DNA from: a virus
Lineage: Duplodnaviria > Heunggongvirae > Uroviricota > Caudoviricetes
Length of the DNA stretch: 64,000 bases
Virus record (IMG/VR): IMGVR_UViG_3300044535_000502
Reading direction: 5' to 3' (one strand)
In this document: one piece after another, positions 1-64,000 of the stretch
Numbering within the stretch: the stretch's first letter is position 1
How the letters are laid out: each line of letters begins with the position of its first letter
Notes under the pieces: generated by a model
What the model saw: only the letters and a program-made list of their open reading frames with translations
Database searches by the model: none
What the model was told of the DNA's origin: nothing
Position numbers and translations under genes: made by a program

Positions 1-1926
1 TTCCCATTCATTGACCGCCTGAACGTATACACTAAAGGTGGTATTTCAACTGGCGTCAAATTTACGGATGAAGAGTCTGAGTTTGTTCGCAAGGTAGAAG
101 CCGCTGAGACTTGGGATGATGTTGTAGAAATCACTGGCGCAATTTTTGATTACTCTAAGCAAGATCAACAAAAGCAAAACAAACTTCCTGCCATGCAATT
201 TAGTATGGACATGGATGAAATGGACGATGGTGAATTCTCTGAGTCTGATTATGATTCGGACCAGTCTGATGATTCGGAAGAAACAACTGGTAATGGTCCA
301 GATAAAGAAACTGATGGATCATCCGATAGTGGTTCAGGTAAAGAAACTAATGGATCATCCGAAGATGGTGAGCAAAAGCCTGGCAATAAAAAGTCAAATG
401 CTGATGCACAAAAGTCTGATGAAAAAAGCGAAGACACAAAACCTGGCAACCAAATCAATCGTTTCAAACCAACTCAGTCTGTAGCTGGTCAAGATGATTT
501 TGAGCCAACGTGTGAAACGGATGAGGCTTACCGTGAAAATGAGTATAAACTTCTGGACGAAAAGTCTAAAGACTATTCTTACATGAATGTTCCTACACCG
601 ATCATGTCTGAAATTTTGACACCAGCATCCATTGTGCATAAACAAATGCAAGAGTTTTGGAGCCCATATTTGCGCGCCGAGCAAGATGCATTGGTCAAAG
701 ATTTCAAAAACAACAATGATCGATATATCAGCCTGTTGGCCAAAGAATTTGAAATGCGCAAAGCCGCAGAAAAGTTTTCAAAGACTAAAGTGTCTAATAC
801 TGGTGACATTGATGTGAATCGCATCTACAAATACCAAATTGACGACAACATTTTCAAGAAAATGAACCGTGTGCCGAAAGGTAAATCGCATGGTTTGATT
901 CTGCTGTTGGATCGCTCTGGTTCAATGAAGGGTCAAATGGCAGCGGCCATTGAGCAGATTTTGATTCTTGTTATGTTCTGCCGTAAAGTCAATATTCCTT
1001 TTGTGGTATATGGTTTTGGTAATGAAACAGACGGCTTCAAAATGGATCATGGTCGTACTGCCAAAGATTCATTTACCCGCGGCGAAAATGAGTTGGCATT
1101 CTCCCACGTATTCTTGCGTGAGTATTTCAATTCACGTATGGGTAATGTTGAATTCAATAACTGTGTTCGTAACATGGTTACATTGGCTGATGCATATTCT
1201 AAAAAGAATTATGGTGATGTGCGCAATTTTCGTATTCCTTTGAGTGAGCCATTGTCTGCAACACCTATGATGGAAGCAATGGTTGCATTGAAGCCACTGA
1301 CTGAGCAATTCCGCAAAGTGAACAATCTTGATATCGTGAACCTTGCGTTGATTCATGATGGTGATGCTGATGAAATTTCGTACCATTACGTGGATGGTGG
1401 TACCAACACAATGTACAATTATTTCAACAGTAAGAACTATGTTTTGGTTGACACTAAAACAAAGTTTCAGAAGCTGGCTCCTAGTGGCAATTACGACACC
1501 GCCCTGCGTAGTGTAGTTTTTGATTGGTATCGCAATGCAACTGGAGCCAAAATCATTGGTTTCTATATTGCAGGTACTGGTGCCTCAGCACGGTCTAATT
1601 TGTCTCGCCGTTACACTGACTCTACAGGTCAAAACTTGTATGAGAAATATCCTGATCGTGATGGCGGTTATCACAAGCGCCAAGAACTGGCTAAAAAACT
1701 CACCGAGGATTTGAAGGAAGAGCGGTTTGTGGAATCTTTCAATCATGGCTACAATAAGTTTTTCTTTATTCCTGGTGATGCTGACCTGCAAGCCGATGAT
1801 GGTGAACTGGAAATTTCTGGTAGCTTCACAGCAAGCAAACTAAAGAATGCATTTATCAAGATGAATAAAAAGAAGCAAGTCAGCCGCGTTCTTGTGAACC
1901 GATTCATTACAGAAATTGCTGTGTGA
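1..1926 (+). CDS. CobT-like von Willebrand factor A (vWA) domain protein; the 5' end lies outside the window (the frame is open from nt 1)
   Basis: The frame of ORF 193..1926 stays open back to position 1. There is an acidic D/E/S-rich stretch and a MIDAS-like motif LLLDRSGSM, and the gene sits directly upstream of a MoxR-type AAA ATPase (the CobS/CobT arrangement). Confidence 0.6.
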   Translation, partial: FPFIDRLNVYTKGGISTGVKFTDEESEFVRKVEAAETWDDVVEITGAIFDYSKQDQQKQNKLPAMQFSMDMDEMDDGEFSESDYDSDQSDDSEETTGNGPDKETDGSSDSGSGKETNGSSEDGEQKPGNKKSNADAQKSDEKSEDTKPGNQINRFKPTQSVAGQDDFEPTCETDEAYRENEYKLLDEKSKDYSYMNVPTPIMSEILTPASIVHKQMQEFWSPYLRAEQDALVKDFKNNNDRYISLLAKEFEMRKAAEKFSKTKVSNTGDIDVNRIYKYQIDDNIFKKMNRVPKGKSHGLILLLDRSGSMKGQMAAAIEQILILVMFCRKVNIPFVVYGFGNETDGFKMDHGRTAKDSFTRGENELAFSHVFLREYFNSRMGNVEFNNCVRNMVTLADAYSKKNYGDVRNFRIPLSEPLSATPMMEAMVALKPLTEQFRKVNNLDIVNLALIHDGDADEISYHYVDGGTNTMYNYFNSKNYVLVDTKTKFQKLAPSGNYDTALRSVVFDWYRNATGAKIIGFYIAGTGASARSNLSRRYTDSTGQNLYEKYPDRDGGYHKRQELAKKLTEDLKEERFVESFNHGYNKFFFIPGDADLQADDGELEISGSFTASKLKNAFIKMNKKKQVSRVLVNRFITEIAV

Positions 1927-1932
1927 TTTTTA

Positions 1933-1972
1933 CAACATACCACTTGACTTTGTGGTATGTTCCTTGTATAAT
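1933..1972 (+). promoter_or_regulatory. stem-loop (ACATACCAC/GTGGTATGT) overlapping a sigma70-like promoter (TTGACT-17-TATAAT)
   Basis: A 9-bp perfect inverted repeat is present at about 1933-1958. A -35 TTGACT lies at about 1944-1949 and a -10 TATAAT at about 1967-1972, upstream of the cobS-like gene. Confidence 0.5.
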
Positions 1973-2005
1973 TAGTTTATTGATTTGATTGATTTGGAGT
2001 TTATT

Positions 2006-3196
2006 ATGCGTACCATTCAGATGGACAAGCGTGAGAAGTTTATTGCCATTGCCAGCGCAACTGGTAAAGAGTTTATGACATTGCAGGAAGTCAAAAGCCT
2101 GTGTGCAGAAAATGATATCAAGGAACCTCAATGGTTCCTCAAAGACCTAGCCAATCGCGCAGGACGCGGCATGTATAAAATGCCTACTGCATTGGTTCAA
2201 AATGTTGTTCCCATGACTACTAAAAAGCCAGACACTAAAAAAGAAGTGGTTGATGCACCACGAATCTCCAATCTTGTAACTCAGTTGGAAACTGAGAATC
2301 TTGTTCCACAAAAGTACAAGAATTATGTTCCGTTTGGTAATTTTGATGACTTGGTTTCCATCTTCAAAAGCAACCAATTCTTTCCCATCTTTATCACTGG
2401 TCAATCTGGTAACGGTAAGACCATGTCCGTCGAACAGGCTTGTGCCAAACTTGGTCGCAAATTTATCTGTGTGTCAATGACACCTGACACCGATGAAGGC
2501 GACTTGCTTGGTAACTATGTACTGATTAATGGTCAGATGGAATGGCGTGATGGTCCTGTTACCGTAGCAGCCCGCCAAGGCGCTGTATTGTGTATTGACG
2601 AAATCGATTATGGTGCACAGAATTTGGCATGTCTCCAACGTGTTCTGGAAGGCAAACCATTCTTGCTGAAAAAGAAGAATGAATTGGTTGCACCCGCTGA
2701 GGGCTTTACCGTTGTTGCTACGGCTAACACAAAAGGTAAAGGCTCCGATGATGGTCGTTATATGTTCACCAACGTTTTGAACGAAGCCTTCCTTGAGCGT
2801 TTCTTGAATACCTATGAACAAGAATATCCACCAACCGCAGTTGAAAAGAAAATTGTGCGTAAGGAAATGGCTGCATTCGGTCGTCAAGATGATGAATTTG
2901 CCGATCTGTTGGTGACTTGGGCTGATATCACACGGAAGACCTTTGCAGAAGGTGGTGTGGACGAGATTATCTCCACTCGCCGTTTGGTACACATCTGCAA
3001 AACTTATGGTGTGCATGGTGACCGCCTGAAGGCTGTTGGCTTGTGTCTGAATCGTTTTGATATCGATACCAAGACATCCTTCCTTGACTTGTACACTAAA
3101 CTGGACGTTGAGGCTACAAAAGCCAAAATTCCTGCTGACGAACAGGCTGTTCCCACAATGAAGCGCGTTCCAGTTGATGAAGAAATTCCTTTCTAA
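2006..3196 (+). CDS. cobS: CobS-like MoxR-family AAA+ ATPase
   Basis: Walker A motif GQSGNGKTM and Walker B motif VLCIDEID. The ~397 aa length is typical of phage CobS. The start was chosen at MRTIQ, which has a GGAG ribosome-binding site 7 nt upstream. Confidence 0.7.
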   Translation: MRTIQMDKREKFIAIASATGKEFMTLQEVKSLCAENDIKEPQWFLKDLANRAGRGMYKMPTALVQNVVPMTTKKPDTKKEVVDAPRISNLVTQLETENLVPQKYKNYVPFGNFDDLVSIFKSNQFFPIFITGQSGNGKTMSVEQACAKLGRKFICVSMTPDTDEGDLLGNYVLINGQMEWRDGPVTVAARQGAVLCIDEIDYGAQNLACLQRVLEGKPFLLKKKNELVAPAEGFTVVATANTKGKGSDDGRYMFTNVLNEAFLERFLNTYEQEYPPTAVEKKIVRKEMAAFGRQDDEFADLLVTWADITRKTFAEGGVDEIISTRRLVHICKTYGVHGDRLKAVGLCLNRFDIDTKTSFLDLYTKLDVEATKAKIPADEQAVPTMKRVPVDEEIPF

Positions 3197-3211
3197 TTGA
3201 CACATGTTTAC

Positions 3212-3245
3212 CGCCCAGAGTATTGATTTACTCTGGGCGTTATGC
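3212..3245 (+). terminator. rho-independent terminator hairpin
   Basis: cgcccagagta...tactctgggcg forms an 11-bp stem followed by a T-rich tract. Confidence 0.6.
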
Positions 3246-3310
3246 TATCATGTGTAATGAGATTTCAATCACCTCTCACAAAACAAGTGTGATTTTATTA
3301 TGGAGTTCTT

Positions 3311-3574
3311 ATGAACGTAAAACAGAAAATGTTGCTTGCTCTGAGCAAAACTGAGGGATACAATACCTTTACTACCGCACAAGCCCGTGTACGATTTGGC
3401 ATTTCCAATGTCGCCGCACGGATCGGCGAGTTGCGCAAAGAAGGTCATGCTATCTATACCAACACCAAGACTTTGGAAGATGGTCGCAAGATTAGTTTCT
3501 ATCGCCTGGGTACACCAACTAAGCGCATGTTGGCTACTCAGTCTAAAACAAAGCGTGTTGCCACTTTTGCCTGA
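3311..3574 (+). CDS. small winged-helix/HTH DNA-binding protein
   Basis: 87 aa. The pattern ...TAQARVRFGISNVAARIGELRKEGHAIYT... resembles a helix-turn-helix followed by a wing. The ORF is flanked by terminators. Confidence 0.45.
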   Translation: MNVKQKMLLALSKTEGYNTFTTAQARVRFGISNVAARIGELRKEGHAIYTNTKTLEDGRKISFYRLGTPTKRMLATQSKTKRVATFA

Positions 3575-3594
3575 TTGATCAATAAAATCTGATC

Positions 3595-3632
3595 AAGGGA
3601 GTGATATATACTGTATCACTCCCTTTATTTAT
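3595..3632 (+). terminator. rho-independent terminator
   Basis: aagggagtgatat...atcactccctt forms a stem followed by TATTTA. It is preceded by a TGATCA...TGATCA inverted repeat. Confidence 0.6.
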
Positions 3633-3641
3633 GGAAACATT

Positions 3642-4457
3642 ATGGAAATCAAAGTCAAAATTGAAGATTTGAAAAAGAACAAACTGTTCATTGCAACGCC
3701 AATGTATGGTGGTATGAATCACGGCATGTATATGAAATCTTGCCTGGATTTACAGACGATGATGATGAAGTATGGAGTTGAAATTCGTTTTTCTTTCCTA
3801 TTCAACGAATCATTAATTACCCGCGCAAGAAATTATCTGGTCGATGAATTTTTGCGTTCCGATTGTACGCATATGCTATTCATAGACTCTGACGTACATT
3901 TTAGTCCTCAAGACGTTGTGGCACTACTTGCTTTGGATAAAGATGTTATTGGCGGACCATATCCAAAGAAGTCAATCAATTGGAATAATATTGCTGAGGC
4001 TGCAAGGAAACATCCTGATATGCCCGCAAGCGAATTGGAAAACTTGGTGGGCGATTACGTTTTCAACGTAGTAAAAGGCACACAACAATTCACAGTGACT
4101 GAGCCATTGGAAGTTCTTGAGATTGGTACAGGATTTATGATGGTGAAACGTGAAGTTTTCCCTGTGCTGGCCGAAGCCTATCCTCAGTTGCGATACAAAC
4201 CCGATCACGTTGGTCAAGCCAACTTTGATGGCACACGTTATATCCACGCATACTTTGACACAATCATTGATACCAAAGACAGTGCAACTGGCGGTGGCTC
4301 TGATCGTTATTTGTCTGAGGACTATATGTTCTGCCAACTGTGGAGAAAAACTGGTGGTAAAATCTATCTGTGCCCATGGATGAAGACCCAACATATTGGC
4401 ACATACGCTTTCACTGGTAACATGCCTAAGATTGCAGAGTTGACTGGAAAGTTGTAA
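3642..4457 (+). CDS. putative glycosyltransferase (GT-A-like, DxD motif)
   Basis: 271 aa. A FIDSDVHF DxD-like motif is present, and a Gly-rich N-terminal stretch LFIATPMYGG. Confidence 0.35.
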   Translation: MEIKVKIEDLKKNKLFIATPMYGGMNHGMYMKSCLDLQTMMMKYGVEIRFSFLFNESLITRARNYLVDEFLRSDCTHMLFIDSDVHFSPQDVVALLALDKDVIGGPYPKKSINWNNIAEAARKHPDMPASELENLVGDYVFNVVKGTQQFTVTEPLEVLEIGTGFMMVKREVFPVLAEAYPQLRYKPDHVGQANFDGTRYIHAYFDTIIDTKDSATGGGSDRYLSEDYMFCQLWRKTGGKIYLCPWMKTQHIGTYAFTGNMPKIAELTGKL

Positions 4458-4807
4458 TGCGACATTTCACTGATGATGAAACTGTACATGTGAGTGCGAC
4501 TGATACCACACCCGGTCGCAAATTTGACAGTGACAAGTTGCGCTATGATTTGGTGCCGCCACTAGCACTGGAAGAAATGGTAAAGGTTCTGACGTTTGGT
4601 GCACAGAAGTATGAGCCAGACAACTGGCAAAAAGTGCCTGATTCCAAACGCAGATACTTTGCCGCCTTACAAAGGCATCTATGGGCATGGAAACAAGGTG
4701 AAAAACTAGATTCTGAATCTGGTATTCATCACCTCGCTCACGCCGCATGTTGTTTGTATTTCCTATACGAACATGATGTGAAATATTCTGTTGACAAAGC
4801 AGAATGA
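4457..4807 (+). CDS. all-alpha NTP pyrophosphohydrolase-like protein (MazG-like; resembles a dATP/dGTP diphosphohydrolase N-terminal domain)
   Basis: 116 aa. Motifs ...LVPPLALEEMVKVLTFGAQKYEPDNW... and ...HHLAHAACCLYFLYE. Translationally coupled to the upstream gene by an ATGA overlap. Confidence 0.4.
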   Translation: MRHFTDDETVHVSATDTTPGRKFDSDKLRYDLVPPLALEEMVKVLTFGAQKYEPDNWQKVPDSKRRYFAALQRHLWAWKQGEKLDSESGIHHLAHAACCLYFLYEHDVKYSVDKAE

Positions 4808-4841
4808 ATGTTGTACAATTGATTTTTTATTGGAGTATATT

Positions 4842-5525
4842 ATGAAGCTATCTAAAGACACACTAAGCATTTTGAAGAATTTCGCCAACATCAATGATGG
4901 AATTGTGTTCCGTCAAGGTAATGTTTTGCGTACATGTGACGCACAGAAACAAATTCTCGCTGAGACTACCATCAGTGAGGTTATTCCAAATGATTTTGGT
5001 ATCTTTGACTTGAATCGTTTTCTGTCAGCACTTGATCTTGAAGGTGAGAATTCAACACTTGTGTTTGAAGAATCTACGAATTCCGTTGTTGTCTCTGCGG
5101 CATCAGGACGAAGCAAAACAGTTTACCGCATTTGTGATGCGAGCAACATCAAAAACGCACCGGAAAAGAGTGTGAACATGCCAACACCTGATGTGACATT
5201 TCAGTTGTCACAGGAAGATTTGGAACACATTGTAAAAGCATCTGGTCGTCTTGCTACGCCACACGTTGCTCTCAAATCTGATGGATCAAAAATCTTCCTT
5301 CATGCACTAGACAACAAAAATACATCGTCACATACGAATGAACTTGAGGTTGGTGTTGGAAATGGCAAGCGATATTCTATGCTATTTAAAACAGAAAACT
5401 TGAAGATGATTCCTGGCGCATATGAAGTGTCAATTTCATTCAAGGGTATCGCAAGTTTCAAGAATACCGCAAAGCAGATTCAGTATTGGATCGCAACTGA
5501 GATTGGTTCAAACAGCGAAGCCTGA
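4842..5525 (+). CDS. 45: sliding clamp (T4 gp45 homolog)
   Basis: The N-terminus MKLSKDTLSILKNFANINDGIV is almost identical to T4 gp45 (MKLSKDTTALLKNFATINSGIM). The 227 aa length matches. A GGAG ribosome-binding site is present. Confidence 0.93.
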   Translation: MKLSKDTLSILKNFANINDGIVFRQGNVLRTCDAQKQILAETTISEVIPNDFGIFDLNRFLSALDLEGENSTLVFEESTNSVVVSAASGRSKTVYRICDASNIKNAPEKSVNMPTPDVTFQLSQEDLEHIVKASGRLATPHVALKSDGSKIFLHALDNKNTSSHTNELEVGVGNGKRYSMLFKTENLKMIPGAYEVSISFKGIASFKNTAKQIQYWIATEIGSNSEA

Positions 5526-5531
5526 TTGATA

Positions 5532-6092
5532 TCATTTTCTTCTGGTTTTAGGTCTAAGTCTGAAAAACGTTGGATACTTTTCACTATCCAATCGTTTTCT
5601 GATACTGATTCCAGGAAAAGAAGATTGGGCTTTTCCCACCGAATCATAAACAACGCCATCACAAGAGACTGGACATGAGTTTGCTTTTGTAATCGCCTCA
5701 AAAAAATTGCAAGATTGCTTTTTACCCAGCATTCCATATGTCGCGTAATCTTTCGGATTCTTATTTGAGTGAATTCTTTTTATAGCTGCTCTGTAGTTTG
5801 GTGAATTTGATGTGTCTCCGCCATCACCACCACTAGTCATATTGTATTTTGGTTTGAGTTGATCTATCCAATACATTTCTCGTTGATTCAAAACTTCCGG
5901 AGACTCAACTTCTTCCAAAATGGAAAATGTGAAGTTTTCTACTCCATATTTTCTCATGGCGCGGTGTATGTATGTTTGACTTTTGTTGTGGGTTGCGTTA
6001 TACTTGTGCCTATAGAATCGTTCTTGATGATTCTTAGTCTTACCAATATAAAAATCATCGGTAAGTTTGTTGGTGATTTGATAAATAATCAT
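5532..6092 (-). CDS. GIY-YIG homing endonuclease (Seg-like)
   Basis: IIYQITNKLTDDFYIGKT carries the GIY...YIG spacing, followed by conserved R/H/N/E residues. It is inserted in reverse orientation between gp45 and gp44, as T4 seg genes are. Confidence 0.7.
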   Translation of the reverse strand: MIIYQITNKLTDDFYIGKTKNHQERFYRHKYNATHNKSQTYIHRAMRKYGVENFTFSILEEVESPEVLNQREMYWIDQLKPKYNMTSGGDGGDTSNSPNYRAAIKRIHSNKNPKDYATYGMLGKKQSCNFFEAITKANSCPVSCDGVVYDSVGKAQSSFPGISIRKRLDSEKYPTFFRLRPKTRRK

Positions 6093-6182
6093 GCTGGCAT
6101 GGTCCTTTCATGTTAGAATAGGTGCGAGTTCCCGCTCGGCGACCTATACCTATTTATATATTTTGTTATTTGAAAGTGAAAT

Positions 6183-7124
6183 ATGAGTTTAGATCATCTT
6201 TTGTGGGTGGAACGGTATCGCCCAAAAACAATCGCGGAGTGTATTCTTCCTGACCGACTGAAAGCTCCTTTTCAGGAGTACGTCAACAAGAACGAAATTC
6301 CAAACCTGTTGCTACATGGTGGCGCAGGTGTTGGTAAGACTACTGTTGCTAAAGCGATGTGTAATGAAGTTGATGCAGACTATTTGGTCATCAATGGCTC
6401 AGATGAAACTGGTGTTGATATGGTACGAAGCAAGATCAAAGACTTTGCTTCTACCATGTCATTCACTGGTGGACGAAAGGTCATCATCGTTGATGAGGCT
6501 GATTATCTTTCACCTAACGCACAAGCCGCATTCAGGAATGTGATTGAAGAGTTTGCATCAAATTGTTCTTTCATCTTCACATGCAACTTCAAAAACAAGA
6601 TCATTGATCCACTGCACAGCCGATGTGCTGTTGTGGATTTCACACTGAAATCACCTGAGAAAACTGGAATGGCTGGTCAATTCTTCAAGCGTGTTTCCGG
6701 TATTCTTGCTGAGGAAAATGTCAAGTTTGATCCTAAAGTAATCGCTGAGGTTGTGAAGAAACACTTTCCAGACTTTCGCCGTGTTCTGAATGAACTACAA
6801 AGATATTCATCCAACGTAGACAAGACTATTGACGTTGGCATTCTGTCACAGGTTGGTGACGTTAGCATGGGTGAAGTCATCAAGTTTTTGAAAGACAAAG
6901 ACTTTGGTGCCTTGCGCAAGTGGGTTGCATCAAGTGATATTGATCCAGCTACACTGTATCGTAAACTCTACGATGGAATGTATGATGTGTTGCAGCCACA
7001 GAGTATTCCTCAAGCTGTGATTATTCTCGCAGACTATCAGTATAAACATGCATTCGTTGCTGATGCAGAAATCAACACGGTTGCATGTTTGACTGAGTTG
7101 ATGGTTGGTGTGGAATTCAAATGA
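6183..7124 (+). CDS. 44: clamp loader large subunit (T4 gp44 homolog)
   Basis: RYRP..ECILP, Walker A motif LLHGGAGVGKTT, SRC motif and FPDFRRVLNELQRYSS align with T4 gp44. 313 aa. Confidence 0.93.
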   Translation: MSLDHLLWVERYRPKTIAECILPDRLKAPFQEYVNKNEIPNLLLHGGAGVGKTTVAKAMCNEVDADYLVINGSDETGVDMVRSKIKDFASTMSFTGGRKVIIVDEADYLSPNAQAAFRNVIEEFASNCSFIFTCNFKNKIIDPLHSRCAVVDFTLKSPEKTGMAGQFFKRVSGILAEENVKFDPKVIAEVVKKHFPDFRRVLNELQRYSSNVDKTIDVGILSQVGDVSMGEVIKFLKDKDFGALRKWVASSDIDPATLYRKLYDGMYDVLQPQSIPQAVIILADYQYKHAFVADAEINTVACLTELMVGVEFK

Positions 7125-7408
7125 TTACGTTTTTTAAACCAACCATTGAGTGGATCAAAAATGACATTGACTCTCATCCTTTTCGTTTTGGCGTTGAGTT
7201 GCTTGCTTGGGCTATTTCAATTGGCTGTAGCATTACCATGGCTCTTACAGTCCCGAATCCGCCCCTACTTGCTCTTTATCCTATTTGGATCATCGGCTGC
7301 GGTCTCTATGCTTGGGCTGCTTTTACTCGCAAATCTTTTGGCATGTTGGCTAACTACCTCTTGCTTACTACCATAGACACTATCGGTTTGATTAGGATGT
7401 TAGCATGA
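7121..7408 (+). CDS. hypothetical small membrane protein
   Basis: 95 aa and hydrophobic (2-3 predicted transmembrane segments). ATGA overlap with gp44. Confidence 0.35.
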   Translation: MITFFKPTIEWIKNDIDSHPFRFGVELLAWAISIGCSITMALTVPNPPLLALYPIWIIGCGLYAWAAFTRKSFGMLANYLLLTTIDTIGLIRMLA

Positions 7409-7986
7409 GTTATTTGTATGATGATGGTGGTAGATCATTGGGTTGGTTTACTCAAACTGAAATTCGTGAGATGAAAAATCATATTACTGCGGCAGTATAT
7501 GCATTTGCTTTTCTTGATGAAAAGCCAAGTGATAAAGTTTTGCCATACGAACTTGAAGATACTTTCTACATTGGCATGTCTGGTGGAACATCTTTTGAGT
7601 ACACATATGACAGTAACAAAAAAGAATATTTCACAGGATTCGCATATCGCCAGAAATATCACTGGCGCAACTTGACAAAGATAAATGATACTTTTGATGA
7701 AAAGTATAGAGGCTTTCATGACTATTATTTGCCTAAAATAAATCCACACAAAACAATTTTTATGAATGTTTGTGTTCCTGGCAATTCCATTCTATCACAA
7801 AATGTTAGAGGATATCTGAGTGTTGTTGAGCAGGAGTTTATATACCTATATCAAAGACGTTGGAGTAAACCTCCTCTTTTGAATCTTGCTGAAAATACAA
7901 CAAGGAATACGGGAATACCTTCTTCTAAATCCGGTCAATTGCGTGACTTCGGAATCAAAAATAATCTGAATGAGTTTTTATCATGA
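7405..7986 (+). CDS. hypothetical protein; possibly a degenerate GIY-YIG/Seg-like nuclease
   Basis: A FYIGMSGG (YIG-like) motif and downstream R/H/Y residues resemble the 5532..6092 endonuclease. It sits between gp44 and gp62, where T4 carries seg genes. Confidence 0.25.
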   Translation: MSYLYDDGGRSLGWFTQTEIREMKNHITAAVYAFAFLDEKPSDKVLPYELEDTFYIGMSGGTSFEYTYDSNKKEYFTGFAYRQKYHWRNLTKINDTFDEKYRGFHDYYLPKINPHKTIFMNVCVPGNSILSQNVRGYLSVVEQEFIYLYQRRWSKPPLLNLAENTTRNTGIPSSKSGQLRDFGIKNNLNEFLS

Positions 7987-8270
7987 AGCTAGACCAATCA
8001 ACTAAATTAGATACAACCAGTATCATTTCCAGTTTGCCCACATCATATGCACCGGCATCTTCTGGTTTGACTGCTACAATAACTGGATCGTTTCCCACAG
8101 TTGTTCCTTATCCATTGTCTTATCAATTTAGGGTTGTGGAATGGACAAAAGATGGACAGCCCGATGGTGTTGAACTACAGGTGAAACATACAAAGCACGA
8201 TCAGTATGGAAATGTTGTCAGTGAGGAACTATGGAATAAAGTTCCTCGCATTAAACTGGATAGAGTATGA
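7983..8270 (+). CDS. hypothetical protein
   Basis: 95 aa ORF, coupled to its neighbours by ATGA overlaps. Confidence 0.3.
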   Translation: MKLDQSTKLDTTSIISSLPTSYAPASSGLTATITGSFPTVVPYPLSYQFRVVEWTKDGQPDGVELQVKHTKHDQYGNVVSEELWNKVPRIKLDRV

Positions 8271-8653
8271 GTAATCCCTTTGAATATGCAAATCAAATTC
8301 TGCAGGGTAAGAAACAACTGATCGTTGATGAATCTACTGAGGCTGAATACGTACCATTCATGGTCAACCGAGCACTGTCCTACCATAAAGACTGTGTATT
8401 GTATGCCAATGAAATGAATCGTAGACACCAGCTGGACAAAAAGCTACAGAATGATTTTTTACTAAATACTATCAGGGCTAAGAAAAGGCCTTTCAATAAG
8501 TGGATAAAGCCTGAAAAAAGTGATGATATAGCATGTATAAAATCTTTCTACGGTTTCTCTGATGCGAAAGCTAGGGATGCACTCAGACTGCTTACTGACA
8601 AACAAATCCAAGAATTAAAAGAAAAGACCGATAAAGGTGGATTGGGGAAGTAG
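8267..8653 (+). CDS. 62: candidate clamp loader small subunit (gp62-like)
   Basis: Synteny: it lies between gp44 and regA as in T4. The ...YVPFMVNRALS... region weakly resembles T4 gp62 (SKFMVENALSQ). Confidence 0.4.
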   Translation: MSNPFEYANQILQGKKQLIVDESTEAEYVPFMVNRALSYHKDCVLYANEMNRRHQLDKKLQNDFLLNTIRAKKRPFNKWIKPEKSDDIACIKSFYGFSDAKARDALRLLTDKQIQELKEKTDKGGLGK

Positions 8654-8655
8654 CC

Positions 8656-9057
8656 ATGGTAGATTTATCAACATTTGTTGAGGTGAAGCTGAAAGAACAA
8701 GATGATTTTTTGAAAGTACGTGAGACATTAACACGGATTGGTGTGTCTTCTCGCAAAGAGAAAATACTGTACCAGTCGTGCCATATCCTACATAAGCGCG
8801 GTCAATATTACATTACACATTTTAAAGAACTGTTTGCATTGGATGGAAAGCCATCTAGTATCGTAGACAACGACATTGAAAGACGTAATGCAATTGCCAA
8901 ATTGCTTGAGCAGTGGGGCTTAGTTACGATTGTTAATCCAGAAATTATGGTAGACAAGATCGCTGAGATTCACCATATCAAAATCATTCCCTTCCGTGAG
9001 AAAGACGATTGGGAGCTAGTCAGCAAATACAACATAGGTAAGAAGAGTCCAGAGTGA
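8656..9057 (+). CDS. regA: translational repressor RegA
   Basis: FLKVRETLTRIGV...ILYQSCHILHKRGQYYITHFKELFALDG closely matches T4 RegA (FLKVKETLTRMGI...VLYQSCHILQKKGLYYIVHFKEM). Confidence 0.88.
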   Translation: MVDLSTFVEVKLKEQDDFLKVRETLTRIGVSSRKEKILYQSCHILHKRGQYYITHFKELFALDGKPSSIVDNDIERRNAIAKLLEQWGLVTIVNPEIMVDKIAEIHHIKIIPFREKDDWELVSKYNIGKKSPE

Positions 9058-9066
9058 TTTTATATT

Positions 9067-9249
9067 ATGAAAAAAGTGAAAGAGAAATTGACAAAGCTAA
9101 AGAACATCTACACAGGTGAAATTGTCATAACAAGCAACCTGTATGAGAAACGTGTCGATAGCACAATGACATTCATACAGGTATACACAGAGCAAAACCC
9201 ACAAAGAAAATATTTTGTGAATGGTGCTGCATTTGTCAAAATTGTATAA
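9067..9249 (+). CDS. hypothetical protein
   Basis: 60 aa ORF downstream of regA. Confidence 0.3.
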   Translation: MKKVKEKLTKLKNIYTGEIVITSNLYEKRVDSTMTFIQVYTEQNPQRKYFVNGAAFVKIV

Positions 9250-9252
9250 ATA
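9245..9252 (+). promoter_or_regulatory. T4-type late promoter TATAAATA
   Basis: Exact TATAAATA match, 170 nt upstream of the hsp20 start. Confidence 0.55.
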
Positions 9253-9424
9253 ACAGAACCCACCTTAGGGCCGTTTGACGTTAACGGTTAGAGAATGAGT
9301 GATCATTTTCAGGCGTCCGGATGAATAAGACTGTACCTCGTTAGTGTACGCTGGAGAAAGTAACCAGCACAACGATACGCTTTCGAGGTATCATTTCACA
9401 ACTTGCTTTTATAGGAGAAAACTT

Positions 9425-9907
9425 ATGACATTAGGACGTATAAACTTTGGACCATTGGTCCCACAAACTGTCGGCTTTGATCGTTTCTTTGATGCATTCG
9501 ATCAACTCGCACTAGAAAAACTTCCAGCAAACACTTTTCCACCACATAACATCGTCAAGCTAGACGACAACAATTATTTGGTTGAACTTGCTGTTGCGGG
9601 ATTCTCGGAAGACGAAATCGAAATCGAGACACTAAAGGGTGAATTGACCATCACAGGCAAGAAAGCTACTGTGGATGAGAATCGTTCTTATTTGCATCGA
9701 GGCATCGGTACTCGCGCATTCAAGAAAGTTGTTCGCCTGGCGGACACGGTTCAGGTGGATGGAGCGGGTCTGGAGAACGGTATTCTGACCGTCAAGCTAG
9801 TGAACGTCATTCCTGAGGAAAAGCTGCCAAAACGCATTCCAATCGCTTCTGGTGGTAACGATAAAGTACTCAAATCTACCAAAAATAAAACTCTTCTTCA
9901 AGAGTAA
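9425..9907 (+). CDS. hsp20: small heat shock protein (Hsp20/alpha-crystallin family)
   Basis: The alpha-crystallin domain pattern is present: PPHNIVKLDDNNYLVELAVAGFSEDEIEIE...LTITGKK...GILTVKL. The start was chosen at MTLGRINF, which follows an AGGAG ribosome-binding site. Confidence 0.88.
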   Translation: MTLGRINFGPLVPQTVGFDRFFDAFDQLALEKLPANTFPPHNIVKLDDNNYLVELAVAGFSEDEIEIETLKGELTITGKKATVDENRSYLHRGIGTRAFKKVVRLADTVQVDGAGLENGILTVKLVNVIPEEKLPKRIPIASGGNDKVLKSTKNKTLLQE

Positions 9908-9910
9908 TAC

Positions 9911-9955
9911 TTGACAGGAAAGCCTTTCTGTGCTATACTAACAGCATAGAAAGGC
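9911..9955 (+). promoter_or_regulatory. sigma70-like promoter (TTGACA-17-TATACT) overlapping a 13-bp stem-loop; it may also act as the hsp20 terminator
   Basis: TTGACAggaaagcctttctgtgcTATACT. gcctttctgtgct/agcatagaaaggc forms a hairpin followed by a T-rich run, 10 nt upstream of the phosphoesterase ATG. Confidence 0.5.
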
Positions 9956-9965
9956 ATCTTATATT

Positions 9966-10883
9966 ATGAAAATTGCACTCGCATCCGATCTACACCTAGA
10001 ATTCGGAACAATCTCCCTCCAAAACACAGAAAACGCCGATGTTCTGATTCTTTCAGGTGACATTTGCTTAGCCAATGAGTTGAACGACCAGGATGTCCAT
10101 AATCTGTTGGGCGCATCCGACAAGTCTAATCGATATCACACATTCTTCCAAGAATGCTCCGAGCGATTTCCTACAGTCTTGTATGTTGCTGGCAACCATG
10201 AACACTATCATGGTGATTATGCACTGTCTCTTCCCAGACTCAAAGAGAAACTTGGATATCTGAAAAATCTACACATTCTAGACCGTGAATATGTTACAGT
10301 AAATGGTGTGACATTTATTGGCGGCACTTTGTGGACAGATATGAACAATGGTGATGCACTAACATTATACCATGTTCGTAGCATGATGAACGATTTCCGC
10401 ATTGTTAAAAATAGCAAGCGCGTAGTCACTCGTAAAGTTCCTGTATACAAACGTGGCGATGATGGCCAATACGTACTTGATGAAAAAGGAATGGCGATTC
10501 CTGATGGATTCAAATTCAAAGAAGATATTGCGTCATTCAGCCCAGAAGATGCATATGCGGATCATGTAGCCATGAAGGAATATATTCGCCATGTTATTGA
10601 GGGAATGTTTGATGAAAAATTTGTAGTTGTGGGTCACCACGCTCCATGTAAATTGTCAACAAAGCCACAATATCAAAACGATGTGATGATGAATGGTGCA
10701 TACTCTTCTGACTTGTCAGAGTTTATTCTTGATCATCCACAGATCAAACTATGGACACACGGTCATACACATGATCGTTTTGACTACATGATCGGCTCAA
10801 CTCGCATTGTATGTAATCCACGCGGATACATCAATTATGAAGATTGCGCTGATCGTTTTGAACTTCAATACCTTGACATATGA
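9966..10883 (+). CDS. calcineurin-like metallophosphoesterase
   Basis: Motifs D-x-H (ASDLHLE), GD (LSGDICL), GNHE (VAGNHEHY), and GHHAP / GHTH histidine motifs. 305 aa. Confidence 0.7.
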   Translation: MKIALASDLHLEFGTISLQNTENADVLILSGDICLANELNDQDVHNLLGASDKSNRYHTFFQECSERFPTVLYVAGNHEHYHGDYALSLPRLKEKLGYLKNLHILDREYVTVNGVTFIGGTLWTDMNNGDALTLYHVRSMMNDFRIVKNSKRVVTRKVPVYKRGDDGQYVLDEKGMAIPDGFKFKEDIASFSPEDAYADHVAMKEYIRHVIEGMFDEKFVVVGHHAPCKLSTKPQYQNDVMMNGAYSSDLSEFILDHPQIKLWTHGHTHDRFDYMIGSTRIVCNPRGYINYEDCADRFELQYLDI

Positions 10884-11275
10884 TTGATTGCTTAATTCTT
10901 GGTGACAGTATTGCAGTAGGAACACACATGGCTAGACCGGAGTGTGTTGTACATGCAAAAACTGGTTGGAACAGTATGCAGTGGAATCGTAACTATCTAA
11001 AAAATGATTTATCTGCAAAGACTGTGATCATTAGTTTAGGTAGCAATGATCATAATGGCATTAGAACTAAAGCAGAGCTTCAACGTATTCGTGAGAAAGT
11101 TGGAACAGCTAGAGTTTTTTGGATTTTACCTGCAATAAAACCAGACATTCAGATGATGATCCAAGATGTGTCAAAAGAGTATGGTGACACCGTTCTTCCA
11201 ATTACAGGATTGAGTAAAGATGGCGTTCATCCTACCACTTCAGGTTATAAACAAATTGCGGAGAAAACAAAATGA
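10880..11275 (+). CDS. SGNH/GDSL-family hydrolase-like protein
   Basis: An N-terminal LILGDSIAVG (GDSxxxG) motif and a C-terminal DGVHPT (DxxH) motif. 131 aa. Confidence 0.45.
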   Translation: MIDCLILGDSIAVGTHMARPECVVHAKTGWNSMQWNRNYLKNDLSAKTVIISLGSNDHNGIRTKAELQRIREKVGTARVFWILPAIKPDIQMMIQDVSKEYGDTVLPITGLSKDGVHPTTSGYKQIAEKTK

Positions 11276-11305
11276 CTGCATGTTCAACTAACATACATAA
11301 TTGCT

Positions 11306-11734
11306 ATGAAGACAAAGCACATTGAAGCATTCATGACGACTGCTGAAACATTTGCTAACTGTTCAACCGCAGTTAGATTGCAGGTCGGTGCTATCGTTGT
11401 AAAAGATGATAGAATTATATCCATCGGATATAACGGCATGCCATCTGGCTGGGACAATACATGTGAGAATATTGTTGGTTATGATAAGGGTGCACCCGTA
11501 CTAAAAACAAAACCAGAGGTATTACATGCAGAAACCAACGCAATTGCAAAACTGGCAAAAAGTACCGAGTCTGGCGACGGTGCTACTATGTTTATCACTC
11601 ATGCCCCTTGTATTGATTGCGCCAAACTTGTTTTTCAAAGTGGTATCTCTTCTGTGTATTATCGTAATCATTATCGTAATGCTGATGGCGTTCAGTTCTT
11701 GGAGAGAGCCGGAGTGAAAGTGGAAAAATTATGA
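11306..11734 (+). CDS. cd: dCMP deaminase
   Basis: HAETNAI (H-A-E zinc ligand and catalytic Glu) and PCIDCAK (PCxxC) motifs. 142 aa. Confidence 0.85.
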   Translation: MKTKHIEAFMTTAETFANCSTAVRLQVGAIVVKDDRIISIGYNGMPSGWDNTCENIVGYDKGAPVLKTKPEVLHAETNAIAKLAKSTESGDGATMFITHAPCIDCAKLVFQSGISSVYYRNHYRNADGVQFLERAGVKVEKL

Positions 11735-12045
11735 ACATGCGAAGAAATTTTTTAAAAGGTGCAGGCATCATCGGTGCATTCGCTGTGGGTGCAGCATCTT
11801 ATAGGCAAGTAAAAGAGATTGGAGAAGCCAATCGTGATATTACACATCTTGCACCACCGAAAACTGCTTACACGCTACAACTTACTGGATCATATGATGA
11901 ACCAAAAGCTCCAGCTAGTCCTTATGGAATTCAATTTCATTCTAATCCGCGTGTGACAAACTCTGTTGCAATGGCTGTGGGAAAAGATGACAGATTGTGG
12001 ATGAAAATTGGTGATGAATGGAAGAGGGTGTCAATTGAAGGATAA
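11731..12045 (+). CDS. small exported protein with a twin-arginine (Tat) signal peptide
   Basis: MNMRRNFLKGAGIIGAFAVGAA matches the Tat consensus (S/T)RRxFLK followed by a hydrophobic region. Confidence 0.45.
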   Translation: MNMRRNFLKGAGIIGAFAVGAASYRQVKEIGEANRDITHLAPPKTAYTLQLTGSYDEPKAPASPYGIQFHSNPRVTNSVAMAVGKDDRLWMKIGDEWKRVSIEG

Positions 12046-12553
12046 AACTTATAGTGCTGAAATCGTGGAGATTCTGGATAATGGTGATGCCATTCTACAG
12101 TTGCCTGATGATTTGGTGCAAGACATGGGTTGGTACGAAGGTACCAGATTAAATATTAGTATGGAAAATGGAGCAATTATTTTGAAAAAACTGAACACCG
12201 ACATGAATCAGGACGTGAATACATTCATTGATGCATGTGACCAACTGCCTAGCAAAGAAAATGTTAGCTTGTATCGTAATCTGATCAATGAAGAGTATTG
12301 GGAATTTCAAGACGCAATGAAAGCCAATGATGAGGTTGAACAACTTGATGCTTGCATGGACATGATCTGGGTTATCTTGGGTTACTGCAAGATGAAAGGT
12401 TACGATGTTGATGGAGCATGGGCTGAGGTTGCGCGAAGTAACTTAGCCAAAATTGATTTGGTAACTGGTAAAGTTATCAAACGTGCGGATGGTAAAGTTC
12501 TAAAACCTGAGGGTTGGACTGCTCCAGAGCTTGCACCTTTCGTGAAAGCCTGA
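12008..12553 (+). CDS. AbrB/SpoVT-like N-terminal domain fused to a MazG-like NTP pyrophosphohydrolase domain
   Basis: N-terminus ...AEIVEILDNGDAILQLPDDLVQDMGW.. resembles the AbrB swapped-hairpin fold. C-terminus EEYWEFQDAM...DACMDMIWVILGYCKMKGYD is MazG-like. The start is uncertain because it overlaps the upstream gene by 38 nt. Confidence 0.4.
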   Translation: MVMNGRGCQLKDKTYSAEIVEILDNGDAILQLPDDLVQDMGWYEGTRLNISMENGAIILKKLNTDMNQDVNTFIDACDQLPSKENVSLYRNLINEEYWEFQDAMKANDEVEQLDACMDMIWVILGYCKMKGYDVDGAWAEVARSNLAKIDLVTGKVIKRADGKVLKPEGWTAPELAPFVKA

Positions 12554-12557
12554 TATA

Positions 12558-12836
12558 ATGAACGAAGATACCAGAGAGATACTGCTGATTCTCCAAGAAG
12601 AATGTGCAGAGGTAACTCAAGCAATCAGTAAGTGCTTTCGTTTCGGTCCTGACCAGATAAAACCTGGTAAAGATTGTACGAATATCCAGATGCTCCAAGA
12701 AGAATTGGGTGATCTGTTAGCCATGATTGATTTGCTTGTGAAAAAAGATGTTGGTGTAGAATGGAAAGGACTAATGCTTGCTAAACAATATAAATTTGAA
12801 AAACTTAAACAATGGAGTAACATCGAAATTGAATAA
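12558..12836 (+). CDS. mazG: MazG-like nucleotide pyrophosphohydrolase
   Basis: ILLILQEECAEVTQAI...QEELGDLLAMIDLLV carries the MazG EExxE...ExxD signature. 92 aa. Confidence 0.55.
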   Translation: MNEDTREILLILQEECAEVTQAISKCFRFGPDQIKPGKDCTNIQMLQEELGDLLAMIDLLVKKDVGVEWKGLMLAKQYKFEKLKQWSNIEIE

Positions 12837-13077
12837 TATCGATACATCGAAGCTAGCCTATAAATTGGCTGTAGCAAATAATCTGCAAGCATACAAGTAT
12901 GACTTGTTTCTGCGTGAGTTTGACAACATGGTCGAGCTTGTTGGTCTGGTCAATGATCCAACATTGAACATCAATGACTTCCGCGGTCGTGAAATGTTGT
13001 TTCCCAAGAAGTGGGTAACACTGAAAACATTTTTCGGTGAAGCTAATGTCAACAAGTTGCTGGAGCCAGCACGATGA
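12778..13077 (+). CDS. hypothetical protein (start uncertain)
   Basis: 99 aa ORF. It overlaps the upstream gene, and an in-frame TTG near 12829 is a possible alternative start. Confidence 0.25.
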   Translation: MLNNINLKNLNNGVTSKLNNIDTSKLAYKLAVANNLQAYKYDLFLREFDNMVELVGLVNDPTLNINDFRGREMLFPKKWVTLKTFFGEANVNKLLEPAR

Positions 13078-13376
13078 CATTGAAACTTGTTACCTTCAAA
13101 ACCAATCAGACGGTTCTTGGTGATGTTGAGCAAGAGTATGCTGGCGACTTGATTGTTATCAAGAAGCCTGTCCAAGTCGCAACTCAAGTAACCAAAGATG
13201 GTCCAATGCTTGGATTTATTCCATACCTAGAATATGCACAAGAGTTTGAAACTGGCATCACAATCTATCGCAGTGACATTCTTACCATCAATTCACCTGT
13301 GCGTGAGCTAGAAAATCAGTATAATACAATGTTCGGATCAGGCATCCAGATTGCATCAACAATTCCAAAATATTAA
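13074..13376 (+). CDS. hypothetical protein
   Basis: 100 aa. ATGA overlap at both ends, immediately upstream of the DNA polymerase. Confidence 0.35.
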   Translation: MTLKLVTFKTNQTVLGDVEQEYAGDLIVIKKPVQVATQVTKDGPMLGFIPYLEYAQEFETGITIYRSDILTINSPVRELENQYNTMFGSGIQIASTIPKY

Positions 13377-15926
13377 ATGAGCAACTTTTACACAAACGTA
13401 ATCAGTATTGGCAACAATATTCTTTATCGTGGTGTAGAAAACGGGCGGCGAGTAAAGATGAAAATTGCTTACTCGCCGTCACTGTTTTTGACTACCAATA
13501 AACAAACACAATGGAAGAATCTTCAAGGTGAGTACCTTGATGAAATCAAGCCTGGGTCCATTCGTGAGTGCCGAGATTTCATCGAAAAGTATGACGGTGT
13601 TCAGAACTTCAAGATTTTTGGCATGACCAAGTATGAGTACGCATTTATTGCGGACGAACATAAGGGTATGGTCGATTGGAAGCAAGAAAACATTGCTATT
13701 GATATCATCGATATTGAAGTTGGCTCAGAGAATGGTTTTCCTGATCCATATAAAGCCAATGAGCCTATCACTGCTATCGCAGTGAAGCGAATCGGTGGGC
13801 ACATGAAAGTGTATGGTTGCGGTAATTTCAACAACTATAATGATAACGTCACATATCTAAAGTGTCGTGATGAATATGATTTGTGTAAGAGATTCGTTGA
13901 AGATTGGTTTCATGACTGCCCAGATATCATAACTGGTTGGAACACCAAGTTCTTTGATATTCCATATCTGTACAACCGATTCATGAAGATTCTTGGTGAA
14001 GAGCAAACCAAGCGCCTTTCACCATGGAACATGATTCATGAGCGTAAGGCTGTTGTGAATGGTCGTGATATGACCGCGTATGAAATCAAAGGTGTTGCAT
14101 CGCTGGACTACATTGAATTGTACAAATGGTTTGCGCCAGGCGGTAAGTCACAAGAGTCATATCGTCTAGACAACATCGCCAACGTTGAGTTGGGTAAGAG
14201 CAAGCTGTCATATGATGAATTTGACAGTCTGCACCAACTGTATAAGATGAACTATCAAAAGTTCATTGAATACAACATCGTTGACGTTTTGCTGATTGAA
14301 GAGCTTGAAGACAAGTTGAAGTTGCTGGAGTTGTCGCTGACTCTTGCGTTTGATACCAAGTCTAATTTTGAAGATGTATTCACACAGACTCGCATGTGGG
14401 ATGCAATCATGCACAACTATCTACTGGAACGCAATATCATTGTTCCTCCTAAAGGTAGCACTAAGAAAGATGGTGCTTTTGAGGGTGCATATGTCAAAGA
14501 ACCACAGATTGGCCTACATAAGTGGGTCGCATCTTTTGACTTGAATTCGCTGTACCCGCATTTGATGATGCAATACAACATCTCGCCAGAAACTCTGATT
14601 GATCCAAAAGATTATACTCCTGCTATGCGCAAGATTTTATCTTCCAGTGTTGACGTTGAACGCCTGTTGAATCAGGAGATTGATTTCGCTGATCTTGATA
14701 ATGCTACATTGACGCCGAATGCACAATTCTTTCGCACAGATATCCAAGGCTTTGTGCCTAAGATGCTTGAGGACATGTACAATGATCGTAAGAAATTCAA
14801 GAAGATGATGTTGGGTGCGCAACAGGAATACGAGAATGAAAAAGATCCTGTTAAACGCACAGAATTGGAAAATAAAATTGCTAGATATAATAATCTGCAA
14901 CTTGCTAAGAAAGTTTCATTGAACTCTGCATATGGTGCTATGGGTTCACAGTACTTCCGTTTTTATGACTTGAGAATTGCGTTAGCCGTTACTCTTGCTG
15001 GTCAGTTGTCGATTCGCTGGATTGAAAATAAACTCAATGGCTACATGAATAGCCTACTGAAAACGAATGGAACTGATTATGTTATTGCATCGGATACGGA
15101 CTCGATATATCTCAGGCTTAATGAGCTTGTTACAAAGGTGTATGGTGCGCCAGATAAACTATCGCTACCTCCAGCAAAAGTCATCGAATTCATGGACCGT
15201 GTATGTGAAGATAAAATTCAACCGTTTATTGATAAGTCTTATCTTGACCTTGCTACGTATGTAAAAGCATTTGCACAGAAGATGCAAATGAAGCGTGAAG
15301 GCTTGTCTGATAAAGGTATCTGGACTGCTAAGAAGCGATATATTCTGAACGTGTACAACAACGAAGGTGTCCAGTATGCTGAACCACATATGAAAGTTAT
15401 GGGTTTGGAAATGGTCAAGTCATCAACTCCATCAGCTATCCGTGAAAAGATGAAGCAAACGATCAAGTTGATTGTTACCACTGATGAAGATACTGTGCAG
15501 AAATTCATTGAGGAATTCCGAAATGAGTTTGGTCAATTACCGCCTGAAGAGATATCATTTCCTCGTTCTGTGAATGGTCTAAACACATACTCAGACAGTA
15601 GCCAGATATATACTAAGGGTACACCAATTCATGTCAAGGGTGCGCTACTCTACAATTACCTTTTGAAAAAGCATGATCTGACCAAAAAGTATCAGGTAAT
15701 TCAAGAAGGTGAAAAGCTGAAATTTACATATCTACGTCAGCCGAACCCAATCAACGATACGGTAATCTCTTATCCATCTAGACTGCCTACTGAGTTTAGA
15801 CTTGACAACTACGTAGATTATGATGTACAATTCCAGAAAGCATATTTGGATCCAATTAAAATCATTCTTGATTGCATTGATTGGAAGCCAGAGAAAACAA
15901 ATTCACTTGAGAGCTTCTTTGGCTGA
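13377..15926 (+). CDS. 43: family B DNA polymerase (T4 gp43 homolog)
   Basis: Exonuclease motifs are present (DIEV.. exo I). Polymerase motif A is DLNSLYPHLMMQYN and motif C is YVIASDTDSIYL, and a KKRY motif is present. 849 aa. Confidence 0.95.
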   Translation: MSNFYTNVISIGNNILYRGVENGRRVKMKIAYSPSLFLTTNKQTQWKNLQGEYLDEIKPGSIRECRDFIEKYDGVQNFKIFGMTKYEYAFIADEHKGMVDWKQENIAIDIIDIEVGSENGFPDPYKANEPITAIAVKRIGGHMKVYGCGNFNNYNDNVTYLKCRDEYDLCKRFVEDWFHDCPDIITGWNTKFFDIPYLYNRFMKILGEEQTKRLSPWNMIHERKAVVNGRDMTAYEIKGVASLDYIELYKWFAPGGKSQESYRLDNIANVELGKSKLSYDEFDSLHQLYKMNYQKFIEYNIVDVLLIEELEDKLKLLELSLTLAFDTKSNFEDVFTQTRMWDAIMHNYLLERNIIVPPKGSTKKDGAFEGAYVKEPQIGLHKWVASFDLNSLYPHLMMQYNISPETLIDPKDYTPAMRKILSSSVDVERLLNQEIDFADLDNATLTPNAQFFRTDIQGFVPKMLEDMYNDRKKFKKMMLGAQQEYENEKDPVKRTELENKIARYNNLQLAKKVSLNSAYGAMGSQYFRFYDLRIALAVTLAGQLSIRWIENKLNGYMNSLLKTNGTDYVIASDTDSIYLRLNELVTKVYGAPDKLSLPPAKVIEFMDRVCEDKIQPFIDKSYLDLATYVKAFAQKMQMKREGLSDKGIWTAKKRYILNVYNNEGVQYAEPHMKVMGLEMVKSSTPSAIREKMKQTIKLIVTTDEDTVQKFIEEFRNEFGQLPPEEISFPRSVNGLNTYSDSSQIYTKGTPIHVKGALLYNYLLKKHDLTKKYQVIQEGEKLKFTYLRQPNPINDTVISYPSRLPTEFRLDNYVDYDVQFQKAYLDPIKIILDCIDWKPEKTNSLESFFG

Positions 15927-15948
15927 TGTGCTGACAATAAATAATGAT

Positions 15949-15975
15949 AAGAGGGATAGTTTCCCTCTATAAAAT
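15949..15975 (+). terminator. rho-independent terminator after gene 43
   Basis: agagggatagtttccctct forms a hairpin followed by ATAAAATAAT. Confidence 0.55.
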
Positions 15976-16008
15976 AATCAACAATATAACAAACGAAACG
16001 GAGTAAAT

Positions 16009-17064
16009 ATGAGTTTGCTTGAGAAAATGAAAAAAATCAATTCGTTGAAAAATACGGAACTGCTAAGTGAGTCTTCTTTTTTCAATAAAAAAGAATGTGT
16101 CGCAACAAGTGTTCCCATTATCAACATCGCACTATCTTCTGAAGTTGACGGTGGTCTAAGTTCTGGTCTAACTTTTTTAGCTGGTCCATCTCGTCACTTC
16201 AAGTCGCTTTTGGGATTAGTGATGGTAAAAGCATATATGGATCATCACAAGGATTCTATATGTTTATTTTATGATTCTGAGTTCGGAATCACACCAGAAT
16301 ATATCAAAACCAATGGTATAGACACTGAACGGGTGTTACATATACCAATTGAACACCTTGAACACCTGAAGTTTGATTTATCAAAGCGACTTGAAGCACT
16401 TGAGCGGGGCGATAAAGTTGTTATCTTTATAGATTCTGTTGGTAACCTGGCATCCAAAAAAGAGGTTGAAGATGCTCTTGATGGTAAATCAGTGGCTGAC
16501 ATGACTCGGGCCCGTGTGATGAAATCATTATGGAGAATTGTTACTCCGCATCTGACAACTAAAGACATTCCTTGTATTGCTGTAAATCACACATACCAAA
16601 CTATGGAATTGTATTCCAAATCTGTTATGAGTGGTGGCACTGGTGGAATGTATTCCGCTAATCAGGTATTCATTATCGGTAAAGCGCAAGAGAAAGAAGG
16701 ATCAGATTTGGTAGGATATAATTTTACTATCAACATTGAAAAGTCTAGATTCGTCCGTGAAAAATCTAAATTTCCTTTCTTAGTCACTTTTGAGGGTGGT
16801 ATTCAGAAATATTCAGGCTTGATGGATATTGCACTTGAAGGTAACTTTGTGCAGAAGCCAAGCAATGGATGGTATGCAAAGGTTGACCAAGAGACTGGTG
16901 AATTAGGTGATAAAAAGCGTTTGGCAGACACGGATAATGCAGAGTATTGGGAACCACTGTTAGCTGATGCTAAATTCAAAGATTATGTGAAAGGTAAATA
17001 TGGGATTGCTTACGGAAGCCTTTTGGCAGAAACTCCTGTTCTGGAGAGCGCCGAAGTCAATTGA
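16009..17064 (+). CDS. uvsX: recombinase UvsX (RecA-like)
   Basis: Extensive identity to T4 UvsX: FYDSEFGITPEY, VIFIDSVGNLASKKE, IPCIAVNHTYQT, GGTG.MYSA. 351 aa. Confidence 0.95.
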   Translation: MSLLEKMKKINSLKNTELLSESSFFNKKECVATSVPIINIALSSEVDGGLSSGLTFLAGPSRHFKSLLGLVMVKAYMDHHKDSICLFYDSEFGITPEYIKTNGIDTERVLHIPIEHLEHLKFDLSKRLEALERGDKVVIFIDSVGNLASKKEVEDALDGKSVADMTRARVMKSLWRIVTPHLTTKDIPCIAVNHTYQTMELYSKSVMSGGTGGMYSANQVFIIGKAQEKEGSDLVGYNFTINIEKSRFVREKSKFPFLVTFEGGIQKYSGLMDIALEGNFVQKPSNGWYAKVDQETGELGDKKRLADTDNAEYWEPLLADAKFKDYVKGKYGIAYGSLLAETPVLESAEVN

Positions 17065-17368
17065 GGTCGGGAAGGACTTTTCCTTCCACGACTTTGAAGA
17101 TAGTGATTTGACTGGTATCCTCATACTCCGACCAGAGTATGAGGGTGTCATTTATTATTATACTAATGCCAGCATAGAAGAAGTTGGCATGGGCGCAAGA
17201 CTCAAGTTTGGTTATCAAGTTGTCAAACCTGGTAATCACAACAAAAAAGACTTAGAAAATAGTGAGGAATTTGTTACAATGATAGGTGACATCCTCTCTC
17301 AAATTATTTTAACGGAAACACAAATTGAATCGCCTAGAAAAATCTATTCTGAAGAGTCTGATTTATAA
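17000..17368 (+). CDS. hypothetical protein (start uncertain; overlaps the uvsX 3' end)
   Basis: 122 aa ORF between uvsX and gene 41. Confidence 0.25.
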   Translation: MGLLTEAFWQKLLFWRAPKSIEVGKDFSFHDFEDSDLTGILILRPEYEGVIYYYTNASIEEVGMGARLKFGYQVVKPGNHNKKDLENSEEFVTMIGDILSQIILTETQIESPRKIYSEESDL

Positions 17369-18722
17369 TGAAGACTTTACCAGAAAAACAATACCTTTCA
17401 TTCAAGAGGAATACTTCTCTGATAACGTAGAGAAACTTGTATTCAATGAAGTTCGTGAGTTTCTGGACAAATACAAGAATTTGCCGACACATGAAGCATT
17501 GATTATTAATCTCACTGAGGGTAAGAATCATACCGAAGAGCAGGTTCGTGGCGCCATTGAGTTACTGAATGAAATTCATGAGCAACGTAATGAAGAAACC
17601 AACATTGATTGGTTGACTGACCAGACAGAAAAGTTTTGTCAGGACAAAGCAATCTACAATGCTATCATGGAATCTGTAACGATTCTTGATGATAAGAAAA
17701 GCACCAAAGGCAAAGGTGAGATTCCCAAGATTCTTGCTGATGCATTGGGTGTATCATTTGACCAGAACGTTGGTCATGACTACATCAGTGATTATGAAAG
17801 TCGTTTTGAATTCTATCACAGGAAAGAAGAACGTGTTCCGTTTGATCTGGATTACTTCAACAAAATCACCAAGGGTGGTTTGCCTAACAAGACACTGAAT
17901 ATTGCACTTGCTGGTACCGGTGTTGGTAAGAGTTTGTTCATGTGTCACGTTGCTGCTGGTTGTATCTCGGCTGGCACCGATGTGTTGTACATCACCATGG
18001 AAATGTCTGAGGAAAAGATTGCAGAACGAATCGATGCGAATCTGTTGAATATTGCAATCAATGATCTCCACGTTATCAGTAAAGATGAATATGTTCGCAG
18101 ATTCAAAGCTGTTCAGAACAAAGCACAAGGTAAGTTAGTCATCAAAGAGTATCCAACTGCGGCTGCTGGATCAATGCACTTCCGTTCACTGTTGAACGAA
18201 TTGCACCTGAAAAAGAACTTTCGACCAAAGATCATCTTTATCGACTATCTGAACATCTGCTGTTCCTCTAGAATGAAGATGGGTGCAAGTGTAAACTCAT
18301 ACACATACATCAAAGCTATTGCTGAAGAGTTGCGCGGCCTTGCAGTTGAATTCAACGTGCCTATCGTTTCTGCAACACAGACAACACGAAGTGGTTTCAG
18401 CAACTCAGACGTTGGCCTTGAAGATACCTCAGAATCATTTGGTTTGCCTGCAACTGCTGACTTTATGTTCGCATTGATCAGTACAGAAGAATTGCACCAA
18501 CTGAATCAAATCATGGTGAAACAACTCAAGAATCGATACAGTGATCCTAACGAGAATAAGAAATTCGTGATTGGTGTTGACAAATCCAAGATGAGGCTGT
18601 ATGATGTTGAGGATATTGCACAGAACATCATAGATTCTGGTCAAGTTGATGACAAGCCTATCAATACCTTTGGTAATCGTGAGCGTAAATTCAACTCAAA
18701 GTTCGAAGGTGTTCGTGTATAA
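17325..18722 (+). CDS. 41: replicative DNA helicase (T4 gp41 homolog, DnaB-like)
   Basis: Walker A motif LAGTGVGKS, ITMEMSEEKIAERIDANLL, and the C-terminus match T4 gp41. 465 aa. Confidence 0.95.
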   Translation: MNRLEKSILKSLIYNEDFTRKTIPFIQEEYFSDNVEKLVFNEVREFLDKYKNLPTHEALIINLTEGKNHTEEQVRGAIELLNEIHEQRNEETNIDWLTDQTEKFCQDKAIYNAIMESVTILDDKKSTKGKGEIPKILADALGVSFDQNVGHDYISDYESRFEFYHRKEERVPFDLDYFNKITKGGLPNKTLNIALAGTGVGKSLFMCHVAAGCISAGTDVLYITMEMSEEKIAERIDANLLNIAINDLHVISKDEYVRRFKAVQNKAQGKLVIKEYPTAAAGSMHFRSLLNELHLKKNFRPKIIFIDYLNICCSSRMKMGASVNSYTYIKAIAEELRGLAVEFNVPIVSATQTTRSGFSNSDVGLEDTSESFGLPATADFMFALISTEELHQLNQIMVKQLKNRYSDPNENKKFVIGVDKSKMRLYDVEDIAQNIIDSGQVDDKPINTFGNRERKFNSKFEGVRV

Positions 18723-18725
18723 ATA
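18718..18725 (+). promoter_or_regulatory. T4-type late promoter TATAAATA
   Basis: Exact TATAAATA match overlapping the gene 41 stop codon, 20 nt upstream of the next ORF. Confidence 0.5.
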
Positions 18726-18745
18726 TCCAATAAATGGAGATTTTT

Positions 18746-19495
18746 ATGGCCGCTCAACAAGGCTTCCAATACGAAATAAATGCCGCTAATGTCTTGAAAC
18801 CTATGGGTCTTGTGCCTAAAAGTTTTAAGCCAGCGGGAGCAGGACATGATCAACCAGATTTGATGCTTGAACATAAGAAAGACAAAGCTGGTTGTGAATT
18901 GAAAATCACGGCAGCGTCCGCTGGTTCCCTTGTTTTGAAATATGATGCGAAAGATAAAAAAAGTCCCTGGAAATTTGGCAATGTCAGTGAAGATGATGCT
19001 GAAAAGTTCTTTATTAAGAATCTAGCTGAAGAAGTTGGATTATTCAAAAGACTTAAAGCTGAGTGGAAAGAAATTCCTTTCAAGAGAGATAAAGATCCAT
19101 TATGGGAAGCCACTGCAGGTAAACTATCTCCTCAAAAGAGATATGAAAGGGATAGAGATACTTTTCAAGATATTCGTGGTGAGATTAGTGCAAAAGAAAT
19201 TGAAGATTATTACAACAAAAAAGATACTTACTATGTAAATGTTGGCACTCACGGTTTCTACTTAATGGGCTCAAAAAATCCCTTAAAGCTGAAAGACGTT
19301 CCTCGCTTCGGTACTTCTGCAAAAGCAACTTATAGAGCCAGGGTTCAATATAAAGGTAGCGGCAATTATCAGTTCACTTTTGAAATGCAATTTTCTATAC
19401 CATCAAGCAAAAAATCACCATTCAACATTGCTCCAGTTGATGGCAAAAGTGTCACAATTATCAAAAAAGATTTAAGTTTAGGGTGTTTTACGTAA
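18746..19495 (+). CDS. hypothetical protein (late-expressed?)
   Basis: 249 aa. The start was chosen at MAAQQG, which has a GGAG ribosome-binding site 6 nt upstream. No recognisable motif. Confidence 0.4.
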   Translation: MAAQQGFQYEINAANVLKPMGLVPKSFKPAGAGHDQPDLMLEHKKDKAGCELKITAASAGSLVLKYDAKDKKSPWKFGNVSEDDAEKFFIKNLAEEVGLFKRLKAEWKEIPFKRDKDPLWEATAGKLSPQKRYERDRDTFQDIRGEISAKEIEDYYNKKDTYYVNVGTHGFYLMGSKNPLKLKDVPRFGTSAKATYRARVQYKGSGNYQFTFEMQFSIPSSKKSPFNIAPVDGKSVTIIKKDLSLGCFT

Positions 19496-20727
19496 TGAAA
19501 TTCAAAGAATTCCTAACAGAGTCCTCAAAAGAAGGCAAGAACGTTCACCTAGAGCATATCGAGGAAGAAGTTCTAAATCGCGGTGTAGCTGGTACGAGAG
19601 ATGCAATCAACTTTTTGCGATCACTCAGAGACATGCTTGCTGGCAATTCAGACGGCAAGGTAAACATTACCACAAAATGGGACGGTGCACCTGCTGTATT
19701 TGCTGGCACTAATCCAGAGAATGGTAAGTTCTTTGTAGCCACAAAAGGCATCTTCAACAAAGATGCAAAGCTGAACTACACCGATGAAGATATTGACAGA
19801 AATCATCCAGGTGAAGGCCTGAATAAGAAACTGAAGGTTGCACTAGCATACTTGCCTAAGATTGGTATCGATGGCATTCTGCAAGGCGACATGATGTTTG
19901 CTAAAGGTGATATCAAGAAAGCAACGATTGATGGTGTCAAGTATGTGACATTTCAACCAAACACAATCGTGTATGCGGTTCCTGAAGATTCTGCACTAGC
20001 TAAGTCCATGTTGACAGCACAAATGGGTATTGTGTTTCATACGGCATACACAGGAAAGACAATCGCAGATTTGAAGTCTTCATTCAACATCGATATTGGT
20101 AGAATGAAAGCAACTAAGGATGTTTGGTTCCGTGATGCATATTTCGTTGACGCATCTGGTACAGTCACATTTACCGAAAAAGAGACTAAAGAAATCACAG
20201 CTATTTTATCTCAAGCAGGATCCCTGTTCCAAAGAACCAGTAGCATGACCCTGAATCGTATTGCTACCTCTGAGATATTCAATGTTCAGATCAAAACATA
20301 CAACAACACGAAAGTTCGTTCCGGTGAACACATCAAAGATACAACGGAACATGCGAAAGGACTGTTGAAATGGATTGAAGACAAGCTGAACAAAGAGATT
20401 ATTGCCGCTAAAAGAGAAGACACTAAACTCAAGCGTCAAGCTGAAAAGAATGAAATCATGCGATTCTATCGAAGCAACTTTGCCGAGCTTGTTAAGATTT
20501 TTGATATCATGAATATGATCGTTGATTCCAAGAATATCATTATCAAAAAGTTACAACAGATGCGTCAAGTTACTGGTGCATTCTTACGTACAGATGATGG
20601 ATTTAAGGTCACGAATCCAGAAGGCTTTGTTGCTGTTGATCGACTAAAAGGTAATGCCGTCAAGTTGGTTGATAGACTTGAATTCAGTCATGCAAACTTC
20701 ACCGCACAGAAAGCGTGGGACAAATAA
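19495..20727 (+). CDS. putative RNA ligase (Rnl1/RnlA-like nucleotidyltransferase, KxDG motif)
   Basis: TTKWDGAPAV resembles T4 Rnl1 motif I (TKEDGSL). The downstream ATKGIF resembles KSKGSI. 410 aa. TAATG overlap with the upstream gene. Confidence 0.45.
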   Translation: MKFKEFLTESSKEGKNVHLEHIEEEVLNRGVAGTRDAINFLRSLRDMLAGNSDGKVNITTKWDGAPAVFAGTNPENGKFFVATKGIFNKDAKLNYTDEDIDRNHPGEGLNKKLKVALAYLPKIGIDGILQGDMMFAKGDIKKATIDGVKYVTFQPNTIVYAVPEDSALAKSMLTAQMGIVFHTAYTGKTIADLKSSFNIDIGRMKATKDVWFRDAYFVDASGTVTFTEKETKEITAILSQAGSLFQRTSSMTLNRIATSEIFNVQIKTYNNTKVRSGEHIKDTTEHAKGLLKWIEDKLNKEIIAAKREDTKLKRQAEKNEIMRFYRSNFAELVKIFDIMNMIVDSKNIIIKKLQQMRQVTGAFLRTDDGFKVTNPEGFVAVDRLKGNAVKLVDRLEFSHANFTAQKAWDK

Positions 20728-21032
20728 TGCAGTCATTCAAAGAACTGGTGAAAGAAGCATCTTATGCTGGTAACATCGGCATTATGGAACTTATCAAATT
20801 CAAGCAAAAAGCTACACCTGAACAGAAAAAGAAATTTGATGATCATGTGAAGAACAAGCGAACAAAGGATGCTTGGGATATGGTCCAGAAAGTCACTGGA
20901 GTTCAGCTACATAAAAGTGTGCATGAAGAAAAGAAGTCTCCTAATCCAGACATTCTGCCACCAGCTGGCGCAGGGCAAGAGGGCACAGACTTGCTAGTCA
21001 AGCGATACAAACGAGATACTCCAGGTCAGTAA
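20727..21032 (+). CDS. hypothetical basic protein
   Basis: 101 aa and Lys-rich. TAATG coupling to the upstream gene. Confidence 0.35.
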   Translation: MQSFKELVKEASYAGNIGIMELIKFKQKATPEQKKKFDDHVKNKRTKDAWDMVQKVTGVQLHKSVHEEKKSPNPDILPPAGAGQEGTDLLVKRYKRDTPGQ

Positions 21033-21048
21033 CTAACTCAATTATATT

Positions 21049-21777
21049 ATGAACCCATTGATCACAGTAATTACACCAACAACAGGAACTGCTCAATTAG
21101 CTGACGCAGTTCGGTCTGTTGATAATCAAACATACAAGAACATACAGCATCTAATCGTTGTTGATGGAGTTGAGCATTATGAAAATGCACTAGATTCCAT
21201 TGTCGGATCACGATATGCTAGTATACTCACATTACCATATAACACAGGTCATAGCCAATACAATGGTCATCGTATCTATGGTGCTATGACATTTATTGCT
21301 GAGGGCGAATACCTGTGCTTTCTAGACCAAGACAATTGGTACGATGATAATCACATTGAATCGCTAGTTAACCAACTCACAAGAGGTAATGATTGGGCAT
21401 ACTCATTACGCAAAATCGTTGATCAGGATGGCAACTACATTTGTAATGATGACTGTGAATCACTTGGTAAGTGGCAATCGGTGATCGGTGACAATTTTGT
21501 TGATGTGAACTGTTTCATGATACCGAAGATGGCCGCACTAGAATTTGCTCCATATTGGTATCGTAGAGCTAGACATCCTAACGATCAACCTGAAGTTGAT
21601 AGAATTCTTTCGGCATTTATGATGGCCAAGTCGAAAACATTTGACACGAATGGTCAATATACTGTAAACTATAGGGTGGCGAGTCGCGCAGACTCTGTAC
21701 AGGACTCATTCTTTATTCGCGGTAATAATGCGATGCAACAGCATTTGAAAGGAAACTATCCATGGCGAAAGATTTAA
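21049..21777 (+). CDS. glycosyltransferase family 2
   Basis: The N-terminus VITPTTGTAQLADAVRSVDNQTYKNIQHLIVVDG carries the typical GT2 signature, and a DQD (DxD) motif is present. Confidence 0.6.
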   Translation: MNPLITVITPTTGTAQLADAVRSVDNQTYKNIQHLIVVDGVEHYENALDSIVGSRYASILTLPYNTGHSQYNGHRIYGAMTFIAEGEYLCFLDQDNWYDDNHIESLVNQLTRGNDWAYSLRKIVDQDGNYICNDDCESLGKWQSVIGDNFVDVNCFMIPKMAALEFAPYWYRRARHPNDQPEVDRILSAFMMAKSKTFDTNGQYTVNYRVASRADSVQDSFFIRGNNAMQQHLKGNYPWRKI

Positions 21778-22646
21778 TAATTGGTGCATTTAGTAACTAC
21801 AGCGACTTCAACGTTGTCAAGCCGTGGATTCATTCCATCAAAGAAACTGGCTTCGATGGTGATATTGTACTGATTGCAATTGATGCACCGAAAAGTATTG
21901 TGTTAGAGATTGAAGACGCTGGTGTGACTGTTGTTGAGCATCCAAAGCAAGGCAACATGATGATTCACATGATGCGCTTCCTATACATCTACGATTTCCT
22001 GAAAAAGTACCATAACAAATATCGCTATGTCATCACTACAGATGTTCGTGATGTGATATTTCAGAGCAATCCTAGCTTGTATCTACACAATCTATATGGT
22101 AGCTACAAAGGTATCGTAGCACAATCGGAAGCAATCCAGATTCAGCATGAGCGATGGAATCGTGAAAACATCATCAAAAACTTTGGTCAATACTTCTATG
22201 AGGATATCAAAGAACATGAAGTATTCAACGTGGGCATCCTAGCGGGCACAACAGAATACATCAAGGACCTGTGCTTTGCACTATTTCAAATGTCTAGTAA
22301 TCGTCCCGACTGGGTTGCTGATCAAGCTGCATATAATATGTTGCTGAGTTTCAAGCCATGGAACGAGGTGGCGACATGTCTTCCACTGATGGATGGCTGG
22401 GCATTGAATGCACATGTGACAAATAAACCAGACCAGATGGACGAGTTTGGTCCATATTTACTTGAGGATCGTCCATACATGGAAGATGGTGTTGTTAAGA
22501 ACGCCGATGGTGAGCCTTTCGTTATTGTGCATCAGTACGACCGAGTGCCTGAGTGGACAAAATACTTCTATGATAAGTATGATGTGAAGATTACAACTGA
22601 AACTGATACTGGGTCATCTCCTAAGTATTTTACTATTACTACATGA
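21762..22646 (+). CDS. putative nucleotide-sugar-dependent glycosyltransferase (GT-A-like)
   Basis: 294 aa. The pattern IIGAFSNYSDFNVVKPWIHS...YVITTDVRDVIFQSNP is typical of GT-A-fold transferases. Confidence 0.35.
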   Translation: MAKDLIIGAFSNYSDFNVVKPWIHSIKETGFDGDIVLIAIDAPKSIVLEIEDAGVTVVEHPKQGNMMIHMMRFLYIYDFLKKYHNKYRYVITTDVRDVIFQSNPSLYLHNLYGSYKGIVAQSEAIQIQHERWNRENIIKNFGQYFYEDIKEHEVFNVGILAGTTEYIKDLCFALFQMSSNRPDWVADQAAYNMLLSFKPWNEVATCLPLMDGWALNAHVTNKPDQMDEFGPYLLEDRPYMEDGVVKNADGEPFVIVHQYDRVPEWTKYFYDKYDVKITTETDTGSSPKYFTITT

Positions 22647-22655
22647 AAGAATATT

Positions 22656-23210
22656 ATGAGCGATTACATTGTAATGAATACTAATCCTGCCAATGAGTGG
22701 ATTTGTTCAGGTAAAGGACTTCTGCTACTATTGCGTGATAAGGGACCACAGGTTGGTTTGGAGATCGGCTGTGCTGAAGGCCACACAACACACTATTTGC
22801 TGAAAAACTTACCTGAGTTGGTGTTGCATGGTATTGATCCGTATGTCAACTATGAAGACTGGAATGGTAGATTCCTGACAGATCGTGTTGACATGCACAA
22901 ACAGATTCTGGATTACTGTGCTGAGTTCGGTGATAGATTCGTCATGCATCGTGATTTCTCGGATAATATGGTCAATCATTTTGAAGATGACTCACTCGAT
23001 TTCATATTTATTGATGGAATACACACATACGAACAAGTCACGATTGACTGTGAGAATTACTTCAGTAAAGTAAAATCTGGTGGTGTTTTTGCAGGTCACG
23101 ATTACAATGTCATCGAAGGTGTAAATCGTGCGGTAAATGAATTTGCAGCCAAGCACGGCGCAGAAGTACAAACTTGTGCAAACGATGTATGGTACTGGAT
23201 CAAGAAATGA
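22656..23210 (+). CDS. class I SAM-dependent methyltransferase (TylF/CmcI-like O-methyltransferase family)
   Basis: Motif I GLEIGCAEGHTT. The downstream DFIFIDGIHTYE...GGVFAGHDY pattern is typical of this family. Confidence 0.55.
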   Translation: MSDYIVMNTNPANEWICSGKGLLLLLRDKGPQVGLEIGCAEGHTTHYLLKNLPELVLHGIDPYVNYEDWNGRFLTDRVDMHKQILDYCAEFGDRFVMHRDFSDNMVNHFEDDSLDFIFIDGIHTYEQVTIDCENYFSKVKSGGVFAGHDYNVIEGVNRAVNEFAAKHGAEVQTCANDVWYWIKK

Positions 23211-24004
23211 GTGAGACTGTCACAATTGTAACTGCGTTCTTTGACATTGGTAGGTCAAATTGGGAAGGTACTCTAAATGGTCAGCAACTGCCACACTACC
23301 TAAAGCGTGACACACAGACATATCTGGACAGATTCAAGCGACTAACTGAGCTAAAGAATCCTATCGTTGTTTTCACCGAAAGCAAATTCATTGACACCAT
23401 CAAGAGTTATCGTGACGATATCATCTGTGTTGTTGCTGATAACATTTTTGAAGACAACAACCAGCTACTGAGTCGTATCGCACACATTCAAAGACGCCCT
23501 GAGTTTATTGCGCATCTGAATCAACCAACGATGCCTGAGTATTGGTCGCCACATTATGTGTTCATAAATTACGCCAAATCTTTGTTTGTCAATACAGCAA
23601 TTAAGATGGGTCATGTGTCAACAGGCACGGCTGCTTGGTTAGACTTTGGATATGTGCGTGAAGATACATTCTGTCCTGCTGGAATGGAATGGAAGTTCAA
23701 CACACAGAATCTAATCAATCTGTTCTGTTTCTCCAACCCTGACGAAGCTGAACCTATATTCAATATCGTCAAGACAAATAATGTGTACGTCCAAGGCTGT
23801 CACATCGTTGCACCAGTTGAAAAGTGGAAGCAAATGGCAACACTCATGACACGGGCAATAATGAACTACATTGAAGTGGATTTGATTGATGATGATCAGT
23901 CCATGTTGCTCATGTCATACAAAATGTCACCGCACGACTTCAAAATCAATTATGTCAATCCTGACTATTGGTTTGTCATATTCAGAGACTTCAATCACAC
24001 ATGA
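23207..24004 (+). CDS. hypothetical protein, possibly involved in glycan or LPS modification
   Basis: 265 aa. ATGA overlap with the methyltransferase. Carries a TVTIVTAFFDIGRSNW motif (HtrL/YibB-like?). Confidence 0.3.
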   Translation: MSETVTIVTAFFDIGRSNWEGTLNGQQLPHYLKRDTQTYLDRFKRLTELKNPIVVFTESKFIDTIKSYRDDIICVVADNIFEDNNQLLSRIAHIQRRPEFIAHLNQPTMPEYWSPHYVFINYAKSLFVNTAIKMGHVSTGTAAWLDFGYVREDTFCPAGMEWKFNTQNLINLFCFSNPDEAEPIFNIVKTNNVYVQGCHIVAPVEKWKQMATLMTRAIMNYIEVDLIDDDQSMLLMSYKMSPHDFKINYVNPDYWFVIFRDFNHT

Positions 24005-24660
24005 ATGTATTCATCGTAACTTCCGCTTTGCTCACACAAGCTGGCGTTTTCAATACAATACAGAGGTTCAACGACACACTGGACACACTGAAATCTATTC
24101 GTGAGAAAGATCCAACAGCTATGATCTTTCTCGCTGATATCTCAGTTGCGCCACTTGGTGGAATGATAGATGAACTGCAAGAATATTGTAAGGTTGTGAG
24201 TTTCAATGATCATCATGCAGTCAAGATGTTTTCAACTCATGGCATGAAGAGTCATGGTGAAACAGTCATTCTTATGGAAATGCTGAATTTCATAAAGAGG
24301 CAAGGAATCGTGTGTGATAGAATATTCAAGTTGTCTGGTAGATATGTCCTTGATGATGGCTTTGACATTTCATATTATACAGACAAGCAAGGACATTATG
24401 TGTTTAAGCGCCGCAATGAAACATGGATGAATCCTGTTGTTTCTGGTGCAACACATTGCTTGGACACAAGACTGTTCTCACTGTGCTCCAGTCTAGCTGA
24501 TGATTATTTTGAAATATTACAGAAAAATCTCAATATTCTTGGACAATTGGACACAGAACATGTGCATTTTTTGCACATTCCAAAAGATAAGCTGGTTGAG
24601 GTTGACCGTGTGTATTGCACAGGAATGATCGCCAGGACTGGAGAATTAGTCAGAGATTGA
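24001..24660 (+). CDS. hypothetical protein, weak paralog of the preceding gene
   Basis: 219 aa. ATGA overlap. Its N-terminus MNVFIVTSALL resembles the neighbouring gene's TVTIVTAFF. Confidence 0.3.
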   Translation: MNVFIVTSALLTQAGVFNTIQRFNDTLDTLKSIREKDPTAMIFLADISVAPLGGMIDELQEYCKVVSFNDHHAVKMFSTHGMKSHGETVILMEMLNFIKRQGIVCDRIFKLSGRYVLDDGFDISYYTDKQGHYVFKRRNETWMNPVVSGATHCLDTRLFSLCSSLADDYFEILQKNLNILGQLDTEHVHFLHIPKDKLVEVDRVYCTGMIARTGELVRD

Positions 24661-24714
24661 CAATTGTTTTTTGCTAAATAGACTATAATGAAACTTGCTG
24701 TAGAGGCGGAGTAA

Positions 24715-27246
24715 ATGAAGTTCAGACAATATTTAGAAGAAACAACAGAAAAACATGCGGTCCTTGCGTTCGGACGCATGAATCCACCAACAACCGGTCA
24801 TGCAAAACTGGTTGATAAAGTCAAAGATGTTGCTAAGTCTGTGAGAGGAACACACCACGTGGTTCTATCGCATTCACAGGACGCTGAGAAGAATCCACTC
24901 TCAGGTGAGCAAAAAGTCAAACACGCACAACGATATTTTCCTGACACGAATATCACAACCTCCAGTAAAGAACATCCAAACTTTCTGGCTCAAGCATCAA
25001 AACTCCACAAAGCTGGCGCTACACATTTGCACATGGTTGCAGGATCCGATAGAACTGGTGAGTATGAGAAGATTTTACACAAATACAATGGCGTAAAAGG
25101 TACGCATGGATACTTCAAGTTTCGTGGTATTCACGTACACTCCGCTGGTGAGCGTGATCCTGATGCTGAGGGTGTATCTGGTATGTCTGCATCCAAGATG
25201 CGTAGCCATGCATCAAAAGGCAACTTCAAAGAATTCAAAAAAGGCATTCCAAGTCACGTAGCGCCAGAACACGCTAAAGAATTGTATAATGATGTGCGCA
25301 AGGGAATGCAAGTCAAAGAAGATTTCCGATCACAAATTCAGATGATCCTATCTGAGGGTGTCCACGATAAAGGCATCTTCAAGGCTGTGTTTCTATCGGG
25401 CGGTCCAGGCTCAGGTAAAGACTATGTGTTGGATAACACACTTGCTGGTCATGGCTTGATTGAAATCAACTCAGACAAAGCACTTGAGTTTCTGATGGAC
25501 AAGAATAATCTGGACAAGAAAATGCCAGAGACTGAAGCTGATGCACGGACACTTGTTCGCGGTAAAGCAAAAGACATGACAGAGTTGAAGCAGAAGCTGG
25601 CGCTGTTGGGTCGCAACGGCATCATTATCAATGGCACAGGCGATGATCCCGCAAAGTATGCCAAGATAAAGAAAAACTTAGAAGAAATTGGCTATGAAAC
25701 TTCTATGGTTGCCGTTGTTACACGCGATGAAATTTCTGCACAGAGAAACGTTGAGCGTGGGCAAAGAGGTGGTCGTACAGTTCCTGAGAATATTCGTAAA
25801 GAAAAGTGGGACGCAGTAAACAATTCACGCCCAGAGATGGCTAAGTTGTTTGGCAACAGCTATATTGAATTTGATAACTCTGAAGACTTGCGCACCGCAG
25901 CACCAGAAGTGGTCAAAGCCAAGAAAGAAGAGATGAACAACATCTTCAAGACTGTCCAAAAGTTTGTTCAAGCACCACCTAAGAATGAGCAAGCTAAGGC
26001 TTGGGTTGCTGGTGAACTACAGAAGAAAGACACCTTGCCTGTTCCTAAGAAAGGCACGGAACTGTCTATTCCACACTCCGCTGAGGGCGAAAACAAAGCA
26101 ACTGATGAAGCTAGACGCCTTGGGCTACAATACTATGGCTATGGCCGATATGGTAAGAATGGTAAAGTCACACATCACACAGTTCACGGAACTTTGGTGC
26201 AGGATCCAACACACGCTGAACAGCAAAAGATGATTAAGAAAACTGCTGAAGTTCCTATGAGTGGAGCTAGTAGCCAAAAGCCTGTGCCCAAGAAACCAGT
26301 CAAAGAGTCTATCAACGAAGATTTTCAGAATCTTTTTGAGGCCGTTTCAGTTACTTTCAAAGCTGATACCCCAGAAGAGCTACAAAAAGCAATGAAGATG
26401 CTGACTGGCAATGGAGATGCAGAAGTGGAAGAGCAGGAAGTTGAGGAGCACGTGGACCACACAGAAATGTCTGATTCTGGTGCATACAATCTATTGACGC
26501 TCGGAAAATCCATGTTTGTCTCCGAAAGTATCAGTGGTGAAAGAACTGCCGTAAAAGATGGAGCTACATATATTGCATCAGGCAACAAGCCTAAAGTATA
26601 TGCAATACGAAACAATGCTGCTAAAGACGCACACACCAAAGGTGGTGAAGTCGTTAAGACAGACAAAGGTTACATAGTTAAATTAAAGGAGAATGTAAAT
26701 GTTGAAATTCGTGAAAAGTTTCTTTGTGAAGAGCAAACCGCCAGTGGAACCGGAGCCACAACCATTGCCGAAAGTGGAAGCACCAGCCGTAGTGCCGGAG
26801 TCAGCACCGGAGCCACAACCATTGCCGAAAGTGGAAGTTCCGGTCGTAGTAGTACCAGAGCCATTACCGAAAGTGGAAGTGGAAGTTCCAGTGGTAACAG
26901 TGCAGGAACAAGTGCCAGTGCCAGTGCCGAAGCCAGCACCAAAAACATCCACGAAGCCAGCCGCTTTAAAGGCAAGCTCACCCTCTCGCAAGCCAAAAAC
27001 ACGTTCAAAGAAGCCATCGACAAAGGCATAGAAACTGGCATGTCCATGGCTGCTGGTGGCGAAGGCATTGGGCGTGACATGGGCGAAATCAATGACAAGA
27101 ATGGCAAAGTGAATCCTCTGAAAAAGAAACCTGTTGCTGAAATGGGTGGGGATTCAACCACAGCGTCAATTGGTGCACAAAAACAAGATGAACTGGCTAA
27201 ACATGGCATATCACTTAGCACGTTCAGAGGAAAGAATTACCTATGA
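24715..27246 (+). CDS. multidomain protein: N-terminal cytidylyl/adenylyl-transferase-like domain, central P-loop kinase domain, and a C-terminal Ser/Thr/Gly-rich repeat region
   Basis: MNPPTTGH is an HxGH-type motif and GMSASKMR an ISSTxxR-like motif, together indicating the nucleotidyltransferase alpha/beta fold. GGPGSGKD is a Walker A motif with a downstream lid. The C-terminus carries TTIAESGS repeats. A GGAG ribosome-binding site is present. 843 aa. Confidence 0.5.
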   Translation: MKFRQYLEETTEKHAVLAFGRMNPPTTGHAKLVDKVKDVAKSVRGTHHVVLSHSQDAEKNPLSGEQKVKHAQRYFPDTNITTSSKEHPNFLAQASKLHKAGATHLHMVAGSDRTGEYEKILHKYNGVKGTHGYFKFRGIHVHSAGERDPDAEGVSGMSASKMRSHASKGNFKEFKKGIPSHVAPEHAKELYNDVRKGMQVKEDFRSQIQMILSEGVHDKGIFKAVFLSGGPGSGKDYVLDNTLAGHGLIEINSDKALEFLMDKNNLDKKMPETEADARTLVRGKAKDMTELKQKLALLGRNGIIINGTGDDPAKYAKIKKNLEEIGYETSMVAVVTRDEISAQRNVERGQRGGRTVPENIRKEKWDAVNNSRPEMAKLFGNSYIEFDNSEDLRTAAPEVVKAKKEEMNNIFKTVQKFVQAPPKNEQAKAWVAGELQKKDTLPVPKKGTELSIPHSAEGENKATDEARRLGLQYYGYGRYGKNGKVTHHTVHGTLVQDPTHAEQQKMIKKTAEVPMSGASSQKPVPKKPVKESINEDFQNLFEAVSVTFKADTPEELQKAMKMLTGNGDAEVEEQEVEEHVDHTEMSDSGAYNLLTLGKSMFVSESISGERTAVKDGATYIASGNKPKVYAIRNNAAKDAHTKGGEVVKTDKGYIVKLKENVNVEIREKFLCEEQTASGTGATTIAESGSTSRSAGVSTGATTIAESGSSGRSSTRAITESGSGSSSGNSAGTSASASAEASTKNIHEASRFKGKLTLSQAKNTFKEAIDKGIETGMSMAAGGEGIGRDMGEINDKNGKVNPLKKKPVAEMGGDSTTASIGAQKQDELAKHGISLSTFRGKNYL
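26745..26945 (+). repeat. GC-rich tandem repeat (~57-bp unit, about 3 copies) inside the 24715..27246 CDS
   Basis: ggagccacaaccattgccgaaagtggaag recurs at about 26751, 26808 and 26857. It leaves long open frames on both strands. Confidence 0.7.
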
Positions 27247-27620
27247 AAAACTATAAAGATTTTGTCACTGAAGCTGGGCGCTGCTGGAAAGGCTATAAAC
27301 CTGTTCCAGGTAAGAAAGCATACTCACCCGATTCTTGTATGAAAGAAGAAACTGTAGTGGAAGCCGCAGTTGATGCTAAAGGACTAAAAAGCTCTACTGG
27401 TGGTCTAACTCAAAAGGGTCGTGACTACTACAACAGAAAAGATGGCGGCAATCTAAAAGCACCGGTTACAACACCACCATCAAAATTGACACCGGGCAGT
27501 AAAGCTGCTAACCGTCGCAAGTCATTCTGTGCTAGAATGGGTGGAGTGGAAGGTCCGATGAAGAAACCTAACGGAGAGCCGTCCCGTAAAGCTCTCGCAC
27601 TAAGAAAATGGAATTGCTAA
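27243..27620 (+). CDS. hypothetical basic protein
   Basis: 125 aa, Lys/Arg/Gly-rich. ATGA overlap with the upstream gene. Confidence 0.35.
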   Translation: MKNYKDFVTEAGRCWKGYKPVPGKKAYSPDSCMKEETVVEAAVDAKGLKSSTGGLTQKGRDYYNRKDGGNLKAPVTTPPSKLTPGSKAANRRKSFCARMGGVEGPMKKPNGEPSRKALALRKWNC

Positions 27621-29273
27621 GTGGCACAATTTAATAAAGATATTGGTGCGCTAGATCCGAAGATTTCATCTCGATATGAGGTGATGATGTTGGCTAATAA
27701 CGCTAATGGTGATATCGTTTCTCTCTCAAATCCTTTACCAGTAACTCTTGGTTCAGAAAATATCACAATTACTGGAAACGTGAATTTTGTGGATACGGTT
27801 AATGTCGCAAGTTCGCCAGAAAACCCAGTTCATACACACATTACGGAAGTTGGCACAAGTGGTTTATTGACTGTATCTTATATGCCAATAGGCGGAAATG
27901 TTAACATTGGCACAGACGGCATCGTTAGTTTATCGGCAAACACATTGTCAGCATTGGAAAATACCACAGTTACTATCAGCGGCACTCCTACAGTTAACAT
28001 TGGCACTATGCCTGAGGTAGAGATTAAAAACGACAGCGGCAATCCTATACCTATTAGTGGTAATGTAAATGCTACCCTAACTGGCACCAGTGCTGTAACT
28101 TTGGGGGCAGCGGCCACTGATGCGTTTGGACGGTTGCGTGTAAGTAATCCATATACACTGTTCGATGGTGGTCTGCGTTACTTTGACAATACATACAAGT
28201 GGGACCAAGTGGACACAGGCTCTGTCACTTCCTCTTTCTTACCTAACGAAAGTTCTATTCTAATGAGCGCTACAGGAGCAGGATCGGCCATTCGTCAGAC
28301 TAAACAGGTATTTTCCTACCAGCCTGGTAAGAGTCTATTGGTTCTGTTGACCTTTGTTATGAACGCTCCTACCGCTGGCGTTACACAACGAGCAGGCTAT
28401 TTCGGAGCACAGAACGGCATCTACTTTGAAGTAGCAGACACCACAAAAAATCTAGTTATTAGAAAATACACTTCTGGTTCAGTAGATGACACTACGGAAA
28501 AATTCCCTCAAAGTTTGTGGAATGGTGATAAATTAGATGGAACTGGAGCCAGCGGAATAACATTAGATGTAACCAAAGCACAAATCTTCTGGACAGACAT
28601 AGAATGGTTAGGTGTAGGGACAGTTCGTTGTGGATTTGTGATTAACGGACAGTTCATCGTTTGTCACAGTTTTCATCATGCCAACATATTAAACAAGGTC
28701 TATATGACCAGTGCTACGTTACCCCTACGATATGAATTGATCAGCACTGGACCCGCAGCCTCAATGAGAGCAATCTGTAGTACAGTTATGTCGGAAGGCG
28801 GTTATAGTAATCGCAGTTTTACCCGTGCCATAGGAACAGCACTAACTGGTAAGGACCTCAGCAATACCGTGTACAGACCATTAGTCTGTTTACGCATGAA
28901 GTCAACAGCCCCGGACTCTATTGTAGTGCCCACTGCGTTCGATGTATTTGGACTACAACAAGCAGCCTTTTCATATCGCATTATTCTCAATCCCACATTG
29001 ACTGATGCTAATTGGACCAGTGCTGACACAGACAGTACAGTAGAGTATGACATCTCTGCTACAGCATTATCTGGCGGCAAAGTAATAACGCAAGGTGTAT
29101 TTGTAGGATCTAATAAGGGCGGATCCGCTCAAGTTACTAGCAACGAAATAGACTTTAGTCAACAGTTAGGTAGAACTATAGCAGGTGTATCAGACATATG
29201 GTGTTTGGCAGCAATAGCCACTACCAACAACGATGATGCTGTGGGCATTGTAAACTGGCAGGAACATAACTAA
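27621..29273 (+). CDS. large beta-rich protein, probably a virion structural protein or adhesin (possible GTG start)
   Basis: 550 aa. The N-terminus has short Thr/Gly/Asn/Val repeats (NVNIGTDG.., TVNIGTMP..), which suggest a beta-helix. The C-terminus looks jelly-roll-like. Confidence 0.35.
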   Translation: MAQFNKDIGALDPKISSRYEVMMLANNANGDIVSLSNPLPVTLGSENITITGNVNFVDTVNVASSPENPVHTHITEVGTSGLLTVSYMPIGGNVNIGTDGIVSLSANTLSALENTTVTISGTPTVNIGTMPEVEIKNDSGNPIPISGNVNATLTGTSAVTLGAAATDAFGRLRVSNPYTLFDGGLRYFDNTYKWDQVDTGSVTSSFLPNESSILMSATGAGSAIRQTKQVFSYQPGKSLLVLLTFVMNAPTAGVTQRAGYFGAQNGIYFEVADTTKNLVIRKYTSGSVDDTTEKFPQSLWNGDKLDGTGASGITLDVTKAQIFWTDIEWLGVGTVRCGFVINGQFIVCHSFHHANILNKVYMTSATLPLRYELISTGPAASMRAICSTVMSEGGYSNRSFTRAIGTALTGKDLSNTVYRPLVCLRMKSTAPDSIVVPTAFDVFGLQQAAFSYRIILNPTLTDANWTSADTDSTVEYDISATALSGGKVITQGVFVGSNKGGSAQVTSNEIDFSQQLGRTIAGVSDIWCLAAIATTNNDDAVGIVNWQEHN

Positions 29274-29299
29274 TTAACATAAAACAAAAAGGAAAAACC

Positions 29300-31093
29300 A
29301 TGTTCAACGATAAAATTCTAAAATCAGTGGCCGAAGCAGTGAAAGCTGTTGTGGACGAAGCACTGAAAGGCGATCAACACAAGATCGATAAAAACAAAAA
29401 CGGCAAAGTTGATGCACACGACTTCAAGTTGTTGCGCAAAGAGGAAGCCAAGAAGCCTGCTAGCCCATTTGACTGGAAGAATACTCCACGCCAAACTGCT
29501 GAAAAAGGTGAGAAGACTGGCCACGATGCTAAGAAAATCTCCACAGGCACTGTGTACACTAAGAAGTATACAAAAGAAGAAGCATCTCAAGAAGAGTTCA
29601 ACAAAGAGATCAAGATAGCACAAGACAAGTCCATTGGCAAGAGCAAAGCTGAAGTTGCAAAGCCTGCTGTGCAAGCTGTCAAGCAAGAATCTGTTGAACA
29701 ACTAGATGAACTGAGCAAGAAGACTCTTGGTAAATATATTAAGGCTGCCCGAGATAATGTGAGAAATAGATCATACATGATAGGACGTGATGTTTCTAAA
29801 CTTAAACCGTCCCCACAACATGTCCGTAAAGTTAAAAATTCAACTACTGGTATACAAAGAGCGGTAGATCGTTTGACTAAAGAAGAAGTTGAACAAATTG
29901 ATGAGTTAAGTAAGAAGACACTCGGTTCATACATCAATAAAGCTGTAAGCAGTGTAGCAAATAAAGATTATAATATTGGACGTCTGCACTTTGGCGACCA
30001 ACCTGAAAAAAAAGCTGATGTGAAACAGCAAGCCCGCGAAATAAAAAAAGATGAACGTGTGATTAAAAAGCGAAATCGCGGCGTTGATCGCGCTGTTAAA
30101 CGTTTGACTAGAGAAGAATATGAAAACTTAGATGAACTTGAATTTACTGTTGAAGATGTTGAAAACTTCATGCAAACTGAAGAATTTGAACAACTAGATG
30201 AACTGAGCAAGAAGACTCTTGGTAAATATATCAATAAAGCCCAAGGCAGGGTGAGGTATGCCGCACACGAGGTAGGTCATCATCTTACTACACTGGAACG
30301 AAATCGTAGGACGCCAGGAAACTTCCGTAGACTTAAAAATTCAACTACTGGTATACAAAGAGCGGTAGATCGTTTGACTAAAGAAGAAGTTGAACAAATT
30401 GATGAGTTAAGTAAGAAGACACTCGGTTCATACATCAATAAAGCTGTAAGAAGTCAAGCAGATAGAGAGCATAATATTGCAAGCGTGGCGTATGGTGCCC
30501 AACCTGAAAAAAAAGCTGATCAGGTTCGTAACGCCCGCGAAATGAAAGCAGATCAGCGTGTGATTAAAAAGCGAGACCGCGGCGTTAAAAAAGCTGTTAA
30601 ACGTTTGACTAGAGAAGAATATGAAAACTTAGATGAACTTGAATTTACTGTTGAAGATGTTGAAAACTTCATGCAAACTGAAGAATTTGAACAACTAGAT
30701 GAACTAAAGAAGTCTACACTAGCATCCTATGTCAAGAAAGCATCTCATGATGTTGCACACAAGGGCGCATTGACTCGTCAACATGCTAATGATTCAGAAG
30801 CTGCACGTAAAGATTCACGCTACAATGATGCTAGAAAGAGCATGGAGAAAGCAGATAAAACTTTTGCTAAGTCTTGGAAGCGCCGCGAAAACATGGGCAA
30901 AGCTGTTGATCGTTTAGCTAAGGAAGAAGTTGAGCAAATTGAAGAGCGTTCATTGACCACCGCTGAAAAGGCTGCATTGGAAAAGAATGTCAAAGGCATG
31001 AAGAAGAACATTGCTGGCTTCAAAGAGCGTTATGGCAAAGATGCTAAGTCTGTTATGTACGCTACGGCCACCAAGCAAGCCAAGGGAGAGTAA
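29300..31093 (+). CDS. Lys/Glu-rich internally repeated protein (EEVEQIDELSKKTLGSYINKA motif repeated five or more times)
   Basis: 597 aa. A strong ribosome-binding site AAAGGAAA is present. Two ~167-aa tandem units are nearly identical. Confidence 0.6.
   Translation: MFNDKILKSVAEAVKAVVDEALKGDQHKIDKNKNGKVDAHDFKLLRKEEAKKPASPFDWKNTPRQTAEKGEKTGHDAKKISTGTVYTKKYTKEEASQEEFNKEIKIAQDKSIGKSKAEVAKPAVQAVKQESVEQLDELSKKTLGKYIKAARDNVRNRSYMIGRDVSKLKPSPQHVRKVKNSTTGIQRAVDRLTKEEVEQIDELSKKTLGSYINKAVSSVANKDYNIGRLHFGDQPEKKADVKQQAREIKKDERVIKKRNRGVDRAVKRLTREEYENLDELEFTVEDVENFMQTEEFEQLDELSKKTLGKYINKAQGRVRYAAHEVGHHLTTLERNRRTPGNFRRLKNSTTGIQRAVDRLTKEEVEQIDELSKKTLGSYINKAVRSQADREHNIASVAYGAQPEKKADQVRNAREMKADQRVIKKRDRGVKKAVKRLTREEYENLDELEFTVEDVENFMQTEEFEQLDELKKSTLASYVKKASHDVAHKGALTRQHANDSEAARKDSRYNDARKSMEKADKTFAKSWKRRENMGKAVDRLAKEEVEQIEERSLTTAEKAALEKNVKGMKKNIAGFKERYGKDAKSVMYATATKQAKGE
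29836..30835 (+). repeat. ~500-bp tandem duplication (2 copies) within the 29300..31093 CDS
   Basis: Segments at about 29841-29950 and 30341-30450 are near-identical, as are 30003-30210 and 30503-30710. Confidence 0.7.
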
Positions 31094-31094
31094 T

Positions 31095-32762
31095 ATGAGA
31101 AGTTTCAAGCAGATTGCAAGTCTTGTCCGCGGTGAGGACATTTTGGAAGAGGGTAAAAAGTCTCTTGGAACAGGATGGATGCTGAAGGCTGATCCGAAGT
31201 TGGGAAAAGCTGTCAAAGATAAGCTCGACCTTGCTAAAAAACGTCAGGCAACTTATGGTGATAAATCTGCTGGCAAATCCATCAAAGAAGAAGAAACCAT
31301 TGAAGAAGCTGGTCTGTGGGACAACATTCATGCCAAGCGTGAAAGAATCAAAAAAGGTTCAGGTGAACGTATGCGTAAGCCTGGCTCAGAGGGTGCACCA
31401 TCCGAGAAGGATTTGAAAAACTCACAGACTAATGAAGAGGTTGAACTGGCCGAAGCTGACGCCAAAGACTATCACTCAGTACATGTCAATGGTCGTCACT
31501 GGAAAACATTTGATACCAAGTCTCATGCCGAGAACGTTGCAAAGAAAGTCAAAGGCGCTACAGTACATAAGTATGATGCTGAGAGACTGCAACAAAACTA
31601 TGGTGCAAAATCTGCGGCTAGAAATGCGGCACGTGGTAAGCAGTGGGATGAGTCTGTTGATGTTGAGCAACTAGATGAAATGCCTGGTGCTAACATGGAT
31701 ACCCGTGCTGTGCATCAACATCTGAAGAAGCGTGGTTGGAAACTTTCGCGCACATCAGGTAGCCACGATGTATACACACATCCAGAAGCAAAGCACCACA
31801 TTCCAGTTCCACGTCATCGTCAATTAAAGGCACCATTGGTCAAAGGTATTCTGAAACAAGCTGAAATCAATGAGCAAGCTGAATCGGATACCACCGAAAA
31901 AACTGAGATGGCCCAAACGCAACTACACTTCATCAAGTATGCCGCTGAAGAAATTCTTGAGTTCATTGAGATGGGTGGTGAAATTGAAGAGTGGTATCAG
32001 AACAAACTATCTAAAGTTCAAAGTGATGTAGAATCACTACACTCATACATTGAAGGTGAGTCTCGCCGTACAGGGATGAAGGAAGAAGTTGAGCAGATTG
32101 ATGAGTTGTCAAAGAAAACTCTTGGCTCCTATGTCAATAAAGCAATGGACAGCGCAAGAGAATTGCCTGGCACCGGCACAAACGCTGAGGCGAGTAAGAA
32201 GACAAAACGATACGCTGCTGTTTCTGCTGCTGCATATCGCACACAAGGTCTTGCACCAAGAAAAGGTACTGATATGTTTAAGAAGTACAAAGCTGAGAGT
32301 GTTGTGGCGGAAGAAGTTGGTCAAACTAGCAACTCCAACGAGAATCCGGACGCTGGTCGTTTCACATCCGGACCAGCTAAGAAGCCTGCGAAGCCTACAC
32401 CTATCATTACTGCTGAACAAACTGCAACAGACTTGGGTAAAGAGCGTTATGAGGTTCCATTTGATGGTCCTTATACCAAAAATACAACAAAAGTGACAAC
32501 AGACAAATCTGGCGCAAAACACACAGCAATGTCTAGAGTTAAGCACCTCGCAAAGACTGCTGCACGTAAACAAGCAGGTCTAAAAGAAGAGCAAGAGCCG
32601 GAAGATTCTTTTGAGAAAACAAGCACACCTGCGAAACGTTCACTGTCTAAGACTGCTGGCATCGTAAAAGATTTGGCTAAGAATTCTAAGTCATCTAGCA
32701 AAGAAAAAGCTGATACATTCCAAGCTGAACCTGAGCTATCATCACAGATCATCAAAACATAA
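31095..32762 (+). CDS. Lys/Glu-rich protein with an embedded HicA-toxin-like (YcfA) domain and one copy of the EEVEQIDELSKKTLGSY repeat
   Basis: Residues ~201-257 read KKRGWKLSRTSGSHDVYTHPEAKHHIPVPRHRQLKAPLVKGILKQAEI, which matches the HicA signature (GSH..HP..VP.H..L..g.L..IlkqA). The start was chosen at MRSFKQ, which has an AAGGGAGAG ribosome-binding site. Confidence 0.55.
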   Translation: MRSFKQIASLVRGEDILEEGKKSLGTGWMLKADPKLGKAVKDKLDLAKKRQATYGDKSAGKSIKEEETIEEAGLWDNIHAKRERIKKGSGERMRKPGSEGAPSEKDLKNSQTNEEVELAEADAKDYHSVHVNGRHWKTFDTKSHAENVAKKVKGATVHKYDAERLQQNYGAKSAARNAARGKQWDESVDVEQLDEMPGANMDTRAVHQHLKKRGWKLSRTSGSHDVYTHPEAKHHIPVPRHRQLKAPLVKGILKQAEINEQAESDTTEKTEMAQTQLHFIKYAAEEILEFIEMGGEIEEWYQNKLSKVQSDVESLHSYIEGESRRTGMKEEVEQIDELSKKTLGSYVNKAMDSARELPGTGTNAEASKKTKRYAAVSAAAYRTQGLAPRKGTDMFKKYKAESVVAEEVGQTSNSNENPDAGRFTSGPAKKPAKPTPIITAEQTATDLGKERYEVPFDGPYTKNTTKVTTDKSGAKHTAMSRVKHLAKTAARKQAGLKEEQEPEDSFEKTSTPAKRSLSKTAGIVKDLAKNSKSSSKEKADTFQAEPELSSQIIKT

Positions 32763-32788
32763 ATAAACAATAACAAAAGGAGTCATAA

Positions 32789-33349
32789 ATGACACTATGG
32801 GCAAAATCAGATTCAAGCAACGCGGCACCAAAACACGCAGGCGTTGCAGCTACTAACAATGCAAACGGAGCAACACTGTTTGGTAGCACAACTATCGGTG
32901 CATTCACACCTAGACAAGCTGTTGGCATTTTCGGTGTTGACAGTACTGAACAGGGCGTTGCGGCTAATCCAAAAGGAGCACACGCAGGTTGGGTTGTTGT
33001 AAAGCAAGGCACAGGTCCTGTTGCAACACTTACAGCGAATGCAAGTTCATACTCACCTGACGGTAACGTATTCTTGACATTCACTGGCGGTGGCACAGGT
33101 AACACTTCCGCTAACGCACGTATCGTTACAAACGGTGCAAAGTTGATTACTGGTATTACACTGACAACTGGTGGTAACTACTTGGCTGCACCAACAATCG
33201 GCGCGGTGCCAAACTCTAACGTATCAATTACAATCACCATGGGTGGTCGTGTCGGGCGCGAACACACAGAGACTCTTGTTGCTATGGGCAGCATCGGTCA
33301 AGCAGGTGTTGCTGACGCTTCCGATGACACAGTGTTTGCAGACAGCTAA
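32789..33349 (+). CDS. Gly/Thr/Ala-rich protein, probably structural
   Basis: 186 aa. A strong AAGGAG ribosome-binding site is present. Low-complexity G/T/A/N composition. Confidence 0.4.
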   Translation: MTLWAKSDSSNAAPKHAGVAATNNANGATLFGSTTIGAFTPRQAVGIFGVDSTEQGVAANPKGAHAGWVVVKQGTGPVATLTANASSYSPDGNVFLTFTGGGTGNTSANARIVTNGAKLITGITLTTGGNYLAAPTIGAVPNSNVSITITMGGRVGREHTETLVAMGSIGQAGVADASDDTVFADS

Positions 33350-33711
33350 TGAATTTCAAAGAATTCATCACGGAGTCAATGGATGGTGGAGATGAAGTCT
33401 CCATTGACTCAGTAACGCAGGGTAAACTCAATCTGTTGTTGATGGTTGAGCTAACTCAGCCTGTCTTGACACCAGAATCGGGTATCGCAAAGATTCGTAA
33501 AATACTTTATCTTGAGGGAATCGCATTTGAGTCCCTTTATGATTTGAACACTGAAGGTGAAGAATTAGCAACACACTTATCTGGCGATAGTTTTCTGTAT
33601 ATTCTGTATTATCCAACGGATGATGGATACTATGATTTTTATGCTGAGATTATGGATGAAAGTGGTGTAGAGCAAGCAATGTCTGAACTGGAAGGGGAAG
33701 ACGAAAGCTAA
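33349..33711 (+). CDS. hypothetical acidic protein
   Basis: 120 aa, highly acidic. TAATG coupling. Confidence 0.35.
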   Translation: MNFKEFITESMDGGDEVSIDSVTQGKLNLLLMVELTQPVLTPESGIAKIRKILYLEGIAFESLYDLNTEGEELATHLSGDSFLYILYYPTDDGYYDFYAEIMDESGVEQAMSELEGEDES

Positions 33712-33712
33712 A

Positions 33713-34105
33713 ATGTCTTTTGATGATTTGACTAGTGAGAACATCCTACTATATGCAGTCAAGGCTTATGATAAGCCTAATTGCATTATGAGTGAGTTCA
33801 AAGAAGACATGAAGCGGTTCAATTATTTGAAGCGCCTGTTCTATCGTTATCGAAAAGAAGGCGAGATGCGTGAGCGTCTTGTCATCAATCACTTGATAGT
33901 GCTATACAATGTTTTTGGTGTTGAAGTTGCTACTAGAATGTTGTTTTTCAAGGTACATAAAGAGGATTACCACACACTCAAAACATATCTGCTGTTTCTA
34001 AATTACATGCCGAGTGTTGTTATGGGTATTAGAGGCAATAACATCATATCGTCAGACATAGATGTTGACATGAAAGTTGCTGAGGTTCTTAGGGAAATAA
34101 AATGA
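33713..34105 (+). CDS. hypothetical protein
   Basis: 130 aa ORF. Confidence 0.35.
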   Translation: MSFDDLTSENILLYAVKAYDKPNCIMSEFKEDMKRFNYLKRLFYRYRKEGEMRERLVINHLIVLYNVFGVEVATRMLFFKVHKEDYHTLKTYLLFLNYMPSVVMGIRGNNIISSDIDVDMKVAEVLREIK

Positions 34106-34434
34106 CAATAAAAGAAGATGCTCCAACAAACTCTGTAGGTGGTGGTAATGTAGCTGGTATCGGTGTGCCAAACCCTAATATTCCAAATCAAGCTGAACCA
34201 GGCATTAAACGTAAGAAGTTTGCTGGTTCTACCGTATTCACTGTGCCATCCAAATCCTTTGTCATGGCTAAGATGCTGAAACGTAAGGGCGCCAGATTTG
34301 AATCCTATCTTGGTGATTCTGGTGTGTCCAAAGAGATTGCAGACTATGCTAATGCCAACTGGAAAGAAGGCATTGTGCTAGAAGATGAACAAACTGGTGC
34401 AATGGTATACCTGAGATACGGCAGAGGCAACTAA
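34102..34434 (+). CDS. hypothetical protein
   Basis: 110 aa. ATGA overlap with the upstream gene. Confidence 0.35.
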   Translation: MTIKEDAPTNSVGGGNVAGIGVPNPNIPNQAEPGIKRKKFAGSTVFTVPSKSFVMAKMLKRKGARFESYLGDSGVSKEIADYANANWKEGIVLEDEQTGAMVYLRYGRGN

Positions 34435-34435
34435 A

Positions 34436-34891
34436 ATGTGGATTTTGCAATGGCTTCCTAACTGGATTTTCTATGCTTGCTTTTTAGCTGGTGTATTAGG
34501 TCTTGCTGCAACTTTTGTCATGAAGTTCATTCCGTTTGTATATGTCTATAAGACACCGATACAGATGGTGTCTATTATTTTGATAGCATTGGGCACTTAC
34601 ATGGCAGGTGCAATCAGTAACAACGAACAGTGGGAAGCAAGAGTTAAGGAACTTCAAATCAAAGTCGCTGAAGCGCAAGCCAAAGCTGCGGAAGAGAATG
34701 TCAAAATTGTTGAGAAAGTGGTCAACAATACAAAGATCGTTAAAGAGCGTGGTGAAGAAGTTATCAAGTATGTTGACAAAGAGGTTATCAAGTACGACAC
34801 AAAATTTATCGCTGGCGGTGAGTGTGAAATACCTAAAGAATTCATAATTTCACTGAACAAAGCAGCAACACCGCCGGATGCAAAAAAATGA
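34436..34891 (+). CDS. i-spanin-like protein (N-terminal transmembrane segments plus a periplasmic coiled coil)
   Basis: N-terminal hydrophobic segments followed by EQWEARVKELQIKVAEAQAKAAEENVKIVEK, a coiled coil. It is followed by an overlapping lipoprotein gene. Confidence 0.5.
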   Translation: MWILQWLPNWIFYACFLAGVLGLAATFVMKFIPFVYVYKTPIQMVSIILIALGTYMAGAISNNEQWEARVKELQIKVAEAQAKAAEENVKIVEKVVNNTKIVKERGEEVIKYVDKEVIKYDTKFIAGGECEIPKEFIISLNKAATPPDAKK

Positions 34892-35154
34892 AATCAATCA
34901 TAACATGCTTTATGGTATTTCTGTTGGTGGGTTGTTCAACAACTGTGCCCGTCACTATGAAATTTCCAGATGCTCCACTTATGCTGAAACAAAAATGTGC
35001 TCCACTGAAGCTGTTAGCTGAGGACGCAAAGTTGAGTGATATTGCAAAAAATGTTACCGAGAATTACAACATGTATTATAGCTGTGCAGTCAAAATGGAT
35101 GCATGGATTGAGTGGCATGAAAAACAACAAAAAATATTTGAGGTGTTACAATAA
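34888..35154 (+). CDS. o-spanin-like outer-membrane lipoprotein
   Basis: A signal peptide with the lipobox LLVGC|S. 88 aa. ATGA overlap with the i-spanin-like gene. Directly upstream of the endolysin. Confidence 0.5.
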   Translation: MKSIITCFMVFLLVGCSTTVPVTMKFPDAPLMLKQKCAPLKLLAEDAKLSDIAKNVTENYNMYYSCAVKMDAWIEWHEKQQKIFEVLQ

Positions 35155-35780
35155 TGGAACTAACTAAAGACCAACTAAGGAAACTTCTACCGAAGAATCC
35201 ATACATCGACAACTGGCATGCCGCGCTGTCACAATTGCTGCCTGATTATAACATCAATACACCACAGCGTATCGCAGCATTTGTTGCACAGTGTGCCCAT
35301 GAGTCTGGTAACTTCATGGTACTCAAAGAAAATCTGAATTATAAGGCTGTAACTCTACGCAAGATTTTTCCAAAGTATTTTCCAACTGATGCTATGGCAA
35401 ACGAATATGCAAGTAAGCCAAACAAGCAGGAAGCTATTGCTAATCTGGTGTATGCTAATCGTATGGGCAATGGTGCACCAGAAACTGGTGACGGCTGGCG
35501 CTATGCTGGCAAGGGCTTGATTCAATTGACGGGCAAGAGCAACTACACATGGTTTGCAGAATCTCTACAAATTTCAGTAGAAGATGCGTCCGAATATCTG
35601 TTGACGTTTGAAGGTGCTGCACAATCAGCTTGCTGGTTCTGGGAAACAAACAATCTGAATCAGTGGGCTGACAAGGGTGATATTGTTACATTGACAAAGC
35701 GAATCAACGGCGGCACTATTGGTCTTGAGGATCGTATCAAGCATTATGAACATGCGCTCCATGTCTTGGGAGCACACTAA
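35154..35780 (+). CDS. endolysin, glycoside hydrolase family 19 (chitinase-like lysozyme)
   Basis: GH19 signature: ...AQCAHESGNF... and GKGLIQLTGKSNY. 208 aa. Confidence 0.75.
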   Translation: MELTKDQLRKLLPKNPYIDNWHAALSQLLPDYNINTPQRIAAFVAQCAHESGNFMVLKENLNYKAVTLRKIFPKYFPTDAMANEYASKPNKQEAIANLVYANRMGNGAPETGDGWRYAGKGLIQLTGKSNYTWFAESLQISVEDASEYLLTFEGAAQSACWFWETNNLNQWADKGDIVTLTKRINGGTIGLEDRIKHYEHALHVLGAH

Positions 35781-36073
35781 TGAACAGTGATGTGAAATTA
35801 TTTAAGTGGCTAGGTGTATTAATTCTTTTACCTCTAGCACTAGCTATTTTTGGTGGTGATAGATTTCGCTATCCTTGCCAAAATCCAGAAAACTGGGATA
35901 AACCAGTTTGTCAAAAACCAGCATGTGATGTGACAAGAACTTGCCCTGAACATGTATTCAAAGGGCAGAGAGACCCTAGATTAGGACCACCAGATGAAAA
36001 TAAAAATGTTTTGGGAGCAGTTGCGCCAGCGACTTGCCCAGCGCCAGCTAAAGGAGAAGCCTGTGCAAAATAA
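35780..36073 (+). CDS. small Cys-rich membrane-anchored or secreted protein
   Basis: An N-terminal hydrophobic segment (LGVLILLPLALAIFGG) and 7 Cys in 97 aa. TAATG coupling to the endolysin. Confidence 0.35.
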   Translation: MNSDVKLFKWLGVLILLPLALAIFGGDRFRYPCQNPENWDKPVCQKPACDVTRTCPEHVFKGQRDPRLGPPDENKNVLGAVAPATCPAPAKGEACAK

Positions 36074-36077
36074 TGTA

Positions 36078-36542
36078 ATGTACACCGAAGAGCAATTGAT
36101 GGCCCGATTGAAGTTTTTCATCGGCGTATGTCTTGCATTGACTCTAACTGGTATCGTATTTGTTGTGTTGTACTCACTAATTTTTGTGACACAACCACTG
36201 AATGCTATCAGCCCAATTGATCAGAAATTCTTTGAGTTGATTGTGCCTATTGCCACTTTCTTGACTGGTACACTATCAGGCATTATGCTTGCTGGCGGCA
36301 CTAAAGAAGAGAATGATGCAAAGATGGCTATGATGAAGCAAGCACAAGATAATGCTAATTCGGCCGCTAAGAATACTGTTGAGTTTGCAAGAGTACAAGC
36401 TGAGCCTGCTAAAGCATCTGTAGCACCTGTTATGAGAGCAGAGACATCTTTCAATGTTGAAGCACCTGCACCAGCTGGACAAGTTATCATGGGCTACGGC
36501 GGCAAGCCAGCACCTGCACCTGCACCACAGCCGGAGCTATAA
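36078..36542 (+). CDS. membrane protein (2 transmembrane segments, Ala/Pro-rich tail); holin candidate
   Basis: The start was chosen at MYTEEQ. Two hydrophobic helices are followed by PAPAPAPQPEL. Confidence 0.35.
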   Translation: MYTEEQLMARLKFFIGVCLALTLTGIVFVVLYSLIFVTQPLNAISPIDQKFFELIVPIATFLTGTLSGIMLAGGTKEENDAKMAMMKQAQDNANSAAKNTVEFARVQAEPAKASVAPVMRAETSFNVEAPAPAGQVIMGYGGKPAPAPAPQPEL

Positions 36543-36775
36543 TGCTAAACGGGATGCTAGACGACTCACATAACAATTCTCTTAGTAGTAAGAGAGTTGT
36601 GACTTTTCTAGCATTTGTGTTATGTGGTACAGCATTCATTGCTAATCTATTTTGGGACTACAAAGTGGAATCATACATGTTTGAGGGTATGATATATTTG
36701 ACAATGGCTGGTCTTGGATTCACTGCATCTGAGAAATTCGCATCTATAAATAAGAAAACGGAGAAAAACTCATGA
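36542..36775 (+). CDS. small membrane protein
   Basis: 77 aa with 2 predicted transmembrane segments. TAATG coupling. Confidence 0.35.
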   Translation: MLNGMLDDSHNNSLSSKRVVTFLAFVLCGTAFIANLFWDYKVESYMFEGMIYLTMAGLGFTASEKFASINKKTEKNS

Positions 36776-36963
36776 AAAAACTAATTGCATCACTTGTGTT
36801 GGCTTTTGCACTGATTCCAGCATATGCAACGGACAAACAACCAGAAACTAAAAAAGTTTGCGTTGAAGAAAAAGACGCAAAATCTGGTAAAGTAAAAGAA
36901 GTCTGCAAGACAATCAAGATTCATAAGAAACTTGAAGGCACTAAAGTTCCAGAGAAAAAATAA
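36772..36963 (+). CDS. small secreted Lys-rich protein
   Basis: Signal peptide MKKLIASLVLAFALIPAYA. 63 aa. Confidence 0.35.
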   Translation: MKKLIASLVLAFALIPAYATDKQPETKKVCVEEKDAKSGKVKEVCKTIKIHKKLEGTKVPEKK

Positions 36964-37400
36964 TGTCTGACGAAAAAGAGTGTATCGATATGAAAGTGGA
37001 TGTGGGTGTTCTAAAGACACAGGTTTCATCACTGACTGTGCTTTGTGATAAAATGGACAAAGTTATCGATAGACTCATGGACAATCATGATCGTGTCGTC
37101 AATCAAATCTATAATGATATGGAAAAAAGAAAAAGTGACACGGTTGCAGACATAAAGGAGATGCATTCTCGCATCTCCACAGTTGACAGGAACCTATCAG
37201 ATAAGATAGAATTGACGGAACGCCGTATTATGGAGGAAATCAAGTCACTGAGGGCTGATATTTCCAAGCATAATAAGGAAGAAGATTCCGCGCTAAAAAA
37301 GATCCTTGAATGGAAATGGTTTGTTACCGGTGGTGTAGTCATATTCGCATGGCTGGTAACAAATGTTAATCTAGCAACACTAGGTAAACTATTCAATTAG
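36963..37400 (+). CDS. coiled-coil protein with a C-terminal transmembrane anchor
   Basis: 145 aa. The C-terminal WFVTGGVVIFAWLVT segment is a transmembrane anchor. Confidence 0.35.
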   Translation: MSDEKECIDMKVDVGVLKTQVSSLTVLCDKMDKVIDRLMDNHDRVVNQIYNDMEKRKSDTVADIKEMHSRISTVDRNLSDKIELTERRIMEEIKSLRADISKHNKEEDSALKKILEWKWFVTGGVVIFAWLVTNVNLATLGKLFN

Positions 37401-37401
37401 C

Positions 37402-37429
37402 TTGACTTTTTGGTGGATGTGTATATAAT
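37402..37429 (+). promoter_or_regulatory. sigma70-like promoter TTGACT-16-TATAAT immediately upstream of the primase gene (near-leaderless)
   Basis: The -10 ends about 9 nt before the primase ATG. Confidence 0.4.
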
Positions 37430-37437
37430 GTATAGCT

Positions 37438-38469
37438 ATGAGTCTGTCCACCGATCTATCATTCGTTCAACGAATCACACACCGTTTCAATAAGTATCAG
37501 CGCAAGTCTGATTACCTATTCAACGTCCGTTGTCCTCTATGCGGGGACTCACACAAAAACAAGACCAAGATGCGTGGGTATATCTACCGGCGCGGAAATG
37601 GTCTTTTTTACCTTTGCCACAACTGTGGTGAGAGTATGTCTCTTGGTAATTTTATCAAGCGACTTGATGGTACCATCCACAAAGAATATGTCCTAGAGAA
37701 ATACAAGTCTGGTGAATACAATGGTGTATCAACTCGCCGAACATTGTTTGATGTTCCTGTGACCAGATTTGGTAAGGTAGAGAAAAAGATTTTCGATAAT
37801 GCCGAACGATGCGATAAGCTACCTGACCAACACTTCTGTGTTTCTTATTTGAAGAATCGTAAGATTCCACTAGAGCATTACAAGAATCTATACTTCACTG
37901 CAAACTACAAAAAGTTCTGTGATGAGGTATATCCTGACCATGGCAAAGATAAGATCACCGCTGATGCAAGACTGGTCATACCGTTCTATGATTCATATAA
38001 CGCACTGATTGGTGTATCCGGTCGTGCGTTGGTGACTGCTGACTATAAGTTGCGCTATGTCACTATCAAGACAAATACCAGTGAGAACAAGTTAATCTAT
38101 GGCCTAGACCGCATAGATATATCTCAACCCATAAAGATTGTCGAAGGACCGATTGACTCGTTGTTCTTGGACAATTGTGTTGGCTCTGGAGATTCCAGCT
38201 TGACCATCACAGCAAAGCAATTGAATGCTGAAAAGACAGTCCTGATATATGACAATGAACCTAGAAATAGAGAAATCGTCAATCTCATGGGCGATGCAAT
38301 CAAACATGGCCATAACATCGTTGTATGGCCCGACACCGTAGACGGCAAAGATATCAATGAAATGGTTATGAGTGGGATATCACCTGATGAAATAGAAGAT
38401 ATCATAAGTAATAACACCTTCAAAGGTATCGAAGCACAAATTAATTTTAATTATTGGAAGAAAGTATAA
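37438..38469 (+). CDS. 61: DNA primase (T4 gp61 homolog)
   Basis: Zn ribbon RCPLCGDSHKNKTKMRGYIY..CHNCG. The Toprim region RLVIPFYDS, IVEGPIDSLF and YDNEPRN closely matches T4 gp61. Confidence 0.93.
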   Translation: MSLSTDLSFVQRITHRFNKYQRKSDYLFNVRCPLCGDSHKNKTKMRGYIYRRGNGLFYLCHNCGESMSLGNFIKRLDGTIHKEYVLEKYKSGEYNGVSTRRTLFDVPVTRFGKVEKKIFDNAERCDKLPDQHFCVSYLKNRKIPLEHYKNLYFTANYKKFCDEVYPDHGKDKITADARLVIPFYDSYNALIGVSGRALVTADYKLRYVTIKTNTSENKLIYGLDRIDISQPIKIVEGPIDSLFLDNCVGSGDSSLTITAKQLNAEKTVLIYDNEPRNREIVNLMGDAIKHGHNIVVWPDTVDGKDINEMVMSGISPDEIEDIISNNTFKGIEAQINFNYWKKV

Positions 38470-38470
38470 C

Positions 38471-39154
38471 ATGAAAGCGCGACTGATTAGCTATAGTAAA
38501 CCCTCCCGTGAGATTGCCAATGAAGGCTTATATGATATGCAAGAACTAATTGCATTTTGTGCAAGAGTATCAAATCCTGCAAACCAACTAAACACAGAAA
38601 CATCCACAAAACTGATCAATTACTTGGTCAAGAATAAGCACTGGAGTCCTCTGGAGATGGTGTCTGCATGTGTTGAAGTTGAAACTACCCGCGATATCGC
38701 CCGACAGATTCTACGCCACAGGTCATTCTCTTTTCAGGAGTTTAGCCAACGATATGCTGATCCAACTAAGGACCTAGATTTTGTGTTTCGTGAAGCGAGG
38801 CTGCAAGACACCAAGAATCGTCAAAATTCAATTGAACTTGATATGAATAATGATAGTCATCGTCAGATTGCATATCAGTGGCAAAATTTACAGCGAGATT
38901 TAATTCAAAAATCAAAGGAAGTCTATGCTTGGGCAATGGAAAAGGGTATTGCAAAAGAGCAAGCCAGAGCCATTCTACCCGAAGGAAATACCGTGTCACG
39001 CATGTACATCAATGGTACACTGCGTTCCTTCATTCACTACATAGAAGTCCGCTCTGAAAAAGCAACGCAAAAAGAACACAGGGAAATGGCAATTGAAATT
39101 GCCAAAGTGATCGCTGAGGTATTTCCTTTGGCGCAAGAGTTCGTATCAAAATAA
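38471..39154 (+). CDS. thyX: flavin-dependent thymidylate synthase ThyX
   Basis: ThyX motif RHRSFSFQEFSQRY (RHRxxxxxS). 227 aa. Confidence 0.85.
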   Translation: MKARLISYSKPSREIANEGLYDMQELIAFCARVSNPANQLNTETSTKLINYLVKNKHWSPLEMVSACVEVETTRDIARQILRHRSFSFQEFSQRYADPTKDLDFVFREARLQDTKNRQNSIELDMNNDSHRQIAYQWQNLQRDLIQKSKEVYAWAMEKGIAKEQARAILPEGNTVSRMYINGTLRSFIHYIEVRSEKATQKEHREMAIEIAKVIAEVFPLAQEFVSK

Positions 39155-39168
39155 TAACAGGAGACAAG

Positions 39169-40962
39169 ATGGAAAGTATCGTTCACGATATTAGAGTGGA
39201 TTATTCTCGGGATAATCTATTCGATGATTTAGGTAGGAAGCGCCTTAAAGAAAGCTACATGAAAGATGAGGAACAATCACCACAGGAGAGATTCGCGTTT
39301 GTCAGCAAAACTTTTGGATCTAATCAAGCACATGCTCAGAGGTTGTATGAATATTCTTCTAAGCATTGGCTCAGCTATTCTACACCTATCCTTTCTTTTG
39401 GTCGTAGCAGCCGGGGCCTACCTATTTCTTGCTTTCTACCATATCTCCACGATAGTGCAGAAGGTTTGGTGGATTGTCTCTCGGAGGTAAACTGGCTGAG
39501 TATGCTCGGCGGAGGTATTGGAATTGGATTCGCTATTCGTTCTGCTGATGACAAGTCTACTGGCATCATGCCTCATCTTAGGACTTATGATGCATCAAGC
39601 CTCGCCTATAGGCAGGGCCGTACTCGCCGCGGTTCTTATGCCGCTTATCTTGATATTAGCCATCCAGATATTCCTCTATTTTTGGATATGAGGAAGCCAA
39701 CTGGTGATCCAAATATGCGGGCCTTGAACTTGCATCACGGTATCAATATCACCGATGACTTCATGCAATTGGTTGAGCAGGCTATGTTGGATCCAAATGC
39801 TGATGATAGTTGGCACTTCCGTGATCCACATGATAACACCATTCGTGATACAGTATCAGCTAAAGAGTTGTGGCAACAAGTCCTTGAAATGCGTATGTTG
39901 ACAGGTGAGCCATACATCCACTTCATTGACACAAGCAATCGTGCAATGCCACAGTTTCAGAAAGACTTGGGCTTGAAGATTGCACAATCCAATCTGTGTT
40001 CTGAAATCATTCTTCCAACAAACAAAGACCGCACCGCGGTGTGTTGCCTGTCTTCCGTGAATCTGGAGTACTATGATGAATGGAAAGATGATCCACTATT
40101 CATTCGTGATATCGCAGAGATGTTAGACAACGTTTTGCAATACTTCATCGACAATGCACCAGACACCATCGCAAGGGCTAAATTCTCTGCTATGCGTGAG
40201 CGAAGCATTGGTATCGGTGCACTGGGCTTCCATGCATTCTTGCAGAAAAAGGGAATTGCATTTGAAGGTGTGATGGCTAAGTCATACAACATCCAGATGT
40301 TCAAGAACATCCATACAAAGGGCGCTGTTGCTAATCTTGAGTTGGGTAAAGAGCGAGGTGAGGCACCTGATGCTGTCGGCACAGGCCGCAGATTCAGCCA
40401 CATGTGGGCTATTGCACCAAATGCATCATCGTCCATCATCATGGGCAATACATCACCATCCATTGAACCATACCGCGCAAATGCTTATCGCCAAGACACA
40501 CTGAGTGGTTCTTCACTGAACAAGAATCGTTGGTTGGACAAGATCATTCAGAAAGAAGCTGAGACTCATACAGATGGCTGGGCTGATGAAGTTTGGTCGT
40601 CAATCATTGCCAACGATGGCTCGGTGCAACACCTAACATGGATGAATGAAAATGATCGTGAAGTGTTCAAGACTTCTATGGAGATTGATCAGCGTTGGGT
40701 CATTGAACACGCCGCAGATAGACAGCCATACATTGATCAAGCACAGAGTTTGAATCTATTCTTCCGTCCAGATGCACACATCAAGTATATCCATGCTTGC
40801 CATTTCCTAGCATGGAAACGTGGGTTGAAGACTTTGTACTATTGCCGCAGTGAGAAGTTGGCTAAAGCGGATAAGGTATCAAAGCGCATTGAGCGTGAAA
40901 TCATCAAAGAATTGGACTTGAGTGCAATCATTGGTGGTGATGAATGCCTAGCTTGCCAATAA
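39169..40962 (+). CDS. nrdA: ribonucleotide reductase class I alpha subunit (no ATP-cone)
   Basis: Active-site motif NLCSEI and a C-terminal CxxC redox pair (ECLAC). 597 aa. Confidence 0.85.
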   Translation: MESIVHDIRVDYSRDNLFDDLGRKRLKESYMKDEEQSPQERFAFVSKTFGSNQAHAQRLYEYSSKHWLSYSTPILSFGRSSRGLPISCFLPYLHDSAEGLVDCLSEVNWLSMLGGGIGIGFAIRSADDKSTGIMPHLRTYDASSLAYRQGRTRRGSYAAYLDISHPDIPLFLDMRKPTGDPNMRALNLHHGINITDDFMQLVEQAMLDPNADDSWHFRDPHDNTIRDTVSAKELWQQVLEMRMLTGEPYIHFIDTSNRAMPQFQKDLGLKIAQSNLCSEIILPTNKDRTAVCCLSSVNLEYYDEWKDDPLFIRDIAEMLDNVLQYFIDNAPDTIARAKFSAMRERSIGIGALGFHAFLQKKGIAFEGVMAKSYNIQMFKNIHTKGAVANLELGKERGEAPDAVGTGRRFSHMWAIAPNASSSIIMGNTSPSIEPYRANAYRQDTLSGSSLNKNRWLDKIIQKEAETHTDGWADEVWSSIIANDGSVQHLTWMNENDREVFKTSMEIDQRWVIEHAADRQPYIDQAQSLNLFFRPDAHIKYIHACHFLAWKRGLKTLYYCRSEKLAKADKVSKRIEREIIKELDLSAIIGGDECLACQ

Positions 40963-40976
40963 CAAAAGGAATAAAA

Positions 40977-41414
40977 ATGAAAAAAATAATAATCGGTGCT
41001 ATGATAGCACTAACCGCAATCGCAAGTTTTGCACAAAAAGAAAAAGCTGGTGTTGCATATGATGCAGTATTGACCAGAGTAATTGATGGTGACACAGTGG
41101 CGTTTCAAGCTAACTGGTTGCCTGAGCCTCTGAAAAAGGAATTGAGTGTCCGTGTATTTGGTGTTGATACACCTGAGAAGGGTCATCGCGCAATGTGCCC
41201 AAGTGAAGATGCACGTGGTCAAGCTGCAACTGCATTCACTAAGGCACAAATCAATGGGGCACAGAAACGCCAAGTTGTATTGATGGGTTGGGACAAATAT
41301 GGTGGGCGTGTATTGGGTGATATTTTGCTTGACGGCAAGAGCCTGCGTCAAATGTTGATAACAAATGGTTTTGCCCGTGAGTACTACGGCGAAGCTAAAA
41401 CATCATGGTGCTGA
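40977..41414 (+). CDS. secreted staphylococcal-nuclease (SNase/thermonuclease)-like nuclease
   Basis: Signal peptide MKKIIIGAMIALTAIASFA. SNase motifs VIDGDTV and VRVFGVDTPEKG. Confidence 0.65.
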   Translation: MKKIIIGAMIALTAIASFAQKEKAGVAYDAVLTRVIDGDTVAFQANWLPEPLKKELSVRVFGVDTPEKGHRAMCPSEDARGQAATAFTKAQINGAQKRQVVLMGWDKYGGRVLGDILLDGKSLRQMLITNGFAREYYGEAKTSWC

Positions 41415-41415
41415 T

Positions 41416-41661
41416 ATGAGAAAAGTATTGAGATTCACCGCATCATGGTGCCAACCATGCAAAGCTATGGCTAAATTGATAGATGGTGTTGACACCAACC
41501 TACCGATTGAAGTCATTGATATTGATGAACAGTCTGAATTGGCTGTTGATTATGGAATCAGATCGGTTCCTACACTGGTCATGCTTGATGAAAACATCGA
41601 AGTTCGTAGAATGGTCGGCCTGGTGACAAAAGATAAATTAGAAAATTGGATAAAAGAATGA
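41416..41661 (+). CDS. thioredoxin/glutaredoxin-like redoxin (NrdH-like)
   Basis: WCQPCK active site. 81 aa. Located between nrdA and nrdB. Confidence 0.75.
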   Translation: MRKVLRFTASWCQPCKAMAKLIDGVDTNLPIEVIDIDEQSELAVDYGIRSVPTLVMLDENIEVRRMVGLVTKDKLENWIKE

Positions 41662-42644
41662 CAAAGAAAAATGTAGAATCAAAACTGACTGATGAACGTA
41701 GTTCGTTCAAACCATTTTCTTATCCTTGGGCCTACGATGCATGGTTGAAACACGAACAGAGTCACTGGTTGCATACAGAATGTCCGATGATGGAGGACGT
41801 CAAGGACTGGAAGAAAAGACTTACTGATGATGAAAAGAAGTTTCTGACAAACATCTTTAGATTCTTCACACAAGGTGACATTGACGTTGCTGGTGGTTAT
41901 GTGAAGAACTATCTTCCATACTTCCCACAGCCAGAAGTTCGTATGATGTTGTTGGGCTTCGCAGCACGGGAAGCATTGCATGTGGCTGCATATAGTCACT
42001 TGATTGAAACTCTTGGTCTGCCTGAAACAACCTACAATGAATTTCTATCGTATCAGGAGATGAAGGACAAGCATGACTATGTGCTAGATATCTCAAACAA
42101 GAATGGCACTAAAGAAAACACAGCAAGGCACATTGCGGTGTTCAGTGCATTCACTGAAGGTATGCAATTGTTTAGCTCATTCATTATGTTGTTGAACTTC
42201 CCACGCCATGGTAAGATGAAAGGCATGGGTCAAATCGTTACCTGGTCTATCGTTGATGAAACGATGCATGCCGAGAACATGATGAAATTGTTCAAGACAT
42301 ACATCGGTGAGAATCCAGAAATCTGGAACGATGAACTCAAAGGCTCCATCTACACCATCGCTGAGAAAATGGTAGAATTGGAAGATAGATTCATTGATTT
42401 GGCTTTCGGTATCGCAGAGGGAGAAGGTCTGACCAAGGATGAATTGAAGAAATACATCCGTTACATTGCTGACCGTAGACTGATTGGTTTGGGTATGAAA
42501 GGTATCTTTAAGGTCAAGAGGAATCCATTACCATGGGTGGAAGAAATGATCAATGCTCCTACACATACCAACTTCTTTGAGAATCGGAGCACAGACTATG
42601 CCAAAGGTGCCTTGTCTGGCACATGGGATGACGTTTGGGCATAA
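41658..42644 (+). CDS. nrdB: ribonucleotide reductase class I beta subunit
   Basis: Ferritin-like di-iron ligands (E..H: AAREALHVAAYSHLIETLG; E..H later). ATGA overlap with the redoxin gene. Confidence 0.9.
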   Translation: MTKKNVESKLTDERSSFKPFSYPWAYDAWLKHEQSHWLHTECPMMEDVKDWKKRLTDDEKKFLTNIFRFFTQGDIDVAGGYVKNYLPYFPQPEVRMMLLGFAAREALHVAAYSHLIETLGLPETTYNEFLSYQEMKDKHDYVLDISNKNGTKENTARHIAVFSAFTEGMQLFSSFIMLLNFPRHGKMKGMGQIVTWSIVDETMHAENMMKLFKTYIGENPEIWNDELKGSIYTIAEKMVELEDRFIDLAFGIAEGEGLTKDELKKYIRYIADRRLIGLGMKGIFKVKRNPLPWVEEMINAPTHTNFFENRSTDYAKGALSGTWDDVWA

Positions 42645-42653
42645 GGTAAAAAT

Positions 42654-42688
42654 GAACAGGGCAGCTTTACAACTGCTCTGTTTTGTAT
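42654..42688 (+). terminator. rho-independent terminator after nrdB
   Basis: gaacagggcag...ctgctctgtttt forms a hairpin followed by T-rich sequence. Confidence 0.5.
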
Positions 42689-42700
42689 TATAATGGAGTC

Positions 42701-42976
42701 ACTATGACATTAAACAAAAAACTTCAAGAACTAGCTAGAGATGCAGGCTTTGCATTCTGGGACAATGAACCATATGGTCCTGGTCCAGATAACATCGATT
42801 GGTCCTCACTGTATGATGAACAACTTCAAGGCCTATATGATAGGATGCTTGAGGAAGTTATCCAATCGGTTGAAGAGTCTTGCAAAAAGAAAACGTTTAC
42901 CACATATGATCATGGCATGATTGGTGGCATCAAGAAGCAAATTGTTGAGGACTTACTGAAAGAGTTTGGTAAATGA
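42701..42976 (+). CDS. hypothetical protein
   Basis: 91 aa. The start follows a GGAG ribosome-binding site. Confidence 0.35.
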   Translation, partial: TMTLNKKLQELARDAGFAFWDNEPYGPGPDNIDWSSLYDEQLQGLYDRMLEEVIQSVEESCKKKTFTTYDHGMIGGIKKQIVEDLLKEFGK

Positions 42977-43206
42977 AGTTGATTGATTTAATTCACCAAC
43001 TTGAAGACCTGTATTACTCTTACGATGCTGAATACCACTCCGTAATGGGTGAACCAGAAATTATGATTGATGCCTTTGATTTGGTTGGTGATCATAAGTT
43101 TGAGTATGCTGGCTTTGGACCAGAAATTTACATTGACAAAAGCGCCGATGGCGTGTATGATATAATTCGTGCATTCAAAACAAAGGAAGAAGAAAATGGC
43201 AACTGA
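42973..43206 (+). CDS. hypothetical protein
   Basis: 77 aa. ATGA overlap. Confidence 0.35.
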   Translation: MKLIDLIHQLEDLYYSYDAEYHSVMGEPEIMIDAFDLVGDHKFEYAGFGPEIYIDKSADGVYDIIRAFKTKEEENGN

Positions 43207-43372
43207 AGCTAAACAAGAGAAAGTAAAAGAGTTGGATCGCAAAGCTATCCAAATCGCAACATCAACCACCGGCACAGGACAGATAATGCTGTTTGCATTG
43301 TGTGATGATGGCACAATTCACATGATACGACCAACAACTGATATTGGTTGGGCACAAGTCAAAAAACTATGA
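43196..43372 (+). CDS. hypothetical protein
   Basis: 58 aa. The start was chosen at MATEAK. Confidence 0.3.
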   Translation: MATEAKQEKVKELDRKAIQIATSTTGTGQIMLFALCDDGTIHMIRPTTDIGWAQVKKL

Positions 43373-43521
43373 GTAAGACCATGCTCGGCGTTGCCGTACT
43401 GATATACAATTTTGCAATTGTTGCAGGCACAGCATGGCTTGTTGCGGTGCATGACTGGTCTGGCTGGTGGTTCATGTTATCGCTTGCAATTATGATGAAC
43501 ATAAAGAACAAAGATGAATGA
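43369..43521 (+). CDS. small hydrophobic membrane peptide (~50 aa)
   Basis: MSKTMLGVAVLIYNFAIVAGTAWLVAV.... ATGA overlaps at both ends. Confidence 0.35.
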   Translation: MSKTMLGVAVLIYNFAIVAGTAWLVAVHDWSGWWFMLSLAIMMNIKNKDE

Positions 43522-43810
43522 TGTAACGTTCACTTCACATGACTATCCTATCGGTGGCAAAATGGTTGTTGGTTCATATATGGTGTCTGAGTTGGATGCA
43601 ATTGATATGATGAACAATGTTGTTGGCGGCAAAGAAGAGATAAAAAAGCGTTTACTAATGGAAATGCTGGAATACATGTTAGAAAACAAACTGGTAGAGT
43701 TTACTATGGTTGAGGATCATGCCCGTGCTACTCGCACCTTCCGTGTTCGTGCATATCTAGCACCAAATGATCAAGTGAAAATTCTACGTACTGCCTATAA
43801 GATTGATTAG
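43514..43810 (+). CDS. hypothetical protein
   Basis: 98 aa ORF. Confidence 0.35.
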   Translation: MNDVTFTSHDYPIGGKMVVGSYMVSELDAIDMMNNVVGGKEEIKKRLLMEMLEYMLENKLVEFTMVEDHARATRTFRVRAYLAPNDQVKILRTAYKID

Positions 43811-43835
43811 ACTCGGTACTCTAGTAAAATCATGT

Positions 43836-43900
43836 TGCAATACAACATTTTCTGATATATAATTGTATGGTGTTGCTCACTAACGAGGACACCATATAAC
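43836..43900 (+). promoter_or_regulatory. sigma70-like promoter (TTGCAA-17-TATAAT, extended -10 TG) followed by an 8-bp stem-loop (TATGGTGT/ACACCATA)
   Basis: Intergenic, upstream of 43985..44197. Confidence 0.4.
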
Positions 43901-43984
43901 ATGCTAAAAACAATTCTATCAACAATCGCTGAGATAAAACATCTATTCAGCAAAGCACCAATCGCTTTACAATAAGGATACAAA

Positions 43985-44197
43985 ATGGACAATACTAAAT
44001 TCAAAGAACTAGCACTGACTGCTATTCAAATCAATTCAACTGCTACACACTCAGGCATCGATGCATTGAAGAAATTTGCAGGTACTGAATATGCTACATA
44101 CTTACATGGACTAACCAATGTAGCGGACGAAATTACCAAGAATGCAAGAAAAATCATCGAGAGCACGGAACTTGCTTTTGCAGGAAATAAGAAGTAA
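43985..44197 (+). CDS. hypothetical protein
   Basis: 70 aa ORF. Confidence 0.3.
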   Translation: MDNTKFKELALTAIQINSTATHSGIDALKKFAGTEYATYLHGLTNVADEITKNARKIIESTELAFAGNKK

Positions 44198-44387
44198 CAC
44201 CTCATACTTCCAGCCTGCGCTAAAGAACGGATGGATTATAAAATTCTCCGTTCATAAAAATTCAGATGTTTTATTAATCATTGTGTCCAAGTACACAGGA
44301 CAGACATTCTTGAGGTATTTCATTGATGAGGACGATGCCGTTAAATTCATCAACATGATAACAATGCTGGATCCCACTGTTTTGTCT

Positions 44388-44395
44388 GTATAAAT
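44388..44395 (+). promoter_or_regulatory. T4-type late promoter TATAAATA
   Basis: Exact match 25 nt upstream of the 44420 ORF. Confidence 0.5.
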
Positions 44396-44419
44396 ATAAG
44401 ATCAATTGAGGATATACAG

Positions 44420-44752
44420 ATGGCAACTTATTTGGTAGCAACAGGCGTTAAATTTCCTGATGACACAATACGAACTTCAGCTAGAGAAATTATACAGGTA
44501 ATCGGTACAAACACTACAGCCGTGGCTTTCCGCACGTATGTGTTGACCGCATCATTGACACTAACTCTGCCCTCATCTCCCACCGCAGGAGATTGGGTGA
44601 AAATACAAAACAGTAGCGGTACAACCACAGCCGTTATCGCAAGAAACGGTAGCAACATTATGTCATTGGCTGAGAACATGACACTTGACGCAAACTTTGT
44701 ACCGTTACAGCTTGTTTACGCCGATGCAACACGCGGCTGGGTTTTTAATTAA
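44420..44752 (+). CDS. hypothetical late protein (structural?)
   Basis: 110 aa. Preceded by a late promoter and an AGGA ribosome-binding site. Confidence 0.4.
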   Translation: MATYLVATGVKFPDDTIRTSAREIIQVIGTNTTAVAFRTYVLTASLTLTLPSSPTAGDWVKIQNSSGTTTAVIARNGSNIMSLAENMTLDANFVPLQLVYADATRGWVFN

Positions 44753-44762
44753 GGAATAACAC

Positions 44763-45551
44763 ATGAGTACGATGAGTCAATTTTTTGCTGCTGGCGGAGT
44801 GCCAATTCAATACAGCACAAATACCTCCGGCAGCTTTACTACACCAGTCTCAGGTAAGTATTTGATCACTGCAATCGGAGGTGGCGGTGGCGGTGGCGGC
44901 GGCGGTGCGTACCGTGGAGGTGGTGGTGGAGGACTGGCACAGTCGCTTGTATCCCTTTCTTCCGGTGTCGTGCTGACACTGACTGTTGGTGCAGGCGGCG
45001 CAGGCGGATATCCAGGCACAGCTGGTGGCACTACAACGGTATCAGGCTCAGGCATCACAACATTGACAGCAAACGGTGGTGCAATTTCCACAGGCACTGG
45101 TGGTGCTGGAGGCACTGCCTCTGGCGGAAATATTATGAATGTGACAGGTGGAAGCGCAGGAAATGGAGATTATTTTGGAGGAGGCGCTGTTGGAGTATAT
45201 GGAACGACACCCGCAGCATCGTCCGTCCAATATGCAGGAGCATCAGTGACTGGTGCTCTTGTGGGTGTAGAACATACTTCCGATGGCTTTCTTGGTGGAA
45301 GACTACTGCAACCTCTCGGTGGAATTTATTACTACTGGTGGGGAGATTATGGCCGTCAAATTACTCCACATCCTGGACAGGGAGGCATGAGCGGCTCGGG
45401 CAATGGCTTTGCGGCGCAGGCTGGACTATTTGCGGGTGGCGGTTATAGCGGCGCAGCAGGAAAATTTGGTGGAGGAGGCTTCACCAACTACCAAGGCTAC
45501 GCCGTTGCTGGTGGTGTTGGTGGTGTAATCATTGAATATTTTCTTGCATAA
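44763..45551 (+). CDS. glycine-rich protein (fiber or structural-like)
   Basis: 262 aa with long Gly runs (GGGGGGGGGAYRGGGGGG) and GAGG repeats. Confidence 0.4.
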   Translation: MSTMSQFFAAGGVPIQYSTNTSGSFTTPVSGKYLITAIGGGGGGGGGGAYRGGGGGGLAQSLVSLSSGVVLTLTVGAGGAGGYPGTAGGTTTVSGSGITTLTANGGAISTGTGGAGGTASGGNIMNVTGGSAGNGDYFGGGAVGVYGTTPAASSVQYAGASVTGALVGVEHTSDGFLGGRLLQPLGGIYYYWWGDYGRQITPHPGQGGMSGSGNGFAAQAGLFAGGGYSGAAGKFGGGGFTNYQGYAVAGGVGGVIIEYFLA

Positions 45552-45563
45552 CGGAGCAAACAT

Positions 45564-45713
45564 ATGATATATGAAATACTAAACGAAGATGGTGAAGTCA
45601 CCAACAGGATCGCAGCCGACATTGAATTTATGTTGTCTAACTATCCAGATGGTAATTACAATGAGTTGCCGGAACCTCCTGAGGTTCCGAATATTCTCAC
45701 GGCACAACCATAA
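45564..45713 (+). CDS. small acidic ORF (49 aa)
   Basis: A GGAG ribosome-binding site is present. It ends just before a terminator. Confidence 0.25.
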   Translation: MIYEILNEDGEVTNRIAADIEFMLSNYPDGNYNELPEPPEVPNILTAQP

Positions 45714-45739
45714 CAACCTAACCACCAGGTAAACAATCA

Positions 45740-45767
45740 ATCCCGAGCTTGACTCGGGATTTTCTTT
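45740..45767 (+). terminator. rho-independent terminator
   Basis: atcccgagcttgactcgggat forms a hairpin followed by TTTCTTT. Confidence 0.6.
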
Positions 45768-45783
45768 GGAGTATAATAGACTC

Positions 45784-46044
45784 ATGAAATACACACAACA
45801 ATTTGAATTACATGAAAAAGAATTGCACTGGAACTATCGTATCAAGTGGTATGCCGCGCCCAATCCACACGACAATGATAAGTACTGGGAACATGAAGAA
45901 AACTGGTACATCCTGATTGGGATAGGTGATAGGTTGTTTGACTATGAAGAATTTGAATATGATTACTACCAACAGACAACTATTACCATCCTAGGTATTG
46001 TATTCGGTAAGGGCTATTCATATCAAGATGAAAGAATATTATGA
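45784..46044 (+). CDS. hypothetical protein
   Basis: 87 aa ORF. Confidence 0.3.
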   Translation: MKYTQQFELHEKELHWNYRIKWYAAPNPHDNDKYWEHEENWYILIGIGDRLFDYEEFEYDYYQQTTITILGIVFGKGYSYQDERIL

Positions 46045-46235
46045 GAATTGATGATGAGGTCGATAGGATCAATGCATTGTTGTTGCCTCTGCTTGGCAAC
46101 CAGCGGATGGTCAACCTGTGGTGGGACACACCAAATTATGCATTGGACATGAAGACACCTGCGGATGTGTGGGAGTATGACCAAAAGAGAGTCTTTGATT
46201 ATATACGGAAACAATACAGTGGTGATTATTCATGA
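46041..46235 (+). CDS. hypothetical protein
   Basis: 64 aa. ATGA overlap. Confidence 0.3.
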   Translation: MRIDDEVDRINALLLPLLGNQRMVNLWWDTPNYALDMKTPADVWEYDQKRVFDYIRKQYSGDYS

Positions 46236-46684
46236 AGACAATCATATGTGGTGGGCGTGGTTTTGAAGACTGGAAGTATTTCAGTGGATACATGAGTACA
46301 ATACCACCATGGGTTGAAATCACTGAGGTAGTATCCGGTCATGCAGCCGGTGCTGATACACTTGGTGAGCGTTGGGCCACAATGCATGGCAAGCAACTGA
46401 AATTATTTCCGGCTGATTGGGACACACATGGGCGCAAAGCAGGACCCATGAGGAATGTGGAAATGTCTAAGTATGCCGAACAGTGCATAGCATTTTGGAA
46501 TGGCACATCAACCGGCACGAAACATATGATAGATACATCAATCAAAGCCGGATTGTGGACATACGTGATTCGGACTGATATACCATGGTGCAAAGAATTC
46601 AAAACAATCGTGCATCTAAGTAAGACAATAAAAGAACCAATTTTGAACAACGTGGAAATATACAATGAAAACAGTAACGTGTGA
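46232..46684 (+). CDS. SLOG-superfamily (DUF2493/YspA-like) protein
   Basis: ICGGRGF...VVSGHAAGADTLGERWA...GPMRN...AFWNGTSTGT resembles the phage DUF2493 / SLOG Rossmann-like fold. Confidence 0.45.
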   Translation: MKTIICGGRGFEDWKYFSGYMSTIPPWVEITEVVSGHAAGADTLGERWATMHGKQLKLFPADWDTHGRKAGPMRNVEMSKYAEQCIAFWNGTSTGTKHMIDTSIKAGLWTYVIRTDIPWCKEFKTIVHLSKTIKEPILNNVEIYNENSNV

Positions 46685-46964
46685 CGTTTGCGGCGATGGT
46701 CAGGCTGAGATAAAACTGACCGACAACCTATTTTATTATGAGTGTGATACATGCCACTCAGATTATAGTGACCTTACATTATCACAGTGCAATATCCTAA
46801 CACGGTATGAGTATCCAGAGTTTGACGATTGGTTCAATGAACTGCAAGGATTCAGCATGAGGTCAGAGTGGCTCCTGAGCCATTTCAGTGATGACCCACG
46901 CACCAAGCAGATTGTTATTGATTATTTGAAAGCAGCATTTGTCTGCGGAAGGGCACGTAAATAA
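46665..46964 (+). CDS. zinc-ribbon protein
   Basis: CDVCGDG...CDTCHS forms a CxxC...CxxC arrangement. Confidence 0.35.
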   Translation: MKTVTCDVCGDGQAEIKLTDNLFYYECDTCHSDYSDLTLSQCNILTRYEYPEFDDWFNELQGFSMRSEWLLSHFSDDPRTKQIVIDYLKAAFVCGRARK

Positions 46965-47554
46965 TGTTTATGTTTGATGTGGAGACGCTAGGTAAGCGAT
47001 CCAATTCTGTTATTCTATCAATGGCTTGTACCTGGTTTGATCCTGAGTCCAAGCCAAGGCCCGAGACACTCCGAGCAAATACGTTCTTTGCCAAATTCAG
47101 TGTATCGGATCAAATCCAACGCCTGAAACGTGAGAGCGACAAAAGCACCATTGAATGGTGGTCTAAACAATGTGACAATGTACGGATCAAGTCCTTCAAG
47201 CCATCCACCGCTGATGTACCATTTGAACAGGGCTATGAAAGGATGTGCAAGTGGGCCCGGTCCTTTGATGAACCGGACAGTTGGGTATGGGCCCGTGGTA
47301 ATCTGGATCAATTAGTCCTGGATGATATCGTAGAGCAATGCGAGTTGGAGCATATCTTTCCACACTACAGGTGGCGAGATGTCCGTACAGCGGTAGATTT
47401 TCTGTATGGTACCAAGAATGGCTATGTGAAAGTGGACTATCCAAAGTGGGACTCCTTTCTTGAAATTACAAAGCACAACCCAGTGGACGATTGTATCCTG
47501 GATGTGATGCAAATCTTATATGGCGTAACAGGTGAAGAAGATGTTAGACGATGA
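46964..47554 (+). CDS. dexA: DnaQ-like DEDD 3'-5' exonuclease (T4 DexA-like)
   Basis: MFMFDVETLG is the Exo I D-x-E motif (T4 DexA: MFDFIIDFETMG). The C-terminal HNPVDDCILD is the Exo III H..D motif. Confidence 0.55.
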   Translation: MFMFDVETLGKRSNSVILSMACTWFDPESKPRPETLRANTFFAKFSVSDQIQRLKRESDKSTIEWWSKQCDNVRIKSFKPSTADVPFEQGYERMCKWARSFDEPDSWVWARGNLDQLVLDDIVEQCELEHIFPHYRWRDVRTAVDFLYGTKNGYVKVDYPKWDSFLEITKHNPVDDCILDVMQILYGVTGEEDVRR

Positions 47555-47921
47555 TGTAGTAGCAGCATGGGTATTACAGGCGTTGGTTTGGAATGAGAAG
47601 CGTAAGCCAATCTATTGGGTGATAACAGGAAATCACCAAGAATATGTGGAATACATCCGCCATATTACAGACATTCATCCAGAAAGGTTGGAGCAATATG
47701 ATTATCGGTATGTCCGGCATGTTGATATAATCAGAGGTCAAAGAAACATGCGAGGCTCATTCATCGGCACCTGGTATAATAGAGAAGACGCAAGAATAAT
47801 CTATGGAATCATAAGTGCAAGCCACATCGGGTACGCCGAAAACACATACAATCCAGGACTATTCACCGCAAGAAAGGTCCTAGACCGATATGGTAAACCA
47901 GTAGGAGCAGTAGGTGCCTAG
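47532..47921 (+). CDS. hypothetical protein, paralog A of a tandem pair
   Basis: Shares YW(V/I)I(T/A)G...EYV..I...HPE..EQY.YRYV....GSFIGTWYNREDA..IY.II.S with 47914..48225. Confidence 0.4.
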   Translation: MKKMLDDDVVAAWVLQALVWNEKRKPIYWVITGNHQEYVEYIRHITDIHPERLEQYDYRYVRHVDIIRGQRNMRGSFIGTWYNREDARIIYGIISASHIGYAENTYNPGLFTARKVLDRYGKPVGAVGA

Positions 47922-48225
47922 AATTAATAAAACACAATATTGGATCATAGCCGGGTGTTGGCGGCAATATGGAGATTATGTCCGTGATATCGCAAAAAAT
48001 CATCCGGAAAAATGGGAGCAATATCAATATCGGTACGTAACTGATCCATGTATGCTCCATGGCCTAAAAGAAATCCATGGCTCATTCATCGGCACCTGGT
48101 ATAATAGAGAAGACGCATCCGAAATCTATAGAATCATCCGATCCAGTTATTCATTTGAATCTAATGCAACAGTCTTTTCAATGAACAAAGTAAAGCAAAT
48201 TATTCTGGAGCACCACAACAAATGA
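47914..48225 (+). CDS. hypothetical protein, paralog B of a tandem pair
   Basis: See 47532..47921. GSFIGTWYNREDA is identical in both. Confidence 0.4.
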   Translation: MPRINKTQYWIIAGCWRQYGDYVRDIAKNHPEKWEQYQYRYVTDPCMLHGLKEIHGSFIGTWYNREDASEIYRIIRSSYSFESNATVFSMNKVKQIILEHHNK

Positions 48226-48422
48226 ATAAAATTATCCTCAGCAGACAAGAACTAATAGACATTCAGAAGTTTATAGATACATTTCCGAATGCACCAAGAG
48301 TAACAATAGAATGTGATGATTCATCCGGTATAGGAACAATCCTCACAGCAAGCGTAGACGTACCAATAAGCAACTATGACACGACAGTAACAGTATCAAT
48401 CACAGACGAATCCGACTGGTAA
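48222..48422 (+). CDS. hypothetical protein
   Basis: 66 aa. ATGA overlap. Confidence 0.3.
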   Translation: MNKIILSRQELIDIQKFIDTFPNAPRVTIECDDSSGIGTILTASVDVPISNYDTTVTVSITDESDW

Positions 48423-48437
48423 ACAAAAGGAAAACCA

Positions 48438-48626
48438 ATGACAAATCAAGAAATCAATCAAAAGATCCAAGAGCTAATTCAATACTATATCAATGGTAAA
48501 CAAGCAGAGTTTGAAGCATCCACCTATAGCAGTATCACATTCAAGACAAACAAGTACCAAGAGATGGTCAATGAGTATAAAGAACTAATGGAAATGGCTC
48601 AAAAGATAGCTCAATCATTGAAATAA
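48438..48626 (+). CDS. hypothetical protein
   Basis: 62 aa. An AAAGGAAAA ribosome-binding site is present. Confidence 0.35.
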   Translation: MTNQEINQKIQELIQYYINGKQAEFEASTYSSITFKTNKYQEMVNEYKELMEMAQKIAQSLK

Positions 48627-48720
48627 TAGCAATATCCTTTCAATAATGGTGTAATCCTAGCAATATCCTTGCTGAAACCACTGTATAAAAGCACAGTGCT
48701 ACTCCACTACTGACGTTTCC

Positions 48721-48728
48721 TATAAATA
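48721..48728 (+). promoter_or_regulatory. T4-type late promoter TATAAATA
   Basis: Exact match 8 nt upstream of the 48736 ATG. It is preceded by a 13-bp direct repeat (tagcaatatcctt x2) and a hairpin (cactgt..acagtg). Confidence 0.45.
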
Positions 48729-48735
48729 TTGCATT

Positions 48736-49053
48736 ATGAAAACATGCCCGGTATGTGGCGCCCAACATAAAAAGAGAGGGCGTTTTTGTGGTCAATCATG
48801 CGGCAATAGTCGCCCACAGTCCGATGAATTGAAGGCGCAGAAGTCCGCGAAACTATTGGCCTATCACGCGAGTCCTGAAGGAGCCGCCACCAGGTCCATC
48901 GCATCGGATTTTGCCAATCGCCTGAATAAGAATAGAGCCCTTGAGCGGTCCGGTGAATACGTCCTTGAGGATCCGGATTGGATGCTGGACATTCCGCTGA
49001 CCACAGATAACATGCATACATATCACGATGAGGACGATACCTCATGGTTATAA
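48736..49053 (+). CDS. zinc-ribbon protein
   Basis: N-terminal CPVCG....CGQSCG. 105 aa. Confidence 0.35.
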   Translation: MKTCPVCGAQHKKRGRFCGQSCGNSRPQSDELKAQKSAKLLAYHASPEGAATRSIASDFANRLNKNRALERSGEYVLEDPDWMLDIPLTTDNMHTYHDEDDTSWL

Positions 49054-49067
49054 GAATAAAGGAAATG

Positions 49068-49226
49068 CATGAATACAATAAAGCACGAATGCGAAAATTG
49101 TGACAACGCCTTCAAGATAGTATATGATGGAGACGAGTGCAACGCCGATCCAATTCATTGTCCTTTCTGTGCCGAGTATCTAATTGATACGCCGTCCGAG
49201 GAGTCCGATGACAGCATGGACGATTG
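49068..49226 (+). CDS. small zinc-ribbon ORF (52 aa)
   Basis: CENC...CPFC. An AAAGGAAA ribosome-binding site is present. Confidence 0.3.
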
Positions 49227-49615
49227 ATAACGGTAAGCCAGTTACGGATGAAATGCTTGATGGGCACTGGGGTTTCATCTATGTTATAATGAACAAGGTG
49301 ACCGGTCGCCGCTATGTTGGTAAGAAGTTCTTCACCAAAGCTGGCTATAGAACAGTAAAGGGTAAGAGGAAGAAGATCCGCCTTGCTAGTGATTGGCAAG
49401 ATTACTATGGATCCAATAAGACTTTGCTAGAGGATGTGGCTACACTTGGGGTAGATAACTTTGAGCGGTACATCATCCGCCTGTGTAAGACCCGCTCCGA
49501 GTGTACCTATTATGAAACCCACTTTATATTTCAGTATGAGGCACTACTAAGCGACAGATGGTACAATGAGTGGTGTTCATGTAAAGTGATGAAGCGGAAC
49601 TTGATCCAACGGTAG
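49208..49615 (+). CDS. GIY-YIG homing endonuclease-like protein
   Basis: GFIYVIMNKVTGRRYVGKK carries the GIY-(10)-YVG spacing, with conserved R/E/N residues downstream. Confidence 0.55.
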   Translation: MTAWTIDNGKPVTDEMLDGHWGFIYVIMNKVTGRRYVGKKFFTKAGYRTVKGKRKKIRLASDWQDYYGSNKTLLEDVATLGVDNFERYIIRLCKTRSECTYYETHFIFQYEALLSDRWYNEWCSCKVMKRNLIQR

Positions 49616-49659
49616 CCCACTCCCACCGTCCACCCTGCCTTTTGCTTCGATCTGATACA

Positions 49660-49705
49660 ATTATACCACAGGTGGATCTGGTGTCAAGTCAGTGGAAAGT
49701 ATGCA
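49660..49705 (-). promoter_or_regulatory. early promoter cassette copy 1 (TTGACA-16-TATAAT on the minus strand; orphan/antisense)
   Basis: The plus strand reads attata...tgtcaagtcagtggaaagtatgc. No minus-strand gene lies downstream; it points into the GIY-YIG gene. Confidence 0.5.
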
Positions 49706-49832
49706 TAAATGCCTGGATTGGTACTACCATACTATCCACGCAATAACCATCAATAGAATCGGATATCCGAAATCCGGGCTCTTGGAACCCGCATGCCTAT
49801 TGACTTGGAGAAGACCGTTTTAAAATCAATGA

Positions 49833-50270
49833 TTATGAGGCCACTTGAACCTCAACGATAACGAAAGGAACAGGCTTCACATGAACCAGGGCTAACTCAT
49901 CCAGAAGTTTACTCAGTTCCTCGCGATTCTTAGCAATACAATTCGTTACACGATTAACCTGCCTTTTCATGGCACCGGCTCGACCTCTTTGATCATGCAT
50001 GATAGCAGTTAGGAGCTCATTTTTATACCACGCCAATCTATGAGTGTTATATTCAATTTGTCTATCTGTAAAATCAATATCATAATCTAAAGTTAGAGCA
50101 TACATTCGCAAAAGGTTATCGAGAGCCTTTTCTGCGTTTCTATGTAAAATGAATGTGTGATCAATACCATAATGTTGTTGGGCGCAGTGCGCGGCTCGGG
50201 ATATCCGATTTCCACACATCACGGTATCAATGCTATCTCCGGTGTATACAACAGCGTATTTGATTTTCAT
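49833..50270 (-). CDS. hypothetical protein
   Basis: The start was chosen at MKIKYAVVYTGDS. 145 aa. Confidence 0.35.
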   Translation of the reverse strand: MKIKYAVVYTGDSIDTVMCGNRISRAAHCAQQHYGIDHTFILHRNAEKALDNLLRMYALTLDYDIDFTDRQIEYNTHRLAWYKNELLTAIMHDQRGRAGAMKRQVNRVTNCIAKNREELSKLLDELALVHVKPVPFVIVEVQVAS

Positions 50271-50272
50271 AA

Positions 50273-50488
50273 TTACAGAATATAGGTTTTGGCTGATTTG
50301 CTCAACTCGGCATAAACACATTCACGGACTTCCGTATCCAGCGCCTCAGCATAACGTGAGTCATAGGACAATGCAGTCAACATAGCATCAACTGTAGTCC
50401 AGGACAATTTAGCAGCTTTAGCCGCTAAGGTGATGTTACGGACAGCAGCATCTCCGGCTGGAGTAAACATGGCGTAGGTCTTTTTCAT
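50273..50488 (-). CDS. hypothetical protein
   Basis: The start was chosen at MKKTYAMF, just downstream of cassette copy 2. 71 aa. Confidence 0.4.
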   Translation of the reverse strand: MKKTYAMFTPAGDAAVRNITLAAKAAKLSWTTVDAMLTALSYDSRYAEALDTEVRECVYAELSKSAKTYIL

Positions 50489-50504
50489 AATCAATTCTCG
50501 CTTT

Positions 50505-50550
50505 CTTCCATACAATTATACCAGGATTCCGGTAATTGTCAAGTCAGTGG
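50505..50550 (-). promoter_or_regulatory. early promoter cassette copy 2
   Basis: The plus strand reads attataccaggattccggtaattgtcaagtcagtggaaag, which is the reverse complement of TTGACAATTACCGGAATCCTGGTATAAT. Confidence 0.65.
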
Positions 50551-50561
50551 AAAGTTCTCTT

Positions 50562-50948
50562 TTACCACAAGGCGTGGTTATCGCGCCATTCCCGTATGTG
50601 AGCACCGCGGTCCCTCATTGAATCGAAGGTTTCAGCCGGTTCCTTATCCAGACGGTCTACAATATATTTGAATTCAGCATAGGATAATTTGAACCATTCG
50701 CCTCTGATTAGTCTCTTGGAGTAATTCTTATGTAAATACAATTCAACGTCATATGGTTCTGGAATTTGAGGTGAGATATATTCTATGCCCAACTGCAACC
50801 AGTTTCCGGTATTCAAAGTTGACAGGCGTTTGGCTACACCTTTATTGCTTTTGGAAACACCAATTTTGAATGGCCATGTTCCAGTTCCACTAGTCCAACC
50901 TTTGTGGGGTTTGATGGGTCCAATTAAGTATACATGTCCAATGGCCAT
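50562..50948 (-). CDS. T5orf172 (MUG113-like) domain protein
   Basis: GHVYLIGPIKP...FKIGVSKSNKGVAKRLSTLNTGN...GEWF matches the T5orf172 / GIY-YIG-like DNA-binding domain pattern. Confidence 0.5.
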   Translation of the reverse strand: MAIGHVYLIGPIKPHKGWTSGTGTWPFKIGVSKSNKGVAKRLSTLNTGNWLQLGIEYISPQIPEPYDVELYLHKNYSKRLIRGEWFKLSYAEFKYIVDRLDKEPAETFDSMRDRGAHIREWRDNHALW

Positions 50949-50950
50949 AT

Positions 50951-51114
50951 TACTCTCCGATTACAATGGTATCACCCCAAACATGGATGTCCGAGGCGAA
51001 AACTGGGCTTTGATACTCTTGGTTCATGGCCATCTCAACGCTGGCATCCTGGTCTGGCAATGCTTGCAAAATACGGATCAATTCTGCTACAGTCAATTGG
51101 GTTTGCATGGTCAT
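50951..51114 (-). CDS. small leader ORF (54 aa), first gene after cassette copy 3
   Basis: MTMQTQLTVAELIRILQALPDQDASVEM.... Its stop lies 2 nt from the next start. Confidence 0.35.
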
Positions 51115-51135
51115 CTTTCGTCTTAGTATGGTTCT

Positions 51136-51182
51136 ATTATAACAGGATTCCAGTAATTGTCAAGTCAGAAGAAAGTATTACA
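51136..51182 (-). promoter_or_regulatory. early promoter cassette copy 3
   Basis: The plus strand reads attataacaggattccagtaattgtcaagtcagaagaaagta. Confidence 0.6.
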
Positions 51183-51314
51183 TAATGGCTAGGTGGAGAA
51201 TCACCGCCAATGTATTCAGTGCCAAAGCCACGGCATGGAGTATAATGGAGGGTTTGTTCTCAGATACGGACAAAAAGTATGCACTGGTCACAACAAATAG
51301 TAGGTTAATATAAA

Positions 51315-51542
51315 TCATTCTTCAACTCCGAAATGTTCTTTAATGATTTCATCGGCAAATAAATCGTGTATGCCTTTACCAGTGGAACACCGTTTGGTAA
51401 GTTCCATACATTTTTTCACAATCAACTCGGCGAACTTTTCACTATATTGATACACCCACATCCCACTTCGGTCTGAACTTCCGGTATTTTTATCAGCATA
51501 CCTACCAGCCTCAAACATTAGTTCTTCAATTCGTTCGTTCAT
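51315..51542 (-). CDS. member of the MNERIKEL/EKFAELIV/HFGVEE small-protein family (copy A)
   Basis: MNERIEELMFEA...EKFAELIVKKCMEL...KEHFGVEE. The start was set at the internal ATG that overlaps the upstream stop (ATGA). Confidence 0.5.
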   Translation of the reverse strand: MNERIEELMFEAGRYADKNTGSSDRSGMWVYQYSEKFAELIVKKCMELTKRCSTGKGIHDLFADEIIKEHFGVEE

Positions 51543-51787
51543 ACAATCTCCATAATATGCCAAACAAATGACCCCTCGAGACAGGTCCCAATGTAGAACA
51601 TATTCTCGTCCAGTTCCCATCCAGTCCCTACAACCTCAAAGGTTCGAGGTTCTATTTGAGCATCAGTGTCTACCAGTGCCCACATACAGAAATCTTTTCC
51701 CTGCATATTGCAATGGAGTATACGGGCACCAACCGGCATTTCTGTGTCGGAGCGACCGGTTACTGTGTATTTGTAAATTGTTTTCAT
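51539..51787 (-). CDS. hypothetical protein
   Basis: 82 aa. ATGA overlaps at both ends. Confidence 0.4.
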   Translation of the reverse strand: MKTIYKYTVTGRSDTEMPVGARILHCNMQGKDFCMWALVDTDAQIEPRTFEVVGTGWELDENMFYIGTCLEGSFVWHIMEIV

Positions 51788-52017
51788 TCTTGGACTCCAT
51801 AGCGTGTACGAATGTCGTGAGCGTAACCACCGAGTTCGGGCATGATGTATGAATCTTCGTCCAACATCTTAGCACAATCTTCGGCGATCAATTGGGCGAA
51901 CTTTTCTCCCCAGCCACTGACTAATTCAACAGCTTTTTCTCTAGACACTGGCGTAACTGGATCACCGTAGTGACTCTGAAAAGCCTCAATCATAAGTTCT
52001 TTAATTCGTTCGTTCAT
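51784..52017 (-). CDS. member of the MNERIKEL family (copy B)
   Basis: MNERIKELMIEA...EKFAQLIAEDCAKM...RYGVQE. Confidence 0.5.
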   Translation of the reverse strand: MNERIKELMIEAFQSHYGDPVTPVSREKAVELVSGWGEKFAQLIAEDCAKMLDEDSYIMPELGGYAHDIRTRYGVQE

Positions 52018-52163
52018 AATATAATCTTGATAATGTAATCGTGCTTGATGTTGGCTTCCAGAAACATTCTCCGTGCTTCTGCTTTATTAGCAGCATCAAC
52101 CTCAAAGTGTTCTAGCCCAGGTCTTTGGTAGGACTTATAGACCACAAAGTAATGCTTGGTCAT
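52014..52163 (-). CDS. hypothetical protein (49 aa; the track gives a longer alternative, 52014..52232)
   Basis: A start at MTKHYFVVYK avoids overlap with the 52165..52329 ORF. Confidence 0.3.
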   Translation of the reverse strand: MTKHYFVVYKSYQRPGLEHFEVDAANKAEARRMFLEANIKHDYIIKIIL

Positions 52164-52164
52164 G

Positions 52165-52329
52165 TCACTCCGACCAGCTGGAGATATACTCCTCAATGTT
52201 TTCAATCTCCGTACGGAGTGCATCTGGAGCAACCTTCTCCAATAGCTTTAGGATATCCACCAGAGCATCCTCAGGGACCATATCATACTGGTCCACCATA
52301 TCCATGTATTGTTGGGCTAGGGTTTTCAT
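52165..52329 (-). CDS. small ORF (54 aa)
   Basis: MKTLAQQYMDMVDQYDMVPEDALVDILKLLEK.... ATGA overlap with the upstream gene's stop. Confidence 0.3.
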   Translation of the reverse strand: MKTLAQQYMDMVDQYDMVPEDALVDILKLLEKVAPDALRTEIENIEEYISSWSE

Positions 52330-52532
52330 CCGATTACATCAATTACTTCGTTCTTATCCACCAGAAGAAAACTGGTAGGCTCTGAGCGCCAAGGCAACTG
52401 GACAGGTTCGTCCAGCTCTACTGAGTATTGGACACTGCCACCATACTTCACGCGACTGGAGACAACTCGACCAGTGACGGCTGTGCCAAGGTAGCAAGCC
52501 GAGATTTTTTGTCCATCTAATATCCACGACAT
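52326..52532 (-). CDS. hypothetical protein
   Basis: 68 aa. An AAGGAAA ribosome-binding site is present. Confidence 0.4.
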   Translation of the reverse strand: MSWILDGQKISACYLGTAVTGRVVSSRVKYGGSVQYSVELDEPVQLPWRSEPTSFLLVDKNEVIDVIG

Positions 52533-52545
52533 GGTATTTCCTTAT

Positions 52546-52723
52546 TCAAGCCAGAAGTTTAGCGGCGCGTTCGCAGGCAGTGTCCAATGCAGCCTGAGCA
52601 TGGCACCATTCTTCATAGGCGCGGAGAACATGACTCCGATCTTCTTGGTCGCTGTTTTTTGCTTCGTGAAATGCCACCAGCTTTTCGGCGTATTGGAGGG
52701 CGAGTTCTTGGACAGTATATTTC
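52546..52723 (-). CDS. small leader ORF (59 aa), first gene after cassette copy 4
   Basis: MKYTVQELALQYAEKLVAFHEAKNSDQEDRSH.... Confidence 0.4.
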
Positions 52724-52752
52724 ATTGGTATCTTTCGTCTTGGTATGGTTCT

Positions 52753-52800
52753 ATTATACCAGGATTCTGGTAATTGTCAAGTACATCAAAAGTACTCACT
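52753..52800 (-). promoter_or_regulatory. early promoter cassette copy 4
   Basis: The plus strand reads attataccaggattctggtaattgtcaagtacatcaaaagtactcac. Confidence 0.65.
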
Positions 52801-53128
52801 TGGACATATACTCAATCCACTCCAATAGAATGGCCTTTGCATCCACGTACGGTACACCAAACTCCCGTTCAATATAGGGTGTAGCTCCCCACATGTTGGT
52901 GGCACCAGAATCCCTCAGTTGGATTAGGTAGTCGTGGTGCTCTTGTGTGAGGACTTTACCTAGTAGGGTTTTTTCCCTGGGCTCTACTCGTTCCGGAAGA
53001 CCATCCATGCATTCGTCACACCAGTTGGCGCCACTACCCACATAGACACTACCGTCTTCGGTATGGATTTCTGTTACGGTTTGTTCATGGCCGCAATCGG
53101 TGCAGCGGTACAATGCTTTAACGTTCAT
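52796..53128 (-). CDS. zinc-ribbon protein
   Basis: CTDCGHE...CDEC. 110 aa. Confidence 0.4.
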   Translation of the reverse strand: MNVKALYRCTDCGHEQTVTEIHTEDGSVYVGSGANWCDECMDGLPERVEPREKTLLGKVLTQEHHDYLIQLRDSGATNMWGATPYIEREFGVPYVDAKAILLEWIEYMSK

Positions 53129-53337
53129 TCTTCAACTCCGAAATGTTTTGTAATCTTATTGAAGACCTCAAAGTTACCAGTTGCTTGTCCATCAGTAAGT
53201 GCAATCTCGGCACATTCTGCCACAATCAACTGGGCGAACTTTTCTTTATCAAAATCTTCAATCATTACCTGAGTTGTGGCATTCCAGTATTTGCTTCTAG
53301 TAGCCTGTTCAGCAAGTTCTTTTATTCGTTCACTCAC
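53125..53337 (-). CDS. member of the MNERIKEL family (copy C; apparent GTG start)
   Basis: (V/M)SERIKELAEQA...EKFAQLIVAECAEI...KHFGVEE. Confidence 0.45.
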   Translation of the reverse strand: MSERIKELAEQATRSKYWNATTQVMIEDFDKEKFAQLIVAECAEIALTDGQATGNFEVFNKITKHFGVEE

Positions 53338-53477
53338 ATACTTCCCTTCAAATCAATCATTGCGACTAGAGCCATAATCGCTATGAATTCAATGGGCTTT
53401 TCAATCACATTGATACCCAAAAGACCCAGCACTAGGCCAAGGACGGCATACAAAATCAAACTAATCATTAACATCAT
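53334..53477 (-). CDS. small hydrophobic membrane peptide (47 aa)
   Basis: MMLMISLILYAVLGLVLGLLGINVIEKPIEF.... Confidence 0.3.
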   Translation of the reverse strand: MMLMISLILYAVLGLVLGLLGINVIEKPIEFIAIMALVAMIDLKGSM

Positions 53478-53486
53478 TTTCTCCTA

Positions 53487-53723
53487 TTAAGTCTTATAGT
53501 GGTTAGCATAGCGGTTGAACAGACTGGCCAGGTACTCACCTTTTGTGAACCAAAATGCTAAGTCATAGCATTCATCCACCATTTTCAATGCTTTCTTTGG
53601 CAACCAAAAGGTAGCTTTTTCATTATCTGCTACTACAAATTTGATAGCTGCTGGTGACTCTTGGAGCACCTTTACTGTCAGTGCAGCACGGACATTGCGG
53701 CCTGACCAAATTGTTGTGTACAT
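53487..53723 (-). CDS. hypothetical protein, first gene after cassette copy 5
   Basis: 78 aa. Confidence 0.4.
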   Translation of the reverse strand: MYTTIWSGRNVRAALTVKVLQESPAAIKFVVADNEKATFWLPKKALKMVDECYDLAFWFTKGEYLASLFNRYANHYKT

Positions 53724-53752
53724 GTTCTTTCCTTCTCTGGTGTATGGCTCTA

Positions 53753-53798
53753 TTATACCAGGTTTCTGGTAATTGTCAAGTCAGACTAAAGTACTAAT
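53753..53798 (-). promoter_or_regulatory. early promoter cassette copy 5
   Basis: The plus strand reads attataccaggtttctggtaattgtcaagtcagactaaagtac. Confidence 0.65.
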
Positions 53799-54007
53799 TT
53801 CACTAGGTGGTAGATTCCAGGTATGACGGCTAACATCACCCATAAAGATAGGATCAGGAAAATCAAAATGGCCTGTATCAAGGCTAGTATAAAGTCAAAC
53901 ATGGTTCTGGGGTGGGGTGGTGTAGAGGGGTTCGATTTCTTTGTCTTCCTCGGGAGTCGGTGAATATCCATAAAGTTTCCAATCACCAATTCGTTTAGCC
54001 ATACCAT
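53786..54007 (-). CDS. small membrane protein
   Basis: 73 aa. A C-terminal hydrophobic helix LILSLWVMLAVIPGIY. Confidence 0.35.
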   Translation of the reverse strand: MVWLNELVIGNFMDIHRLPRKTKKSNPSTPPHPRTMFDFILALIQAILIFLILSLWVMLAVIPGIYHLVKLVL

Positions 54008-54025
54008 CCGTGCCGTAGTGGAATC

Positions 54026-54406
54026 TCACACGCCACGCCACGCCACAGGCTCCTGCACAGGTGCTGCGGTTTTGAGTCGGTCTATTGCAAGATACGGGTT
54101 GTCACCCCACTTGCAGCCGAGGGCATCATGCAAATCTAAGCAGACCTGAGCCATCGCATAGGCTTGCGCTACGTTAATCGGCTCTTGCTGTGCTGGCTGT
54201 GCTGCGGGTTCCATCACGCATTCAACGCACGAACAATAGCCCGTTCCACAGTTGGGTGGGCGTTTCTGCACAGGTGCTTCAAGGGCTTGCTTGATGGCGG
54301 TGATGGCTTTACTCGCCATTGATGTGCCGTGACCTTGCGATGGTAGATAGTCCATGTTCCACTCCAACGCCTCCAGCGCCAGCTTCAATGCTTCTTTGTC
54401 ATTCAT
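54026..54406 (-). CDS. hypothetical protein
   Basis: 126 aa. A GAAGGAAACC ribosome-binding site is present. Confidence 0.4.
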   Translation of the reverse strand: MNDKEALKLALEALEWNMDYLPSQGHGTSMASKAITAIKQALEAPVQKRPPNCGTGYCSCVECVMEPAAQPAQQEPINVAQAYAMAQVCLDLHDALGCKWGDNPYLAIDRLKTAAPVQEPVAWRGV

Positions 54407-54418
54407 GGTAGGTTTCCT

Positions 54419-54574
54419 TCAATCAATAAAAACGGGTGTATCAGCCAACACGATAGCCACATCATAGGACTTACGTGCCTTGAACACGGCTGCGGCTTTC
54501 AACTGCGCCTCATATGAGGTGGATGCAGTTACGGTGATAACGCGGTTTTTGTAGAATGCTTGGTAAGTTCTCAT
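54419..54574 (-). CDS. small leader ORF (51 aa), first gene after cassette copy 6
   Basis: MRTYQAFYKNRVITVTASTSYEAQLKAAAVFK.... Confidence 0.4.
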   Translation of the reverse strand: MRTYQAFYKNRVITVTASTSYEAQLKAAAVFKARKSYDVAIVLADTPVFID

Positions 54575-54602
54575 TGGTGTCTTTCTATCTGGTATGGTTC
54601 TA

Positions 54603-54650
54603 TTATACCAGGTTTCTGGTAATTGTCAAGTACAGTAAAAGTACTCAATT
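54603..54650 (-). promoter_or_regulatory. early promoter cassette copy 6
   Basis: The plus strand reads attataccaggtttctggtaattgtcaagtacagtaaaagtactcaa. Confidence 0.65.
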
Positions 54651-54851
54651 ATCAAATTCACACAATTGGTGGTGGTACAGGTCCCACTCTTCGCCCACGT
54701 TCATCCAGTCCGCCACTTTCATAGCTTCGTCCTCGGAATCAAACCGTTTCAGGTCTTCACCTGAGCGAATACCTGGGCTAATGGTTGTCCATCGCACCAG
54801 ACGGAAGTCCATAGTCTTGTCATGGAACTCTACAGTGTATACTTTTGTCAT
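54645..54851 (-). CDS. hypothetical protein
   Basis: 68 aa. Confidence 0.4.
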   Translation of the reverse strand: MTKVYTVEFHDKTMDFRLVRWTTISPGIRSGEDLKRFDSEDEAMKVADWMNVGEEWDLYHHQLCEFDN

Positions 54852-55072
54852 ACAAACAGGTCTCCGTACATTTCTTCGTAAGCGGCATCAAAATCCTCAC
54901 GGATCCACTCAATGGTATATCCGTTCAGTGCGTAGTTATCAGCCATGGCTTGCAAGCGGCGCAGGGCCTGTTCAGCAGTCAGACCCATGCTTGCCATGAT
55001 ACTCAGATTGCTCCAGTGAGCAAAGTTATTGCTATCTTTGTGGGCACTGACTTGGACGAATTGTTTGGTCAT
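54848..55072 (-). CDS. hypothetical protein, first gene after cassette copy 7
   Basis: 74 aa. Confidence 0.4.
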   Translation of the reverse strand: MTKQFVQVSAHKDSNNFAHWSNLSIMASMGLTAEQALRRLQAMADNYALNGYTIEWIREDFDAAYEEMYGDLFV

Positions 55073-55097
55073 TTGGAATCTTTCTGTCTATGGCTCT

Positions 55098-55145
55098 ATT
55101 ATACCAGGTTATAGGTAATTGTCAAGTCAGTGAAAAGTACTCAAT
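55098..55145 (-). promoter_or_regulatory. early promoter cassette copy 7
   Basis: The plus strand reads attataccaggttataggtaattgtcaagtcagtgaaaagtactcaa. Confidence 0.65.
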
Positions 55146-55344
55146 TTCCTGCATAGATGGAAACATACTCTTCACCTTCGTCTAGGTCAAATGGACCACA
55201 ATCACCATCTACTTCATCGGTAATGAATGCTGAGGACAATGGACCACAATCACCTGAGGCGCCGTGCCGATAGAAAACTTCCTTATCGCCATGACCCTCG
55301 GTTTGGAGTTTTTGCAATTGTTCAATAAATTTATTCAGTTTCAT
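55141..55344 (-). CDS. hypothetical acidic protein
   Basis: 67 aa. A TAGGATGA ribosome-binding site is present. Confidence 0.4.
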   Translation of the reverse strand: MKLNKFIEQLQKLQTEGHGDKEVFYRHGASGDCGPLSSAFITDEVDGDCGPFDLDEGEEYVSIYAGN

Positions 55345-55350
55345 AATATC

Positions 55351-55400
55351 ATCCTACGAATTCGTCAATGGTACGGATCAAGTCAGTGGAAAGTACTCAG
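55351..55400 (-). pseudogene. degenerate cassette plus a 3' remnant of a paralog of gene 56047..56343 (encodes ...[11 protein letters not shown])
   Basis: A 27-nt identity (CGTACCATTGACGAATTCGTAGGATGA) with the 3' end of 56047..56343. The upstream AAAGTACTCAG box is retained, but the -35/-10 elements are replaced. Confidence 0.4.
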
Positions 55401-55403
55401 TAT

Positions 55404-55787
55404 TTACAAGTTCAACAATTCACGCTCTTCCGCAGTCAACAATTCATTGACCTTACGCAATGCCTCTGCCTTTACTTCGGCCAGGCGCTTACGTTCAGCA
55501 AGTTCCGCTTCATGGCGATCCAGATCATATTCCAACGATTCTAATTGTTCTTGGCTATCGGGAGAATGTGCGTAAGCCAAAGAGAAATAATCATAACGGT
55601 CGTTACGGTTAGTAAGTTGGAACTTGTTGTTGTTACTTACAGTGAGTTCAAAGTATGCTTTTGTAGCACGTGCCAGAGCAAGCATGAGGCGCTGTGGATA
55701 TTCATCCACTTGCTTTGCGAGGTATGTTTCACGCTCTTGGGCGTATCGTGCATTACGTTGTGCTACTGTTTCACGTGCCATTTCCAA
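55404..55787 (-). CDS. coiled-coil protein
   Basis: 127 aa, Glu/Arg/Leu-rich. Confidence 0.4.
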   Translation of the reverse strand: MEMARETVAQRNARYAQERETYLAKQVDEYPQRLMLALARATKAYFELTVSNNNKFQLTNRNDRYDYFSLAYAHSPDSQEQLESLEYDLDRHEAELAERKRLAEVKAEALRKVNELLTAEERELLNL

Positions 55788-55814
55788 CTCCTGTTTCTTT
55801 CTATCTAAGTCTCT

Positions 55815-55862
55815 ATTATACCAGGTTATAGGTAATTGTCAAGTCAGTCGGAAGTACTCTTT
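55815..55862 (-). promoter_or_regulatory. early promoter cassette copy 8
   Basis: The plus strand reads attataccaggttataggtaattgtcaagtcagtcggaagtactc. Confidence 0.65.
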
Positions 55863-56050
55863 TTATTGGGTGTGAATAGTTCCAACGCCTTAGCTGGATA
55901 AATCTGGACTGAACCCACCTCTGTGAAACTTTCCACAGCATAGCCTTCTGGTGTAAGTTTGGTGCTATAAGTTCCCACAATGGTGCCATGCCACTGTGAG
56001 CCAGACACTTTTCTAACGGTGTCACCTAGTTTGAATTTCATTTGGATCAT
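55844..56050 (-). CDS. small protein (DUF2158-like SH3/KOW-like?)
   Basis: [27 protein letters not shown] overlap with the upstream gene. Confidence 0.35.
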
Positions 56051-56343
56051 CCTACGAATTCGTCAATGGTACGAATCAAGTCCTCAGCATATACGTCCAC
56101 CACTATCTTGCGGACTTTCACTGTAGGAACGCCTTTGACCTTACGGACTTGCATAAATGTGATGTTATACAGGTCAGGGCAAGGCTTGTATTGGATATAC
56201 ACCAAACCTTTGAATGGTGTCATACCAGTTGTTTTAAATTGTAAGCCATCACCCATATCAGTGAGGTCTACTGCACCCCAAGCATACATAGCCCATGGGT
56301 CTAGATATCCAATTTGATCAAGAATAGTCCGAGCGATTTTCAT
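56047..56343 (-). CDS. hypothetical protein
   Basis: 98 aa. The C-terminus ...[12 protein letters not shown] is duplicated as a remnant at 55351..55400. Confidence 0.4.
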
Positions 56344-56457
56344 GATAACTCCAATGAAAGGATTAACCTAAGGTCTCAACGGAGCCACTAACAGTGCCAC
56401 CAACCAAGACCAACACAACACAAACAACGACTAAAAATTCAAACATAAAAACTCCAA

Positions 56458-56646
56458 TCAAACAAAGTCAAAAGCAAATTGATCACCAACAGGAGAGACA
56501 ATCACGCCGTAAGCGGGATTTTCCAAAATCGTTTGGATTTTAGCGGCCTCACGTGGAGTGCATGTCACGAAAAGAGTACCGCTGGTGAATTCAGCATCGG
56601 TGGTGACTTTAGCAACAAGGGAGAGGATTTTTGATTCGAAGGCCAT
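56458..56646 (-). CDS. hypothetical protein, first gene after cassette copy 9
   Basis: 62 aa. Confidence 0.4.
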   Translation of the reverse strand: MAFESKILSLVAKVTTDAEFTSGTLFVTCTPREAAKIQTILENPAYGVIVSPVGDQFAFDFV

Positions 56647-56675
56647 GATTTGTCTTTCTTACTGTCTATGGCTCT

Positions 56676-56722
56676 ATTATACCAGGTTTCCGGTAAGTGT
56701 CAACCAATACCTGACTAAACTT
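56676..56722 (-). promoter_or_regulatory. early promoter cassette copy 9 (variant upstream region)
   Basis: The plus strand reads attataccaggtttccggtaagtgtcaacc. Confidence 0.55.
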
Positions 56723-56745
56723 GGTGTAAGACTAAAGTATTACTT

Positions 56746-57351
56746 TTAGTATATCCAAAATCCTAATCGTTCTGCTGAGGGCGATTCGTACCATGAAGAA
56801 CCTGGTGGTTGCTCAATGGATTCGTTTTTCCAAACGGGTATTATAGTGTTGCATGAATGGTTGGTGAAGTCGTCATTGTACCTTGCATGGACTTCAATCG
56901 GATTACCACCAACATACTCTACATTGATCCATTCGTATTTTTCTGATAAGTGCTTTAGCGGAAGTGGTATTGGAATGTGCTTATCTATTTTAGTCCATCT
57001 GCAAAATCTATCAAGCCTATCACTGTTTCTAAACCCTTGTACACAAATGTGTTGTTGACCATAATGATAGTCTACTGAGATATGGTCACCAGTGAAAAAC
57101 TCACACCAAAAATAACCATCTGGAATTGCGTTAACATCATTGGGCGTTAGCCATTGCTTTGCTGCACCACGACTCATCATGCGGAGATTGGTTATAGGGC
57201 GAACAATGTACCAATTAGGGCTATCAACTGGAACACCTGCGGGCGCGGCTTTATATCCAAGTTTCTTGGCTAGGATTAGCTTATCATAAATCCAAAGATC
57301 GTCAGCATCTAATGTATGCCAAACATCTTTGTCATCTATCAGGAAAGTCAA
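56746..57351 (-). CDS. hypothetical protein
   Basis: 201 aa. DKLILAKKLGYKAAPAGV is weakly ATP-grasp-like. Confidence 0.3.
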   Translation of the reverse strand: MTFLIDDKDVWHTLDADDLWIYDKLILAKKLGYKAAPAGVPVDSPNWYIVRPITNLRMMSRGAAKQWLTPNDVNAIPDGYFWCEFFTGDHISVDYHYGQQHICVQGFRNSDRLDRFCRWTKIDKHIPIPLPLKHLSEKYEWINVEYVGGNPIEVHARYNDDFTNHSCNTIIPVWKNESIEQPPGSSWYESPSAERLGFWIY

Positions 57352-57526
57352 TCGGTTTACCTGAGTTGGTATAGTGGCGTTCTTTGATACCTTCTTTTTT
57401 GGCTAGTGCTATGGCTTCGTTTCGGAGCTTTACAAACTCCTCATATGCTTCCTGAGTGCCTATTCTATAACCACCATCACCTGCGTTCATATCTGCGCCA
57501 GCTTTGATATTGTCTTTATCGTTCAT
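57332..57526 (-). CDS. hypothetical protein
   Basis: 64 aa. Confidence 0.3.
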   Translation of the reverse strand: MNDKDNIKAGADMNAGDGGYRIGTQEAYEEFVKLRNEAIALAKKEGIKERHYTNSGKPIDFPDR

Positions 57527-57741
57527 ACCATCATGTCTATAATGTTTTGTTGATTGTGTTTGGTCACGACTGCATTTTTATCATACACTTCAATGGTATC
57601 ATGATAGCTTCTGGTGACTACTGAGCCATTGGGATACGTGGTTTGTTCCCAGACTGTTTTGTTTATAACGCCTTTACCCACGGCTGAGGTGGGTAATACA
57701 CCTGTGAAACTGGTGTTATAAAATGTTATGGGTTGATTCAC
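57523..57741 (-). CDS. hypothetical protein
   Basis: 72 aa. ATGA overlap. Confidence 0.35.
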   Translation of the reverse strand: MNQPITFYNTSFTGVLPTSAVGKGVINKTVWEQTTYPNGSVVTRSYHDTIEVYDKNAVVTKHNQQNIIDMMV

Positions 57742-57959
57742 TCTGGTACCTCGATAAGTTGGAATATCTTATACTCGCGCTTTTCCTTACCTCTGTTATC
57801 TGGGCGTGACTGACAGTATGCTTGGAAGTTCTTGGCTTCTTCCATTGTGCCATAAAAGACTTCGCTACCAGATGCATACAGACCTACGTGACCGCTATCG
57901 CCTTCCCAATAGAAGCCTACGCCATACATAAACTTCTTTGCTTCTTTCTTTTTAGTCAT
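57738..57959 (-). CDS. hypothetical protein
   Basis: 73 aa. ATGA overlap. Confidence 0.35.
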   Translation of the reverse strand: MTKKKEAKKFMYGVGFYWEGDSGHVGLYASGSEVFYGTMEEAKNFQAYCQSRPDNRGKEKREYKIFQLIEVPE

Positions 57960-58273
57960 TCCGGCACTCTTCCAAACAAACAGTATATTTCAAACCACTT
58001 TGTGGGTGCATTCTCTATAAAATAGGGATTCACTCTCCATGACATACCATCAGGACCCCACTGCCAGTGTCTGGTACCAAATCTAATATTGAACCAAAGG
58101 TTGCTCATATTACACACCATCAGTCAAATAGATGAACACCCTGAAACCGGCTACAATTGTTCCAAGTACAATACCCGCTGGCGGAAATACTATAATGGCA
58201 ACAGTCAAAAGTCCGATTAGGAATCCGATTGATAACTGCACAGACAACGGCAATGATTTAAATTTATTCCACA

Positions 58274-58552
58274 TTACTTAACTCCAAAATGATTTACAAT
58301 TTCACGACCAGCTTCACTAGCAGCCATATCCCATGTATGTCCGAACGTTTTTCTAACTTCAACATCAGTATCTGGAAAAGGTGTTGCTCTGGCAATTCTA
58401 GCACATTCCTGAACAATTAGCTCGGCAAACTTTTCTAATGTGATCCACTCGTCTGTACTGTCAGTTTCAACAGTTTTGATTTCATGTGTTTCAGTTAGAT
58501 CATAAAGGTAATAGCCGGCTTCTCTTGCAAGGTCTTTAATTCGTTCGTTCAT
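58274..58552 (-). CDS. member of the MNERIKEL family (copy D)
   Basis: MNERIKDLAREA...EKFAELIVQECARI...NHFGVK. Confidence 0.5.
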   Translation of the reverse strand: MNERIKDLAREAGYYLYDLTETHEIKTVETDSTDEWITLEKFAELIVQECARIARATPFPDTDVEVRKTFGHTWDMAASEAGREIVNHFGVK

Positions 58553-58994
58553 ACGTAGCCTTTCCTAACTTGGCATCTACCATACGGTGTCGCTCAATGT
58601 CTTCTATAAACTTTTCATTAGGTCGGTTGATAACATAAGCCGGTCTACCACCAAAGTACACTGCAAAGCCACCAACCAAGTCGCTTTCAATGATACAAAC
58701 ATATGCACTGGTAATAGCTTGACCACCAATCCCACCGAAGCCTAGTGCTGTGCTACTCCAGGTCTGTGGAAACATATTGTACACAGTCAAGTCATATAAT
58801 GAATGCTTGCGAGACTTCTCAACAAAACAATCGGCTGGTGCTACCGCTGTTTTCATTTCTTCTCGCGTCAGCGTAGCTCGCCACTTATCATGTTTGGCCC
58901 AGTCGCGGTCTTGATACTTGTATTCAGGAAACGCCACATATGCGGCATGAGCCATACAGCCAGCTAGGGTTTCAATAGGGTTAGTTGCGTTCAT
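58536..58994 (-). CDS. hypothetical protein
   Basis: 152 aa. Confidence 0.35.
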   Translation of the reverse strand: MNATNPIETLAGCMAHAAYVAFPEYKYQDRDWAKHDKWRATLTREEMKTAVAPADCFVEKSRKHSLYDLTVYNMFPQTWSSTALGFGGIGGQAITSAYVCIIESDLVGGFAVYFGGRPAYVINRPNEKFIEDIERHRMVDAKLGKATYERTN

Positions 58995-59233
58995 TCTTCA
59001 ATTCCGAAATGTTCTTTTATCTTTTCACTGATAAGATGTGTATATTCACACTCCTCGGTATCGGGAGTGTTCATCTGAGCAACTTCGGCACATTCCTTCA
59101 CAATCAACTCAGCAAACTTTTCATGGTCAAAGAATTCACGGTAATGTGTAATACCTGTATCAGGATTATACACATCAGTCGTCACTGTTGCTTCCAGAAT
59201 AAATTCTTGGATTCGCGTATTAGTCGTGGTCAT
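58991..59233 (-). CDS. member of the MNERIKEL family (copy E; start uncertain)
   Basis: ...IQEFILEA...EKFAELIVKECAEV...KEHFGIEE. Confidence 0.4.
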   Translation of the reverse strand: MTTTNTRIQEFILEATVTTDVYNPDTGITHYREFFDHEKFAELIVKECAEVAQMNTPDTEECEYTHLISEKIKEHFGIEE

Positions 59234-59702
59234 ATTCTTGAACATCAAAACCTTCACGGGTCGCAAACACCTTGCAGTGATCGCCGAACATGTCAAGGAA
59301 CACATCATCCGAAATCTTAGAAAGCAATTTGCGCAATGCTTCACTATTCGCAGAAACGGAATCAGGAATCAATTCTTCATTGTGATCACCATAGTCGGGA
59401 TCATTGATCCAAACAGTTTCATCATCACCTTCATATTCACCATACCGGACACTATCATAGTCCACTGCATTGGAAACAAATGCGTATGATGCATAGCAAT
59501 TGAATGTACATGCATCTCCATCATTGAAGTATGGAGTGTATTGACGCCAGCCGACAACCTTTACCTCAGGATTTGCATCAAAGAATTCTTTGAATGCAAG
59601 TTTGAAAATTTCTTGGCCGCGTTTCTGGTATGTCGCTTTCAGTTCTTCCATTTCGGCGTTCATTTGGTCGAACAATGCTTCGATTTCGTTGATTTGTTTC
59701 AT
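59220..59702 (-). CDS. hypothetical acidic protein
   Basis: 160 aa. Confidence 0.35.
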   Translation of the reverse strand: MKQINEIEALFDQMNAEMEELKATYQKRGQEIFKLAFKEFFDANPEVKVVGWRQYTPYFNDGDACTFNCYASYAFVSNAVDYDSVRYGEYEGDDETVWINDPDYGDHNEELIPDSVSANSEALRKLLSKISDDVFLDMFGDHCKVFATREGFDVQEYDHD

Positions 59703-59704
59703 GA

Positions 59705-60130
59705 TTAAACTCCAAATTTAGTTGATACGTCTTCAATAATAATTTCTTGTGGAACGAACTCGACCACAATAGATTCTGCTACACGGGTGTAGAACCCATC
59801 ACCACCATAACCAGTGTACTCGCCGATAATGTCCATTGCAATATCTAGAGGTTCATAGATGCTATCTGGCCGTGAATGTTTCAGAAAAACTCTAATAACA
59901 GCTTCCTGAAATGCTTCAAGTTCACTATCCCTAGGATTATACATGTTACCGAATACTGTTTTGTCGTTGCTGTTACTACCCACAATCAACTTCAAAAGAT
60001 CAATATGAAAATTAACTTCATCTTCATTCAAACCCTCGACAGTTTTGGTATTGTAATTGTCTGCGTCATTTTCCCAAGAGGTGACGGTAATACGATATCC
60101 AGCTTTAATTATTGACATGTTAGTCCTCAA
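59705..60130 (-). CDS. hypothetical protein
   Basis: 141 aa. Confidence 0.35.
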   Translation of the reverse strand: MRTNMSIIKAGYRITVTSWENDADNYNTKTVEGLNEDEVNFHIDLLKLIVGSNSNDKTVFGNMYNPRDSELEAFQEAVIRVFLKHSRPDSIYEPLDIAMDIIGEYTGYGGDGFYTRVAESIVVEFVPQEIIIEDVSTKFGV

Positions 60131-60476
60131 GTTTGATAAATTTACTACGGTTGGTTTTCATTGTGCCTGACATCCAAGGTTGGAGCGTCATGTTGTTTAG
60201 ATACATTTCCATGGTAGGAATGAAGCCTAGGTCTTGCTGAATGTGGTCTTCGGCAATGTCTCTTGGGCTGTACTCTTTGCCATCTGAATTAATTCTGGTT
60301 CTACCGAACATTTGTTCAACGACAAAACAGCCAAAAGCAGAGTGTAGTACGGCTCGGTGCCGCACATCTGCAACCGATGCTTTAGAGCTGTCAATGAAGT
60401 CGTCAATGTCTGCGTAGTCATCGGCGACTCCTCCATATTTTTTAGCGTGGATTTTTCCATGCAGATAGGCTTTCAT
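60120..60476 (-). CDS. hypothetical protein
   Basis: 118 aa. Confidence 0.35.
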   Translation of the reverse strand: MKAYLHGKIHAKKYGGVADDYADIDDFIDSSKASVADVRHRAVLHSAFGCFVVEQMFGRTRINSDGKEYSPRDIAEDHIQQDLGFIPTMEMYLNNMTLQPWMSGTMKTNRSKFIKLED

Positions 60477-60493
60477 TCACCACTCCGAAATGT

Positions 60494-61291
60494 TTACTTA
60501 CCCATCATCAAAGCATTGAAGTTGGATGGCACAACGATTGTCTGCACCTTGCCGTTCTTGATACCTTCTGAGATATTCAACATAGCTTGTGCTTGCATGA
60601 ATGCAATGGAACTGCCTGAGTTGTTAGCCAATGCAGCCATACGACGGCTTTCGGCCTCAGCAGTTTTCACTTCCACTTCCTTTTGCTTCAATTCGTTTTT
60701 GCTACGAACCAATGCGTTAGCGGATTCTACCACTGTATCACTTGGCAATACGTTACGGATCATGACCTGGGAGATAGTGATACTACCGTCAAGTTTTTCC
60801 TCAGCAAGGTTTCGCTGAATTTCATCCTTGATATAGTTTTCCATATCCGTGCGGTTATCAGCCATGTCCAATGCTTCATACTTTCGTGCGGCTTTGTAGA
60901 TGGCATTCCGTGCGTTTTGCACCACATAGTTATACATCACATATGTGTCACCTTTGAATTCTGCGTGGAACGATTTGTTCTTTGCGGAGTATAGTTCAGC
61001 AACGGTTTGTGGATTGATGTTGTAAACAACCACAGCGTCCAAGTCTTTCATGGTGCTGTTGTCTTTTGCAACGGGTGTCATATTCTCCAGGACTACGTTA
61101 ACGTCCTTGACTGGGAAAGTCAAAATAGTGCCAACGATAGTTTGGTTGAATGATCCAGGCAGCAACTCACCAGACTGCACCTGTTTATCAAAGCCGACAC
61201 GAACACCGACCTCACCAGTTTCAATACGAGTACATGCGGAAGTCAAAGCAACGGCTGCGGCGATAGCGCCAAGTTTCAGGTAACGATTCAT
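60494..61291 (-). CDS. SPFH/band-7 (stomatin/prohibitin-like) domain lipoprotein
   Basis: Signal peptide with the lipobox LTSAC at the MNRYLKLGAIAAAVALTSAC start. SPFH-like core GEVGVRVGF.... A GGAG ribosome-binding site is present. Confidence 0.5.
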   Translation of the reverse strand: MNRYLKLGAIAAAVALTSACTRIETGEVGVRVGFDKQVQSGELLPGSFNQTIVGTILTFPVKDVNVVLENMTPVAKDNSTMKDLDAVVVYNINPQTVAELYSAKNKSFHAEFKGDTYVMYNYVVQNARNAIYKAARKYEALDMADNRTDMENYIKDEIQRNLAEEKLDGSITISQVMIRNVLPSDTVVESANALVRSKNELKQKEVEVKTAEAESRRMAALANNSGSSIAFMQAQAMLNISEGIKNGKVQTIVVPSNFNALMMGK

Positions 61292-61292
61292 A

Positions 61293-61379
61293 TTAAAGAA
61301 CTCCAAAAGAAAAAAGAACAAAACAAACAAGGAAGCCCAGGATGAAATACAAGGGCCTTAGCAAAAGGTCACTGAACAT
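61293..61379 (-). CDS. small hydrophobic peptide (28 aa)
   Basis: MFSDLLLRPLYFILGFLVCFVLFSFGVL. A GGAG ribosome-binding site is present. Confidence 0.25.
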   Translation of the reverse strand: MFSDLLLRPLYFILGFLVCFVLFSFGVL

Positions 61380-61388
61380 GATAACTCC

Positions 61389-61565
61389 TTAAAAGAGGAC
61401 AACAATACCAACAAGAATTGCTACTGCGATAAGAGAACACATTGTAGCATAGCCAACAACTTTTGTCAACTGCCATTTTTGTTTACCAGACAAACTTCGG
61501 AACATGGTAATCAAGAATGCAATGAGGGCGCTTAGGATCGCCCAGGCCAAAATAACTCGGATCAT
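61389..61565 (-). CDS. small membrane protein (58 aa, 2 predicted transmembrane segments)
   Basis: MIRVILAWAILSALIAFLITMF...ATMCSLIAVAILVGIVVLF. Confidence 0.35.
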   Translation of the reverse strand: MIRVILAWAILSALIAFLITMFRSLSGKQKWQLTKVVGYATMCSLIAVAILVGIVVLF

Positions 61566-61647
61566 GGTTTCATCATAAAAAGGAAGTAATAAAAGAAAGG
61601 ACCAAACATCAGAGTGGCGATGATGGCGGCTTGGAAGATTTCAGTAA
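61562..61647 (-). CDS. small hydrophobic peptide (29 aa), first ORF after cassette copy 10
   Basis: MKLITEIFQAAIIATLMFGPFFYYFLFMMKP. ATGA overlap with the next ORF. Confidence 0.25.
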
Positions 61648-61654
61648 TCAGTTT

Positions 61655-61700
61655 CATAGGTTCTATTATACAGATTGGTGGAGACTTGTCAAGTGGTTTT
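61655..61700 (-). promoter_or_regulatory. early promoter cassette copy 10 (variant spacer)
   Basis: The plus strand reads attatacagattggtggagacttgtcaagtggtttt. Confidence 0.55.
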
Positions 61701-61980
61701 ACATTGACCAAAAAGATTCTGACGCAGGATTACAACACCATGGTGTGTCGCGGTCGATTTGGACATCCTCGCCAGTCATGTAACTTTTGACGGTAATTGT
61801 GGTTGGGTGACATTCAAAGCGCCACCCTTTTGTCGCGGGATACAGGTCATACAATTCGTTGCACTCGCGGCGGATCGTGGCTTCATCACGGTTAGGCCAC
61901 ACGGTAGTGGAGAACAGGCGCTCACCAGTCTTGCAACGGCGGTCGGCTTTGTAAATATACATTGTATAATTTTGCTTCAT
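61699..61980 (-). CDS. hypothetical protein
   Basis: 93 aa. Confidence 0.4.
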   Translation of the reverse strand: MKQNYTMYIYKADRRCKTGERLFSTTVWPNRDEATIRRECNELYDLYPATKGWRFECHPTTITVKSYMTGEDVQIDRDTPWCCNPASESFWSM

Positions 61981-61989
61981 AACTACTCC

Positions 61990-62157
61990 TTAGAAAAGTT
62001 TGGCACCTTCAGCCATGAACACACGATAGGCGCGCATGGTATCATAACTGTATGCTGACATACCACGCTCTTGGATATCCAGAAGTGTTTCCAAAAGACC
62101 CAAGCCCAAGTGTTCGGCTTCTTGGTTGATTTGCGCGATTGCCGTGGTGATATCCAT
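61990..62157 (-). CDS. small leader ORF (55 aa), first gene after cassette copy 11
   Basis: MDITTAIAQINQEAEHLGLGLLETLLDIQERG.... Confidence 0.4.
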   Translation of the reverse strand: MDITTAIAQINQEAEHLGLGLLETLLDIQERGMSAYSYDTMRAYRVFMAEGAKLF

Positions 62158-62187
62158 TTTGATTCCTTCGTTTCGTTCTAAGTCTCT

Positions 62188-62237
62188 ATTATACCAGGTT
62201 CTAGGTAATTGTCAAGTACAGTAAAAGTACTCACTTC
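62188..62237 (-). promoter_or_regulatory. early promoter cassette copy 11
   Basis: The plus strand reads attataccaggttctaggtaattgtcaagtacagtaaaagtactcac. Confidence 0.65.
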
Positions 62238-62392
62238 TGAACTTCGTACCACCAGCCATTCAGTCGGAATGTTTCCATGTCCGCTTCGCTGATCCAACCT
62301 TCGCACCAAATATCACCAATTTTGGTGGCTTGCATTGAAGTGCAGCGCAAGGCTTCCAGAGCTTGGAGGCGATAAAAAAGAATTCTTGTCAT
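62231..62392 (-). CDS. small ORF (53 aa)
   Basis: ATGA overlap with the upstream gene. Its stop codon lies within the TGAGTACT box of cassette 11. Confidence 0.35.
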   Translation of the reverse strand: MTRILFYRLQALEALRCTSMQATKIGDIWCEGWISEADMETFRLNGWWYEVQK

Positions 62393-62637
62393 ACTAAGTC
62401 CACCTGTACTTGGATACGCTCGGATTCCATCTTTTCATTGTAGCACGAAAAGGTGGTCGCGAGTCCGGTAATTTTTTCTTTAACCATACGCTCCAGTGCA
62501 AACTGAACCGCGATGCGCTGGTTACGATACATGATATCGTCAGTCCCCGATGCTGTAGTAAAAAATGCTACATTATTGAGGATCACACGGATACGTTGGG
62601 AGTTTTTCAAGCCACGGATCAACTGTTTGGTTCGCAT
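62389..62637 (-). CDS. hypothetical protein, first gene after cassette copy 12
   Basis: 82 aa. Confidence 0.4.
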   Translation of the reverse strand: MRTKQLIRGLKNSQRIRVILNNVAFFTTASGTDDIMYRNQRIAVQFALERMVKEKITGLATTFSCYNEKMESERIQVQVDLV

Positions 62638-62669
62638 TAGGGTCTCGCTTTCTGTCTGTCTAAGGCTCT

Positions 62670-62715
62670 ATTATACCACGCCCATGGTAATTGTCAATAG
62701 GTAAAAGATGTTGGT
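62670..62715 (-). promoter_or_regulatory. early promoter cassette copy 12 (leftmost minus-strand promoter)
   Basis: The plus strand reads attataccacgcccatggtaattgtcaataggtaaaag. Confidence 0.6.
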
Positions 62716-62731
62716 GTTGCAAAAAAACAAC

Positions 62732-62760
62732 TTGACAACCGGTGGAAATGTGCGTAGAAT
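62732..62760 (+). promoter_or_regulatory. plus-strand sigma70-like promoter TTGACA-17-TAGAAT (divergent from cassette 12)
   Basis: cttgacaaccggtggaaatgtgcgtagaat, upstream of 62789..63361. Confidence 0.55.
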
Positions 62761-62788
62761 CGTCGGTGTCGGTACTTGAGAATAATTT

Positions 62789-63361
62789 ATGAATACTAAT
62801 ACATCTTGGAATAAAACTGCTACTACCTTGAAAGGCGATGTAGTACTAAAGCTCTATAAACAGAAGGACTTGTTGCCTAAGGCGCTGTGGTGGATGATTC
62901 ACGATAGCTGCATTCTGTCTGGTTCTTGTACCTCTTCAATATATCATAAAGAAGAGCCAAAAGACTATGATTTCTGGCTCCGTGATCCCGCAAAAATTCA
63001 GTACCTGCGCGACATTATAATTTGTGACTACTCTGACTATATCATGGATGTGGCTGCAAAGTATGGTAATCTACAAAGTTCACAACCGCTAATTACCGAA
63101 AATGCCATCACACTGATCAATGACTTTCAAATAATTACATTGGGTGATTATTACACTGAAAGAAAAAAGTTTGATTATATACATTGCTTGCCATATTTGG
63201 ATTTAGCTGAGAATGTATTTTATATTTCGGAAAATCAACTTGATGTTATTGATAGGAAAAGATTGGTAAAAAATCCTGGTGGTAGAGAGCCTGTTGCGAA
63301 AAGGCAACAGAAATTCCTGGAACGTGGATGGACACTTGACAATGATGACGTTTTGTTGTAA
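62789..63361 (+). CDS. putative Pol-beta-superfamily minimal nucleotidyltransferase-like protein
   Basis: LSGSCTSS...(10 aa)...DYDFWL matches the h[GS]S..x(9-13)DhD pattern. A downstream acidic residue lies in LINDFQIITLGDYY. 190 aa. Confidence 0.3.
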   Translation: MNTNTSWNKTATTLKGDVVLKLYKQKDLLPKALWWMIHDSCILSGSCTSSIYHKEEPKDYDFWLRDPAKIQYLRDIIICDYSDYIMDVAAKYGNLQSSQPLITENAITLINDFQIITLGDYYTERKKFDYIHCLPYLDLAENVFYISENQLDVIDRKRLVKNPGGREPVAKRQQKFLERGWTLDNDDVLL

Positions 63362-63387
63362 GATAGAGAAACTAACTGGAGAAATTT

Positions 63388-63534
63388 ATGTCTGTTATGT
63401 CAGAGCTTTGGATGGATGTTCAAGATATGCTGGAACGCGGCGAGTCGTGGCAAAATGTGGCTGACACGCTGAACGTGCCTGTGTCATGGGTTGAGGAAGT
63501 CGCCCGCGAGATGGCCGAGTTTGAAAATGAATAA
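63388..63534 (+). CDS. small acidic ORF (48 aa)
   Basis: MSVMSELWMDVQDMLERGESW.... ATGA overlap with the next gene. Confidence 0.3.
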   Translation: MSVMSELWMDVQDMLERGESWQNVADTLNVPVSWVEEVAREMAEFENE

Positions 63535-63754
63535 ACAATTTAGAGAACTTGCTGAACAAGCAAGCATTGAGTTTACTTATGACGTAACCGAAACACCAGC
63601 GCGAGCATTTGCTGAATGTTGGGAAGATGAATTGGAAAAGTTTGCCGAGTTGATTGTTCGGCAATGTGCATTGACTGCTGGTCTTATGGAGCATGATGGT
63701 CGTAAAAACATCGGCGCAAATATTCTAGATAGTTTTGGAATTCAAGATGACTGA
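63527..63754 (+). CDS. member of the MNERIKEL family on the plus strand (copy F)
   Basis: MNKQFRELAEQA...EKFAELIVRQCALT...DSFGIQDD. Confidence 0.45.
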   Translation: MNKQFRELAEQASIEFTYDVTETPARAFAECWEDELEKFAELIVRQCALTAGLMEHDGRKNIGANILDSFGIQDD

Positions 63755-63854
63755 GTTTGAAATTGCTGGTCTTATTTTGTTGGCTTGGGTCAATGGCATT
63801 TACCTTGGCTGGCTATTGTGGCGTAAACCTAATTTGAAATACGAAAATGAATAA
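63747..63854 (+). CDS. small membrane peptide (35 aa)
   Basis: MTEFEIAGLILLAWVNGIYLGWLLWRKPNLKYENE. ATGA overlaps at both ends. Confidence 0.3.
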   Translation: MTEFEIAGLILLAWVNGIYLGWLLWRKPNLKYENE

Positions 63855-64000
63855 AGAATTGATTGATGTGGTGCGACAATTACGTGCTAGTGATATAAAG
63901 CAGGACAAATATATTTGTTCTGTTCCTCGGGATATCAATAGTATCTTTTTTGAGAGTGAATATTTTGAACAGTGTCATATCCAACGTACTCTTTTGATTC
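63847..64000 (+). CDS. hypothetical protein, 3' end outside the window
   Basis: MNKELIDVVRQLRASDIKQDKY... The frame stays open to the window end. Confidence 0.3.
   Translation, partial: MNKELIDVVRQLRASDIKQDKYICSVPRDINSIFFESEYFEQCHIQRTLLI

What the first reader, a model, noticed from the sequence alone, without database searches (positions are those of the whole stretch)
60494..61647. SPFH/band-7 lipoprotein preceded by three tiny hydrophobic peptides in one early operon
Downstream of cassette copy 10 there are three consecutive membrane micro-ORFs of 29, 58 and 28 aa, coupled by ATGA overlap or an RBS. They are followed by a 266-aa protein with a lipoprotein signal peptide (LTSAC) and an SPFH (stomatin/prohibitin/HflK-like) core. 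In bacteria SPFH proteins partner with small membrane proteins of the NfeD/YqiJ type and organise membrane microdomains or regulate membrane proteases. A phage-encoded SPFH module in an early operon could remodel the host membrane or protect against membrane-acting abortive-infection systems.
Basis: partly seen in the sequence, partly recalled or inferred. Interest (0 to 1): 0.6.

Follow-up and report, generated by a model that had tools for sequence, protein, structure and literature searches.

The report
Phage SPFH lipoprotein plus membrane microproteins
An environmental T4-like phage carries, in its early region, a prohibitin/HflC-like (SPFH) lipoprotein gene that is almost always preceded by a tiny two-helix membrane protein; phage SPFH genes are already annotated in many phages with no known function, and the constant small partner is the only new detail.

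Summary
A 265-aa lipoprotein (60494-61291) has a clear SPFH/Band 7 domain (Pfam 65 bits, phrog_200). Its predicted fold matches full-length cage-forming SPFH proteins (prohibitin, HflK/C, stomatin). It is preceded by ORFs of 31, 58 and 28 aa.

In 80 related viral contigs, the 58-aa two-helix ORF sits directly upstream in 80 of 81 loci (dN/dS 0.33). The 28-aa ORF is present in about 43% (dN/dS 0.21). The 31-aa ORF occurs only in the 3 closest relatives and starts 7 nt after a promoter, so it is leaderless or untranslated. Flanking genes turn over almost completely, so [2-TM]-[±28 aa]-[SPFH] is one conserved module. Ten of 12 distinct phage lineages also have a small membrane protein just upstream of their SPFH gene.

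None of the small proteins is NfeD- or YqiJ-like. Most bacterial chromosomal homologues (Bdellovibrio, Comamonadaceae) lack the partner. A conserved sigma-70 promoter lies inside the 58-aa ORF.

Phage SPFH genes have been listed since 2006 and their function is unknown. The best guess is a periplasm-facing SPFH cage over the microprotein(s), acting on the envelope early in infection. This is a new member of a known, uncharacterised kind, of moderate interest.

The parts
61665..61692 (-). Promoter P1. It is a perfect TTGACA-N16-TATAAT site and a degenerate copy of the repeated early-promoter cassette. Only 7 nt separate the -10 hexamer from the ATG of the 31-aa ORF.
   Evidence: The same arrangement is found in L006-L008.
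61562..61657 (-). 31-aa single-helix ORF (MKLITEIFQAAIIATLMFGPFFYYFLFMMKP). It has no Shine-Dalgarno site, so it would be leaderless or nearly so. Its stop overlaps the start of the 58-aa ORF (ATGA). Whether it is coding is unresolved.
   Evidence: It is present only in the 3 closest relatives of 80. Other loci carry unrelated genes at this position.
61389..61565 (-). 58-aa two-helix hairpin microprotein with a basic central loop (R23, K28, K30, K35). This is the constant partner of the SPFH gene.
   Evidence: It lies directly upstream of SPFH in 80 of 81 loci, and 63 copies are exactly 58 codons long. dN/dS is 0.33 in frame, against 0.96 and 1.44 in the other two frames. No known family matches. 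Homologous uncalled ORFs occur in Parvibium and Roseateles chromosomes.
61441..61469 (-). Promoter P2, inside the 58-aa ORF: TTGACAAAAGTTGTTGGCTATGCTACAAT (11 of 12 matches, with TG before the -10 hexamer). It would transcribe the 28-aa ORF and SPFH without the 58-aa ORF.
   Evidence: The Leu33 codon is TTG in 39 of 40 unique relatives that have Leu at that position, against 29% TTG at other Leu positions. TTGAC(A/T)-N17-TA...T is kept in about 37 of 48 unique sequences.
61293..61379 (-). 28-aa single-helix microprotein (MFSDLLLRPLYFILGFLVCFVLFSFGVL). It has its own AAGGAG site (61385-61390). It is an optional insert between the 58-aa ORF and SPFH.
   Evidence: It is present in about 35 of 81 loci and cleanly absent in the rest. 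dN/dS is 0.21 in frame, against 0.73 and 1.55 in the other frames. The consensus is MinDrwLRPLYF.LGFvvCFyLFStGVI.
60494..61291 (-). SPFH/Band 7 lipoprotein, 265 aa. The signal peptide and lipobox end at Cys20 (codon 61232-61234). The SPFH core spans about residues 25-183. Long helices run at 185-223 and 227-245. A conserved C-terminal GKVxTIIxP strand follows.
   Evidence: Pfam, 65.4 bits. phrog_200. AlphaFold mean pLDDT is 76.7, with the core at 85-93. Foldseek matches PHB1/2 at 1.2e-9, HflK/C at 3.6e-9, and also stomatin, erlin, QmcA and flotillin. Lipobox. dN/dS 0.075.

Best explanation
This is a conserved two- to three-gene phage module in the early, hyperplastic region of a T4-like phage. 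It encodes an SPFH lipoprotein exported to the periplasmic side of the envelope, plus a co-transcribed inner-membrane two-helix microprotein of 58 aa. That microprotein's start overlaps the stop of whatever gene precedes it. About 43% of relatives also carry a 28-aa single-helix peptide.

Most likely, the SPFH protein assembles into a ring or cage, as prohibitin, HflK/C, stomatin and QmcA do. The cage would sit on the periplasmic face of the cytoplasmic membrane, over the microprotein(s), which would serve as its membrane-embedded client or fence. This would create a phage-specified membrane microdomain early in infection.

The promoter inside the 58-aa gene would make SPFH in excess over that partner. 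That fits a many-subunit cage around few clients.

The physiological role is not known. My preferred guess is protection or closure of the infected cell's envelope, for example against entry of a superinfecting phage or against premature permeabilisation.

Shown: SPFH fold, lipobox, gene order, coupling signals, coding selection, module conservation, promoter motifs.
Inferred: export and lipidation, cage formation, physical interaction, early timing, physiological role.
For: Identity:
- Pfam Band_7 65.4 bits and phrog_200.
- The full-length fold matches cage-forming SPFH proteins, including the two long C-terminal helices.
- A nearly invariant C-terminal GKVxTIIxP motif.
- Lipoprotein pattern in 81 of 81 loci.

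Linkage:
- The 2-TM ORF is directly upstream in 80 of 81 loci.
- The window's flanking genes are absent from almost all relatives, and 36 different gene clusters follow SPFH.
- A small TM protein lies upstream of SPFH in 10 of 12 distinct phage lineages. These are BUCT-ZZ01, XC38, PhT2, Det7, S-CREM1, Bphi-R2919, B23, phiAB441 and BCSR5, plus this clade. AM24 is the exception and Bacillus phage Kirov is ambiguous.
- Both small ORFs have frame-specific low dN/dS.

Timing:
- A consensus sigma-70 promoter lies upstream and a second lies inside the 58-aa ORF.
- No TATAAATA late motif occurs in the module.

Precedent: bacterial SPFH genes sit in operons behind a membrane partner (NfeD), and QmcA-YbbJ forms a cage (PMC13086221; PDB 8z5g among the hits).
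Against: - No oligomer or complex was modelled or measured.
- The +2 residue after the lipid-modified Cys is Thr in nearly all members, never Asp. Under E. coli sorting rules this sends a lipoprotein to the outer membrane, away from an inner-membrane partner. The host and its sorting rules are unknown.
- Most bacterial homologues at 51-67% identity have no partner ORF, so the SPFH protein can evidently work alone.
- Partners in distant phage lineages show no detectable sequence similarity to the 58-aa family. The shared arrangement could therefore be convergent, or partly reflect the abundance of small membrane ORFs in phage early regions.
- SPFH is very conserved (dN/dS 0.075). This fits a conserved host target better than an arms-race interface such as superinfection exclusion.
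- I found no functional study of any phage SPFH protein.
Confidence: 0.45

Rival explanations
1. HflK/C mimic. The phage SPFH lipoprotein faces the periplasm like HflK/C. It captures or shields the host FtsH protease, or another membrane protease, and so changes the turnover of host or phage membrane proteins. The microprotein acts as adaptor or protected substrate.
For: - HflK/C-FtsH structures are among the best structural matches (9cz2 at 3.6e-9; also 7vhq and 7wi3).
- The predicted orientation is the same side of the membrane as HflK/C.
- Very strong purifying selection (dN/dS 0.075) suits a conserved host target.
- JGI auto-names the family 'regulator of protease activity HflC', but that is only the COG name.
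Against: - There is no sequence-level match to HflK, HflC or any solved SPFH protein.
- There is no NCBIfam HflK/HflC hit.
- It is a single gene, not an HflK/HflC pair.
- It has a lipid anchor where HflK/C have an N-terminal helix.
- Prohibitin and stomatin match as well as HflK/C do.
- No protease gene lies in the module.
Confidence: 0.2
2. Outer-membrane lipoprotein. After Lol sorting, the SPFH protein sits on the inner leaflet of the outer membrane. There it masks or immobilises a receptor or channel, giving superinfection exclusion in the manner of T5 Llp or Cor (those examples are from my own knowledge). The inner-membrane microproteins would be separate early membrane proteins that merely travel with it.
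For: - The +2 residue is Thr, Ser or Gly, never Asp, in this clade, Det7, and the Acinetobacter phages XC38, PhT2 and AM24.
- A prophage-encoded HflK/C-like SPFH protein of Pasteurella multocida is released in outer-membrane vesicles (PMC9872710). Its relatedness to this family was not tested.
Against: - The tight, translationally coupled and evolutionarily stable pairing with an inner-membrane hairpin is hard to explain if the two act in different membranes.
- Sorting rules differ among bacteria, and the host is unknown.
- High conservation is atypical of receptor-masking proteins.
Confidence: 0.12
3. Lysis-timing device. The 58-aa hairpin is a class II-like holin or antiholin, and the SPFH cage restrains it.
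For: The 58-aa protein gives weak matches to lambda-S-type holin profiles in three libraries. phrog_126 gives E 0.0067. TIGR01594 gives 13.8 bits. PF05106 gives 12.9 bits. The two-helix topology is also holin-like.
Against: - All these matches are far below the curated cut-offs (55 and 23.8 bits). They fall on hydrophobic segments, and the three models represent one family.
- Only sigma-70-type promoters are present, with no late motif.
- No endolysin or spanin was recognised among the neighbours scanned.
- The same SPFH subfamily is a stand-alone chromosomal gene in bacteria.
Confidence: 0.08
4. Passenger gene. A host SPFH lipoprotein gene was picked up by the phage lineage and has no specific role in infection. 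The small ORFs are incidental features of a promoter-bearing leader.
For: - Close bacterial chromosomal homologues exist.
- The conserved LTK and Y(S/A)(I/T) residues of the 58-aa ORF coincide with promoter hexamers.
Against: - The module is retained in all 80 relatives while everything around it is replaced.
- dN/dS is 0.075 for SPFH.
- There is a frame-specific coding signal over the whole length of both small ORFs, not only at the promoter.
- The same arrangement occurs in unrelated phage families.
Confidence: 0.05

Closest known systems
Phage SPFH/Band 7 lipoproteins (PHROG 200 'lipoprotein'). Examples are Vi01-like Kuttervirus genes such as Det7 gp58 and Sajous1 gp200, Acinetobacter phage genes, and the T4-like ORFs 44RR ORF098c, Aeh1 ORF064c and RB43 ORF139c.
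   Same: - Same domain, length (about 265-275 aa), lipobox and C-terminal helices.
- Same position behind a small membrane ORF.
- Annotated as 'SPFH domain band 7 family (lipo)protein' in GenBank records and papers (PMC1524935, PMC3220722, PMC10892097).
   Different: Only 24-30% identity to those isolates. The nearest isolate, BUCT-ZZ01, is 45% identical. The window belongs to a separate and very abundant metagenomic clade (470 IMG/VR relatives). None of these proteins has a known function.
Bacterial SPFH-NfeD operons (QmcA-YbbJ, YqiK-YqiJ, FloA/FloT with NfeD, Pyrococcus PH1511-PH1510)
   Same: - An SPFH gene immediately preceded by, and coupled to, a gene for a membrane partner.
- The SPFH fold matches QmcA of the QmcA-YbbJ cage (8z5g).
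- The operon logic is as described in PMC13086221 and in the Yokoyama and Matsui review cited there.
   Different: - The partners here are bare 28- to 58-residue helices. They have no NfeD OB-fold or ClpP domain and no YqiJ (DUF1449) match.
- The SPFH protein is a periplasm-facing lipoprotein, whereas QmcA and YqiK are N-terminally anchored and face the cytoplasm.
HflK/HflC-FtsH complex
   Same: Periplasm-facing SPFH architecture with long helices that build a cage. It is a high-ranking structural match.
   Different: - No sequence-level relationship was detectable.
- One gene instead of two paralogues.
- A lipid anchor instead of a transmembrane helix.
- No evidence of a protease client.
Chromosomal SPFH lipoproteins of Bdellovibrio/Bacteriovorax and freshwater Burkholderiales (Rhodoferax, Polaromonas, Aquabacterium, Massilia, Parvibium)
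   Same: - 51-70% identity over the full length, with the same ...GC-TRIETGEVG lipobox and start of the mature protein.
- Parvibium and Roseateles also carry a homologous 60-aa two-helix ORF just upstream, uncalled in the Parvibium gene calls.
   Different: Most (about 78 of 80 loci) lack the small partner and sit in varied housekeeping contexts. They are not in phage early regions.
PeSL early promoter / stem-loop cassettes of T4-type hyperplastic regions
   Same: Repeated cassettes carrying a consensus early promoter, scattered among small variable ORFs, with wholesale gene replacement between relatives (PMC2839356, PMC4122927).
   Different: These cassettes are only the setting of the module, not the module itself. 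The copy in front of it is degenerate. The stem-loop/terminator half of the PeSL definition was not tested here.

Membership tests
SPFH / Band 7 superfamily (PF01145) | Profile match above the curated threshold | tested here: met
   65.4 bits against a cut-off of 23.6, E 8.8e-18, covering residues 23-215.
SPFH / Band 7 superfamily (PF01145) | SPFH alpha/beta core followed by long coiled-coil helices, as in cage-forming members | tested here: met
   The AlphaFold core has pLDDT 85-93, with helices at 185-223 and 227-245. Foldseek gives full-length matches to PHB1/2, HflK/C, stomatin, erlin, QmcA and flotillin at E 1e-9 to 1e-5.
SPFH / Band 7 superfamily (PF01145) | Assembly into a large ring or cage on a membrane | not testable with these tools
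   Only a monomer could be modelled. Cage formation is inferred from the fold and the conserved C-terminal GKVxTIIxP motif.
Bacterial lipoprotein (PROSITE PS51257-type signal) | A basic n-region, a hydrophobic h-region, and a lipobox ending in Cys between residues 15 and 35 | tested here: met
   The pattern is met with Cys20. It is also met in 81 of 81 related phage loci and 128 of 137 aligned homologues. Actual lipidation was not testable.
PHROG 200 (phage 'lipoprotein') | Profile match | tested here: met
   E 2.5e-31, 110 bits, residues 8-231. tblastn finds 195 phage records.
SPFH-NfeD operon | The partner gene encodes an NfeD domain (OB-fold, with or without a ClpP-like protease) | tested here: not met
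   No NfeD match at E up to 1-5 for any of the three small ORFs or for partners from other phage lineages. At 28-58 aa they are too short to hold the domain.
SPFH-NfeD operon | A membrane partner gene immediately upstream of, and coupled to, the SPFH gene | tested here: met
   The ATGA overlap and the ribosome-binding sites were read from the sequence. The adjacency is kept in 80 of 81 loci.
HflK/HflC | Match to HflK/HflC family models or sequences; a pair of paralogous genes; an N-terminal transmembrane helix | tested here: not met
   No NCBIfam HflK/HflC hit. No PDB sequence hit at E up to 1. It is a single gene with a lipobox instead of a helix.
HflK/HflC | Association with FtsH | not testable with these tools
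   No interaction data are available.
Holin (for the 58-aa ORF) | Match to a holin family above threshold; late expression; adjacency to an endolysin | tested here: not met
   Best matches are 13.8 bits against 55 (TIGR01594), 12.9 against 23.8 (PF05106), and phrog_126 at E 0.0067. Only sigma-70-type promoters are present. No lysis gene was recognised among the neighbours scanned.
Known anti-phage defence proteins (PADLOC) | Profile match of any of the four products | tested here: not met
   No match at E up to 0.1.
PeSL cassette (setting of the module) | A repeated unit with a consensus early promoter between small ORFs of a hyperplastic region | tested here: met
   12 perfect TTGACA-N16-TATAAT sites with conserved flanks on one strand, against 0.7 expected from shuffles for matches with up to one mismatch. 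Flanking genes turn over.
PeSL cassette (setting of the module) | An associated stem-loop or terminator element | not tested
   A short palindrome (ACCAG...CTGGT) is visible in the promoter spacer, but no folding or comparison was done.

The most novel reading that the evidence does not exclude
The SPFH lipoprotein and its microprotein(s) form a previously undescribed, minimal, periplasm-side SPFH cage system made by phages. The cage would enclose a patch of inner membrane early in infection and act as a new type of envelope-level conflict device. It might block DNA entry by superinfecting phages, or neutralise membrane-permeabilising abortive-infection effectors. Under this reading, the rule 'SPFH plus a bare transmembrane microprotein' would define a phage-specific counterpart of SPFH-NfeD operons across Straboviridae-like, Ackermannviridae, Schitoviridae and other phages.
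Probability: 0.15. Interest if true: 0.7.

Novelty: new member of a known kind. Interest (0 to 1): 0.38.

Why it matters
SPFH cages (HflK/C, prohibitin, stomatin, flotillin, QmcA-YbbJ) have only recently been visualised. What most bacterial ones do is still unclear.

Phages from several families keep an SPFH lipoprotein under strong purifying selection. This metagenomic clade is very abundant: 470 IMG/VR relatives and thousands of protein clusters.

The constant pairing with a 58-residue hairpin suggests a very small SPFH-client system. Such a system could be tractable for structural and genetic work, and it points to an envelope-level function during early infection.

The analysis also shows that conserved microproteins of 28 and 58 aa are overlooked. 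The homologous ORF in the Parvibium chromosome was not called as a gene.

It also shows a promoter constraining codon choice inside a coding sequence.

Tried and rejected
- Megablast of the region against phage genomes found no match.
- BLASTP of the 58-aa protein against the equally long partner in BUCT-ZZ01 gave no alignment.
- An HMM of the 58-aa family placed the partners of Det7, BUCT-ZZ01, S-CREM1, PhT2 and XC38 at decoy level. Homology across lineages therefore cannot be claimed.
- PADLOC, NCBIfam and PDB sequence searches were uninformative for SPFH.
- Rfam gave only sub-threshold noise.
- The homologue search with a six-lineage alignment returned the same abundant clade and added nothing. 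A search with the BUCT-ZZ01 protein was needed to get diversity for the structure prediction.
- Clustering of neighbours in bacterial loci was dominated by spurious high-GC ORFs and showed no conserved neighbour.
- Three literature searches found no functional study of a phage SPFH protein.
- I considered the holin reading and rejected it as the main explanation, because the matches are sub-threshold and the promoters are of the early type.
- I considered whether promoter P2 is general. A near-consensus site occurs inside the partner gene in PhT2 and phiAB441 but not in the other lineages, so it is not a universal feature.
Full report
**What is in the sequence**

All the genes of the finding lie on the minus strand. 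Reading 5' to 3' on that strand:

- A perfect TTGACA-N16-TATAAT promoter at 61692-61665.
- A 31-aa ORF at 61657-61562.
- A 58-aa ORF at 61565-61389, whose ATG overlaps the previous stop (ATGA).
- A 28-aa ORF at 61379-61293, with AAGGAG 5 nt upstream.
- A 265-aa ORF at 61291-60494, with GGAG 9 nt upstream. Its ATG lies 1 nt after the previous stop.

Hydropathy gives one, two and one membrane helices for the small ORFs.

The next gene (60476-60120) follows after 17 nt with its own GGAG and no terminator. The transcription unit therefore continues past the SPFH gene.

**Identity of the large protein**

- Pfam Band_7 (PF01145) matches at 65.4 bits against a cut-off of 23.6.
- PHROG 200, annotated 'lipoprotein', matches at E 2.5e-31.
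- An AlphaFold model built on 137 homologues has a mean pLDDT of 76.7, with 85-93 over residues 60-220. It shows an alpha/beta core followed by helices at 185-223 and 227-245.
- Foldseek against the PDB returns full-length cage-forming SPFH proteins. These are prohibitin 1/2 (1.2e-9), HflK/C (3.6e-9), stomatin, erlin, QmcA of the QmcA-YbbJ complex, and flotillin.
- Sequence searches alone find no solved relative and no NCBIfam family, so this is a divergent subfamily.
- The N-terminus fits the PROSITE-type lipoprotein pattern with Cys20. So do all 81 related phage loci and 128 of 137 aligned homologues. The residue after the Cys is Thr in nearly all members and never Asp.

**The window is a phage**

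Its large genes are a T4-type DNA polymerase (about 52% identical to cyanomyovirus polymerases), a DnaB-like helicase, ribonucleotide reductase and a virion protein. No tRNA genes were found.

Between 49.6 and 62.7 kb the minus strand carries 12 perfect TTGACA-N16-TATAAT sites with conserved flanks. Shuffles give 0.7 expected matches when up to one mismatch is allowed. These resemble the early promoter cassettes (PeSLs) described for hyperplastic regions of T4-type phages (PMC2839356, PMC4122927).

No T4-type late motif (TATAAATA) lies nearer than 48.7 kb. Early expression is therefore a reasonable inference, but it has not been shown.

**Are the small ORFs real?**

A scan of IMG/VR found 470 relatives of the SPFH protein. 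The best 80 loci are 85-95% identical. In these loci plus the window:

- A two-helix ORF lies directly upstream of SPFH in 80 of 81 loci. One locus, L036, has an in-frame stop. Sixty-three copies are exactly 58 codons long.
- Nei-Gojobori dN/dS for the 58-aa ORF is 0.33 in the annotated frame. It is 0.96 and 1.44 in the other two frames.
- The 28-aa ORF is present in about 35 of 81 loci and cleanly absent from the rest. Its dN/dS is 0.21, against 0.73 and 1.55 in the other frames.
- SPFH itself has a dN/dS of 0.075.
- The 31-aa ORF occurs only in the three closest relatives, with 3 synonymous and 3 non-synonymous differences. Elsewhere unrelated genes occupy its place, still overlapping the start of the 58-aa ORF.

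The ATG of the 31-aa ORF lies only 7 nt after the -10 hexamer. The other cassettes have a leader of 20-30 nt with a purine-rich site. The 31-aa ORF would therefore have to be translated from a leaderless or near-leaderless mRNA.

The 58-aa ORF has no ribosome-binding site of its own, so its translation may depend on coupling to the upstream ORF. That is an inference.

**A module, not an accident of gene order**

- The window's three upstream genes are found in only 3-5 of about 75 related loci.
- Its three downstream neighbours are found in none.
- The gene directly after SPFH falls into 36 unrelated clusters among 79 loci.
- Only [2-TM]-[±28 aa]-[SPFH] stays constant.

The arrangement recurs in other phage lineages whose SPFH proteins are only 24-45% identical to this one:

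| Lineage | Upstream small membrane ORF |
|---|---|
| BUCT-ZZ01 | 58 aa |
| Det7 (Ackermannviridae) | 69 aa |
| XC38 (Schitoviridae) | 87 aa |
| PhT2 (T4-like) | 57 aa and 90 aa |
| Bphi-R2919 (Obolenskvirus) | 83 aa |
| phiAB441 | 92 aa |
| Cyanophage S-CREM1 | 53 aa |
| Cyanophage B23 | 54 aa |
| Burkholderia jumbo phage BCSR5 | 65 aa, with a tRNA gene inserted between it and SPFH |

AM24-type phages are an exception, and Bacillus phage Kirov is ambiguous.

These partners match no Pfam, PHROG, NCBIfam or PADLOC family apart from their own orphan PHROGs. They show no detectable similarity to the 58-aa family. Common descent of the partners is therefore unproven.

**A promoter inside the partner gene**

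The 58-aa ORF contains TTGACAAAAGTTGTTGGCTATGCTACAAT (61469-61441). In the relatives:

- The Leu33 codon that forms the start of the -35 hexamer is TTG in 39 of 40 unique sequences that have Leu there. TTG makes up 29% of Leu codons elsewhere in the ORF.
- About 37 of 48 unique sequences keep TTGAC(A/T)-N17-TA...T, although synonymous sites are close to saturation (pS 0.66).

This promoter would transcribe the 28-aa ORF and SPFH without the 58-aa ORF. That implies an excess of SPFH over the hairpin.

PhT2 and phiAB441 have a comparable site in their partner genes. The other lineages do not.

**Bacterial relatives**

One hundred and thirty-five species-representative genomes encode relatives. 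The best are Bdellovibrio and Bacteriovorax (60-67% identity) and freshwater Burkholderiales (51-58%). The two loci inspected, Parvibium lacunae and Bdellovibrio L093, lie in ordinary chromosomal contexts.

Only Roseateles, a contig binned as Saccharibacteria, and Parvibium lacunae have a homologous two-helix ORF upstream. The HMM of the 58-aa family scores these at 23, 41 and 16 bits, against 10.9 bits for the best decoy. In Parvibium that ORF was not called as a gene.

So the SPFH lipoprotein can stand alone in bacteria, and the constant partner is mainly a feature of the phage copies.

**What is already known**

- SPFH/Band 7 ORFs were listed in T4-like phages in 2006 (PMC1524935).
- Many viral Band 7 proteins appear in the BFVD structure library.
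- JGI auto-names 97%-identical metagenomic proteins 'regulator of protease activity HflC'.
- A prophage-encoded HflK/C-like protein of Pasteurella multocida is released in outer-membrane vesicles (PMC9872710). Its relation to this family was not tested.
- I found no study of what a phage SPFH protein does.
- Bacterial SPFH genes usually sit behind an NfeD gene, and QmcA-YbbJ forms a cage (PMC13086221).

**Interpretation**

The best-supported reading is a periplasm-facing SPFH ring or cage, lipid-anchored, assembling over the co-encoded hairpin (and the 28-aa helix where present) in the cytoplasmic membrane early in infection.

- The fold, lipobox, linkage, coding signals and promoter motifs are shown.
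- Export, oligomerisation, interaction, timing and role are inferred.

The Thr at +2 argues for outer-membrane sorting under E. coli rules, which is a real objection. So is the partner-less state of most bacterial homologues.

The alternatives cannot be excluded with these tools: an HflK/C-like effect on FtsH, an outer-membrane exclusion lipoprotein, a lysis-timing device, or a passenger gene. They are ranked in the rival list.

**Verdict**

The SPFH call is right. The 'NfeD/YqiJ-type partner' idea is wrong in detail but right in spirit.

The item is a new member of an already annotated but uncharacterised kind of phage gene. The undescribed regularity is the conserved microprotein partner, with a promoter embedded in it. 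Interest is moderate.

Noticed in passing
window 49660-62697, minus strand: Twelve perfect TTGACA-N16-TATAAT sites with conserved flanks (…AGTACTTT..CTGAC TTGACAATTACC…CTGGTATAAT AGAGCCATA…AGAAAGA…ATG). Many have a short palindrome (ACCAG…CTGGT) in the spacer. They look like PeSL-type early promoter cassettes of T4-type hyperplastic regions.
   Followed up: partly
window 61441-61469, minus strand: A sigma-70-type promoter is embedded in the 58-aa coding sequence. It constrains codon choice: Leu33 is TTG in 39 of 40 unique relatives that have Leu at that position.
   Followed up: yes
window 61655-61670, minus strand: Only 7 nt separate the -10 hexamer of the degenerate cassette copy from the ATG of the 31-aa ORF, and there is no Shine-Dalgarno site. 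This points to a possible leaderless mRNA. The arrangement is conserved in L006-L008.
   Followed up: partly
L090 3805-3987 (Parvibium lacunae chromosome, between aspS and a NUDIX gene): An uncalled 60-aa two-helix ORF, homologous to the phage 58-aa family, lies 14 nt upstream of a chromosomal SPFH lipoprotein gene. It is a missed microprotein gene in a bacterial genome.
   Followed up: partly
L092-L102 (Bdellovibrio and Bacteriovorax genomes): The closest bacterial homologues of the phage SPFH protein (60-67% identity) are in predatory Bdellovibrionota. They are closer than those of freshwater Burkholderiales (51-58%). In the one locus inspected (L093, next to katG) the gene is chromosomal and has no partner ORF.
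   Followed up: partly
window 58991-59344 and 63491-63754; many ORFs in L026, L072, L081, L083 and others: A multi-copy family of small proteins with the motif (K/E)FAELIV.EC… and a C-terminal HFG(V/I)E(E/L). Copies occur at different positions in 25 related loci and at least twice in the window. It behaves as a mobile small gene of the hyperplastic region.
   Followed up: partly
L006-L085, first 25 codons of SPFH: Presence of the 28-aa ORF goes with the signal-peptide variant …TSAC (27 of 33 loci) rather than …ATGC (6 of 36 loci). This suggests that the 28-aa ORF and the 5' end of SPFH are exchanged as one recombination block.
   Followed up: partly
L003 about 1906-1940; L089 about 1078-1112: Acinetobacter phages PhT2 and phiAB441 also have an 11-of-12 sigma-70-like site inside the 3' part of the partner gene, just upstream of their SPFH gene.
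   Followed up: no
L036, about 190-10 nt upstream of the SPFH start: This is the only related locus in which the two-helix ORF is interrupted by an in-frame stop (…TGGCTAG…). It is either a pseudogene or an assembly error.
   Followed up: no
window 24715-27246 and 31011-32762, plus strand: An 843-aa protein combines a cytidyltransferase-like domain with an ATPase-like domain (phrog_3041, phrog_2071). A 583-aa protein carries a short 'toxin' PHROG domain (phrog_353). Neither was examined.
   Followed up: no
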